Shown here piece by piece: positions 1 through 64,000 of a stretch of 64,000 bases of DNA. The stretch is taken from the NCBI GenBank assembly GCA_030390025.1, contig CM059432.1, forward strand, positions 85,934,001 through 85,998,000, read 5' to 3'. Positions within the stretch are counted from its first letter, which is position 1; each line of letters begins with the position of its first letter. The position numbers were made by a program, and so were the translations under genes. The DNA comes from Squalus acanthias (lineage: Eukaryota). Below the pieces are notes generated by a model that was not told where the DNA came from, did no database searches, and saw only the letters and a program-made list of their open reading frames with translations.

Positions 1-1680
1 CCTCGGGAGGAGGCTGATATGGATCATTCACTCGGCATTTCTGACTTAAGATGGTTGCACATGCTTCAGCTTTGTCTTTTGCACTCACGTGCTGTGCTCC
101 GCCATCATTGAGGATGGGGATATTTATGGAACCTTCTCCTCCCGTTAGTTGTTTAATGGTCCACCGCCATTCACGACTGGATGTGGCAGGACTGCAGAAC
201 TTTTACCTGATCCATTGATTGTGGGATCACTTAGCTCTGTCTACTGCATGCTGCTTCCGCTGTTTAGCATGCATGTAGTCTTGTGTTGTAGCTTCCCCAG
301 TTTCGCACCTCATTTTTAGGTACGCCTGGCATGCTCTTCTACACTCCTCCTTGAACCAGGGTTGGTCTCCTGGCTTGATGGTAATGGTAGAGTGAGGAAT
401 ATGCGGGGCCATGAGGTTACAGATTGTGCTGGAATAAAATTCTGCTGCTGCTGATAGCCCACAGCGCCTCATGGGTGCCCATTTTTGAGCTGCTAGATCT
501 GTTCTGAATCTATCCCATTTAGCACAGTGGTAGTGCCCCACAACACGCTGGAGGGTGTCGTTAATGTGAAGACAGGACTTCGTCTCCACAAGGACTGTGC
601 GGTGGTCACTGCTATGGACAGATGCATCTGCGACAGGTAGATTGGTAAGGATGAGGTCAAGTATGTTTTTCCCTCGTGTTGGTTTTCTCCCCACCTGCCG
701 CATGCCCAGTCTGGCAACTATGTCCTTCAGGACATAAGAATATAAGAAATAGGAGCAGGAGTCAGCCATTTGGCCCTTCGAACCTGCTCCGCCATTCAAA
801 AAGATCATGGCTGATCTTCTACCTCATCTCCGCTCGGTCAGTAGTGGTGTTACCGAGCCACTCTTGGTGATGAACATTGAAATCCCCCACCCAGAGTACA
901 TTCTGTGCTCTTGCTACCCTCAGTGCTTCTTCCAAGTGGTGTTCAACATGGAGTACTGATTCATCAGCTGAGGGAGGGCGGTGGGTGGTAATCAACAGGT
1001 GGTTTCCTTGCCCTTGCTTGACCTGAAGCCATGAAACTTCATGGGGTCCGGAGTCAATGTTGAGCACTCCCAGGGCCACAACCTCCCACTGTGCCCCACC
1101 TCTGGTGGGTCTGTCCTGCCGGTGGGACAGGACATACCGAGGGATGGTGATGGAGGAGTCTGGGACATCAGCTGAAAGGTATGATTCTGTGCGTATGACT
1201 ATGTCAGGCTGTTGCTTGACTAGTCTGTGTGGACAGCTCTCCCAATTTTGGCACAATTCCCAGATGTTGGTGAGGAGGACTTTACAGGGTCGGCTCGGCT
1301 GGCCTGGATGTGCCGTTTTCGTGTCCGAAGCCAGTTCCGAGGTCGATGCCGGGTGGTCCGTCAGGTTTTATTCTTCTTATTGCTTTTCATAGTGGTTTGG
1401 TACAACGCTGTGGGTTGCTAGGCCATTTCAAAGGGCAGTTAAGAGTCAACCACATTGCTGTGGGTCTGGAGTCACATATAGGCCAGACCAGGTAAGGACG
1501 GCAGATTTCCTTCCCTAGTTGGGTTTTTACGACAAACCGATAGTTTCATGGTCACCATTACTGATACTAGCTTTTGTTCCAGATTTATTTAATTAACTTT
1601 GGTGGGATTTGAACTCACGTTTTAGTCCAGGCCTCTGGATTTCTAGTCCAGTAACAGAACCACTATGCTACTGTTCCCAT
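1..1680 (-). mobile_element. Family A APE-RT LINE (CR1/L2 group), 5' half with tRNA-like head, degenerate
   Basis: APE endonuclease motifs (QPDIVIxTES, GDFNVH, LDLILTN, SDH) in ORFs 819-1256 and 227-808. Colinear with 12330-13820. A box at 1660-1670 and B box at 1605-1614 on the minus strand. Confidence 0.9.
733..830 (-). mobile_element. Short CR1 (HER1-like) 3' tail inserted in family A
   Basis: acataagaatataagaaataggagcagg...gatcatggctgatc is the reverse complement of the CR1 tail at 33360-33451. It is absent from the colinear family A copy near 12975. Confidence 0.85.
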
Positions 1681-2022
1681 ACAGAACCAGCCTGGCATGC
1701 TGAGTATTTCCAGAATTCTGTTTTTATTTCAGGTCACGCAGGGTTAACAGTCAGGAGATATTGCTATTGCAATTTACTATTTTTCATCCACTAAGATTGT
1801 TTGCTGGGATGATCCACCCCAACCCCTCGACTGGGATTATTTGTCGCTTCCCCTTCCACTACCCCCTCCCACTCCTTTCCTCCCTGTCTCTCTCCCTCCT
1901 CCACTTCCACGGTCACTCCTCCCTTCTCTGCACCCCGTCCCCTTCTCCGGATCCTGTCATCTGCTTCATCCCCTTCCTACTCTGCCTTAGTCAAATTGTC
2001 TCTTGATCGCTAACCCTGCGTT

Positions 2023-3315
2023 ACCTGAAATAAAAACAGAGAATTCTGGAAATACTCAGCTGGCCAGGCAGCATCTGTGGAGAGAAAAACAGAGTTAACG
2101 TTTCAGGTCAATGACCTTTTGTCAGAACTGGCAAAAGTTAGAGATGTAACACGTTTTAAGCAAGTGCAGAGGCAGGGAAAGGCAGGGAGGGGAGTGGGAG
2201 GAAAGATCAAAAGGGAAGGTCTGTCATCGCGTGGAAAGCATGAGTGATTAAATGACAAAACGGATGATGGTGCAAGGCAAAAGCGAGTGGTAATGGGACA
2301 AGTAAAGAAACAAAAGATGGGTCTCGAGGAGCTGTAATTGACAAAAGAACCTGCTGTCTGGAAAAAATGGGAGCAGTGGTTATGGTCTGAAATTGTTGAA
2401 CTCACTGTTGATTCTGGAAGATTGTAAAGTGCCTAATTGAAAGATGAGGTGCTGTTCCTTGAGCTTCAGTTGAGCTTCATTGGAACAGTGTAGGAGGCGG
2501 AGGACAGTGTGGTCAGAGTGGGAGTGGGACGCAGAATTAAAATGACAAACAACCGGAAGCTCAGAATCACACTTGCGGACTGAATGGAGGTGTTCAGCAA
2601 AGCAATCACCCAATCTGTGTTTGTTCTCCCCAATGTAAAGCTGCCCGCAACGTGAGCAGCGAATACAGTATATTAAATTGATAGAAGTACAAGTAAATCG
2701 CTGTTCCACCTGGAAGGAGTGTTTGGAATCCTGGACAGTGGGAAGGTAGGAGGTTAACGGGCAGGTGTTGCATCTCCTATGCTTGCACAGGAAGGTGCCA
2801 AGGGGAGTGGGTGTTCGGGGTGAGGGCAGAAGTGCGGGAAATGGAAAGGACGCAGTCGAGGGCCCTGTCAACCAGGGTGGAGAGCAACCCTCAGTTGAGG
2901 AAAAAGGAAGACATATTGGAAGCACTGGTATGGAAGGTGGCATCGTCAGAGCAGATGCGACTGAGACTGAGAGACTGGGAGAATGGAATAGAAGCAGGGG
3001 GTGGGAGGAAATGTAATCGAGGTAGCTGTGGGAGTCGGTGGGCTTATAGTAGATATTGGTGAACAGTCTATCCCCAGAAATGGAGATAGAGAAGTCGAGG
3101 AAGGAAAGGGAAGAGTCGGAGATGGACCATGTGAAGGCAAGGGAAGGGTGGAAATGGGAAGCAAAGTTGATGAAATTTTCATGTTTGGGGCGAGAGCAGG
3201 AAGTGGCACTGATACAGTCATCAATGTACTGGAAAAAGAGGTAAGGGAGGGGTCCTGAGTAGGACTGGAACAAATAATGTTCCATGTATCCTACGAAAAG
3301 GCAGGCATAGCTAGA
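2023..3315 (-). mobile_element. Penelope-like retroelement (RT fragment plus GIY-YIG endonuclease), 5' truncated, frameshifted
   Basis: ORF 2380-3285 has the YIDD RT motif, FLD..I, YYKPTDSHSYL and the GIY-YIG region LIYCIRCSRCGQLYIGE...RL..CFAEH...HFN. The terminal repeat unit lies at 2023-2131. Confidence 0.9.
2093..2129 (-). ncRNA. Minimal type I hammerhead ribozyme in the Penelope terminal repeat, core mutated
   Basis: Minus strand reads AGTT-CTGACAA-A-AGGTC att GACCT-GAAA-CGTT-AACT. CUGANGA is changed to CUGACAA. Confidence 0.7.
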
Positions 3316-4107
3316 CGTGAATGCTACATTTGTTCTTGATACCTATTGTGCAGTGTTTTGGGAGATTGACTAATATCCAATAAATTCCAGATAAATAAAT
3401 TTCCCTGGGATAACCAGAGGAAATCGCAACCAAATAATGGGTTGTGGCTTCTAGTGTTCTCTTTTTTTTTAATTCTTAGTACGTGGATAATTCCTTTTGA
3501 TTTTCTATTAGTTTTCAGATATTTTATGGAAGTATTTGTGGAGCATACTATATTGTAGGATATTCTCTACAATAATCAGGAGTGTCCCCTATTTACGTGC
3601 AGTTAGCAGACTAGGTCCTCTGGTGCAATCATCTAATTCCTGTTATAAATATATCCATTAGTGTATTACAAAACGTTATTTTCTCATTTCTGGAATTATT
3701 CTGTAACTCACAGTCAGGCCTATTGTAAACTCATTCTTGCACGCTAATTCAGGTTATCCGATATAAAGACACTAAATAATGAGGTAATTGAGCACAACTC
3801 CGCTCAATTATAGCTCCCTTTTAGTCATCAGCAATAAATAGATCAATTTTATGAAAACAAGTGAGCCACATCCCTTGAAATTCCAGCAGAATGGTAATTT
3901 GCACGTTATTCCTCGTCTTCAAATATTGTTTGTTTGATTTGCAAATTTCCAGATTTTTCAACAAAAGAATTAGTGCTTGAAGTACCCACCAAACTCCCTG
4001 CAAATAAACTTCCATATGCAGAAACTGTTAAGTGATACAACCTTAGTGTGTAGATGCCATGTCTACATTTGCAGTATTTTTGATTAAATGTCTCTAACCC
4101 GTAATTG

Positions 4108-4492
4108 TAGAAACATAGAAAAATAGGAGCAGAAGTAGGCCATTCGGCCCTTTGAGCCCGCTCCGCCATTCATTATGATCATGGCTGATCCTCTATCTCA
4201 ATACCATATTCCCGCTCTCTCCCCATACCTCTTGATGCCTTTTGTGTCTAGAAATCTATCTATCTCCTTCTTAAATATATTCAGTGACTTGGCCTCCACA
4301 GCCTTCTGTGGTAGAGAATTCCACAGGTTCACCACCCTCTGAGTGAAGACATTTCTCCTCATCTTAGTCCTAAATGTCCTACCCCGTATCCTGAGACTGT
4401 GACCCCTCGTTCTAGACCCCCCAGCCAGGGGAAACATCCTCCCTGCATCCAGTTTGTCTAGCCCTGTCAGAATTTTATACGTTTCAATGAGA
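4108..4492 (-). mobile_element. CR1 (HER1-like) LINE 3' fragment
   Basis: ORF 4198-4437 (TRGHSLRI...FTQRVVNLWNSLP) followed by the tail and acatagaa terminal repeats. Confidence 0.9.
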
Positions 4493-4744
4493 AAATCTAC
4501 AGCATAGAATTTTTAAATCTACTAACCATGTCTAGCGGAAGAGAATAAGTAATGCACAAAAGTGACCTATTTTCTGTGATTCATATTGAAATATATTTAT
4601 TGTGATCATAAGAACAACATGAAACTTACCAGAATCAAAATATTTAAGAAGGCTTTGTTGTAAAGGCAACCGTATATTTACAATACTAGTAAAATAGAAA
4701 CACAGCAAAAATATTTATTCAAAGTCATCATTTATTTAAGGTTT

Positions 4745-6590
4745 ATTTCCAGAGGGATAGAATTGAAAAGTAGAGAAGTTATGCTAAACTTGTATCAAAC
4801 CTTGGTTAGACCACACTTGGATTATTGTGTACAGTTCTGGTCGCCATATTATTAAAAGGGTATAGAGGCACTGGAGAGGGTGCAAAAAAGATTTACAAGA
4901 ATGATAACAGAACTGTGAGGTTATACCTATCTGGAAAAGATGAACAGGCTGGGTCTCTTTTCTCTTGTAAAGAGAAGGCTGAGGAGTGACCTAATAGAGG
5001 TCTTTAAAATTATGAAAGGTTTTGATAGAGTAGACATGGAGAGAGTGCTTCCACTTGTGGGGACGAGTAAAACTAGAGGCCATCAATATAAGATAGTCAC
5101 CAAGAAATCAAATAGGGAATTCAGAAGAAACTTTGTTACCCAGAGAGCGGTGAGAATGTGGCACTCGCTACCACAGGGAATAGTTGAGGCGAATAGTTGA
5201 GGTGGATAAAGGGGAACCAGTAGATGTCGTGTATTTGGATTTCCAGAAGCCATTCGATAAGGTGCCACATAAAAGGTTACTGCACAAGATAAGAGCTCAC
5301 TAAGTTGGGGGTACTATATTAGCATGGATAGAGGATTTGCTAACTAACAGAAAACAGAGTCGGGATAAATGGGTCATTTTCAGCTTGGCAAACTGTAACT
5401 AATGGGGTGCCACAGGGACCAGTGCGGGGCCTCAACTATTTACAATCTATATTAATGACTTGGATGAAGGGACCGAGTGTACTGTAGCCAAATTTGCTGA
5501 TGATACAAAGATAGGTGGGAAAGCAAGTTGTGAGGAGGACACAGAGTCTGCAAAGGGATATAGATAGGTTAAGTGAGTGGGCAAAAATTTGGCAGATGGA
5601 GTATAATGTGGGAAAATGTGAGGCTATCCACTTTGGTAGGAAGAATAAAAGATCAAATTATTATTTAAATAGAGAGACTACAGAATGCTGCGGTACAGAG
5701 GGATCTGGGGGTCCTCGTACATGAAACACAAAAAGTTAGCATGCAGGTACAGCAAGTAATTTGGAAGGCAAATGGAATGTTGGCCTTTATTGCAAGGGGA
5801 ATGGAGTATAAAAGTAGGGAAGTCTTGCTACAACTGTACAGGGCGCTGGTGAGGCCACATCTGGAGTACTGTGTGCAGTTTTGGTCTCCTTATTAAGGAG
5901 GGATATACTTGCATTGGAGGCAGTTCAGAGAAGGTTCACTAGGTTGATTCCTGAGATGAAGGGGTTTTCTTATGAAGAAAGGTTGAGCAGGTTGGGCCTA
6001 CACTCATTGGAGTTTAGAAGAATGAGAGGTGATCTTATTGAAACATATAAGTTTCTGAGGGGGCTTGACAGGATAGATGCAGAGAGGATGTTTCCCCTTG
6101 TGGGGGAATCTAGAACTAGGGGGCATAGTTTCAGAATATGCGGTCGCCATTTAGATGAGGAGGAATTTCTTCTCTCAGGGTCGTGAATCTTCGGAATTCT
6201 CTACCCCAGAGAGCTGTGGAGGCGGAGTCATTGAATATATTCAAGGCGGAGATAGACAGATATTTGAGCTACAGGGGAGTCAAGGGTTATGGGGAGCGGG
6301 TGGGAAATTGGAGTTGAGGCCAAGATCAGATCAGCCATGATCTTATTAAATAGCTGAGCAGACTCGAGGGGCCAAATGGCCTACTCCTGCTCCTATTTCT
6401 TATGTTCTTATAGTATAAATGCATTTACGGGGAAGCTAGATAAGCATGTGAGGGAGAAGGAAATAGAGGGTTATGTTGATAGAGTTAGATGAGGAAAGAC
6501 TGGAGGAGGCTCGAGTGGAGCATAAACGCTGGCAGGGACTGGTTGGGCCGAATGGCCTGATTCTGTGCTGTTGATCCTATGTAAGCCTTT
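4745..6590 (+). mobile_element. CR1 LINE 3' fragment, split by a second CR1 insertion
   Basis: [14 protein letters not shown] region and ORF 4940-5200. The sequence resumes at about 6410 (aatgcatttacggggaagctagataag). Confidence 0.85.
5198..6409 (+). mobile_element. Nested CR1 LINE (RT to 3' tail)
   Basis: DFQKxFDKV, GVPQG and KFADDTK motifs, tail ttcttatgttctt. Flanked by an ATAGT direct repeat (5193-5197 / 6410-6414). Confidence 0.9.
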
Positions 6591-6596
6591 GTAATT

Positions 6597-7320
6597 TTAA
6601 ATGGGGTTCAGGAACAGAGACCTGGGGTGAACGTATACAAGTCTTTGAAGGTGGCAGGACAAGTTGAGAAGGCTGTTAAAAAAGACATATGGGATCCTTG
6701 GCTTTATAAATAGAAGCATAGAGTACAAAAGCAAGGAGGTTATGCTAAACCTTTTTAAAACAGTCGTTAGGCCCCAGCTGGGGTATTGTCCAATTCTGGG
6801 CAACACACTTTAGGAACAATGTCAAGGTCTTCGAGAGGGTTCAGAGGAGATTTACTAGAATGGTACCCAGAGATGAAAGACGTCAGTAATGTGGAGGGAC
6901 TAGAGAAGCTGGGGTTGTTCTCCTTAGAGCAGAGAAGGTTAAAAGGAGATTTGATAGAGATGTTCAAAATCATTAAGGATTTTGATAGAGTAAGTAAGGA
7001 GCAACTGTTTGCAGTGGCAGATGGGTCGGTTACCAGAGGACACAGATTTAAGGTAATTGGCAAAAGAACCAGAGACGACATGAGGAAAAACATTTTTAGG
7101 CAGTGAGCTGTTATGATCTGGAATGCACTGCCTGAAAGGGTTGTGGAACCAGATTCAATAATAACTTTCAAAAGGGAGTTGGATAAATACTTGAAAAGGA
7201 AAATTTTGCAGGGCTATCGGGAAAGAGCATGGGAGTGGGTTTAATTGGATAGTTCTTTCAAAGAGTCGGCATAGGCATGATGGGCCTCTTTCTGTGCTGT
7301 ATCATTCTATGATTCTAAGA
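6597..7320 (+). mobile_element. CR1 LINE 3' fragment (attctatg-tail subfamily)
   Basis: ORF 6786-7106 (LGLFSLEQRRLKGDLIE...TRGH); tail cattctatgattct. Confidence 0.85.
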
Positions 7321-8094
7321 TGCTGACAGCTTGTTTTCTATTCACAATTAATTTTTACAGTCTGTTTGTAATGCTCACTGGTTGTAATGTTAATTTCGAT
7401 GTAGTGTTCAGTTTTTAAACATCCAAACTATATTGCACTGAGTGCTGGATTTCTACACCTATTAATGCTCCCTATACTGCTCAACTCATGAAGTTCAAAA
7501 TAAAATTTGAGCTCAAAAGCATTTTCTTATGGAGGAAATGAGCTTCCTGCTATAATCTGGATATCAGTAAAATACATTTTTAAGCCTGTAATTTTTTGAA
7601 ATAAGACATACAATTTACTGCAGATTTTCAGCTCTAGTGTTTATTCATGAACATCCAACACTAGAAAGCAGTCTGAGATTAGTCAAGGTAGAAAACAACA
7701 TTTTTCTTGATGACCAGCATTATTTCACACTACTGCCAAGTTCAAACTTTGAGTGTGAAGATTCAGCTAAAGGGTAAATTTTGGAAGACTCCTAGTGCAG
7801 AGTATCCTGGGCAAGTCTCACTCACTTATTATGATCCGCTGGGATCACCTAACTTCCAAATCTATAAAGACCAGAACAAAAATATGCTTTTTAAAAAAAA
7901 AAAACTGGATCTTTGTCTTTTCAGCAAACACTTTGTGGAAATGAAATGAGAGAATCTTGCAGCATACTTCCACAACAGGAGTAATTTAATGAACGGGGGC
8001 CTGTAAAATCATGGGAGATTGAACTATTGGCTATAGTTCTCAGTCCGATATAGGTGTTAACTTTTTCATACTTAAAGGAAGAAAGACTAGTATT

Positions 8095-8366
8095 TATACA
8101 ATAATTACTTGCATTTATATAACAGGGTTGACGTAGAAAACTGTCCCAAGTTGCTTCACAGAAGCGTAATCAAACAATGGACGGCGAGCTGGTGAAGGAG
8201 TTTTTAGGGGAGTCTTAAAGGAGGGGAGGGATAGAGAGAGAATTCCAGAGCATACGGGCTAGACAACTGAAGGCATGGCCACTACTGGTGGGGTGAAGGG
8301 AGTGGGGGATGCACAAGAGGCCAGAGTTGGAGGAACCCAGACTTCTCGGAGGATTGTAAGGCTGCA
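8095..8366 (-). mobile_element. L2-like LINE 3' end
   Basis: Similar to 57250-57600: ttgcatttatat tail signature and a LQPYNPPRSL.SSNSGLL..P translation. Confidence 0.7.
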
Positions 8367-10644
8367 GTGGCGAGGCCATGTAGGCAGGGCAGATTAACAC
8401 ACGGACCTATGGGGGCTGTGCCCAGGGGCCCTATCCAAACATAGGATTCTCGGGGAAAACTTACTGTAACAAAGACAAACTACATATAACTGCTGAATCA
8501 ATTTAATTTAACGGAGTATATTATAACGTGATTTACTTATTATTAATGCAACGTTCCCTCTAAGCTGCACAACTGCGCAGCTCTCTGCCGGTCCCGTGCA
8601 GCCTGGGACCGGCTTTTTCAATGTCAAATTCTGTGAATGGGCTGTGCAGAAAATGCAGTAGGAGTTTTAAGGTAGTCTTGAAAAGTAGCTCTAACACCAA
8701 ATAAGCAGCGTTCAAAGATTACAGTTGTCATATTTTGTGTCACTCAGAATTTTTAACAATTCTAATTGCTTCAAAGGATTCAAGAAAATTTTGGGGTTTG
8801 TTTTATATTTCATATTTTCTCCCCTTTCAAACACCCCTGCACCTTTCCCCAGCCGATGTTCACCAAATCTCTGTCCATCAATTCTGAAAATGGCTGCTGC
8901 GACGTGCACTGTATGTAGTGTGGTTCTGTGCTCTGGCTTCCTTTTTTTTCTCTCCGCTGTCGCCCTGTAGGCAGTACCAGGCCTCACTGGATGCCTCCCA
9001 CTGTCAACCTGGCTGAAGTTTGGAGTTCAGTCATGTTGGGGAGTGTGGGCTTAATCTTGTGTCATACTACTCCAATGTGCCCAGCCATTGCACTGCTTCT
9101 GTACCTGTAAATTCAGTATGAAGTTCTAACACAGCTTCTACATCTTCATTTCATAAGTAGTTAAAAATTCCATCTGCTTGTAGTTGTGACAGTTAAAATG
9201 TATTATTATTTCAGGGCATGGTATTGCATCCAAATGCAAGTATCTGATCTGACAGATGGATCTGTCTGTTCACATACCAAAGACCTGAGTCATTGGATTT
9301 AGTTTTCCATTACCAAAAAAGTCTACTTAGTTTTAATCAATTTTAAAATTGGCTATAAGTATATAATACTGTTGTTGCCCCATAATTATAGATGATATAA
9401 AGGAAGATACTTGAACTATTTATTTCTGTTGGTGGTGGTAAAGTTTAGAACTGCTGGATAAAAGCAGCCTGGGGGCAGACTATTTTATAGAATTCCCTTT
9501 TATAAGATGTTTTTGTATAGAATATTTTCAGTGTTACCCCAGTTAGGTTAGGGACTGCTAAAATTGGCCAGGGATCCTGTTGCTGTTGCTATCCGGTAGC
9601 GTACTGGGAGTGCATTGTGTCAACATCAGGTGAGGACTGGATTGGGCTCAGCTGTGATTCTCCCTGAATCAAATAGCTGCCACCTAATGTCTAGGTTCAC
9701 ACATGGAGAATAGCCACTTGGCCAAAGTACAAGAGAGTGCCCAGCATGAGTGGAGCTGTACTCCAGCAAGATTTGATGCCTTCAGGAGTAGAGTTGAAGG
9801 GAGAAAAGTGGTAGAAAATGAAGGGCGATGAGAAAATAAGTCCTTTTTTGCTTGATACGGTGAAGTTGTATTCCAGTGACAAAGAATAGGTACAATAGAC
9901 TGAGGGCATTCTGTTGGTAGCATTGAAGTGGAGCTTCAGGGTAGTGTCATATAAGGGGGGCTTTCTAGACAAAGTCTCTCACCAGCAGTTCAACACTGTA
10001 CAAGAGCTGTAGGCATTAGTTTCCCCTCTTTATAACACTGAGGCAGTTCACTAGGACATTCTTATTTAGTTTTCGTGCTGTTAGTTATGTTCACTCTCTC
10101 CTTTTTAAGGAGGATTTATAGCAGTACTCAGTTTTAAATATTTATGACTGGTTTTCACAGAAAAATAGATGGAATTGTAGAATGTGATCCCAGAATAGTA
10201 GTAAATGTTCTAGAATCTCATGTAACAAAAATGGAATTTGATTTTTTCAGTCACTAAGCCTGTGACCCTGTTTAACGTTAGTACTCATTCAATGCTGATC
10301 TCAGTTGAGTATATACTATAATTGATAATCGGTGTGGAATTACTGGATTAACAATTAATCCTGTTTAGTGTTGAATTAATTCATTATTACATTTAAACCG
10401 AAGAAGGCTAAAAAGTTCCAGTTTCTATTATTGGGGGAAAAAAAATCCTTTTCCCCTTTCTTGAAAATGTTCTCCCTTCTTCTTTCCTAAAGACTTTGAA
10501 TTCTTGCTGTGGTATGGCCCAACAGATGCCTTCCAGTACCTTGCCCGACTGGTCATTATTTATGTGTGAGCCTCTGCATTGATTGCTATCAGACTACTGA
10601 CTCATGGGAGATGTCACAGATGAGTTTGATTCTGAATACACCTG

Positions 10645-13600
10645 ATTTTTTTTTTATTATTCATTCCTGGGATGTGGACATCGCTGGCAAGGCCAGCATT
10701 TATTGCCCATCCCTAATTGCCCTTGAGAAGGTAGTGGTAAGCTGCCTTTTTAAACCACTGCAGTCCCTATGGTGAAGGTGCTCCCACAGTACAGTTTGGA
10801 TTTTGACCCAGCGAAGGTGAAAAACGGGTGATATATTTCCAAGTCAGGATGGTGTGTGACTTTGAGGAGAACTTGGAGGTGATGGTGTTCCCATGTGCCT
10901 GCTGCCCTTGTCCTTCTAGGTGGTAGAGGTCGCGGGTTTGGGAGGTGCTGTTAAAGACGCTTTGGCGAGTTGCTGCAGTGCATCTTATAGATGGTACACA
11001 CTGCAGCCACGGTGCGCCAGTGATGGAGGGAGTGAATGTTTAAGGTATGGCCGGGTGCCAATCAAGCTGGCTATTTTGTCCTAGATGGTGTTGACCCTTG
11101 AGTGTTGTTGGAGCTGCACTCATCCAGGCAAGTGGAGAGTATTATTCCATCATACTCCTGACTTGTGCTGTGTAGATGATGGAAAGGCTTTGGGGAGTCA
11201 GGAGGTGAGTCACTCACCACAGAATACCCAGCCTCTGACGTGCTCTTGTAGCCACAGTATTTATGTGGCTGGTCCAGTTAAGCTTCTGGTCAATGGTGAC
11301 CCCCAGGATGATGTTGGTGGGTGAATTCGGCGATGGTAATGCCGTTTAATCTCATGGGATGGTGGTTAGAATCTCTGTTGTTGGAGATAGTCATTGCCTG
11401 GCACTTGTGTGGCACGAATGTTACTTGCCACTTAGCAGCCCAAGCCTGAATGTTGTCCAGGTCTTGCTGCATGCGGGGATGGACTGTTTCATTATCTGAG
11501 GAGTTTTGAATGGAACTGAACACTGCAATCATTAATGAACATCCCCACTTCTGACCTTATGATGGAGGGAAAGTCATTGATGAAGCAGCTGAAGATGGTT
11601 GGGCCGAGGACACTGACCTGAGGAACTTCTGCAGCAATGTCCTGGGGCTGAAATGATTGGCCTCCAACAACCAAAACCATCTTTATTTGTGCTAGGTATG
11701 ACTCCAGCCAGTGGAGAGTTTTACCCTTGATTCCCTTTGACTTCAATTTTACTAGGGCACCTTGATGCCACACTCTGTCAAATGCTGCCTTGATGTCAAG
11801 GGCAATCAATCTCCCCTCGCCTCTGGAATTCAGCTCTTCTGTCCATGTTTGGACCAAGGCTGTAATGAAGTCTGGAGCCGAATGGTCCTGGTAGAACCCA
11901 TACTGAGCATCGGTGAACAGTTTATTGGTGAGTAAGTGTTGCTTGACAGCACTGTCGATTACCCCTTCCATCACTTTGCTGATGATCAAGAGTAGACTGA
12001 TGGGCCGGTAATTAGCAGGATTGGATTTGTCCTGCTTTTTGTGGACAGGACATACCTGGGCAATTTTCCACATTCTTGGGTAGATGCCAGTGTTGTAGCT
12101 GTACTGGAACAACTTGGCTAAAGGTGTGGTCAGTTCTGGAACACAAGTCTTTGTTGTATCCAGTGCGCTGAGCCATTTCTTGATATCACGTGGAGTGAAT
12201 CGAATAGGCTGAAGACTGGCTTCTGTGATGGTGGGGACCTCAGGAGGAGGCCAAAATGGATCATCCACTCGGCACTTCTGGCTGAAGATGGTTGCTAATA
12301 CTTCAGCCTTGTCTTTTGCACTCACGTGCTGGGCTCCGTCCTCATTGTGGATGGCGATATTCATGGAGCCTCCTCCTCCCGTTAGTTGTTTAATTGTCCA
12401 CCACCATTCACGACTGGATGTGGCAGGACTGCCGAGCTTTGATCTGATCTGTTGGTTGTGGGATCGCTTAGCTCTGTCTTTAGCATGCTGTTTCCGCTAT
12501 TTAGCATTTAGGTAGTCCTGTGTTGTAGCTTCCCCAGGTTGGTTCTTCATTTTTAGGTACGCCTGGTGCTGCTCCTGGCATGCTCTTCTACACTCCTCAT
12601 TGAACCAGGGTTGGTCCCCTGACTTGATGGTAATGGTAGAGTGAGGGATATGCGGGGCCATGAGGTTACAGATTGTGGTGGAATAAAATTCTGCTGCTGC
12701 TGATGGCCCATAGTGCCTCATGGATAACCAGTTTTGAGCTGCTAGATCTGTTCTGAATCTATCCCATTTAGCATGGTGGTAGTGCCACACAACACGATGG
12801 TGGTGTCCTTAGTGTGAAGACGGGACTTCGTCTCCACAAGGACTGTGCGGTGGTCACTCTCCTGGACAGATGCATCTGCGACCGGTAGATTGGTGAGGAC
12901 GAGGCCAAGTAGGTTTTCCCCTCGTGTTGGTTCTCCCACTACCTGCCGCAGGCCCAGTCTGGCAACTATGTGCTTTAGGTCTTGGCCAGCTTGGTCAGTA
13001 GTTGTGCTACCGAGGCATTCTTGGACATTGAAGTCCCCCACCCAGAGAACGATTGCGCCCTTGCTACCCAAAGTGCTTCTTCCAAGTGGTGTTCAACACG
13101 GAGGAGTACTGATTCATCAGCTGAAGGAGGGCAGTAGGTGGTAATCAGCAGGAGGTTCCCTTGCTCATGTTTGACCTGATGCCACGAGGCTTCAATGTTG
13201 TGGCATCCCAGGGCCACCCCCTCCTGACTGTATACCACCAAGCTGCCTCCTCTGGTATGTCCTGTCCCACTGGCAGGACAGACCCAGGGATGGTGATGGA
13301 GGAGTCTGGGACATTGGCTGAAAGTCATACTCACAGAATCATACCTATGGCAGGCTGTTGCTGACTAGTCTGCGGGACAGCTCTCCCAATTTTTGCACAA
13401 GTCCCCAGATGTTAGTGAGGAGGACTTTGCAGGGTCGACTGAGCTGGGTGTGCCATTGTCGTGTTCGATGCCGAGGTTGATGCCGGGTGGTCCGTCCGGT
13501 TTTATTCTTAGTATACTTCTTTGTAGCGGTTTGGTACAACTGAGTGGATTGTTCAGAGGGCAGTTAAGTGTCAACCACATTGCTGAGGGTCTGCAGTCAC

Positions 13601-13820
13601 ACATAGGCCAGACCGGGTAAGGACAGCAGATTTCCTTCCCTAAAGGGCATTAGTGAACCAGATGGGTTTTTATGACAATCCAGTAGTTTCAAGGTCACCA
13701 TTACTGATACTAGCTTTTTTTTATCCTGAATTTAAATTCCCCAGCTATCATGGTGGGCCTCATTCGTCCAGGCCTCTGGATTACTAGTCCAGTAACATAC
13801 CCACTATGTTACCGTACCTA
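10645..13820 (-). mobile_element. Family A APE-RT LINE, near full length (~3.2 kb), degenerate
   Basis: In order on the minus strand: tRNA-like head (A box 13801-13811), APE (KVLLTNIWGL, GDFN, SDH), RT (ORF 11492-12364: NYRPISLL, QYGF, LDIKAAFDRVWH, VPQxSVLGP), C-terminal region, then the tail agggcaattagggatgggcaataaatgctgg and poly(A). Confidence 0.92.
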
Positions 13821-13974
13821 CCTGATGGCCACACATATGCCTAGGCCATGGTTCTGATCATTCACTAGGACCAACATGCAATCAGAACATGCTCGGCTAA
13901 CCTTGTCTGGGCAAAGATAGTCTTTAATAGTGCTTACGCCTTAGCTTGTGGGATCAGGACAGCTAGCATAGATT

Positions 13975-15745
13975 TATTAAAACCAAGTTGTGTTTGACAA
14001 ATGTAATGGTTATTTTGAAGAAGTAAATGGGTAGATAACGTGAATGTAGTAGTTGTAATGTGCATGGATTTTTATAAGGCATTCAATCAGGTGCCTCAAA
14101 AGAAATTAGTTTAAAAAAAACTCAGCCATATGGTATGAAGAAATGTTGCAATATGGATTGAAAGCTGGTTGACAGACAGGAAACTAAGAGTTACGTTAAA
14201 TGGATGTTGCACAGATTGGAGAAGGATTGGAAGTGGTGTACCCCAGGGTTTGATTCATTTTTGTTCTGGGTATCTATAAATGATTTGGACCTGGATCTAG
14301 GGAGTAGAGTCTCAAAATTTGCAAACAACAGAAAAGTAGGAGGACTGCAAAGGAGCAGGAAAACCTAGACTGGTCATTAGAATGACCAGACAGGTTGCAG
14401 ATGCAATAATAATACGGATAAGTGTGAGATATACATAATACATAATTTCTTGCAAGTGCAGGTAGATAAAACATAAAAAGAACCATAGAATTTTGTTTTT
14501 TTTATAAATGGGGCATAGAGTACAAGAGTGAAGAAGTTCTTTGAAGAGGTGACTGATATAGTGGATGGGGAAAATGCAGTAGGTGTGGTGTAAATGGACT
14601 TTCAGAAAATCTTTAACAATACCACACAGGAAACTATTAGAAAAGATTAAGGGGCCTGGAATTAGGGAGAGAGTAGCAAATTGGATTAAAAGCTGGTTAA
14701 AAGGGAGTAAACAGAGAGTAGGAGCCGAGGGTAGTTTCTCAGAATGGTTGGAAGTGGGTAGTGGTGTCCCACAGGGTTCTGTTCTGGGATCACGTCTGTT
14801 AATTGTGTACATCAATGATTTGGATATAGGGCAAGAGGGAATGGTATCCAAATTTGTTGATGATTTTAAAATAGGAGGCATAGTAAATAATTCTAAGGAC
14901 CCAAGGATGCTGCAAGAGGATATTAATTAGATAGTGGAATGAGCAAAAACGTGGCAGATGGAATTCAGTATCAGTAAATGTGAGATGGTGCATTTTGGTT
15001 TTTAAAAAATACAAGAATAATTATACATTGAATGGGGGAAAGCTGGGTGATGTGAAAGAGCAAAGGGATTTTTGGGTTCAGGTTCCCAAGACATTAAAAG
15101 CAGTATCTTAAGTGGATAAGGCCTTAAAAGGTGACAGAATACTGGGTTTTATGGCAAGAGGTATAGAATCTAAAAGTTGAGATACAATGGTGAATCTATA
15201 TAAAACCGTAGTGAGAGCACAGTTGCAGTAAAGTCGTCAGTTTTAGACTCCATACTGTAGGACGGATGTTGAGGCAATAGAGAGGGTACAGCACAGATTC
15301 ATTAAGATGCTGACTAGTATTAGGAAATACAAATAAAAAGGGATACTTGAAAAATTGTGGCTGTTTTCATTAGAACAGAGATTATGGGGTGATTTGATGA
15401 GCGGTTTAAAATTATGAAGGGATGGGACAGAGTAGATGGAAACATACTGTTAGTGATTGAAGAATCTAGAATGAGGAGACATAGATATAACATTAAATGT
15501 AAGAGATTTAGAACAGAAAGCAGGAGAAACAGAGGGTTGCGAGGCTGTGGAATACACTACCGAAGTTAGTGATCGAAGCAGAGACCATGTCAACATTTAA
15601 GAATAGGGTAGATAAGTGGTTGAAAGAAAAGGGAATAAAAGGACATGGGAACAAGCCACATGGGATTAAGACTACTGCATGTATGGATGATAAACACCAA
15701 CGTTGAGCTGAATGGCCAGTTTCTTTGCTTCAATTCTATGTAAAG
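13975..15745 (+). mobile_element. Old, decayed CR1 LINE fragments (two tandem RT pieces)
   Basis: ORF 14583-14930 (WIKSWL...QRV...SGVPQGSVLG...YINDL...KFVDD), with a similar more decayed piece at 13975-14530. Confidence 0.8.
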
Positions 15746-16031
15746 TAATACATTAAACATAACATTGATTCGGCCACAGAGTACTTAGTGCATCCCACCT
15801 TCTTAAGGTGGCTTTGAATGACTTTCTAGCATTAGATAAATTATATTTTTTCATAACCACTACATATTTTAACTTGGTGTGCAGTCTATTATTTTTAAAA
15901 TTTTGTCAATTGACTGTCTTTATCAATGTATGTTATCCAACAGTTACAGTTCATCTTTCAGAATTGATTCTACTCTTTTTTAATTCACTCATCAGATAAA
16001 GAAATGTAATTCCTGTCCCACTTTATTCCAG

Positions 16032-16199
16032 ATTGTGAAAATAACGGTGAATGCCGTTGTCAGCACTTGTCGATTAGCATCTTTCTTTAACACTGAGGAA
16101 CTGAAGCGAATGACAGCATCCGACATTGGATCTAAAGAAGCAGAATACTACTTAACCCCTGCAGACACATCTGGCAAAAATGGTTACATGCCTGTTGAA
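16032..16199 (+). CDS. Internal exon of an ABCC-family (SUR/ABCC8-9-like) ABC transporter: end of TMD1 and start of linker
   Basis: Acceptor ctttattccAG, donor GTAAGA. 168 bp, phase 0-0, open frame IVKITVNAVVSTCRLASFFNTEELKR...GYMPVE. The 'AxVSxxRLxxFxxxEE' motif is typical of ABCC proteins after the last TMD1 helix. Confidence 0.85.
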
Positions 16200-16606
16200 G
16201 TAAGAAGTTGTTGATAGTTATAGTCATTGTAAGTAGTCATCAGTTGCGTATAGATTTAATTGAAGAAAGTAAATTTCTGTAAAACATTTTGCACAATTTT
16301 AATTTCACTAATTGCATGGACTAAACCAATCCACAAAAAATTAGTTAAATTTTATGAAATTTCTTATGAATTTTAATATCATGCAAAATATAGAAATTAG
16401 TAAGTTAAAAAACACAAAATCCCTTGAAATGGAATGTTTCTACAATAAGCATTGTTACTAATGAAGGAATGAATTATGAAATTAATTCTTAAATATTGCT
16501 TTCAGGGACAGGCTAAATGTAATCACTTCATTGATTTTCTAAACATTGTTTAAGACTAGAGTCTAATAGTTAATTAGGAACTTAAGACTGATGTAAACCA
16601 GCTATT

Positions 16607-17355
16607 GGACTGAATTTTGCAGTCAGCGGCTTACACTTACACTTGTCCACAGACTTGCTATGGGCTTTTGCACTGAAACTTGTGGTAATTAGAAATCCAC
16701 TTCAGCACAACGTCCTCTACAGGGGATCTGGGACCTGTGTGAACAGGGAAAGCAACAGTGCATCTCCTTAACCAATCAGATTGAAGAATTTTTAATGAGC
16801 AGTGCAGAGTCTAGATCAGGAAGTGTAAGTTAGAATATTTAATTCAATGCCAAATCATGTACAGAAAGTGAAATAAAGAGAGGGAAAGAAAGAGGGATTA
16901 AGAGAGAGAGATAAGAGACAGGAAGAAGTAAAAAAAAATATATTTTTTAAAATATCTCTAACAATAATTAAAATCCGAAGGAATAAGACTCCAGAATTGT
17001 AAAAGTTAATTTTCAGTGCCAGAGAGATTGTTTGGCAGTAATTAAGACTTATCATGCTGTTAAAAAATCTACTTACACTAGAATGGACAAACATTAACTT
17101 TTTCTGGCAAGTTTAGTGGGTATCTACTGGGTAAGTACAGCAACTTCACGCTTTCCATGTGTTTCAGTGGTGAGTCTCTCGGCGAAATACCGGTATAGCA
17201 AAGCTTCTGGAGGAGTAGGGCAATTCGGACAGCAACTTCCTGATTTCTGCATTTAACTTTGCATGTGTGGTCACCGGAAGTTGCTGTCTGATGTACTCTT
17301 TAATAACGGTGAGCGCTGATCGACTCACTGTTACTTTTACCGCAAAATCCGGGCC
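16607..17355. mobile_element. Harbinger-type MITE
   Basis: Imperfect TIRs GGACTGAATTTTGC / GCAAAATCCGGGCC, resembling the ends of the Harbinger at 24961-29086. No clean TSD. Confidence 0.7.
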
Positions 17356-17775
17356 GATATGTTTAAAGCTAAGTAGGGTTGCAAACTTATTTTGGGAATT
17401 ATAAGAATTGTTTTTATTTTACCAGGAGAAAATGAGTGTAATAACAGGATTTCAGTTTTTACCTCTGAAATACTGTCAAGAACACGTTAAGACTGGTACT
17501 TGTCCTGAGGCCATAACCTCATTCAACAGTTTGAAAAATTTAGTCAAATGATTCTTCTCACTTTCCACCTGGCATCCGGTGTATTTTGCCTGAAGGTTTG
17601 GATTATAGCCAACGTGGTACATAGTAGTATTAGATTCAGAGCACTAGTTTCCTTTTTCCATAACAATGTGACTGAATTGAATTCAATGAAGAGTCCTTTA
17701 TTTTCACAATGCAAATGGAATATTTATTCTGAAAGTTTGTTAAGGACAGGTTCGAACAGTGTTCTATAGTATAAT

Positions 17776-18640
17776 GGCCCGGATTTTAATCTCTGTGGCG
17801 AAGGAACGGCTTTTGCCGTTCACCTCGCTGACATTGCCCACAGACTTTTTGCGGGCTTAGTTCTGCTCCATTCTAACCTCTTTTCCTCATCAAGATGTGG
17901 CAGAACAAGAAGCCACAAGCTCAATTGTATTTGGTGCTGCCAGACTTCATGCACTGTCACTCACTTTAGCAATTCCAAGCACTATGTCAGAGACATCCAC
18001 CCTGGGGAGTTCATAAGCAAGTCAGAGGGGACTGCAATGTATGGTACACAGACCACGCAGCACACAACCATAACCCTTGAAACCCTAGCTGTGTTATATT
18101 GTGGAATGCCCCCAAGATCAATTCAGGCACCTGAAGCATCCGTTAAGTATGCCAAATTATTGGTTATTCAGTTATTACTCTGGCGAATGAATGGACCTCA
18201 TTATACTTGTGCTCAGCTTGTGTCCTGGGAAACTACACAGGCTGCAGAAGATATCCTTGATCTGCAAGAAACCATCAAGAGACTTGTCTTTCAGGCTCCA
18301 AGAATGCTTTCTTGGTGGGCTGCCTCAAATGGGAGGCCTCATGGCTTTAAGTTCTACTATAATTTGGATGTTGGACTCTTTAAATCTCTTCTGCTTTATT
18401 CCTATCCCTTAAAAAACCCTTGATGGTTGTCCTATGGGTGAGAGGAGGAAATTACACAGAAGTGATCCCAGATGGACCATATGTCTTTATGCCCCTTTTG
18501 CATGGGACCACCCAAAAATAGCACGCGCTTCCTGCAGTTGCTAGAAATGGTTGGAAAATGAAGTCAACTGAAAAAATGGGTGGAGACCAGGCGTAGCTCC
18601 ACACGATTTTCCATCTGGTCTGTCTGATCAGAAAATTAAG
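17776..18640 (-). mobile_element. Decayed Harbinger derivative with transposase remnant
   Basis: TIR-like GGCCCGGATTTT at 17776. The minus strand near 18190-18240 translates as PRTQAEHKYNEVH, similar to [13 protein letters not shown] in the transposase at 26.3 kb. The right boundary is approximate. Confidence 0.55.
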
Positions 18641-18740
18641 AATTTTGTGTCTAGTCTAGGTAAAGGATGTTTCTTCTGAACCAAACTGTTCGCACTTCAG
18701 AGTCCTATCCGACCCTGAGTTGAACTTCCGACTCAGTATT

Positions 18741-19670
18741 AACCCAGTTAAGCAACGCCTCGATTTTAAAATTCTCATCCTTGTTTTCAAATCCCTCCAT
18801 GGCCTCGCCCTCCCTATCTCTGTAATCTCCTCCAGCCCTATAACCCTCCAAGATAACTGTGCTCCTCCAATTCTGGCCTCTTGAGCATCTCCAATTTTAA
18901 TCGCTCCACCATTGGCGGCCGTGCCTTCAGCTGCCAAGGCCCTAGGCTCTAGAATTTCTCCCTAAACCTCTCTGCCTCTCTACTTTTCTTTCCTCCTTTA
19001 AGACGCTCCTTAAAACTTATCTCTCTGACCAAGCTTTTGGTCATCTGCCCTAATATCTCCTTAAGTGGCTTGGTTTCAAGTTTAGTTTGATAACGCTCCT
19101 GTGAAGCGCCTTGGGACATTTTACTATGTTAAAAGGCGCTATATAAATGCAAGTTGTTGTGTTCTCTCCATCACAAAGACGGCCTGCATCCAACTTCGTA
19201 GCATTGCCTGCCTCTACCTCAGCCTCAGCCCATTTTCTGATGAAACTCTCATCCATTTCTTTGTCACTTCCAGACTTGACTATTCCAATACTTTCCTGGC
19301 TGACTTCCCATCTTCCACCGTCTGGAAATTGCAGCTCATCCAAAACTCTGCTGCCCGTATCCTGTCCTACCCACCTGTCACCCTTGTCCTTGCTGACCTA
19401 CATTGACTCCCGGTTCCTTAACGGCTTAAATTTAAAATTTTCATCTGCGTTTAAATTTCCTCATAGCCTTGCCCCTCCCTATGTCTGTAACCTCCTCCAT
19501 TCCAATAACCCCTGCCTTCCCCCGGAACTCTCAGTTCCTCCGGCACTGGCCTCTTGTGCACCCACTTCCCTTCACCCTACCATTGGCAGTTTATTTTCAA
19601 CTGCCAAGGCCTCACGCTGCGGAATTCCCTTCCTAAGCACCTCTGTCTCTCCACCTTCCTCTCCTTCTTT
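18741..19670 (+). mobile_element. Two adjacent L2-like LINE 3' fragments
   Basis: PVKQRLDFKILILVFKSLHGLA and LIHFFVTSRLDYSN...LQLIQNSAAR translations; tail gtgaagcgccttggga...tatataaatgcaagttgttg at about 19100-19160. Confidence 0.85.
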
Positions 19671-19733
19671 ATAGGGAATGGGAGCTGCATTTACAGGAGT
19701 TGCCAGTGGCACTCAATCCAAGGAAAATATCTG

Positions 19734-20390
19734 GGCCTAGAAATTGCAGGTGTTAGTGCTGGCCGTTAAGGCCAATTACAGCAAAAAAAATGACGGCTGC
19801 CTCACTTCCGCCCACTGCTGGCAGGTCCCGCGGCGGCCACCACTTTCGGCTGCGTGGCAGGGCTGATGATGTCACTAGGGATATGTAGATTATGCAGATT
19901 GTGATGTCCGTGAGTGTGTAACGCTCACTTGATGCCCAATCTGCCATGTTGGAGTGCGCCGCTCAACTTATCAGCCTGTGTTAATTACGACCAGCTGACC
20001 AAGTGTTCACAAGCAGGATGGAGCCCCCAGCAGCGTTATTTAAAGGAATCATCAGCAACAACTTGCAGCTGACATGTTTGACTGGCTCTGTGGAACTTTC
20101 TGCAACTCTTAACAGCTTTCGAAACTTGTTTCAAGTTCCTAAGGTGACAGGGAGTGTTAGTGCAAGTGGAGAACGCCTTCATGCTTATTTAAAGGCTTCT
20201 GCTCACAATGCTTGCAGTCATGGGGGCTCTACTTGCAGTCCACTTCGCGCTCGAGTATCTTCGGCAGAGGGAGCGGAGGCAGCGAAGAAGAGGAGAAGAT
20301 GCGCACAGAGGGAGGAGGAGGAAGGCCAGGAGGGATCTCAACAGGAGGCCTTACCCACCTAGGGTCTTCAAAGAACACTTCTCTTATCTC
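19734..20390 (+). mobile_element. Truncated Harbinger left end with transposase N-terminus
   Basis: TIR-like GGCCTAGAAATTGC. ORF 20208 has an Arg-rich stretch then RRPYPPRVFKEHFSYL, analogous to the region preceding RMSFLNM in the 25.5 kb transposase. Confidence 0.55.
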
Positions 20391-20499
20391 TTGCCACTGA
20401 ACTCTGTGTGCACCTCCTCTCCCATGGGTGCACTCTGGTTGCAGTATGTACAATCTACAGGACGCACTGCAGCAATTTACCAAGATTACTTCAACAGCA

Positions 20500-23400
20500 T
20501 CAATTTTATTTTATTCGTTCATGTGATCTGGGCGTTGCTGGCAAGGGCAGCATTTATTGCTCATCCCTAATTGACCTTGATATGTGAAGAGAAAAAGATT
20601 AGTGAAATCAAGTCCCTTGCAGTCAGAAGCGGGGGAAGTTATAATGGGGAACAAAGAAATGGCAGACCAATTAAATGCATATTTTGGTTCTGTCTTCACA
20701 AAGAGGACACAAATAACCTCCCAGAGATGTTGGAGAACATACGGTCTGATGAAAGGGAGGAACTGAAAGAAATCAGTATTTGCAGGGAAATGGTGTTAGG
20801 GAAATTGATGGGATTGAAGACTGATAAATCCCCAGGGCCTGATAATCTACATCCTAGGGTACTTAAGGAAGTGGCCCTAGAAATAGTAGATGCATTGCTC
20901 ATCATCTTCCAACATTCGATGGAATCTGGAACTGTACCCATGGATTGGAGGGTAGCTAATGTTACCCCACTATTCAAAAAGGGTGGTAGAGAGAAAGCGG
21001 GGAATTACAGACCGGTAAGCCTCACATCGGTAGTGGAAAAAATGCTAGAGTCCATTATAAAGGATGTAATAGCTGAGCACTTGAAAAACAGTGACAGGAT
21101 CGGACAAAGTCAACATGGATTTACAAAAGGTAAATCGTGCTTGACTAATCTACTGGAATTTTTTGAGGATGTAACTGGGAAAATAGATGAGGGAGAACCA
21201 GTAGATGTGGTGTATTTGGACTTTCAAAAGGCTTTCGATAAGGTCCCGCAAAAGAGATTAGCGTGTAAAGTTAAGGCACATGGGATTGGGGGCAAGGTAT
21301 TGACTTGGATAGAGAACTGGTTGGCGGACAGAAAGCAGAGAGTAGGAATAAATGGGTCTTTTTCCGAGTGGCAAGCAGTGACTAGCGGGGTACCGCAGGG
21401 ATCGGTCCTTGGACCCCAGCTATTCACAATATACATTCATGATCTAGATAAGGGAACTAAATGTAATATCTCCAAGTTTGCAGATGACACAAAGCTGGGT
21501 GGGAGTGTGTGCTGCGAGGAGGATACCGAGAAACTCCAGGATGATTTGGACAGGTTGGGTGAGTGGGCAGAAGCGTGGCAGATGCAATATAACGTGGATA
21601 AATGCGAGGTTATCCACTTTGGTGTCAAAAACAGAAAAGCAGACTATTATCTGAATGGCAATAGATTGGGAGAAGGGGAAGTGCAACGAGACCTGGGTGT
21701 CCTTGTGCACCAGTCGCTGAAAGTAAGCATGCAGGTGCAGCAGGCGGTGAAGAAGGCAAATGGTATGTTGGCCTTCATAGCGAAAGGGTTTGAGTATAGG
21801 AACAGGGATGTCCTGCTGCAGTTGTACAGGGCCTTGGTTAGACCACACCTTGAGTACTGTGTGCAGTTTTGGTCACCTTATCTGAGGAAGGATGTTCTTG
21901 CCATGGAAGGAGTTCAGCGAAGATTCACAAGACTGATACCTGGGATGGCAGGAATGACATATGAGGAGAGATTGGGTCGATTGGGCTTATACTCGCTGGA
22001 GTATAGAAGAATGAGAGGGGATCTCATCGAAACATATAAAATTCTGACAGGTCTGGACAAACTAGATGCAGGAAGAATGTTCCCGATGGTCGGAGAGTCC
22101 AGAACCAGGGGTCATAATCTAAGGATAATGGGTAAGCCATTTAGGACAGAAATGAGGAAGAATTTCTTCACCCAGAGAGTGGTGAACTTGTGGAATTCTC
22201 TACCACAGAAGGTAGTTGAGGCGAAGTCATTAAATATATTCAAGAATGAGTTAGATATATTTCTTAAAGCTAAAGGTATCAAGGGATATGGGGAGAAGGT
22301 AGGTACAGGGTACTGAGTTTGGATGATCAGCCATGATCTCATCGAATGGCCTACTCCTGCTCCTATCTTCTATGTTTCTATGTTTGAGAAGGTGGTGGTA
22401 AGCCGCCTTCTTGAATCGCTGCAGTCCGTGTGGTGAAGGTACTCCCACAGTGCTGTTAGGGGGGGCGGAGTTCCAGGATTTTGACCCAGCGACGATGAAG
22501 GATTGGCGATATACTTCCAAGTCAGGATGGCGTGTGACTTGGAGGGGATCTTGGAGGTGGTGGTGTTTCCATGCGCCTGCTGCCCTTGTCTTCTAGGTGG
22601 AAGAGGTCATGGGTTTGGGAGGTGCTGCCGAAGAAGCCTTGGCGAGTTGCTGCAGTGCATCTTGTAGATGGTACACACTGCAGCCACGGTGCGCCGGTGA
22701 TGGAGGCAGTGAATGTTTAAGGTGGTGGATGGGGTTCCAATCAAGTGGGCTGCTTTGTCCTGGATGATGTCGAGCTTCAGTGGAGAGTTTTCACCCCGAT
22801 TCCCATTGACTTCAGTTTTACTAGGGCTCCTTGATGCCACACTCGGTCAAATGCTGCCTTGAGTGATGTTGGCGCTGCACTCATTCAGGCAAGTGGAGAG
22901 TATTCCATCACACTCTTTACTTTTGGCTTGTAGATGGTGGAAAGGTTTTGGGGAGTCAGGAGGTGAGACAGTCGCTGCAGAATACCTAGCCTCTGACCTG
23001 CTCTTGTAGCCACGGGATTTATGTGGCGGTCCAGTTAAGTTTCTGGTCAATGGTGACCCCCAGGATGTTGATAGTGGGGGATTCGGCGATGGTAATGCCG
23101 TTGAATGTCAAGGGGCGGTGGTTAGACTCTCGCTTGTTGGAGATAGTCATTGCCTGGCACTTGTGTGGCGCGAATGTTACCTGCCACTTATCAGCCAAGC
23201 TTGAATGTTGTTCAGGTCTTGCTGCATGCGGGCATGGACTGCTTCATTATCTGAGGAGTTGTGAATGGCACTGAACACTCTGCAGTCATCGGTGAACATC
23301 CCCATTTCTGACCTTATGTTGGAGGGAAGGTCATTGATGAAGCAGCTGAGGATGGATGGACCTAGGACACTGCCCTGAGGAACTCCTACAGCAATGTCCT

Positions 23401-23810
23401 GGGGCTGAGATGATTGTCCTCCAACCACCACAACCATCTTCCTTTGTACTAGGTATGGCTCCAGCCAGTGGAGAGTTTTCACCCCGATTCCCATTGACTT
23501 CAGTTTTACTAGGGCTCCTTGATGCCACACTCGGTCAAATGCTGCCTTGATGTCAAGGGCAGTCACTCTCACCTCACTTCCTGGAATTCAGCTCCTTTGT
23601 CCATGTTTGGACCAAGGCTGTAATGAGGCCTGGAGCCGAGTGGTCCTGGCGGAACCCAAACTGGGCATCAGTGAGCAGGTTATTGGTGAGTTAAGTGCCG
23701 CTTGATAGCACTGTCTGACACCTTCCATCACTTTGCTGACAATTGAGAGTAGACTGATGGGACTGTAATTGGCCGGATTGGATTTGTCCTGCTTTTTGTA
23801 GACAGGACAT
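20500..23810 (-). mobile_element. Family A LINE 3' half, interrupted by a CR1
   Basis: Tail at 20505-20580, resuming at 22384. RT ORF 23177-23572 (LDIKAAFDRVWH, GVPQGSVLGP, FTDD). Itself flanked by pieces of an older plus-strand relative (20392-20500 and 23812-24050). Confidence 0.9.
20581..22383 (+). mobile_element. CR1 (HER1-like) LINE, 5' truncated, with uninterrupted RT reading frame
   Basis: ORF 20571-22316 has KSPGPD, NYRPVSLTS, QHGF, YLDFQKAFDKV, GVPQGSVLGP, FADD and the CR1 C-terminus. Tail ttctatgt; TTGA direct repeat at 20577-20580 / 22384-22387. Confidence 0.95.
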
Positions 23811-24354
23811 CTTGTGGGAACACCATCACCTCCAAGTTTCCCTCCAAGTCACACGCCAACATGACTTGGAAATATATTGCCATTCCGTCGTCGTTGCTGG
23901 AGCAATATCCTTGAATTCCCTACCTAACGTGGGAACACCATGAGCACAAGGAATACAGCGGTTTGAGTTGAAGGTTCACCACCACTTTCTCAGTGAAACT
24001 AGGGATGGCCAATAAGTGCGGCCTTGCCAGTGTCACCACATTTCAAGAAGAAATTTTAAAGAAGTAAACATGCATGCGAATTAGAAATGCTGAAGGTGGA
24101 GGCTGTGGAGGAACAACATGAGAAGGAGAAGGAATGCTATAAACATAAGGTGAAAGAAAAACAAAGAGGAGCACCACATACTCAAGGCTGATGAAAAAGA
24201 TTGCCAGCGTGGAGTCAAGGCAGACAGGAGAACAGAAATTTGAAGCAGTGGAAAAGGAGAAGGATGACTATCGTGCAGTTGATCTGCTGGAGAAAAGTAT
24301 ATTCTCAGTGAATGCGGGTACAGTTGACCTAGCCCATTATTTTTTTTTTTAATT

Positions 24355-24620
24355 AAATTTGATACCAAATTTTAAAGAGGAAGATGCCAAAGATGGATTT
24401 TTGAGTGTTTGAATTTTTACCGAACTACCATAAATGGAATAAAGTAATTTTGGCTGAACAACTAGTAATTGCAATAAAGCAGTTGTTTTTCTCACGGGTG
24501 GACTACGAAATTGTAAAGTATGGTGTTCTTACTGTGTATGACTTAAAAAATTTTGCCTGTATGCTTCAGGCATTAGGAAATTACAGAAAACTCCATATGG
24601 GACTTTGAGAATTCGTGATG
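24355..24620 (+). mobile_element. Probable Gypsy LTR-retrotransposon gag (SCAN-like) remnant
   Basis: LIPNFKEEDAKDGFL, frameshift, then FE...HKW...DYEIVKYGVLTVYDL. Resembles the gag pattern VPxFxExxxxxYFxxFE...W...DYxxVKxAILxAYEL. Confidence 0.5.
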
Positions 24621-24689
24621 GAGCTGGAGGAGACTTGAAGTTGTGGTTAGATGGAGAGAATGTATCTAATTGTAAGGGATTGAGACAAC

Positions 24690-24850
24690 AGTGGAGGCCC
24701 AAAGAGATTTAGGGGTCCATGTACACAGATCACTAAAATGTAGTAGTCAGGTACAAAAAATAACCAAAAAGGCTAATGGAATGTTAGCCTTTATAACTAG
24801 ATGGCTAGAATATAACAGGGAGAAAGTTTTGCTACAGCTATACAAAAGAC
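24690..24850 (+). mobile_element. Internal CR1 fragment
   Basis: QRDLGVHVHRSLK...KKANGMLAFI...VLLQLYK. Confidence 0.8.
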
Positions 24851-25498
24851 CTGGTACAAAAGCAAAATACTGCGGATGCCGGAAATCTGAAATAAAACAG
24901 AAAATGCTGGAAATACTTAGCAGGTCAGGCAGTACCTATTGAGAGAGAAACAGAGTTAACGGTTGGAATTTTCTGGGGTCCATGAGGGCACAATTGGAGG
25001 CAGGTCGGGTGGGAAATTTGAAAAATCTTGCTGCGGGTCAGGAACCCGCCGTCATCCCGCCCCCACGTGCCTTTTCCTCGGTCGTGTTTGCCGGCGTGGC
25101 AGCGAACCAAATGGCCAAAGCGGGCGAGCTAATTTAAATCATTGAGGTACTTGTCAGACCCTCAAGTGCCTTTTTCACCCTACCTTTCAAATTTCCCTGG
25201 ATGAGCATGGGAATTATGCAGCTCGGGAACCACTTCTGTGAAACTGAGGCAGAAGTTGAGTGGCCATTGATCCACCTTATTAGTGCACAGCATGAAAAGT
25301 ACAATTAAAAAGTACAACCTCTCAGCTGATCACTTTCAAAGGCAGATGCTTTTGCTGACTGCATTGTCAGCACAGATTTAGCTTTCTGGAGATTGCAAGT
25401 GCTGTCAGCATCCACTGTCACCTCAGTGGTAGAACCTATCACACCATTGACAGATTGCTTCTGTCAGCTCTACTTGACCTGCCATCTATTCCATCAGC

Positions 25499-26658
25499 AT
25501 GGGTGCTATTTATACTGTCTCACCTTGGTCCTCGGAATCAGACCACGATGAGCCTCAACACCAGCAGCACCAATAACAACACCACCAACCTTCTCCTCAA
25601 CCACCTGATACTGCACAGGACAGAGAGCATCAGCGCAGGGCAGAGGGTGAGGATGAGCTTCCTCAACATGACGCAGCAGCTGTGCCAAAGGAGTCTCAGG
25701 CTATCGCGCCAGCTCGTCGCAGACATTTGCACATTGCTGGAGGAAGACCTGCAGCCCAGAGGAGCAGGTGGACACGCCTTACCAGTTGCTGTCAAAGTCA
25801 CCAGCGCCCTCAACTTTTTCGCCTCCGGCTCCTTCCAGGGATCTGCAGCAGACATTTGTGGCATCTCGCAGTCGGCCGCCCACAGATGCATCACCCAGGA
25901 AACTGATGGCCTCTTTGACAAGTCAGCCAATTATATCAACTTTGCCACTGATGAAGCCAGTGTTACTGAGTGGAAGCTTGACTTTGCCACTCTGCCTGGT
26001 GTCATCGACTGCACACATGTGGCCACCAGGGCACCCGATCATCACCCAGGATTGTTTGTGAACCACAAGGGCTTCCGCTCCCTCAGTGTGCAGCTCGTCT
26101 GCAACCACAGGAAGATCACCATGCATGTGTGTGCAAAATTCCCTGGCAGCTGCCATGACTCTCTCATCCTGCGCCAGTCCACCCTCCCTCAGCTCTTTGC
26201 TCCTCCAGACAGACTTTCCGGCTGGCTGCTTGGAGACAAGGGCTATCCATTGAAGACGTGGCTCATGACCTCCTTGAGGAGGCCAAGTACTGAGGCCCAG
26301 GAGAGATATGATGAAAGCCACATTTCCACCAGATGCGTCATAGAACAGACAATTGGCATGCTGAAAATGCACTTCAGATGCCTTGACAGATCTGGAGGAG
26401 CCCAGGTCACCAGCCAGGGTCTCCAGAATCATCGTCGTCTGCTGCGCCCTGCACGACATAGCACAGCAGCGAGGATTACCGCTGCATGAGGAGCAAGGCA
26501 CTGAGCGCACAACCTCTTTGGAGGAGGAGCATCAGCTGGAAGATGAGGAGGAGGATGAGGAGGAGTAGGAGGAACCTGTGGTCCAGATCCCGCCAGCACC
26601 CGAGCACATTGCTGCCCGGGAGGCCAGGGATGGGCTCATCATGGCCAGATTTACTTAA
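25499..26658 (+). pseudogene. Harbinger DDE transposase (HARBI1-like), frameshifted
   Basis: ORF 25455-26489: [11 protein letters not shown]...[55 protein letters not shown]. The C-terminal IIVVCCALH is in another frame. Confidence 0.92.
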
Positions 26659-26947
26659 CTTTACGCATTACACCCTTATGGTTGCCACATGCTGCACCAG
26701 GTTGGCACCACCCCACAGCAACACCCTACAATAACCAAGCTATTCCTTTCACACTGACCACCATTGCTGGGGGTAACGTTATGTCTCACTATTCACTCCA
26801 ACTCACTAAGCCACTTCCAAAGGTGCACACAAATTTGTCCATGACTGCAAAGTGGTGAAAATAAAGATTTTTATCTGTGACATCACAGTAACGGAAACTT
26901 TACAGAAACATATTTAATAAAACACATTAGTGGCTACCCTCGTGAAT

Positions 26948-28792
26948 CTACTTGTGTTTCATCTTTCTCTTGCATGTGCTTCTACGAGGTGCAACTCCAT
27001 GTGGCTTCAGCAGAGGTAGAGACAGCCTGCTTACTTCCCTGCTGCGACTGCACAGATCCTTTTGGCGGACGTCCTCTGGGTTTTGGAGCCTCTGATGGCC
27101 CCGCCAAAGTCTGCTCCTCCTTTGATTGTGCAGGAGCAGACTCAGCCATCGTGATCCCAGGAGGCATCTAGGGCTCTGACTGGGGGGTGGGGGGACATAG
27201 GGGGAGAAGTGTGAGCGCTTTAAGAAGAGCCCCCTCTCACCATCATCTCTCTCACGGGCCAACTACACTTCCCTGCTAGCAAGGAGCTGGAGAACACCTT
27301 GCTGCACAGCAGTGGGGCCATGAGGACCCACTTCTACGTGGACATCCCTCCTACAAAGGACATCTGAACCTTTGCCATCTATTCTCCATAGAGACCATGT
27401 GCTCCTGTGAGTGGAGCATTAGCCGCTCCATGCAGGTGACCATCCTTTCCATGGAAGAGCCTACAGTCGCCATCGCCTGCGACATGGTGCTCATGTTGGA
27501 GATGGACTCCTTCATTCTCTGCACATTTGCAAATATCGCGGTTGCAAAACCTGTCAAAGCTTCCTGTACTTCCTGCTCCACCTCCAAGAACGCCCTCTTT
27601 CTGGATGGCCCCCGAGGCTCAGCGTCTGCATGCAGCTGATCAGAGCTGGGAGTATCCTTCGCCCTCTGGCAAGGTGTCTCCACTGCTGTCCCTGTCTCCA
27701 CCATCTGCTCTCGCTCATTTGTGAGTTGTGAGACACCAGGTGACAACACTACTCTATCTCGCGGGGGACCCACCGAGGTGTGCGTATCTGCGCTGGTGCT
27801 GGGTGCGCTTATGTCTGGTGACGGTGCGCCCTCAGAGGCTGCTCTGAGGAGTCATCTTCCTTTCCTCCTGGACAGTCGGGGTGGGGTGGTGCTCTTGATG
27901 GACCTGTGGGAGAGTAAAGAGATTATTTATATATGTCATATGAAGAATGGGTACAGATACCATTATGCACATGATGAACATTCACTGGCTGCTGACATCA
28001 GTCCCCATATGAGTGACTGCTGTATGATATTTAGCTGTATAATATGTAATTCTGTCACCAGGTTGCTGAGATGTCCCCCTCTCTCCGTCTCCCACCTCCA
28101 GCTGCTCGGCGACTCCAGAAACTTCCAAGGCAGCCTCCTCTGCTGATGTTAGGGTGGCCAATGATGGACGGCCACCTCTGGTTCTCTCCCTCTCCCTCTT
28201 ATTGTGGGCTGTCTTTTCCTGCAAGGAAGGAAGGAAGAGAAAGTTGAGTGAGAGTGATGGAATGAGTGTAAGGAATGAATGGGTTACATCTGTAGAGGGT
28301 GCCTATGATGGAGTGGGGTGGCAATGCCAAGTGGCCTCCTTGTTTGTTAGTTGGTATGATTGCATTAGGATGAGTGTGAGGGGTGGCTAGTCAGATGGGG
28401 ATGTGATAATGTAGATAGAGAGAGAGGGATGGGTGGATGTGCAAGGTATGTAGGTGTGATTAAGGATGTGCAGGAGCAGGGTTGGGAAGGCAGAGTGATG
28501 GGGATGTGATGAGAGGTGCAGCAGACTGAAGTTGAGTGTGGCTTTGAAGTCACCTTTCCTGATCTAATGATATCATTGAAATGTTTGCGGCACTGCACCC
28601 AGGGCCTCCTGACCACATCCCTGCTGTTCACCTCCTCTGCTATTAGGAGCCAGGCTCTTTTTGTCTCCTGGGGAGGTCTGCTCCGCCCATTAGAAGGGAA
28701 GAGGACCTCCCTGCGTGCTCTCACTCCCTCCACAAGCATATGGATGGAGTCATCGGAGAACCTGGGTGCACCCTCTGTCTCAGTGCAGTCAT
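26948..28792 (-). pseudogene. Harbinger Myb/SANT-like DNA-binding protein gene, three exons (~28792-28554, 28218-28059, 27903-26948), frameshifted
   Basis: APRFSDDS...EVLFP...AW..IAEEVN...RPWVQCRKHFND, then EKTAHNKRERERTRGG...LTSAEE. GT-AG introns with compatible phases (0, then 1). Basic C-terminus PRRSTCKRKMKHK. Confidence 0.85.
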
Positions 28793-29106
28793 GTTTGGCA
28801 CTCTTTGTAGCAGTCCAATTGTGCAGTGTGTTGCCTGCACTATCCTAGATGAACCTTCAGATGCAATGTGGCCATGGCCCCTTTAAATATCCCGGCTGAA
28901 AATGCATCATCGTTGACATCATCAAACCCGCACCATTTAATTGGGCCGGGTAATGCGTAGGGCAGCCTTAATAGGCCCCATTAACGGAAAGTCGATCTCG
29001 GGAGCGGCATGGGATGGAGAACGGGGTCGCGACCCGCTACGGCAACCACCCGCACCCGACCCGCCCAGGTACAGAAAATTACGGCCAATGTTTCAAGTCG
29101 ATGACC

Positions 29107-29143
29107 AGTTCTGACGAAAGGTCATCGACCTGAAACGTTAACT
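29107..29143 (+). ncRNA. Minimal type I hammerhead ribozyme (Penelope-associated), intact core
   Basis: AGTT-CTGACGA-A-AGGTC atc GACCT-GAAA-CGTT-AACT: stem I AGTT/AACT, CUGANGA, stem II, GAAA, and palindromic AACGTT in place of stem III. Confidence 0.8.
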
Positions 29144-29575
29144 CCTTCTCTCTCCACGGATGCTGTCTGGCCTGCTGAGTTTTTCCAGTGTTTTCTGTTG
29201 TTATTTCGGATTTCCAGCATCCGCAGTATTTTGCTATCCAGATGATGTGAGTTTGGTTGCTTAATCGGAAGTGCAAGGCTCTTAAGCATTAGATGAACAT
29301 GCCAATTGTGATCTCACTAATGTCCTCGAGTGACCTCGAGACTGAGAAAAGGAATTTACAGAAAACTTTTGAAAATAGAATGAAGCGAGTGTTAGAAAAT
29401 TTCCTATATTGGACTTGAGTGGTTTTGGTTTAGTATTGCTTTAATACTATGAATGACTTTATTGCTTGTTCCATGCAATTTTGGAGGAATCATTTACTTG
29501 AACTACTACAAAAAAAATATAAAGTGTGATTTTTTTTTTTTTCATTATACTTTATACTTTATTTTAATTTCACAG

Positions 29576-29739
29576 GTTGGGCAGACAGAAGGAAAAGATG
29601 TTCCTGATCATTCTAACAACCACACTGATTATTTAGACCACCCAGAAAAACCTCATTCGGACTCTAAAATGAATTATCCCAATGGAGCAAAGCCTGAAGA
29701 ATGCAAACCAGATGATGTGGAACTCCTTCCCAAATGCAG
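29576..29739 (+). CDS. Internal exon of the same ABCC gene: hydrophilic TMD1-NBD1 linker
   Basis: Long pyrimidine tract with cacAG acceptor, donor AG|GTAAAG. 164 bp, phase 0-2, open frame VGQTEGKDVPDH...VELLPKC. Phases match both flanking exons. Confidence 0.8.
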
Positions 29740-30276
29740 GTAAAGTTTCAAATTGATTTTTTTGGCATTAGTGGCATACTATACATATAGAAAGTGTTTC
29801 AAAACTGCAAGTTGTGTAAGTGATTGATGAGCTTTTGTATTAATCTATCATGGGACAGGTACCAGCCGGCACGGGCTCGACGGGCCGAATGGCCTCATTC
29901 TGTGCTGTAACCATTCTATGATCAAGCAAGGTATCAGATATAAAAACATTGAGATATTATAAGACTAACTAGATTACTTGTTGGGAAAGGTAATGTACTT
30001 GACAGTAATGAGCTTTGCTGGGCCGAATGGCATTTTATCATTTCTGACTTTCTGAATTTTTTTTTTTTAAAAAGGCAATGAAAAATTTGGATTTAAAAAA
30101 AATAAAATCTAACCTTCGAATAGAAAATGAAACATCAATTGGAAATGGCCCAATAAAGCTGCTGATTAATAGTGTTGGTTGGTTGGTAAAGTTGCATCGC
30201 AAATGAAAGACCATTTAAGTCCAAGGCAAGCGCAAAAGGAAATAGATTTAGAACACTGGAAACTTATGTATAGTTT

Positions 30277-30672
30277 AAGAACATAAGAAATAAGAGCAGA
30301 AGTAGGCCATACGGCCCCTCGAGAATTCCAAAGATTCACAACCCTCTTAGTGAAGAAATTCCTCCTCATCTCAGTCTTAAATGGCTTACCCCTTATCCTG
30401 AGACTATGCCCCCTAGTTCTAGACACTCCAGTCAGGGGAAACAATCTCTCAGCGTCGACCCTGTCAATCTCCTTCAGAATCTTGTATGTTTCAATGAGAT
30501 CACCTCTCATTCTTCTAAACTCCAGAGAGTATAGGCCCATTCTACACAATCTCTCATCATAGGACAGCCCTCTCATCCCAGGAATCAATCTAGTGAACCT
30601 TCGTTGCACTGCCTCCAAGGCAAGTATATCCTTCCTTAGATAAGGAGACCAAAACTGTGCACAGTACTCCAG
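30277..30672 (-). mobile_element. CR1 3' fragment with an internal deletion before the tail
   Basis: ORF 30166-30699 (LEYCAQFWSPY...RVVNLWNS) is joined directly to the terminal hairpin and tail. Confidence 0.9.
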
Positions 30673-31782
30673 TTTGTAGATTGATTCATATATATCCATG
30701 GGGTACAGTAGCCTAGGTTATGTTACTGGACTAGTAATCTAGAGGCCTGGAGTAATGATCTGGTGACATGAGTCAAATCCCACCATGGCAGATGGGGAAT
30801 TTAAATTCAGTTAATTAAATAAATCTGGAATAAAAAAGCAAGTGTCAGTAATGGTGACCATGAAACTACCGGATTGTTGTAAAAACCCCTCTGGTTCACT
30901 AATGTCCTTTAGGGAAGGAAATCTGCCATCCTTACCCGGTATGGCCTGCATGTGACTCACAGCAATGTGATTGACTCTTAACAGCCGTCAGAAACGGCCT
31001 AGCAAGCCACTCAGTTGTACTAAACGACTACAAAGAAGTACGATAAGAATAAAACCAGACGGACCACCCAGCATTGACCTAGGCACTTGACACGACAAAA
31101 GCACACCCAGCCCAGGTGACCCCGCAAAGTCCTCCTTTCCAACATCTGGAACTTGTGCCAAAATTGGGAAGGGCTCTCCCACAGACTAATCAAGCAACAG
31201 CCTGACATAGTCATACTCTCAGAATCATACCTTTCAGCCAGACTCCTCCTCCATTAACATCCCTGGGTATGTCCTGTCCCACCGGCAGAGCTGGCACAGT
31301 CAGAAGGGGGTGGCCCTGGGAGTCCTCAGCATTGATTCTAGACCCCATGTAGTCTCATGGTATCAGGTCAAACATGGGTAAGTAAACCTTATTCCCTCAG
31401 CTGATGAATCCGTACTCCTCCATGTTGAACTTGGACGAAGCACTGTGGGTAGCAAGGGCACAGAACGTATTCAATGTCCATCACCAAGAGCGGCTCGGTG
31501 ACACTACTCATGCCCAAGCTGACTGAGTCCTGCCAGACTGGTAAACAGCATGCTATAGACAGGGCTAAGCGATCCCACAACCAACGGATCAGATCAAAGC
31601 TCTGCAGTCCTGCCACATCCAGTCGTGAATGGTGGTGGAAAATTAAACAACTAACGGGAGGAGGAGGCTCCATGAACATCCCCAGCCTCAATGATGGTGG
31701 AGCCCAGCACGTGAGTGCAAAAGACAAGACATAAGCGTTCGCAACCATCTTCAGCCAGAAGTGCTGAGTGGATGAACCTTCT

Positions 31783-33451
31783 TGGGAACCAAGGGTCTAG
31801 CGAGAATGAGCAACTGAAAGATATTCGTATTAGTTAAAAAGTAGTACTGGAGAAATTAATGTGACTGAAAGTCGATAAATCTCCTGGACCTGATGGCCTA
31901 CATCCTAGGGTTTTGAAAGAGTTCGCTATAGAGATAGTGGATGCATTGGTTGTCATTTTCCAAAATTCCATAGATTCTAGAATGGTTCCCACAGATTGGA
32001 AGATAGCAAATGTAACCCCACTATTTAAGAAAGGAGGGAGAGAGAAAACGGGGAACTACAGACCAGTTAGCCTGACATCAGTAGTATGGAAAATGCTAGA
32101 ATCTATTATTAAGGACGTGGTAACAGGGCACTTCGAAAATAATAATAGGATTGGGCAGAGTCAACACGGATTTATGAAAGGGAAATCGTGTTTGACGAAT
32201 CTGTTGGAGTTTTTTGAGGTTCTTAGTAGCAGAATAGATGAGGGGGAACCAGATGGATGTGGTGTATTTGAATTTTCAGAAGGCATTCGATAAGGTGCCA
32301 CACAAGAGGTTATTAAACAAAATTAGGGCTCATGGGATTGGGGGTAATATACTAGCATGGATTGAGGATTGGTTAACGGACAGAAAACAGAGAGTAGGAA
32401 TAAACAGCTCATTTTTGGGTTGGCAGGCTGTAACTAGTGGGGTACCGCAAGGATCAGTGCTTGGGCCTCAGCTATACACAATCTACATCAATGATTTGGA
32501 TGAGGGGACCAAATGTAATATATCCAAGTTTGCTGATGATACAAAGCTGGGTGGGAATGTAAGTTGTGAGGAGGATGCAAGGAGGCTTCAAGGGAATATA
32601 GACAGGCTAAGTGAGTGGGCAATAACATTGCAAATGGAATATAATGTGGAGAAATGTGAAGTTATCCACTTTGGTAGGAAAAATAGAAAAGCAGAGTATT
32701 TTTTAAATGGTGAGAGATTGGGAAATGTTGGTGTTCAGAGGGACCTGGGTGTCCTTGTACACGAATTACAGAAAGTTAACATGCAGGTACAGCAAGCAAT
32801 TAGGAAAGCAAATGGTATGTTGGCCTTTATTACAAGAGGATTTGAGTATAAGAGTAAAGACATCTTACTGCAATTATATAGGGCCCTGGTGAGACCACAC
32901 CTGGAGTATTGTGTACAGTTTTGGTCTCCTTACCAAAGGAAGGATATACTTGCCATAGAGGGAGTGCAACGAAGGTTCACCAGAATGATTCCTGGGATGG
33001 GGGGATTGTCCTATGAGGAGAGATTGAATAGACTAGGCCTATATTCTCTAGAGTTTAGAAGAATGAGAGGTGATCTCATTGAAACATACAAAATTCTTAC
33101 AGGGCTTGACAGGGTAGATGCAGGGAGGATGTTTCCCCTGGCTGGAGAGTCTAGAACCAGGGGTCACCGCCTCAGAATAAGGGGTCGGCCATTTAGGACT
33201 GAGATGAGGAAAAGTTTCTTCACTCTGAGGGTGGCGAATCTTTGGAATTCTCTACACCAGAGGGCTGTGGAGGCTCAGTCGTTGAGTATATTCAAGACAG
33301 AGATCGGTAGATTTTTGAATATTAAGGGAATCAATGGATATGGGGATAGTGCAGGAAAATGAAGCTGAGGTAGAAGATCAGCCATGATCTTATTGAATGG
33401 CGGAGCAGGCTCGAAGGGCCAAATGGCCTACTCTTGCTCCAATTTCTTATG
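31783..33451 (+). mobile_element. CR1 LINE, 5' truncated
   Basis: ORFs 31913-32293 and 32238-33362 (one frameshift) carry full RT motifs. TTCT repeat at both junctions. Confidence 0.95.
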
Positions 33452-34702
33452 TTCTCGGCCTCCTCCTGAGGTCGCCACTATTACAGAAGTCAGTCTTCAG
33501 CTAATTCGATTGACCCCACGTGTTATCAAGAAACGGCTGAGTGCAATGGATACAGCCAGGCTATGGGCCCCGACAACATCCCGGCTGTCATGCTGAAGTG
33601 TGCTCCAGAACTAGCCAAGCTTTTCAAGTACAGCTACAACACTGGTATCTACCTGACGATGTGGAAAATTGCCCAGGTATGCCTTGTCCACAAAATCAAG
33701 ACAAATCCAATCTAGAGGTGAGGTGACAGTCAATGGGAAAACTCTCCACTGGCTTGAGTCATATCTACCAAAATAAGGAAGATGTTTGTGGTTGTTGGAG
33801 GTCAATCATCTCAGCCCCAGGACATCATTGCAGGAGTTCCTCAGGGCAGTGTCCTCGGCCGAACCATCTTCAGCTGCTTCATCCATGACCTTCCCTCCAT
33901 CATAAGGTCAGAAGTGGGGATGTTCGCTGATGATTGCACAGTGTTCAGTTCCATTCGCAACTCCTAAGATAATGAAGAATTCTGTGCCTGCATGCAGCAA
34001 GACCTGGCCGACATTCAGGCTTGGGCTGCTAAGTGGCAAGTAACATTCGCACCACACAAGTGCCAGGCAATGACTATCTCCAACAAGAGAGAGTCTAACC
34101 ACCACCCCTTGACATTCAATGGCATTACCATCACCGAATCCCCCACCATCAACATCCTCTGGGTCACCATTGACGAGAAACTTAACTGGACCAGCCACAT
34201 AAATACTGTGGCAACAAGAGTGGGTCGGAGGCTGGGTATTCTGCGGCGAGTGTCTCACGTGCTGACTCCCCAAAGCCTTTCCACCATTTACAAGGCACAA
34301 GTCAGGAGTGTGATGGAATACTCTCCACTTGCCTGGATGAGTGCAGCTCCAACAACACTCAAGAAGCTTGACACCATCCAGGACAAAGCAGCCAAATTGA
34401 TTGGCATTCCATCCACCATCTTAAACACTCCTCCACCACCGGCGCACCCTGGCTGCAGTGTGTACCATCTACAAGATGCACTGCAGCAACTCGCCAAAGC
34501 TTCTTCGACAGCACCTCCAAGACCCGCGACCTCTACCGTCTAGAAGGACAAGACCAGCAGGCGCATGGGAACACCATCACATCCAAGTTCCCCTCCAATT
34601 CACACACCATCCTGACTTGGAAATATATCGCCATTCCTTCATTGTCGTTGGGTCAAAATCCTGGAACACCCTCCTTAACAGCACTGTGGGAGTACCTTCA
34701 CC

Positions 34703-35995
34703 AGTCACTTGGACAAGTGTGGAAAGCCAGCACGGATTTGTTAAAGGCAAATCATGTTTAACTAACTTGATTGAGTTTTTTGATGAGGTAACAGAGAGGG
34801 TTGATGAGGGCAGTGCAGTTGATGTGGTGTACATGGACTTCCAGAAGGCGTTTGATAAAGTGCCACACAATAGGCTTGCCAGCAAAGTTGAAGCCCATGG
34901 AATAAAAGGGACAGTGGCAGCATGGATATGAAATTGGCTAAGTGACAGAAAACAGAGAGTAGTGGTGAACGGCTGTTTATCGAACTGGAGGAAGGTACAC
35001 AGTTGTGCTCCCAGGGGTCGGTACTCTGACTACTACTTTTCTTGATATATATTAATGACAGACTTGAGTGTACAGGGCGCAATTTCAAAATTTGCAGATG
35101 AAACAAAACTTGGAAGTATAGTGAACAGTGAGGAGGATAGTGATAGACATCAAGAGGACATAGACAGGCTGGTGGAATGGGCAGACATGTGGCAGATGAA
35201 ATTTAATGCAGAAAAGTGCGAAGTGATGAATTTTGGTAGGAAGAACGAGGATAGGCAATATAAACTAAAGGGTACAACACTAAAGTGGGTGCATGAACAG
35301 AGAGACCTGGGGGTATATGCGCACAAATTGTTGAAGGTGGCAGGGCAGGTTGAGAAAGCAGTTAATAAAGCATACGGAATCCTGGACTTCATAAATAGAG
35401 GCATAGAGTACAAAAGCAAGGAAGTTATGATGAACCTGTATACAACACTGGTTCGGCCTCAATTGGAGTATTGTGTCCAATTCTGTTCACCGCACTTTCG
35501 GAAGGATGTGAAGGTCTGAGAGAGGGTGCAGAAAAGATATACAAGAATGGTTCCAGGGATGAGGTACTTCAGTTAGATAGACTGGAGAAGCTGGGGTTGT
35601 TCTTCTGAGAGCAGAGATGCTCTCAGAAGAGATTTGGTGGAGATGTTCAAAATCTTGAGGGGTCCAGACAGAGTAGATAGAGAGAAACTGTTCCCAATGG
35701 CAGAAGGGTCGAGAACCTGAGGACACAGATTTAAGGTGATTGGCAGAAGAACCAAAGGCGACATCAGGAAAAACTTTTTATGCAGCGAGTGGTTAGGATC
35801 TGGAATGCACTGACTGAAAGAGTGGTGGAGGCAGATTCAATCGTGGCTTTCAAAAGGGAATTGGATAAGTACCTGAAGGAAAATTTTTTGCAGGGCTACA
35901 GGGAAAGTGCGGGGGAGTGGGACTAGCTGAAGTGCTATTGCAGAGAGCCGGGACGGGCCGAATGGCCTCCTTCTGTGCTGTAACCATTCTATGAT
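34703..35995 (+). mobile_element. CR1 LINE (attctatg-tail subfamily), 5' truncated
   Basis: SQHGFVKGKSCLTNL, YMDFQKAFDKV, KFADE; tail ccattctatgatt. Confidence 0.9.
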
Positions 35996-36109
35996 TCACG
36001 GACTGCATCAGTTCAAGAAGACGGCTCAAGGGCAATTAGGGATGGGCAATAAATGCTGGTTTGCCAGCGACGCCTACATCCCATGAACGAATCTAAAAAA
36101 AAATACAAA

Positions 36110-36540
36110 GAAAGACTTGCATTTATATAGTGCCTTTCACAACCACCAGACGTCCCAAAGTGCTTTACAGCCAATGAAGTACTTTTTGAAGTGTAGTCAC
36201 TGTTGTAATCTAGGAAACCCGGCAGCCAATTTGCACACAGCAAGCTCCCACAAACAACGACGTGATAATGACCGGATAAACAGGGCCTTTTTTAGTGATA
36301 ACTCCCGTACTCTTCTTTGAAATAGTGCCTTGGGATCTTTTACATCCACCTTCGAGAGCAGACAGGGTCTCGGTTTAACGTCGCATCCGAAAGATGGGTC
36401 CTCCGACAATGCAGCACTCCCTCAGCACTGCACTGGAGCGTCAGCCTAGATTTCTGTGCTCATGTCTCTGGAGTGGGACTATGAGCGCATAACCTTCTGA
36501 CTCAGACGTGAGAGAGCTACCAACTGAGCCACTGGCTAAA
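36110..36540 (-). mobile_element. tRNA-derived SINE with Deu-like central domain and L2-type tail
   Basis: Minus strand: A box TGGCTCAGTTGG, central ctttcggatgcgacgttaaaccgag...gtaaaagatcccaaggcactattt, tail gtaaagcactttggga...tatataaatgcaag shared with L2. Confidence 0.8.
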
Positions 36541-37524
36541 ACTCAAATATTGCTAATAATAGCAGACAGTGGGAACATTTTTATAGTGATCTAATTTGAG
36601 GCATTATAAGCACAAAGATTACTCAGTCTTTGGGCATGAAATCAGCTAGGGAATTCTTTATTAATCCAAATAGGCTAACAAATAAAGGAGTTGATTCTAA
36701 TCCAACTAAAACATTATGAACAGTATTATTAAACAATATGCTCATCCATGCTGGATAACCAAGGGTTATAATTCTTTGGACAAGGAATTAAAAACATAAA
36801 GGTTTTTGGGTTATGTACCAGATGTTACTAAATTGTGTGCTTTCTAGAAATGCCATAATGAGGAACCTAATTTGCCATTGCACAACATTCTAAACATACA
36901 ACTTTTTCTGCTTTCATAAAATGCCAATCTCAAGCTGTCACAATGTTAGAGATGAAATTAACATGCTGCTAATTTTTGTAATGTGCTTAAATAAAAGAAG
37001 TGTCTAATAAACTGAATTTTAACATTGGAATGGCCAAATTAGTATACCAAATATTCCACCAAAAAGTTGTGTTTTCTAAAATAATCATTTAAACTGCAAA
37101 TATAGAATGTAATTGCAAAATCCACAGTGGGAAAAAAATGAATGAATGGAAATCACAAAATTAAGGGATCTGCTACTTCAAAGCAGTCAGTCAGGCAGAT
37201 GGATTTACTGACCGTGATGAAGTCATTAACAAAACTACAAATCTGTTAATGCTGCTGAGGCAACCCTTTTAGAAGGAGGTAAACAAAGTGCTTTACTGCC
37301 TCTGATCCACCAAAAGAGGTGTTTTTTGCAGGTGCATCCAGAGGTAATATTGCCAGTATTAGACTGTAAAGGGTGTTAAATCTGGTTCCATTTCATGTAC
37401 TGAGACATGTTTTGTTGTTGGGGTGGTCCATGTCAGAAGGGTAGGTGAATAGTTTTGATTCCAGTTTTCTGCTGTTGTGGCAGAAGTCTCTGTAGTTCTT
37501 TGGTCAGCTTGACTTGGTTACAAC

Positions 37525-37850
37525 GGCCACGTTGGCTCATTTGGTAGCAGTCTTGCCTCTGAGGCTCACTAAGTTCAAGCCCCACTACGGCTTAAGCACG
37601 TAATCTAGGATGATACTTCAGTGCAGTCTTAATGGTGTGCTACATTGGTGGAGGTGCAGTCTTTTGGATGCGACATTAAACCAAGGCTACGACTGCTTGC
37701 TCAAATATATATAAAAGATCCTATGGTCCTATTCGTAGAAATTTACGGCACAGAAGGAGGCCATTCAACCCATCGTGTCTGTGCTGGTATTTGAAGAGGA
37801 GCAGGAAGTTCTACTGGGCCAAAATTTCTCCCTCAATCAACACCACCAAA
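37525..37850 (+). mobile_element. Older copy of the same tRNA/Deu-like SINE, with a small CR1-tail insert
   Basis: A box TGGCTCATTTGG, B box GTTCAAGCC, gtcttttggatgcgacattaaacc. Antisense CR1 tail at about 37735-37785. Confidence 0.7.
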
Positions 37851-38430
37851 AGCAGGTGCCCCAACCAGCAAGCCTGAGGCCAGCCCAAAATTGGGTCCTG
37901 GGCTTCATTAATATTATTTGGCCGAGCTGTCGACATCTATCACGCTTCTACATGCAGCTCGCCCTTTAAGAAGCTGAATGTTGGGCTGTTCACCTTGCCG
38001 GCAGCAGACTGAAGGCATGTCCCTGGAGGTGGGCTGGAGCGACAGTGGTGGGGGTGGCGGGGAGGGGTAGCCAATCAGACGTACTGTGGAGTCGAGGGAG
38101 CACTCCTGCTCTGCCTGGTTCCACAGCAATGATTTTAAATTATAAAAAAAAATGACTTACTGGCCGCTGAAGAATCATTATCCAATTTTGGCAAGGGGCC
38201 TAAAATAGGTGTTATGCCCCTCATTTACATGTGTAAGGAGCCAAACTCCTATTTTGTGGCTGCCAGGGACGCCTGAAAAATGGCTCAATCCAATATCGGG
38301 TCAGACATCATTCAGGCGTTGGTCCTCAAAATCGACCCTCTGTTTTGCGCGTACCTGAACATTCATTAAGAATGACCATTTCCTTACATGAGTCAGGTTT
38401 GCTCCACCTTTGTGGAAATTGTGTCCAGAT
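37850..38430. repeat. Old MITE-like repeat, related to 51827-52275
   Basis: Shared blocks ggccagcccaaaattggg, gcactcctgctc and ccctcatttacatg in the same order in both copies. Confidence 0.55.
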
Positions 38431-40106
38431 ATATTCCTTCCTCATTCTGATATAGTCCTTGGGAATTAAGCATTTTGCTCATGATAACCAGATACATGCT
38501 AAAGAGAATATCTTGCCCTGTGCCATAAATCCAATGTGTAAAGTGTTCAAGATCCTTTATAAATATATATGTAGAAGCAGAATAACAGTCTTCATATGAC
38601 TAAAATGAAGTATTTTTGTTTAATTTTGGTATTGTGCCTGTTGCTTTAAATCAAGTCACAGTGTATAAGCAGATTGAAAACTGAGTGCTATTCACATGTT
38701 GGCATTAAGCTTATTCTGAGGCAATATTGCAAGTTTCATTGGTTACGTGCGAGAGAGAAGAATAATTCAAACTTAAAGAAAGCTGCATGACTGGTGCAGT
38801 TTGTATATTACGGCGGTTCCATTTTAAATTTGAATGTTCAGTTTAAAAAGGGCTGTTTTTATTTTGAGAGTATGTTTGAAAATCTCAGAAGGAACTAATC
38901 AGTTTGCAACTCCTGAAAGAAAGAAAATTCAACTTGATTTTCAAGAAACAGTTAAGAATTTAGGCTCCCACAGCAGTAAGAAATTTTAGGAAAATAAATA
39001 TTGTGTATTATTTAAAAGTTATTTACAAAAAATCTGTCGAGTTCTTACAGTTGCATTCTTCTTTTATTATTTTGACCACTCAAGGAGTTTGATGGGAGTT
39101 ATTCTACTATAAATATGTAACTTTATTATATGACTGTTACTTTTTGCTAGTTCATCTCTTGTAAAATAAATGCTTGATATTTCAAAGAAATCTATAAGCT
39201 CCTCACAATTTGTATTGGAGGCGAAAATGGTGAGTTGGGGAAAAGGGTTTGCAAAGATGATTAGTCAATGAGAAGAGGAGCCTCAGGTTGCCCTTGCCCT
39301 CTAGAATGATTTGTAATGAGGGTAGGGTTATTTTATAAAAGCAAAAGTAAAATGAGTGAATTGATAGTAATTGGAACCAGTGACCATTTCACACTATAAA
39401 TTAAAATGTTTGTCAGGCTGTTAACTATCAAAACTGCTTGTCTTGTGATATGACTCAGTGCGCAAGTCATTCAGATCATGACCTAGCCTTTAAGGCCCAC
39501 TCTATTTTGTCACTTGGGGTTTTGCAGCTGGGTTAGAAGTTGAATTTTCTTTGTATCCAGTGACCTGTGCCTTGTATTCTCCTGAATTCCATTGACACGG
39601 TTACAGACAAAGACTCTTTTTCATCTCAAGTTAAAAGACCCAAGATGGAAAAGTAAAATTTTCCTAAAGCAATCTGCATGAGAACGATTATTCCGAATGT
39701 TGTCTGGTTGAATTTGCAGATCAAAATATGTGTGAATGGAATTGTAACATTAGTTCAATTTTTCGGTAATTAGTTTTGTTTGTCAGCTTTCTGCAAGGAG
39801 ATTGCTTTATAGGATTGCTGTGTGTATTTGGGTGCATGTGGGTAGGGGAATTAGTGATTTATTAAAGTGGTGCTTATTTTTTCCTGTATGGAAAAGTCAT
39901 GGGGCGTGTGTAGTTAAGGCAGAGACCATTGCATCTTGAATACCTATTTGAAGCAAAGGGAGATACAGGTCATTGGGGTGTGAGCAGGGTAGTGGGATTA
40001 GATTTTGATTTCTTTAGTAAAGAGCAGGACAAGCATAATGTGCTGAATCGATGATTTCTCTGCTGTAATCTATGGTTTTCACTGAGTCACTGCTACATTT
40101 ACTAAA

Positions 40107-40594
40107 TGTACATACAGCCAGGGGCATTCAGCCTCGGATCTGCGGGTAAGCGTTCTCCAGGGCGGCCTTCGGGATACACGACAGCGCAAAATCATAGAGC
40201 AGAAACTGATAGCCAAGTTCCGCACTCATGAGGATGGCCTCAATCGCGATATCGGGTTCATGTCACGATACAGAACGTGACTTGACATCATGGCCGGTCT
40301 TCCCAGGTGTTTTTTTTTAAAAAGACTAACACAAGAACCTACACAGATTGACAGGATATGCAGCCAGCAGGTGGTTTGACACGTTGGACCCCCTGGGACA
40401 CATCTCATTGTCTTGGCTGTGCTCTTAGTGTGTCTTTGATGTAGGGAAATATTTGAATAGATTTTGTCTGTGTTTAAATTGTGAATTCTGGGAGATTCTC
40501 TCACTGCTAACTTACCTGAGGAAGGAGCGACAGCTCCGAAAGCTTGTAAAATTAAATAAATCTGTTGGACTATAACCTGGTGTTGTGCGACTTC
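40107..40594 (+). mobile_element. Penelope-like element of a second family, 3' end with GIY-YIG C-terminus
   Basis: 40116-40280 translates as SQGHSASDLRVSVLQGGLRDTRQRKIIEQKLIAKFRTHEDGLNRDIGFMSRYRT*. Flanked by a 12-bp direct repeat ACATTTACTAAA (40095-40106 / 40595-40606). Confidence 0.85.
40512..40549 (+). ncRNA. Minimal type I hammerhead ribozyme (second Penelope family)
   Basis: TTAC-CTGAGGA-A-GGAGC gaca GCTCC-GAAA-GCTT-GTAA: stem I TTAC/GTAA, perfect 5-bp stem II, palindromic AAGCTT. Confidence 0.8.
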
Positions 40595-42144
40595 ACATTT
40601 ACTAAAGGCAAAATTGTTGCTGGTGCATCATTTTGGGAGATTTACTGACTGGTTCACAGCTTGTTTCTACTGTAAAATTGGCAAAAATGAACTGATTGTA
40701 TGAAATATGTGGGCATAGAAATTGGATAGCGCAGGTCTGCTGGCGCGAACTGTGCGCAGGGAACGATCCCTGTGCCGGAACGGATAGGCCCAAGGCACTC
40801 CTGCTACTGGGTCTATTTATATTAGACTGGTGAGCTGTGGATGCCTGCCGGACGATCCCAGGCAGGTCGCCAGCATTGGATTTCGGGCTGCTGCAGCCCT
40901 GGGCTTGGTGGGGCGAGGGGACAAGGTGGGTGATCGTGAGAAGGAGTGGGAGGTGATCGGGAGATTGCCCTTTCCCCAAAGTTTTTGTGGTCTAAACCTT
41001 GTAAAGGGAGGCAATTGTTGATGATCTTAAACAGTAGGCTTCACCTAATATCACCATCTACAAGCCTGTGTAAGATTGTACCCCTTCTAGATAAGTGCAC
41101 ATTTATTATGAAAAATAAAACCTACAAAACAGAGTGAACCATTAAAACCAAATTCCAGTATACAAAGAACTTGCAATTAATTGATCGAGCACTTTTAACT
41201 GTCTAATTCCTAGCAACATGTTTGTTTTAATCATTTCATTTGTACAGAGAAAAAATCAAAATTGATGTTTTCCACTTATTGAGAACAGCCATTTGTTCTG
41301 TAAAAAGATTGTAGCCTTTGTCATCTGATCACATCCCCCTGCTTGTTGCTGTCTGATGTAATACATAGAAATCTAGGAAACCGGAGTGTTTTTATTTAAC
41401 TTGGCAGTGTGAAGCATAGTCATTAACCCAAAGATTAGGCTCTTCTGTTTAATCATTAGTATTGTCATTTTAGTTTCTGCACTACTTTAGAAGTAGTGTG
41501 AGGTTGTGGTGATAAACAGCTACTGTGAATTCTCAAAAGCAGCAAATATCTGCTCTCAAAGTGGAAAACATTAATTTTGAAACTTATTTTCAGTGTGCAT
41601 GACGTGTTCAACATGAACTAATACTAAGAACAGGATTTAGTAGGAGGGGTTCCGTGATTAAAATAAAAGTGGTTTGGAACCTGACATTTTACTAAGAACA
41701 TTGAAACCTGAAAATGTGAGATTGGAATCCAGTTCTAGATTTTTAATCAGTTGGCTGCTGTGTTGCAAATTTAAATGGGTAACATTGAGACATTCTTTTC
41801 AATTAAACATTTTTAGTACTACAGTGGAACTATCTTATACTGAAGTCTCGTCGCAGAAAGTAATAAATTCAAGTTGTTTCAGGTTATTGGCAGTTAAATG
41901 CTTCTAGGACTGTTTGAAACCGGGAAAGTTTATATTCTGCCATTGCAGATGATTAATTCAACTTAAAATGGACTTTTTCCCTGATGCTGACATCAAGCAT
42001 GATTTTCAGATTTTCTAATCCAAGTATGTGATGTATTCTCATGTTGTGACTGTGACTCGACACTTCACAAAAAAATATTATTTATCCTTTTACTAACTTA
42101 AAAAATGTAATAGATTTATTCAGCGCACACTGAGTTGATTCTTT

Positions 42145-42839
42145 GGGCTGGATTTTCAATGACCCGTGGAGTCGGGTTTGGAGGTGTGTGGGGGGTTAAA
42201 GTTGCAGATTCGTGGGTCCCGACTCCATTCCGCCTCCACGCACATTTGACAAAATCGGTCGCGGGGTTCCCGACTCCGTCCGGCCTCCGTCCGCCTCCAA
42301 GAGGCGGGAGAGGCCATTAAAGCCCTTAACAAGCCCTAAATTGGCTCTGTAATGCCATTTTGAAACGTTTTAGCTAGTTTAACCCTTTTCTGACGTGAAG
42401 TACGCCTGATGTGAAACACGCCAGTGAAACCTGGCGGGAGCACAAGTGGATAGCTGACCATCAGCTGCAGCTTCACTATTACAACGGAGATGTGATGAAG
42501 GTAGTAGTAGTAGTATTGTGATGAAGGTAGTAGTAGTATTAGGTCTGAAAGTCGCCTCTGAGACTGCCTGGGAGGACTTGGTTGCAAAAAAAATTCTGTC
42601 TCTGTCTCTCTCTTCGCCCCCCCCCCGATCCTCTCTCAGCAAAGGCCAGGCAGTCTCTGAAATGATGGTCCCTGCAATTATGACATCATCAGAGGCGACT
42701 TTCAGACTGAAACCACTAATGGGTTCCCACATGCTGGAACTCAATTGCCCAATTAAGTGAAAATTGCATCATTCATCCACATTAATCTGGAGTCGGGGGC
42801 AACACAACTCCAACCCGACCCCAAGACAAAATCCAGCCC
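42145..42839. mobile_element. Harbinger-type MITE
   Basis: TIRs GGGCTGGATTTT / AAAATCCAGCCC; TSD TTT/TTT. Confidence 0.85.
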
Positions 42840-42859
42840 TTTGTGACTGCAGGCAGTGC

Positions 42860-44480
42860 GGGGGGGAACTTTAACCTAAAACAAAACGGATGGATTGGGG
42901 TCGTGGGGGCAGTTAAAGTGTTAAAAATCTGAATCCTGACCAGAACCCGCCCACTTCTGCTTTTAACGGTGGGACGAGGTGGGTGGCCAGCCAATCCGCT
43001 GTCAGGAAGCGGGTCGACCATTTAAATATTATAATGGGCCAGAAATTCGGCTCTTGTCGGGTGAGTACGCGCTGTGTACTCACCCGTAAGGCCACCTGAA
43101 GTGCCGGTTTCGCGCATGCACTGTGCATGCGCAGGAAACCGGAACTTCTGTTCCCCTGAAGGAAGGGGTTCAGAAGTCAAACCCGTGCGCGGTAGAGGCA
43201 ACGAACTTCGGGTTTTTTTTCAGGTTTCTCCGTGAGGGTAAGTATGGAGAAGCTGCACTTGTTAAAAAAACAGGCCTTTTTTTTTAAAAGGTAAGTGGTT
43301 AATTAATTACAATTTAAACATTTTTTCAGCAGGTTTATTTTTTTACATACTTTGAAGAAAGGTAAGTTTATTTTTAGCACCGTTAAAAAGTATAATTTTT
43401 TTCAAAAATTAAAATTTTTGTTTAAAGTAGTTAATTTATGTAACTTAGTTATTTTAAAAATGTGATTTTTTTATTTGAAGTTTAAGTGTGGTTTTGGGGC
43501 CGATCTTTATTCATAGATTTGACAGGTCTTCCTGTCAAATCTATGAATGAAAATTCCCTGCTCCGATTGGCTCTCCATGGCCCACGTGATCCCAGGGGAC
43601 GCTTCGAACTAACTGCGCCCTTGGGATACGCAAGCACTGCGCGCCGGCAGCTGCAGGAGGCCCAGGAGCCGAAGTCCTCGTGGGCCCGAAGCACAATGGC
43701 AGGCGCGGTAGGTAAGTACGCGCGCGATGCTTGCACCCGCAGGAAGCCGGAGAGCTGAATTTCTGGCCCAATGAGGCTGGAAGCCTCTGCTTTAACCTCG
43801 GTTTTTAAATTAACTTTAGCTGGTCGGGTATTGCAGGCCTCATGAAACCCGCCAGCTAATGCAAGGCGAGGACTGCGGGATCCAGGAGGTAAGTGCCTTT
43901 ACACTTAACTCCTGGATCCAGCGTCCCTGCCTAACCCACCCCCCGCGATTGAAGTCCCCCCACACAAGGCCTCCGATCCACACACCAGGCCTCCTATTTC
44001 CCCCCTCCCACCCCGTCATCCGATTTCTTGCCCCCCCCGTCCCGCCCGGCCTCCGATTCCCCAACCCCCCCATGCTCCTCCGGCCCCCAATCTGTTCCTC
44101 CGGCTGCCGATCATTCCCTAACCACCCCCTGCTCCTCTGGCCACTGATCTGCTCCTCCGGCCCCCAATCGTTGCCGACTCCACACCGCTCCGCCGCCCCC
44201 CCCCTTGCCACCTTTCTCCCCCCCCCCCCCCCACCTCTTTCTCCCCCCCCCCCCCCCCACCCACTCTGGCCGTCCCAGTGCTCTTCTGACCCCTCCCCCT
44301 CCCCCTCCCCCTCCCTCTCCCCCAGCCCCCCGATCCTCATCCACCAAACAGAGGTTTCCAAAGCAAATCAGGCCCTGCTGTTAAATTCGGGAGGGCCTGC
44401 GGGAAGCCCATTCTCCCGAGTTTCCTGACCTCTTCGGAGAACCCTGCTCTCAACCCGCCTTCCCCATTAAAATCCTGCTT
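42860..44480 (-). mobile_element. Harbinger-type non-autonomous element with a C-rich core; inverted paralog of 55714-56525
   Basis: Shared blocks in opposite orientation (gttaaagtgttaaaaatctgaatcc, ccatttaaatattataatgaggctgg, cttcctggatccagcgtccct). Confidence 0.75.
43036..43769. mobile_element. Harbinger-type MITE nested in the previous element
   Basis: TIRs GGGCCAGAAATTC / GAATTTCTGGCCC, TSD AAT/AAT. The empty site is visible in the paralog at about 56345-56368. Confidence 0.92.
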
Positions 44481-45019
44481 TTTCCCCTTCCTTTTAACAC
44501 CTTCTCAAAACCATTCTTTTCAACCGAGTCACCATGCCAAGTTTTTTCCATCCTTCGCCCAGTGTCCATTTTCCCTGTCTATCTCCATTTGTGTGGTGCC
44601 ATGGACATTTTTGACATTACAAAGTGCTATATAAATGCAAATTGTTGTGTGGAACACAAGTTGCGGAGACCAAAGAAATGTCATGGCAAAGAAGACAACC
44701 AGGCTGGATGAATAATAAGACATATGAACAATAGATATTATGCTAATTTTTCTCAATTTACCATTGGTAAACAGTGAGAAAATTTCCTCAGGTGGTGAAA
44801 TGGATTGGATAAAGGCTATAATCGAGTGGGTTCATGAACTGAATTATCTTTTTTGTCATTTTTTGATTTATGTTTTTGTGCCTTCTCCTCCTTTTAAAAA
44901 CTTGAAAGACCTTCCATTTATATAGCACTTTTCATGCCCTCAGGAGGTCCCAAAGCTCTTTACAGCTAACAGTACTTTTGAAGTGTAGTCACTATTGTAA
45001 TGTAGGAAAATGTGGCAGC

Positions 45020-47380
45020 CCCACTTCTGACCTTATGGAGGGAAGGTTATTGAGGAAGCAGGTGAAGATAAATGGGCCTACGGTGGTGACTCAAGGATTT
45101 CCTGCAGCGATATCCTGGGGCTGAGGTGATTTGCCTCCAACAACTACAGCCAACTTCCTTTGTATCAAGTAGGATGCAAGCCCCTGGAGAGATTTCCCCC
45201 AATCCCCATTGACTTCAATTTTATTAGAGCTCCTTGGTGCTGCACTTGGTCGAATGCTATCTTGATGTCAAGGACAGTCACTCTCACTTCACCACTGGAA
45301 TTCAGCTCTTATGTCCATATTTGGACCAAGACTGTAAAAAGGTCTGAAGCCGAGTGGTCCTGGCGGAACTCAAACTGAGCATTGGCGAGCAGGTTATTGG
45401 TGAGTAAGTGTCACATAGAAACATAGAAGATAGGAGCAGGAGTAGGCCATTCGGCCCCTCGAGCCTGTTCCGCCATTTAATGAGATCATGGCTGATCATC
45501 CAAATTCAGTACCCTGTCCCTGCTTTCTCCCCATATCCCTTGATCCCTTTAGCCTTAAGAAATATATCTAACTCCTTCTTGAATATGTTTAATGAGTTGG
45601 CCTCAACTGCCTTCTGTGGTAGAGAATTCCACAGGTTCACCACTCTCTGGGTGAAGAAATTCCTCCTCATCTCAGTCCTAAATGGCTTACCCCTTATCCT
45701 TAGACTGTGACCCCTGGTTCTGGACTCCCCCGCCATCGGGAACATCCTTCCTGCATCTAGTCTGTCTAGTCCTGTTAGAATTTTATAAGTTTCAATGAGA
45801 TCCCCTCTCATTCTTCGAAACTCTAGCGAATATAAGCCTAATCGACCCAATCTCTCTTCATACGTCATTCCTGCCATCCCAGGTATCAGTCTGGTGAATC
45901 TTCACTGCATTCCCTCCATGGCAAGAACATCCTTCCTCAGATAAGGCGACCAAAACTGCACACAATACTCAAGGTGTGGTCTCACCAAGGCCCTGTACAA
46001 CTGCAGCAAGACATCCTTGCTCCTGTACTCGAATCCTCTCGCTATGAAGGCCAACATACCATTTGCCTTCTTAACCGCCTGCTGCATCTGCATGCTTATC
46101 TTCAGCGACTGGTGCACAAGGACACCCAGGTCTCGTTGCACTTCCCCTTTTCCCAATCTATTGCCGTTCAGATAATAATCTGTCTTCCTGTTTTTGACAC
46201 CAAAGTGGATAACCTCGCATTTATCCACATTATACTGCATCTGCCATGCATCTGCCCAATCACCCAACCTGTCCAAATCATACTGGAGTTTCTCTGCATC
46301 CTCCTCAGAGCACACACGCCCACCCAGCTTTGTGTCGTCTGCAAACTTGGAGATATTACATCTAGTTCCCTCGTCTAGATCATTAATATATATTGTGAAT
46401 AACTGGGGTCCTAGCACCAATCCCTGCGGTACCCCACTAGTCACAGCCTGCCACTCGGGAAAAAGACCCGTTTATTCCAACTCTTTGCTTCCTGTCTGCC
46501 AACCAGTTCTGTATCCAAGTCAGTACCTTACCCCCAATCCCATGTGCTTTAACTTTGCACGCTAATCTCTTATGCGGGACCTTTTCGAAAGCCTTCTGAA
46601 AGTCCAAATACACCACATCCACTGGTTGTTCATTATCTATTCTACCAGTTACATCCTCAAAAAATTCCAGTAGATTAGTCAAGCATGATTTACCTTTTGT
46701 AAATCCATGTTGACTTTGTCCGATCCTGTCACTGTTTTCCAAGTGCTCTGCTATTACATCTTTTATAATGGACTCTAGCATTTTCCCCATTACCGATGTC
46801 AGGCTTACCGGTCTATAATTCCCCATTTTCTCTCTATCACCTTTTATAAATAGTGGGGTTACATTAGCTACCCTCCAATCTATGGGAGCTATTCCAGAAT
46901 CTATAGAATTTTGGAAGATGACCAGCAATGCATCTACTATTTCTAGGGCCACTTCCTTAAGTACCCTAGGATGTAGATTATCAGGCCCTGGGGATTTATC
47001 GGCCTTCAATCCCGTCAATTTCCCTAACACCATTTCTCTACAAATACTGATTTCATTCAATTCCTCCCTCTCATTAGACCCTATGTTCCCCTATGTCACT
47101 TGATAGCATTGTTGATAACTCCTTCCATTACTTTACTGATGATTGAAAGCAGGCTGACCGGGCGATAATTGGCCGGGTTGGATTTGTCCTGCTTTTTGTG
47201 GACAGGACATACCTGGGCTATTTTCAACTTTGTCGGTTAGATGCCAGTGTTGCAACTATACCATTGTTGGGTAGATGCTGTACTGATCAGTTTGGCTAGA
47301 CTGACATCTAGTTCTGTAGCGCAGATCTTCAGCACTACAGCCGGGATGTTGTCGGGGCTCGTAGCCTTTGCTGTGTCCAG
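45020..47380 (-). mobile_element. Older family A internal RT fragment, interrupted by a CR1
   Basis: 45020-45414 and 47094-47380 are colinear with 11545-12140. Confidence 0.85.
45415..47093 (-). mobile_element. CR1 LINE, 5' truncated, close relative of 20581-22383
   Basis: ORFs 46437-47060, 45902-46444 and 45506-45877. TGTCAC direct repeat at 45409-45414 / 47094-47099. Confidence 0.95.
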
Positions 47381-48274
47381 TATAATGGGTTATGAGAAAA
47401 TCAGTTGCTATTTCACACCATATTGAAATACGCTTACTAAGGAATAACGGAATGAAAAGCTACAAAATAAAGCAAAAGGCTACTAACTGACAAAAGTGTA
47501 TACCTTGAAATTGCCATAATCCACACTGGCAAATCAGGGTTACAAAGTGTAATAATTGCATACTTCTGTAGTGATGTGCTGTGATTTATTTCATAAATGG
47601 AAGTATAATATAAAAAGGAATGACTTCTTTCAGCACTTTAAATATTCTGTGACTTGCAGACTGAAGCACTTGGACTTGCATTTGACCTGTATATGTTGAT
47701 ATTTTTAATAAATATTTCACTGTCCAGATATCTGAATAAAGTATGCAGTGTATTTTATTAAAGAACAATTTTTGATCTTTTAACCCTTATGTGTCAGAAT
47801 GTCAAGGGTTCCTTTGAAAATACAGTGCACAGCAGTTAACAAACAATGGAAGTATTCATTTAACTTGAGCATTTGTTCAGACGTGGATTTGTACCCTGTA
47901 CATTCTAATATAAAAGTATAGCTGGTTCCTCAGAACAGATTTACCCATGGTTCCTGACTCCTGTATACTATTTTTGGGCAGAACTATGTTGCCTTTATAT
48001 TGTTGAAGACCCATGCTCGTGCTGCCGCCTTCTGATGCATGAATCTCCTGCACCTGGCTGCAACCCAAAAGTAAACTTGTCAGGACTCACTAAAGCCAGG
48101 AACTGGGAAGTCCCATCAAAAAACTGTTGTTGGATTAGCAGAAAACTATTTTAAACAAAATTGCAATCAAAGCCTCATTTGCATGCTGTCTATGTACTGA
48201 TCACTCTGTATGTGAAGGCAAGCTTCCTGATATTGGTCCTAAATTTGCTTTTTACCTGTTTGAACCTGTGTTCA

Positions 48275-48880
48275 ACCCATCTACTGCTGAAACTCTCAGA
48301 CATGTCACCTCCAGACTCAATTACTTGAATGCTCTCCTGGCTGACCTCGCATCCACAATCCATCAACTTCAGCTCATCTAAAACTCTTCTGCTGTTATCC
48401 TATCTCGCACCAAATCCTGATCAACCATCACCCCCATTCTCACTGGTCTACATCGCCTTCTGTACCCCAGTGTCTCAAATTTAAAATTCTCTCCCTTTAT
48501 TTTTAAAATTCCTCCTTGCCCTTGACGTTCCCAACTCTGTAACCTCCTCCAGTCCTTAAACCACCCCACTCCCCAAATTCTCCATTCTTCTCACTCCAGC
48601 CTCTTGTGCAGCCCACCTTCCCATTTCCCTGTTATTGGCAGCTATGCCTTCAACCTTTTATGTCTCATGCTCTGGCTTCCCTCCCTAAACCCCTCTGCTT
48701 TTTCACCTCCCTCTATTTTAAAACCATCCTTAAAATCCACCTATTTGAACAAGCTATTGGTCACCCCTCCCAGATTTCCTCTTTTGGCTTGACATCTGTT
48801 TTTCCTCATATCTCTGTGAAGCACCTTGGGATATTTTTGCTATATTAAAGGTGCTATGTAAATGCAAGTTGTTGCTGTTG
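48275..48880 (+). mobile_element. L2-like LINE 3' fragment
   Basis: Homologous to 19240-19670, ending in gtgaagcaccttggga...taaatgcaagttgttg. Confidence 0.8.
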
Positions 48881-48934
48881 GTTTTGTTTGTTTGTTTCTG
48901 TCCTTTTGTCCAACTCTAACAATTTAGTATGAAG

Positions 48935-50085
48935 TCATTTTCCAGTTTTACCTTTCTCGCACCATTCATGGTTAGATACCTCTATCGGATCACCTCTCGG
49001 GTACCTCCCTTCAAGGCTGAAAAGTCCACGTTTCTCGAGTCTTTCCTTGTAACATATCTCTAATCTTAGGCTCTTGTGACTCCTCTCTGCACTGCCTCCA
49101 TTGCTTGAATGCCGCCCCCCGTGTCTTCGTGACCAGAATTGAACACAGCACGCAAGGTACGGCCTGACCAGAGTACTGTGCATCACTTCCTGTGACTTGT
49201 ATTCTACTGTTTTGGCTATATAGTTCAACATTCTATTGACTTTGTTTATTGCTTCTCTGCATTGGTTAGACATGTTGAGTAAGACTCCTAGGTCTTTTGC
49301 AACTTCATCCTTGGCTATTTCAGCACTATTCATGTATTTATTTTTCCTTCCTGGGTGCAGTATTTTACACTCGCCTGTATTAAATTTAATTTGCTAATTT
49401 CTGAGTTGCTTGCTCTGGTTCCACTGCCCCTCCTAGTTTGTTATCATCTGCAAATTTGACCGATTTACATAGAGTTTATGGATCCAAGCCCAAGTGATCT
49501 AAATTAGAAGCAGTCGTGGTCCCAACACTGATCCCTGCGCACTTCACTAATTATTTATCCCACTCCCACTCTGATATAAATCCTCTTTTACAAGCATCTG
49601 TAGTTTTCTAACCTTCAGCCAATTATTATCCATTCCTAAAATTTACCCTGAATCTTTACATCTTTGAGTTTAACTAGTAGCTTTTCCTGTGGAACTTTGT
49701 CAGATGGATTTTGAAAGTCTACATGAACCATGTCCTATGACTTTCCATAGTCCACTTGGAGTTGCATTTTCTCAAAAAAACAATCAAGTTGGTTGGTAAG
49801 GCAGGATTTCCCCCTTCAGAATCTTTATTGACTGTTGTTTACCAGGTGGTGGTTGTTGTACAGATAATTAAGTTTACTCCTGATCAATTCCAATATTTTT
49901 AACTGGATTGAAATAAGACTAATGCATCTGAAGTTGCCAGTGTCTTTTTTGTCACTCTTTTTGAATATGGGTAACATGCTGACCTGTTTGCAGTCTACTG
50001 ATACCTCCTCACAATAGCTGTAAGTGCTTCACAAATCTCCTCATTTGGCTCTCTCAGTACCCTGGGATAAATATCATCCATCCAC
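48935..50085 (-). mobile_element. Old CR1 fragment
   Basis: ORF 48935-49333 (KDLGV...LVRPYLACCVQFWS); tcatctgcaaattt (KFADD) at about 49445. Confidence 0.75.
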
Positions 50086-50427
50086 TATTTCTTTTGAGAT
50101 TTTTAATAGCATGTTAGGACTTTGGTCTCATTTATAGTTGAAGTTATGAATTTTGCTTAGGTTACCTCTCTGTGTGGGAGGGATATTGTTCATGTCTTAC
50201 CTTGTGAATATTTGAAGGAATACCTTGTAGACAGGAATATTAAGTTCTGAATCCTAATATCATAAGTACTGGAGTGGGGCTTGAACCCATGACCTTCTGA
50301 GTGCTCCCATTGAGCCAAGCTGGCACTAAAACATCTTCCTTTCTATGTAATGTGGAAAAAACCTAACCCAACGTCACAATGCATAGAGGCTTTGTAATTT
50401 TGGTACTGTTTCGTGTCTGTTTCATAG

Positions 50428-50750
50428 AAAGAAAAACTTGTATTTATATAGTGCCTCTCACGACTATCGGACGTCTCAAAGCGCTTTACAGCCAATGAAG
50501 TACTTTTTTGGAGTGTTGTCACTGTTGTAATGTGGGAAATGCAGCAGCCAATTTGCGCACAGCAAGCTCCCACAAACAGCAATGTGATAATGACCAGATA
50601 ATCTGTTTTTGTGATGTTGATTGAGGGATAAATATTGGCCAGGACACCGGGGATAACGCCCCTGCTCTTCTTCGAAAAAGTGCCATGGAATCTTTTACGT
50701 CCACCTGAGAGAGCAGACAGGGCCTCGGTTTAATGTCTCATCCGAAAGAC
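50428..50750 (-). mobile_element. tRNA/Deu-like SINE, 5' truncated
   Basis: Homologous to 36110-36400. A separate tRNA-head fragment lies at about 50268-50327. Confidence 0.8.
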
Positions 50751-51826
50751 ATAGGTAGCTAGCTATTCACACACAATGCATCAGGGGCACAAGGAAGAAG
50801 AGGATCTTTCCAGATCATTTGCAGCCCTTTGCTTCCAAGTTCTTTGGAGTGCTTTGTTACAGTGTGGCTGACCTGAACTGGTGATGGAGAAATGGGTTCT
50901 TCTTTGTCAAGTGTATTTTAAGCAGGGATTTGTCCATTCCTAAACCATCACCTTCAGTGGCTCTCTGTCAAAACAGCAGACTGGAGTCAGACTGAGATTC
51001 AGCAGCTCTGTAATAATGATAGTTGCACTGGATTTATGCCAGTATGCGTGTAGTGTTGCATTAATTTATTTCATTTCAGAAAAAATACATAATGTTTATT
51101 TTATGAAGTCTCTGTAGTTTTATTGCATTGTACTTGCTGCAGTGTACATTGGTGCACAAGTATTGTTAGCATGGTTATGTATATACGGGGGCAAGATTCT
51201 GTTTGAGCATCATGATGATTTGGTGACTGTCTCTGGGATTTTGTTAAGCTAGGGTGCTGCTTAAGTGGAGTAATGATGTTACAAGGGGTTCCATTGGCCT
51301 TTGTGGGTCTCTGGAAGGGTGCTTCTTGTTGAAATATTTTCTCTTTCTGTATTGGCCTGCACATCTACTTTTTGATAGCCTTAATACTTGGATTCTACTG
51401 AGAAATATAATCAAGATTAAGCCAAAAACAACATTGATGTATAAGACTGCAGAAGAGCTAACTGTGGAGCTATGAGAAGAGTTCTAGGAAAGATTAAGTG
51501 GGAAACTGAACTAAAAATACAAAATATTTTTTAAGACTACTTTGAAGGATATGGGAATTAAATATATTCCTATGAGAAAAAGAAAAAATAACAAGGCTGA
51601 GACCATAGTGGCTGAGTAAAGGAGGTTTAAAATAACCACGGCCTAAACAAAATTATTATTTTTTTTAAACTCCAGGAACCAAAAAGCCAAGGGAGGACTA
51701 GAAATTGTGCAAAATTAATTAAGAATAAATAAAATGGAAAAAAAACAAGGGATATTAAGACAATTGAAAGGTAGTTGGCTTTTGGGTTTTACTGATTAAG
51801 CCTGAGCAGAATTTTGTTAATTTATA

Positions 51827-52275
51827 GGGGTAGAAATTTGTTGGCGCCTGATTTTGGGTGTGAAATCAATGATGCAGTCACAATGTGCAATCGAATCGGG
51901 AGGCTATAGGCCAGCCCAAAAATTGGGCCTCAGGCCTTGTATAAATAATCTGAAATTCATTCATGGAGGAAGGTGAGCTGCCTGTGGAGGTGTGCCCTTC
52001 TCCATGAATGAATTTCAGTTTGGTTGCCTGCTTTGCTGGCAGCAGCCTCAGGTGAGTAGCGTGAGGGCGGGGAGGTTCAGTGGGGAGCAGGCTAATAAGA
52101 GCCTGCACTCCTGCTCCTTCTGACTCCACAAGATTTATTTTTAAAGATGACTAAAACTCACCTTTTCAGCAACAGCTGGCTCCAGGGTTGCGTGGATGCC
52201 AGGTGATGCGCTTACTCTGCTCCCTAGGATACCGAGAGGTTCCAAAATGGTCTTCAGGCCCCTCATTTACATGCA
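51827..52275. repeat. Old MITE-like repeat, related to 37850-38430
   Basis: TIR-like GGGGTAGAAATTTG start and shared internal blocks. Confidence 0.55.
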
Positions 52276-52482
52276 TAAGGAACATTCTCCTTTCTTTCCT
52301 TCCTTCCTCAGTACATTGCAGGTGTGATTTTATTGTTTATCTTTGCTAATACTCAACCTATTATGAAGTTGTCCATACAATCAGGAAAATTCACAGAGAA
52401 AGTGACTTGTTTAAGATCGAATTGTGATTTTCCACTCCCTGCATGATACAAAAGGCAAGGAGGACTATCATAATATTGTATT

Positions 52483-53209
52483 GGGCCAAAAATTGATCCC
52501 GCTGCGCGAGAGTACGCACTGCGTACTCTCGCGTATTCTCTCTCCAATTGCCGGTTTTCTGCATGCCCTGCGCATGCGCTGAAAACCGGCACTTGGTCTT
52601 TGGAAAAGGGGGTGGTTCCTCGGTGCATCGCGTGCGCGCTACAGGCTGCGCGCACGCTGTGCACTTAGTGCTTTGGACGCGCAGGTAAGGACGGAAGATT
52701 TTAGAAATGGAAAAAGGAGGAGTAAGACCCACTTTTAACAAGGTAAGTAGTGAATTAAGTATTTTTTTGAATTTTTTTTAACAGGTATATCTTTTTTAGA
52801 GACTTTAAAGACAGGTAAGTTTATTTTTATAACTTTTTAAAAGATTTTTAATTTTTTCAAAAATTTAATTTTTTATTTAAAATGGTTAATTTATTTAACT
52901 ATACTTATTTTATTAATGTGATGGGTTTTTTTTTTAATTGAGGTTTAGCTGTTATTTTGGGGGGGTGTAAGATTCATAGCTTTCACAGCACGTATGTGAA
53001 ACTTATGAATGGAAGATGGTGTGCTGCCATTGGCTCTAACTGAGTCACGTGATCCCACAGCTCGCACGAATTCACTACGCCGGTGGGATACGCAAGCACT
53101 GCCCAGCTGATGTCTGGAACATCAAGTTCGTGCGAGCTGGATCTGAAAAAGCCAACGCGGAGTGAGAGATCGCGCCTGCTCCTTACAGAGCGAGATCAAT
53201 TTCTGGGCC
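52483..53209. mobile_element. Harbinger-type MITE, related to 43036-43769
   Basis: TIRs GGGCCAAAAATTGATC / GATCAATTTCTGGGCC, TSD ATT/ATT. Same internal palindromes and gggatacgcaagcactgc block as the 43 kb MITE. Confidence 0.9.
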
Positions 53210-53289
53210 ATTGTCTATATCAGTTGTGTTTTATCATTATCGTTGTCTTTCATGTAATAGTTCTAATACCTTGTAGCTCAATGTAGTTG

Positions 53290-53702
53290 CAGGAAACTCT
53301 TTATTAACCGGCACCGACGGGACCGGCGTGGTGCCGGTTTATCGAAAGTACCGGATAATGGAGAGTTATATCTACCGAGGCTATTTTTAACAAAGAGACT
53401 CCAGGCAGCGCGGGAGAATCAACTCCTGCTACTGCAGTGTTTCGGACTTCCGACAGCGCCAGGAGGCCGAGTAGTGGCACTTTTGAAAACTACCCCTACT
53501 GACTAAATCGGCGTTCTCGGACTCGGGATCGGCAACATTGCCGGTTATTTGAGAGGAGTTTTCGGAGTACTCGGCGTTCGCGGAGACTCGACTGCGACTC
53601 GGCAACATTGCCGGTTATTTGAGAGGAGTTTTCGGAGGATGATTTTTGCCGGTTAAGCGAGAATTCCGGATATTTGGGTGCCGGATAAACAAAAGTTTCC
53701 TG
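53290..53702. mobile_element. pogo/Tigger-like (Tc1-mariner superfamily) MITE
   Basis: 26-bp TIRs CAGGAAACTCTTTATTAACCGGCACC / GGTGCCGGATAAACAAAAGTTTCCTG, flanked by TG and TA (TA TSD expected). Confidence 0.8.
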
Positions 53703-54565
53703 TATTTTTTTTTTTAAATTAAAAATCCATTTAAAACATTCTGTTAGTTCATCTATCTGATTATTTTCTCCCCTGCCCCTTCGCCTGAAGAGAGATAATG
53801 GGAGGGGGAATTGATTCCATCCTGGGTATGATCTCACGGTCATTGGTTTCCCTGCAGTACCATACCCAAGTGACCATTATTTATGTGCAAGCCTTCATTG
53901 TTAGCAGGTTATTTTACCATAAGAACAACACAGACGATCCTGTCCTCACTTGACATCCACATACATGTATTTCCAGCACTGTTTCAGGATGGTGAATAGA
54001 AGTGAGAACCCTGGTTGTTCAGCTCCCACCACCCCAGCGATGACATGGATGCGCAATTCTCCACCCTTCCTAGAGTTCAGAGGCATCCTTCACCTTTCTT
54101 TCAGTTCATGTTGGCATTCTTCTCCCTCTCTCACCTCAAATCATGCTGACACTCCCATTTGTCTCTCTCCCTCACTTTGGGAGGTCTCTCCCTCCCCTTC
54201 CCTCTCCTAGCTGCTACATGCATAAGAATGACATAGGTTGACTTGTTTGCTGAATTTTAATTAAGCTGGGGAGAGTCCATACTGCAGTAGATTGTGTATC
54301 TGCTTGGAAGGAACAAGCTTTTTGGGTAGACTCACATTTCTTATTTGATCGTGCATGTGAACTCTAATTTGTTTTCTCTCCTCCCATTTTTTTCCCCCTA
54401 CATTTTTAGCCAATCTTTTAAAAATAAGTTAATGTAAATGAAACTAAAAAGTTGGGGAAAATTGCAGAATTTTGGATAATCATTACCTTTGTTACAAATG
54501 TCTATGTTTCAAAAGAAGTTTTTTTTTAAAAAAAAGCTGACTGCAATATTTTATTTCTTTTCTAG

Positions 54566-54689
54566 TATGGGCAATGCACTGGAGATCCACAATGGCTGTT
54601 TTGCATGGGATAGCAATTCCGACAGATCTGTCCTTCAGGATATCTCAATAAAAATTTCCAAAAGTAAAGTTACAGTTATTGTAGGCAAG
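54566..54689 (+). CDS. Internal exon of the same ABCC gene: start of NBD1 up to the Walker A motif
   Basis: Acceptor ttcttttctAG, donor AAG|GTAAGA. 124 bp, phase 2-0, (S)MGNALEIHNGCFAWDSNSDRSVLQDISIKISKSKVTVIVGK. This fits the ABCC NBD1 N-terminus (xxIxNGxFxW...L.xI.....IVG); the exon ends inside Walker A. Confidence 0.9.
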
Positions 54690-54844
54690 GTAAGATTTAT
54701 ATTTATAAGTCTTTTAATATGTCAACAACAATATCATTTGCATTTTATGGTGTTCCTCATATAAAATATCATGTTAGACTGCTTTACAACTGGAGAGGAT
54801 GACATGGGCCAGTCGGTAAACAAACTTTGATGGTTGATAATTAG

Positions 54845-55218
54845 ATCAATTAGAGGTGTTTAAAATGATAGGATTTGATAGAGTAGATACAGCAAAGCTA
54901 CTTCCTCTGGTGGGGGAATCCAGAACAAGGGGGCACAATTTTAAATTAGAGCAAGGGCATTCAGGAGTGAAACAGGAAGCACTTTTTCCACATGAAGCGT
55001 AGTAGAAATCTAGAATTCTCTCCCCCCAGAAGGCTGTGGATGCTGGGTCAATTGAAATTTTCAAGACTGAGGTTAATAGATTTTTGTGATGTAAGGTTAT
55101 CAAGGGATATAGATCAAAGGCGGGTAAATGAAGTCAAGGTACAGATCAGCCGTGATCTAATTTGATGGCAGAACAGGCTTGAGGGGCTGAGTGGCCTACT
55201 CCTATTTTAATGTTCCTG
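54845..55218 (+). mobile_element. CR1 3' fragment
   Basis: gaatccagaacaagggggcac (SRTRGH) and the tail gatcagcc...ggcctactcct. Confidence 0.85.
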
Positions 55219-55713
55219 TGGATGGATAGATCAGTTTTTAATCAGGCTTTTGAAGGCAGCTATGGCAAGGCAAAGTGTTTTTGAAAGATTGCTCCAGAGG
55301 AAATAGACATAATGACAGAAAAGTTAGCTTTTCATAGTGGAATGAGGGGCCAGGAGATGAGCAGTAATCTGAGATGGAGGGTGTGAGTCAGGACATCTGG
55401 CCGGAGTAGATTTCCCAAATTGGGTAGGACAAAACTGTGGAGGGATCTAAAACTAGGATCTTGAAGCAGATTCACTGGAGCACAGTGAGGCAGTGAAATT
55501 TGTTAAGGATGCGTGTGTTGGGTATTACTGAGGTCACAGAGTTCTGCCACAGCTAAAGGTGTATAAATAAATGCTATACTATCCTGTTACTAATATGTGC
55601 TATTTAGAATAGCATTAACAGAGCTCCTCTGATAACTCTGGGGATGGAAGCGTGAAGGGTGGCAACTCATTCCTTTAGAATGCACAATTCTGGGTCATTG
55701 TTGCAGACATTTA

Positions 55714-56525
55714 GGCCGGAATTTTCATCAGGAGGTGGGTTGGGGGTGGAGGGGGGACGGTGCTAGGAAGCGCCCGGGAAACCCGGGAGAACAGGGCCTG
55801 ATTTGCATTTCAAACCTCCGTTTCCCACTCGCAGCCAGCCAGATGAAGAGGCTGTGGGCGGGTCGGCCTGCGGCATTAGGCCACAGAGAGGCGGGAGGGA
55901 GGGATCAGGTGGGGGTGGGGGGTGGTTGGGAGCCGCAGCATTGGGGGTCGGGGGCCAGAGAATCGGAGGGGAAGGAGGGAAGATTGGACTCCGGAGCATT
56001 GGGAGTGGGGTAGGGAGGGACGATCAGAAGTCAGAGGAGGATCAGTGGGGGAGGGAGAGAACATCGGGGGCCAGAGGAGGATCGGGGGTGGTGGTGGTGG
56101 TGGGGAGAGAGAGTACATCGGGGCTGGCCTGATGATCATCGTTGGAGGGGGGGGGGAGGGTGGAGGCTGGGAATGCAATTGGAGGTTTCGTGGGGGGTGA
56201 TTGGATGCCTTGTGGAGGATGGATTACGTAGGGACGCTGGATCCAGGAAGTAAATGTAAAGGCATTAGCTGTTGGGTTTCCAGAGGCCTGCGAAACCCAA
56301 CAGCCACAGTTAAATTTGAAATGCAGGTTAAATCTGAGGCTCACCAGCCTCATTATAATATTTAAATGGACGATTCGCCTCCTGGGAGCGGTTTGGCTGT
56401 CCGCCCCCATCCCACCTCTCTCAAAACTGGAAGTAGGCGGGTTTTGGTCGGGATTCAGATTTTTAACACTTTAACTTCCCACCCGACCCCAACTCACCCA
56501 TTTTTTGGGGTTAAAATTCCCCCCC
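55714..56525 (+). mobile_element. Harbinger-type non-autonomous element with a G-rich core
   Basis: Ends GGCCGGAATTTT / AAAATTCCCCCCC, flanks TTA/TGA; paralog of 42860-44480. Confidence 0.75.
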
Positions 56526-57231
56526 TGAATGATTTAAACCAGTAGTATTCCATAAGAAAAATTACTAAGTTTCTATAATTTTTTAAATGGATACCATTCA
56601 AGATCTTTTCAGAGTTTATTTAAAATAGACTGCCTTTTTTTCTTAGTTGAAATATTATTGCAAAAAGGTCAAGTCGCCTCCTACTTTTATCAGACTTGTA
56701 ATTTTGCAGCAAGACCGTTTCCTAATGTATCATGCTGACATGTCGAAAATGCCGCTTGCAGTTTTGCTGCAATGATTTTTAAACCCTCGCATTGTTTTCA
56801 CATTGGTATGACTGTGGTAACATCACAACGTGAACATTGGGTAGCATAATAGCGGGGTATAGTGAAGCAAGGAAAGGTGCCTCACAAAATTAAGCCTAGT
56901 AATTACTAGTAGCACATAAAGTTATTCATATTTTATCAGTTTATTCAATGTAAGAGATTTTTTTTATTAATTTCTTGTTCGACCTTCTATTTTGTACCTT
57001 GCTTTTTTGGCCTCTTGTTTTAATCCTGAATGAAAATTTTGCTCATCTCCATTTTATGAATTCTTCTCTCAGTTTTGAATTCTTCTATCACATCTCTTTG
57101 CATGCACTCATACAGAAGTCCTCAGCTACTTATTTGCTAAGTTAATTTAAATTGCACGCTTTATTCTGAAATATATCAAATGTACTCAATTGTAGCGTGA
57201 AACTTGGCTTCTGTGCCTGATGCTGAGGTCA

Positions 57232-58258
57232 TATCATCATCATCATCATCATCAACAACAGCAACAACTTTATTTATATAGTGCCTTTAACGCAGTAAAA
57301 CATCCCAAGGCGCTTCACAGGAGTGTTATAAAACGAAACACCGAGCCACATAAGGAGAAATTAGGGCTGATGACTAAAAGCTTGGTCAAAGAGGAAGGTT
57401 TTAAGGAGCATTTTAAAGGAGGAAAGAGAGGTGGAGAGGCGGCGAGATTTAGGGAGGGAATTCCAGAGTTTAGGGCCTTGGCAGCTGAAGGCACGGCCAC
57501 CAAAGGTTGAGTGATTTAAAATCAGGGATGCTCAAGAGGCCAGCATTAGAGGAGCGCAAATATCCCGGGGTGGGGGGCTGGAGGAGATTAGAGATAGGGA
57601 GAGGCGAGGCCATGGAGGGATTTGAAAACAAGGATGAGAATTTTAAAATCGAGGCGTTGCTTAACCGGGAGCCAGCGTAGGTCAGCGAGTACAGGGGTGA
57701 TGGGTGAACGGGACATGGTGCGAATTAGGACATGGGCAGCAAAGTTTTGGATGACCTCAAGTTTACGTAGCGTAGAACGTTGGGAGGCCAGCCAGGAGTG
57801 CATTGGAATAGTCAAGTCTAGAGGTACCAAAGGCATGGATGATGGTTTCAGCAGCAGATGAGCTGAGGCAGGGGCGGAGTCGGGCGATGTTTCGGAGGAG
57901 GAAATAGGCGATCTTAGTTATAGCGTGGATATGTGGTCAGAAGCTCATTTCAGGGTCAACTATGACACCAAGGTTGTGAACAACCTGGTTCAGCCTCAGA
58001 CAGATGCTCGGGAGAGGGATGGAGTCGGTGGCTAGGGAACGGAATTTGTGGCTGGGACCGAAGACAATGGCTTCGGTCTTCCCAATATTTAGTTGGAGAA
58101 AATTTATGCTCATCCAATCTTGGATGTTGGACAAGCAGTCTGAAAATTTCGAGACTGTGGAGGGGTTGAGAGAAGTGGTGCTGAGGTAGAGCTCGGTGTC
58201 GTCAGTGTAAATGTGGTAACTGACGCTGTGTTTTCAGATGATGTTGCCGAGGGGCAGT
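57232..58258 (-). mobile_element. L2-like LINE 3' kilobase with (CAT)n(CAA)n tail
   Basis: HIYTDDTELYL, WMSINFLQLNIGKTE, LDYSN, ITPVLADLRWLPVKQRLDFKIL. Confidence 0.9.
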
Positions 58259-58385
58259 AAAACTCCTATCTACAGGTATGGTTTTCTCATTGGTATGACT
58301 GTGGTAACATCACAACGTAAACGTTGGCTCTTGCAACATTTGAAATGTCATTACCATTTTTCATTCCTCAACCTCCGCACATTAT

Positions 58386-60148
58386 GGCCGTGATTTCGCC
58401 AGCAGAGACGGGATTGCGGCGGAAGAGGTGGTTGGTGGGTTCCGGTCCCGCTCCCGGCTGCAGCCACTCTGTGAAAAGGATTTTCCATTAATAGGGCTTG
58501 TTAAGCCCGCCCTGCGGGGTTCCCGGCCAATTAAAAGGAAGTGGGTCTGATGACGTCATTTGATGACGCGTCATCAGCCGGTTTCCTTAAAGGGACCATG
58601 GCCGCGTTCATTTTGACAGTTGTGCTGTCAGTGTTCTGCAGCATTGAGGTGCTGCAAACACTGACCAGCTCGCACAAAGGTGCACGGCTGCACCCAGGCT
58701 CTCGCATGACTCCCTCCATATGCTTATGGAGGGAGTCACAGCACGCAGGGAGGTTCTCTCTTCCCTTCCAAGGGCGGAAGAGACCTCCCCAGGACACCAA
58801 GGCAGCCTGGTTTCACATTGCACAAGAGGGCACAAGTTGTCAGGAGGACCTGGCTGCAGTGGCGCAAACCTTTCAATGATCTCAGTAAATCACAAAACGT
58901 TTTTGCAAAGACACACTCAACCTCATCCTGCTGTGCCACTCATCACATCCCCATCACTCTGCCTTACCTACCCTACTCCTGCACATCCTTACTCACACCA
59001 ACTTACCTTGCACCTCCACCCATCCCTCTCTATCTACATTATCACTTCCCCATCTCACTAGCCACCCCTCACACTCTCACTCATCCTAGTGCAATCATGC
59101 CAACTAACACACAAGGGTAGGCACGTGGGTGTTTTATGCAATATTCATGTAAATTTTCTGTTTGTGTTGTCAAACATTGAAACCTTTATTTTCAACACTT
59201 TGCCTTATTGTACAGTTCTGTGCTCACCTTTGGAAGTGTCTTAGTGAGTTGCAATGAAAGGTGAGACATAAAGGTATCGCCCGCAATGGTAATGAGTGTA
59301 AAAGGAATGGCTTAGGCATTGTAGGAATGCTTTATGGTGTTGGTGTGGGATGGTGTTAACCTGGCGCTTCATGTGGCAGCCAGGGTGTACAGCATCAAGT
59401 GAAGTAAATCTGGCCATGGTGATGCCATCGCTGGCCTCCCCGGGCAGCAATGTTGGCGGGTGCTGATGCCCTGTGTCCTATGCTGCATCAGGTGATTGCG
59501 GAGAAGGTTGGTGTTGTTGTTGATGTTGGTATGCCTGGTGATGTTGGTTTTGGGGCTGATCGTGGATGGATTCAGAGGACCAAGGTGAGATTTTTTTCAA
59601 GGGCACCAATGTTGCTGGAATAGATGGCAGCTGAAGTTGAGGTGACAGAAGCGATCTGTCAATGGTGAGAGAGCTTGCTCCAAGGAGGTGACAGTGGATA
59701 GAGAGTTTACTCCAAACACTTCCAAACTGCATACAGCTCAAAAGTGTCTTCCAAGTCCTGAAGGCTCAAGCTTCTGACATTGGAAAGTGACTAGCTGTGA
59801 AATGGTACCTTTCATACCAATTTTGCAGCTGTCACCTATTCACAGCAATGGGGAGACATAGAGAACCTGACGTGATCTCCGAACAATGTGAACCCTGTTA
59901 AAAATGTGGTAAAATAGAAATAGGCTGGCAATATAGTAGTTAAAAAATCACTTAACAAGCAGTTAAGTATCTTAAATGCCTCCCCCGCCACTTGGTGTCG
60001 GGTCTTTTCTGAAATCGCAGACTTGACACTTTGGAAACTTACATGGAGGTGGGTTCGCAGCGGGTTCCCAACCCACTGTCAACCTTTGCTATTTTGACAG
60101 CTGACCTGCCTCCGAACCCGCCCTCTGAGCGCCGGCAAAATCCAGCCC
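58386..60148. mobile_element. Internally deleted Harbinger, inverted relative to 24961-29086
   Basis: TIRs GGCCGTGATTTCGCC / GGCAAAATCCAGCCC, TSD TAT/TAT. Myb exon 1 remnant on the plus strand (58680-58885). Transposase 5' and 3' ends are fused on the minus strand (59400-59600). Confidence 0.88.
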
Positions 60149-63003
60149 TATAGGTGTATAACCTAGCTTGATAGGTTCTGGGGAAATCACATATATCAAA
60201 ATGTAATGGTGTTGCAGGTAGGCGGTGCACCACATGGTTTCCTACTCCCACATCATATAAAGCTGCAGGATGTGCTCGATTGCATAGCTTGTTTTTTATG
60301 CAGCTAAATGTTAGCTCTCTGCCAAAAATTTCCAGCCTCACTTCAGGGACCCCAAATGTGTGAACAGGTACTGCTAGACTTTAACCAGCTAAAACGCGAG
60401 TCTTACTGGCACAGAGTTCCAAAAAACGTTGTACTGTTTGTCCAGCAAGGACCATCCAACCTGTTAGGGTTCTGGCTTGCAGGATTAGCTGGAGCTAAGT
60501 GGAGAGTCCTGCTCCAGTAGTAGGTCTTCCCCTCAATGTCCCATGAATGGCCCAAGCAAGCTGGTCAATCATGTAAAGTACCGTGGAGTACTGCAAGGAC
60601 TACCTTGCTCAGATGTCTGATTACTGAGATAGGGGTTTGATGAGGTTCTAATCATGGAGCCAACATGAACCAAAAAACTATGCTTACCTCTGCACATGTC
60701 TGTCTAATCTAACCTATTACTCTTCCCCTAGGTAACATTAATCTGACAGAGTACCAGCTACACTATTAAGTAATCTTACCTGTCTGTGGCTTAAAGAGAG
60801 GCACAAAATTGGGAGGAGGAAAATAGAGAGAGAATAAATCACCTGCACCAACACCCACGAGCTTCTATAAATTCGTGGGCCATATGGAACTGTGAATAAC
60901 CCAGCCTCTGTTTGATAAAGGTGCTGGGATATGTCCAGCTTTGATATACATAGTCAGAGCCTTTCTGAGCTAAAAATCCCAATATGCTTTTTATACTGCG
61001 AATATCATGTTGCTGTTTGGTCAGGAAAACAAAACCCAATGCATGTGTCTTTCCATGCATGTTCTGAGCTCTGCTTACCGGTATTCGGATGATGGTTATA
61101 TTTTTAATGTTAGTCAGCCAGTCAACTTTTTGCTGGACGCTAATAATTTAAAATCAAGTTGAAGTCTCTTCACAGCAGTTGCAGCTACATTTCAGCTAGT
61201 GAGAAGTGGAACCAGTGTGCGACTACTTCCTTGAGGTAGTCTGGCACTGCTTACCAAAATTTAATGCATTGTCAATTCAGTCCCTTAATTCCCATGTTAT
61301 ACATCGGCTTTTGCATTGATGTAGTGTAAAATTAAAACTATAGTTATACATGATTCAAAGTTGATTTTTACACACAAATATTTGAATTGTCTAATCATTT
61401 TTATCTAAGTAATTCTAATTAAGTAACTCTGACACAGCAATTCTGGAGGATATTGTTTAACGCAATTTGTGTTATCCAGTAATCAGAATTAAGCAAGGTT
61501 AAATTATCAGGAATAGATTGTAGTATAATAACTGGGCTAATAAACTGAATTGGAATCGCTTTTTGGTTTACGAAACTGAATGAAGCAGATTTGGTATACC
61601 AGTGCAGACTATGTTGAATTTCATCATTCCCTGTCAATTAAGTATGTCAGTAGGATCAAATTCTTCTGGATAAAGAATCTCATTATTGTAAGTTAATGAA
61701 CTTGTCATCTGATCATCAGGTTGTAAAAACTATAAATCAATTGTTTTGTGTCTCAGTTGTTCATTTTTTCAGAAACTCGTTGGTCTCAAATGTGTGATTT
61801 AGTTTGGTCATTATCAGCCTACTCGCCACCAATGTAAAGAAGCCTTAAAGGGAAATCGCAGCAGATATGTTCTGTCTTTTTTTGTAAATGTTGATTGGTT
61901 GATTTTATATTGTTTTTGAATGCACGTCCGATTGGAAATTAGACACAGTAGAATTATTACTTCCAAAAAACTTGTACCTCCATGTGTAAAATCTTATAAT
62001 GCTTGATGAGCTGTCATTGGTATTTACTTCAACATGAGGTGATCAGACGTCAAGAAATAAGACCAACTTAATTGAAAGGTGCTTTCATCTTGGAAATGAT
62101 TACAACTTAGGCACAGACTACTTTTTTTTTTTAAAACCCTGACAATGATTGACCAACTATCTAAGCTTTCTGCAGATTAATATAAATTACGGATAGCTCC
62201 TCTTGGTTAACATTTTAATATATGTGGGCATTTTCTTTTTTTTTTGCTTTTCAAGCAATGTTACAACAAAGATATGTAATCCAGGTTCTTATTTTTAACA
62301 AATAATCACATTGATTAAGGTGAATAATGTCAGCGCTGTGAATGGAGCACTTGCACTTTAGAGCACCCAGTGTCAGCATCAGGAACCCCCCCAGGTCATG
62401 TGCAAACAGCCAGATACAGAATAAAGCTCTGCCTCAAGAATGCACCTCGCCCTAAACCTCATCTGAAACTCTGTTGCATCAGTTTGAATTTTTCCACTTG
62501 ATATACCACATGTTACTTATGCCTTTTTAAAAAAAAACTGGTAATTCCAAAATAACTACGTGTTTTCACGTGCCATAAACTTGTAATAAGGAGGGAAAAA
62601 ACATCAGTACATGAAAGCCTGACTGGGGAAAATATAAATATTGAAAACCCAAAATTGGTGGTGCCTTTCCAGGGGGTCAGAGAGGCTTGCTGCTTGGAAA
62701 ATGTTGCATTTTTACATTGAAAATTATGCATTCTAGTTGCTTTTAAGCACTTCTGTACTTAACTATCGATTTTAAAAAAAAATACACAATGACATTTGGA
62801 TTTTCAACATAATCAATCAATAATTTCCCCAAAAGCTACCTCATCGGTTACCCTCCCACATCCAACCCATCCTCCCCCCGCACGCCCCCTCCCTCCCCCC
62901 CCCCCCCCCCACCACTCTAGTTCACAGAGGCACTCTACCTGCTCCAGACCCAATTAACAAAGACGTCGTATTCCATCCAATTCCCCACCTTTTCAGAGAA
63001 ACT

Positions 63004-63688
63004 GGCCAGGATTTTGCGTCGATATGACGGCGTACTCTAAGCGCATGCGCTAAATCCCAAACTTGCGATCTGTCAAGTTCCGCACCAACATGGAAATCCT
63101 AATTGCTGGTGCAGAGTTGGGCTAGTTGCCCACCAACTGTCCAGCAATTACGCCTGAAAATGTTACAGCTGGTGAAACAAGCGCAGCAGCCTGTTTGCAC
63201 AGCTTAAGGGGATAACCTTTTGGAAATCCAAATATATATTTAATTTTAAAAGCTTAAACTACAAGCCAGTCTTTCAAACTTACCGTCAGCCCCCATCAGA
63301 GTACAAAATAACATTCCACTGTAGCCTGGCGTATAACTTCGATTTTTATTTTTGGATGTGAATATAGAAAATTGCTGGATTTTACTTGAATGTTGCAAGC
63401 ATTTACATATAAGTCATTTCCCACGATAAAAATGTGGTTGGCTCGTGAGTGAGAGACTGGGGGTGAATGAGAGACCTTCTGCTTCCTGATTGGAGCGCTA
63501 GACCACTTGATCCCAGATACGCTTCTGCACACGGTGCGCCCCGGGATCCGTGGGCCACTACGCTGCCCTCTACTACGCAGCATCTGCCAGCAAGTTCTTG
63601 AAGGAGGGTCCCCATCAGGTAAGTGTGTATTTCGTTTGGATGCCGGTGGCGTAATCCTTAATTACGCCACGACCGCAAAATCCGGGCC
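63004..63688. mobile_element. Harbinger-type MITE
   Basis: TIRs GGCCAGGATTTTGCG / CGCAAAATCCGGGCC; TSD ACT/ACT. Confidence 0.85.
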
Positions 63689-64000
63689 ACTATTTCTCCT
63701 CCAACTCTCCCAGTTTATACTGACCCTCTTCTCACCTACCCCAAATCAACCTGTCACTCCCTTGCCCTGTAATCCATTTTATGTTGATACTTACCCCCCC
63801 CCCCCCCCCCCAGTTCAAGCTGGAACTCTTTTTCCACGCCCCACATTTAATGCTGGCACTCTTCCCTCCTTCTCCGTAAATACTGGCATTCTAACTCCCA
63901 CCTCTGCACCCCTGAGAGGAGAGAAATTAGCCAGAGTTTGCTCTCCTGCACCAAACATTCAAAAATCAGCAGAACCTGATGAGTTACCATATGGCTGAGG

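Follow-up and report, generated by a model that had tools for sequence, protein, structure and literature searches.

A dead copy of an autonomous Zenon LINE with a fixed tRNA-like head in Squalus acanthias: probable Pol III transcription and a predicted AUG-less frame start

The window analyzed here, a stretch of 64,000 nt of Squalus acanthias contig CM059432.1, is repeat-dense, vertebrate-type sequence in which self-comparison revealed two LINE families. At 10645..13818, on the minus strand, lies a degenerate member of a retrotransposon family, here called family A, that is abundant in sharks and rays. Its parts and the other family A copies are listed in Table 1; positions are those within the window, and family nt refer to the numbering on the copy majority.

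Table 1. Family A copies in the window and their parts
Feature	Position	Strand	Remarks
Family A Zenon LINE copy, full-length but dead	10645..13818	-	87% identity to family majority (BLAST), 23 indels
tRNA-like head of the 10645..13818 copy	13745..13818	-	A box 13811-13801, one change
B box of the 10645..13818 copy		-	gone via 19-nt deletion at 13756
Conserved leader, common to the LINE and the genome's SINE	13528..13744	-	Deu-type label inferred from the description in PMC5499810
Predicted leader helix H1	13615..13640	-	
Predicted anticodon-mimic hairpin, remnant	13540..13556	-	9 nt deleted in this copy
GCT codon complementary to hairpin loop, predicted frame start	13525..13527	-	
Single APE-RT ORF	10713..13527	-	971 codons from GCT in the majority; interrupted in this copy by stops and frameshifts; first APE motif near 13413, RT catalytic motif near 11539
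3' tail common to the SINE, with poly(A)	10646..10712	-	poly(A) 10658-10646
Second copy, 5' part, best head	1..1679	-	continues beyond the window edge
A box of second copy	1670-1660	-	
B box of second copy	1614-1605	-	
Hairpin of second copy	1431-1406	-	
GCT position of second copy	1393-1391	-	
Third copy	30701..36103	+	head 30702-30791, hairpin 30989-31014, ORF pieces to 34703
CR1 insertions in third copy	31784-33453 and 34723-35997	+	
Tail of third copy	35997-36103	+	
5'-truncated family A copy	22384..23810	-	family nt 1896-3242

Three copies in the window share one start point, at family positions 1-3 (1679 minus, 13818 minus, and 30701 plus), as an earlier note on this DNA had stated, and the A box (TAGCATAGTGG) and B box (GTTCAAATCC) of the second copy lie exactly where that note had placed them. 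The 10645..13818 copy had been named as a head-bearing LINE; its head and A box are present, but the B box is deleted and there are many frameshifts. Its four T4/T5 runs are all private to this copy. For the third copy, the single T4 run in the family A parts was read correctly, but not the end, which had been put at 34.7 kb: the copy is split by CR1 and runs on to its tail (Table 1).

The Rfam tRNA model aligns weakly with 1669-1594 (25.4 bits, with a gathering score of 29; E = 0.6), and ARAGORN found no tRNA genes in the window. With its A and B boxes the head is of the SINE2 type, although the Rfam score is under the gathering threshold. The anticodon position reads AGT in the family majority. 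The order of the family is collinear (head, APE, RT, tail, and poly(A), over about 3.32 kb), and the head is fixed to the ORF as one mobile unit, on which searches from either end and a comparison of the flanks agree. A genome search with the head plus the ORF start as the query gave 9126 first-look candidates; in the 20 loci that were chosen out of 40 matches and refetched, head, APE, and RT were continuous in every case, and the tail was reached in 14. When the head alone was used, 28 of 30 loci ran on into the ORF, one was internally deleted, and one contained an inverted piece. Conversely, copies were selected by RT protein (the 20 longest open frames among 144 scored matches): 7 reach the head, 2 stop inside the leader, and 11 are truncated within the ORF. 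An alternative 5' end was found in none of the 9 copies of this selection that reach the leader, and in 0/20 overall. The 5' flanks of 71 head-bearing copies have no common sequence adjoining the head, and in 48 of them the BLAST match starts at nt 1-2; neither an ORF1 nor a Pol II 5' UTR was found upstream of the head in these 71 copies. Target-site duplications were not detectable in 21 full-length copies (best matches of 0 to 6 nt; mismatched pairs of 0 to 7 nt). All copies and seven published consensuses have one and the same head-ORF junction, which rules out independent chimeras.

The majority sequence (19 copies, with L036 and L050 left out; 3320 nt) contains one stop-free frame, nt 331-3249, of 973 codons, or 971 if counted from GCT. 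The leader of only 330 nt leaves no space for an ORF1, in agreement with the earlier claim of an element of about 3.2 kb without ORF1. On natural copies, Pfam assigns the APE (PF14529/PF03372) and RT (PF00078) domains to the ORF, and a poly(A) tail is found on family A copies. The best named protein matches come from a shark. The ORF has been under purifying selection within the head-bearing lineages. At non-CpG sites of head-bearing copies, from which 18 duplicate loci had been removed beforehand, variants present in at least 6 copies comprise 38 nonsynonymous (N) and 52 synonymous (S) changes and no stops (N/S 0.73), compared to 1202 N, 446 S, and 69 stops among private variants (N/S 2.70; Fisher p = 3e-9). 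Every shared deletion in the ORF has a length divisible by 3, whereas among the 314 private deletions 215 cause a frameshift. Since the changes common to its copies are mostly silent, the head-bearing unit was autonomous, and the autonomous, protein-coding element of the earlier note is thus borne out; we regard the head-ORF architecture and the autonomy of the family as practically certain. With 3.3 kb and a selected ORF, family A is not the short, non-coding, and non-autonomous element that a SINE is. The family seems inactive now: identity of copies to the majority is 91-97%, and among the 144 scored matches, none of which is intact, the open frame reaches 834 aa at most.

Could the head-bearing form nevertheless have been non-autonomous and carried by a headless Zenon, or consist of serial template-switch chimeras or of insertions into SINEs? 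Head, leader, and tail recur in an abundant SINE, and the original 5' end of 5'-truncated copies is unreadable, both of which would suit such a scenario. It is at odds with the single fixed junction, with the purifying selection and frame-keeping indels inside head-bearing copies, with the absence of any other 5' end in the nine leader-reaching copies selected by RT, and with LINE and SINE heads that differ at many fixed sites. Furthermore, no SINE remainder follows the poly(A), and site-specific insertion into SINEs is rejected. This scenario is largely refuted, and we consider it very improbable.

The relationship between the autonomous LINE and the SINE is closer than a common head. A search with an old short copy as the query returned 30 loci, of which 24 have the SINE structure of leader plus tail, with joints from nt 324-351 to nt 3201-3252. 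The SINE and the LINE have the entire leader (73-85% identity) and the tail in common. In the longest SINE loci, the hairpin and the GCT with the codons that follow are still present, and the junction with the tail lies at an AAGAAG-like repeat found at both ends. This fits a SINE that arose as an internal deletion of the LINE, although the same repeat would serve a template switch in the opposite direction. The SINE could equally well be an internally deleted form of the LINE or the donor to it. Assembled contigs of four other organisms cover the element and have the same SINE-type leader-to-tail joints. By descriptions in papers, the genome's SINE is putatively SacSINE1 with a Deu-type body; position and build of the body fit the description of Deu-SINEs in PMC5499810. 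Relatives of SacSINE1 exist in chimaera and coelacanth (PMC5499810), and bivalve Deu-SINEs likewise use CR1-Zenon partners (PMC11481361). In the first 400 nt of the published Zenon consensuses of hagfish (two) and coelacanth (one, with low-confidence letters), no such head was seen, and Kojima 2018 (PMC5786205) lists no 5' part of the CR1 group among SINE bodies, as far as the text at hand goes. Because of these headless consensuses and this list, capture of a SINE by the LINE in the elasmobranch ancestor is favored. Hence, of the "SINE-LINE chimera" of the earlier note, the SINE-type head joined to a coding LINE stands, but the direction of its origin stays two-way.

According to Stuart et al. 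2026 (PMC13343379), sharks, rays, coelacanth, and hagfish all have Zenon elements, which invariably lack ORF1 and end in poly(A). The elasmobranch consensuses of that study (SquAca_Zenon-1, -2, and -3 and the Zenon-1 elements of CarCar, RhiTyp, ScyCan, and HypSab) have the same single APE-RT ORF, lack of ORF1, poly(A), and length of about 3.3 kb as family A; the absence of ORF1 is therefore a general trait of Zenon LINEs and nothing special to family A (PMC13343379). Compared by eye, the first 400 nt of SquAca_Zenon-1 differ little from the family A majority, and judged by these nearly identical 400 nt and the length, family A is the catalogued SquAca_Zenon-1 family. The words "tRNA" and "polymerase III" do not occur in the text of PMC13343379 at hand, nor "tRNA" in its supplement as covered, and the head goes unremarked there, nor were promoter or start codon seen to be discussed; the available part of a whale-shark preprint (10.1101/443036) names CR1-Zenon once and mentions no tRNA head. 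In the openly accessible literature covered, no paper was found to describe an autonomous LINE that has a tRNA head or is made by Pol III, and none ascribes an IRES role to the Deu body. What is new is thus the SINE-type promoter head on a catalogued LINE family, which is undescribed in the literature found.

Known systems resemble parts of this arrangement. The Deu-SINEs SacSINE1 and LmeSINE1 also combine, in sharks, a tRNA head, a conserved body, and the tail of a CR1-group partner (PMC5499810, PMC3747384), but they are non-coding and non-autonomous, whereas in family A the same 5' part heads a selected ORF of 971 codons. In Bov-tA, CoeSINE4, and SINE2_Gav, a tRNA head is joined to 5' and 3' parts of a LINE, with internal deletion as the route from LINE to SINE (PMC5786205, PMC7245038). 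In these bipartite SINEs, however, the RTE or Vingi element that received the head was non-coding and had already undergone its deletion, and no head-bearing autonomous partner is described in the passages covered; the LINE 5' parts in SINE bodies are solely from RTE and Vingi in the survey of PMC5786205. A metagenome scan with protein alignment retained 80 of 480 loci, all of them distant (mostly 24-40% identity) and hence an unfair control. BLAST found no tRNA head in the readable loci, ARAGORN at a lowered threshold gave only noise, and the ORFs were mostly rich in T4; two short relatives, L078 and L131, have no T4 in 370-400 codons. The viral contigs contained no relative.

If Pol III makes the unit, terminators within it matter, for which T4 or TCTTT is the rule (PMC10572872). 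The majority has none on the sense strand, compared to 17 on the antisense strand and to a mean of 5.2 on the sense strand after base shuffling (p = 0.004-0.014). The earlier note had proposed a count of TTTT against codon-shuffled controls: the count is indeed 0, but with 1.8 expected the difference is not significant (p = 0.12; p = 0.066 with TCTTT added), and the deficit reaches only p = 0.07-0.12 against codon shuffles because codon use itself avoids T. Phe is encoded by TTT and TTC in a ratio of 3:15, and third positions of the ORF are in general rich in C. TTT runs are fewer than in codon shuffles (5 versus 11.4, p = 0.003), and runs of A, C, or G show no deficit. The scarcity of T runs relative to CR1, also claimed before, holds in absolute numbers, with 5-6 terminators in 740-870 codons of young CR1 of the same genome, but CR1 likewise stays below its own codon-shuffle expectation, at about half (p = 0.01-0.05). 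The 27 T4 runs counted in 84 copies (184 kb) are each found in at most two copies; no TTTT terminator is conserved in the ORF. New changes that create T4 are never present in 4 or more copies, and C4 and G4 behave alike. The T-poverty is only partly beyond codon bias.

It would be conventional to assume that Pol II makes the unit from a promoter in the leader or the flank, with the head as a passenger or RNA structure and the T-poverty as a matter of base composition; roles of the head that could then be considered are RNA stability, 5' processing, and a chromatin boundary. LINEs are taken as Pol II units (PMC5786205), the lack of T4 is not significant against codon shuffles, and L078 and L131 do without T4 as well. 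On the other hand, every long copy starts at one base just 5' of the A box, as SINEs do, and a capped RNA would face eight upstream ATGs and no usable in-frame AUG. Moreover, in sharks and a ray the boxes are retained and the spacer between them diverges: each of the seven elasmobranch consensuses has both boxes (with the B box damaged or clipped in two of them), the spacer retains a hairpin in spite of its divergence (both read by eye), and the B box is untouched by every subfamily variant. Pol II transcription thus seems rather unlikely to us, and the family is probably transcribed by Pol III from the internal A and B boxes, as far as sequence can tell.

The leader carries eight ATGs, and the first in-frame ATG of the open frame is residue 285, after the APE domain. 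The earlier note had overlooked both the absent in-frame AUG and a predicted tRNA-mimicking fold at the first codon. A hairpin at nt 299-324 has a 7-nt loop, CUAGCAA, that resembles an anticodon loop; its UAGC is predicted to pair with GCUA 12 nt downstream, with AGC complementary to the GCU codon at nt 337, the third codon of the open frame. Hairpin plus complement occur once in 3.3 kb, and any such motif arose in 5 of 5000 leader shuffles, a frequency that is optimistic since the motif was defined after seeing the sequence. In the stem, a G-C pair has become G-U, with pairing kept, in 29 of 69 LINE copies; another, covarying position pairs as G-C in 23 of 28 SINE copies, pairs as A-U in the consensus of the ray, and carries a mismatched A-C in 68 of 69 LINE copies. 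The loop-codon pairs show no covariation, and in helix H1 a single compensatory change was read by eye, in the consensus of the whale shark. The leader is no more stably folded than its shuffles (z = 0.32), and Rfam gave no IRES or ribozyme match in the window or in one young leader.

In the 37 of about 70 head-bearing copies that were matched by the spacing pattern, the distance from GCT (nt 337) to the next fixed block, AAT, is 15, 18, 21, or 24 nt without exception; slippage of the AAT repeat could also yield multiples of 3. A start at the +1-frame ATG near nt 360 followed by a frameshift is ruled out by the pattern of selection and by the 25 of 70 head-bearing copies in which this ATG reads ATA: the ORF is still selected in these 25 copies (41 N, 49 S), and of the shared changes behind the ATG, 5 of 6 are silent in the main frame and 1 of 6 in the +1 frame. 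A slippery heptamer was not seen by eye near this ATG. Distant invertebrate-type relatives have a single ORF with a Met-called, basic N-terminal extension of similar length, up to about 40 residues.

Translation of a Pol III RNA may also begin in another way, by re-initiation after the minimal in-frame AUG-GCC-UAG at nt 304, by read-through of its stop, or at a near-cognate codon, with the hairpin as no more than a conserved element of the SINE body. AUG-independent re-initiation occurs for L1 ORF2 and would be a precedent; an in-frame ATG does lie at nt 304, followed by TAG-CAA, and the pseudoknot has no loop-codon covariation to its credit. However, a second in-frame stop, TAA at nt 328, is present in most copies, the whale-shark consensus is one base shorter between the nt 304 ATG and GCT (by eye), the SINE reads GTG at the position of this ATG, and seven further ATGs lie upstream on an RNA that would be uncapped. 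Uncapped RNA with many upstream ATGs is a poor substrate for scanning. Such a start is unlikely in our opinion, whereas a cap-free start of the frame at an AUG-less, tRNA-mimicking pseudoknot may be used, at a probability that we put slightly short of even.

The predicted pseudoknot resembles PKI of type 6 IRESs (PMC12221177) in its anticodon-like loop, a codon about 12 nt downstream, and a non-AUG frame start. The leader is also of similar size, and the codon that follows, ACA/ACG, is reminiscent of the ACA common in subtype 6f. The known examples are viral, though. Type 6 IRESs have a ribosome-binding PKII/PKIII domain, with SLIV and SLV in 6a and 6b, or reduced forms of these; PKII, PKIII, SLIV, and SLV were not found in the family A leader, the fold of which is a prediction. 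IGR-type IRESs in non-LTR elements have been raised as a mere hypothesis (PMC3894237).

Taken together, our model of the element is as follows. TFIIIC and TFIIIB would assemble on the A and B boxes of the head, and Pol III would read through 3.3 kb to the first T run past the poly(A). The uncapped RNA would recruit ribosomes via its leader, where pairing of the AGC loop with the GCU codon would set the frame, like PKI in dicistrovirus IRESs. The APE-RT protein would then act in cis on the RNA that encodes it and in trans on the related SINE, copying both. For the model as a whole, a dead autonomous Zenon copy with a fixed tRNA head, likely Pol III transcription, and a predicted AUG-less pseudoknot start, we see about even chances. 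A bolder version, in which Zenon bypasses both Pol II and the cap, the Deu-type SINE body is a dicistrovirus-like, factor-free IRES, and SINEs arise from the LINE by deletion, is doubtful.

In textbooks, LINEs are Pol II-transcribed, coding, and autonomous, and SINEs are Pol III-transcribed, non-coding, and parasitic. An abundant LINE with a SINE head as its sole 5' module breaks this division structurally, whichever polymerase is used. If it is made by Pol III, it would be a natural Pol III messenger of 3.3 kb that needs cap-free translation, and such a compact Pol III cassette yielding protein would be of interest to gene-expression engineers. The idea of IGR-type IRESs in non-LTR elements (PMC3894237) gains a candidate in the tRNA mimic predicted at the first codon. 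The function of highly conserved SINE bodies has been called unexplained (PMC5499810) and becomes testable through a coding LINE with the same leader; a factor-free IRES, if true, would account for the conservation of a SINE body over hundreds of millions of years. Should both Pol III transcription and the cap-free start prove true, family A would represent a categorically new type of element.

The anticodon-like arm is duplicated in the tRNA-like head of family A, the single-ORF Zenon LINE, where two CTGGA/TCCAG hairpins occupy family nt 34-65 (window 1650-1615). The arm loop in the head, CTAGTAA, is one base apart from the loop of the predicted leader hairpin, CTAGCAA. The predicted anticodon mimic of the leader may have originated from a duplicated tRNA arm.

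Further repeats of the window are listed in the table. The two short repeats are 76% alike and probably represent a different SINE, and the 320-codon open frame looks like another reverse transcriptase fragment. The CR1 copy has 39 other genomic matches of 98-99% identity, which makes its family far younger than family A.

Further repeats in the window
Feature	Window position	Strand	Remark
Short repeat	36103-36394		adjoins tail of third family A copy
Short repeat, further copy	50424-50749
Multi-copy repeat family	18743-19671, 48272-48880, 57256-57921
Second multi-copy repeat family	25308-28993, 58479-59812
Open frame	2383-3342	-	320 codons
Canonical CR1 copy, 5'-truncated	20732-22383	+	RT end unbroken over 527 codons

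Pieces of the family A LINE were also found inside two annotated shark proteins (P0001 and P0026; 81-86% identity), one of them annotated as an aldo-keto reductase; both are probably gene models that have engulfed a repeat.

Taken over all copies of family A and the SINE, private deletions between 5 and 20 nt long are unusually frequent. Their lengths peak at 6 nt and at 9-11 nt, and this surplus may reflect repair habits of the Squalus acanthias genome. At three loci (L168, L002, and L061), part of the element is inverted beside the 5' or 3' part, resembling the twin-priming products of L1. Five young copies (L160, L177, L161, L004, and L019) are internally deleted, so that head and leader are joined to later ORF or tail, with a different junction in each. 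Such copies are raw material for new SINEs.
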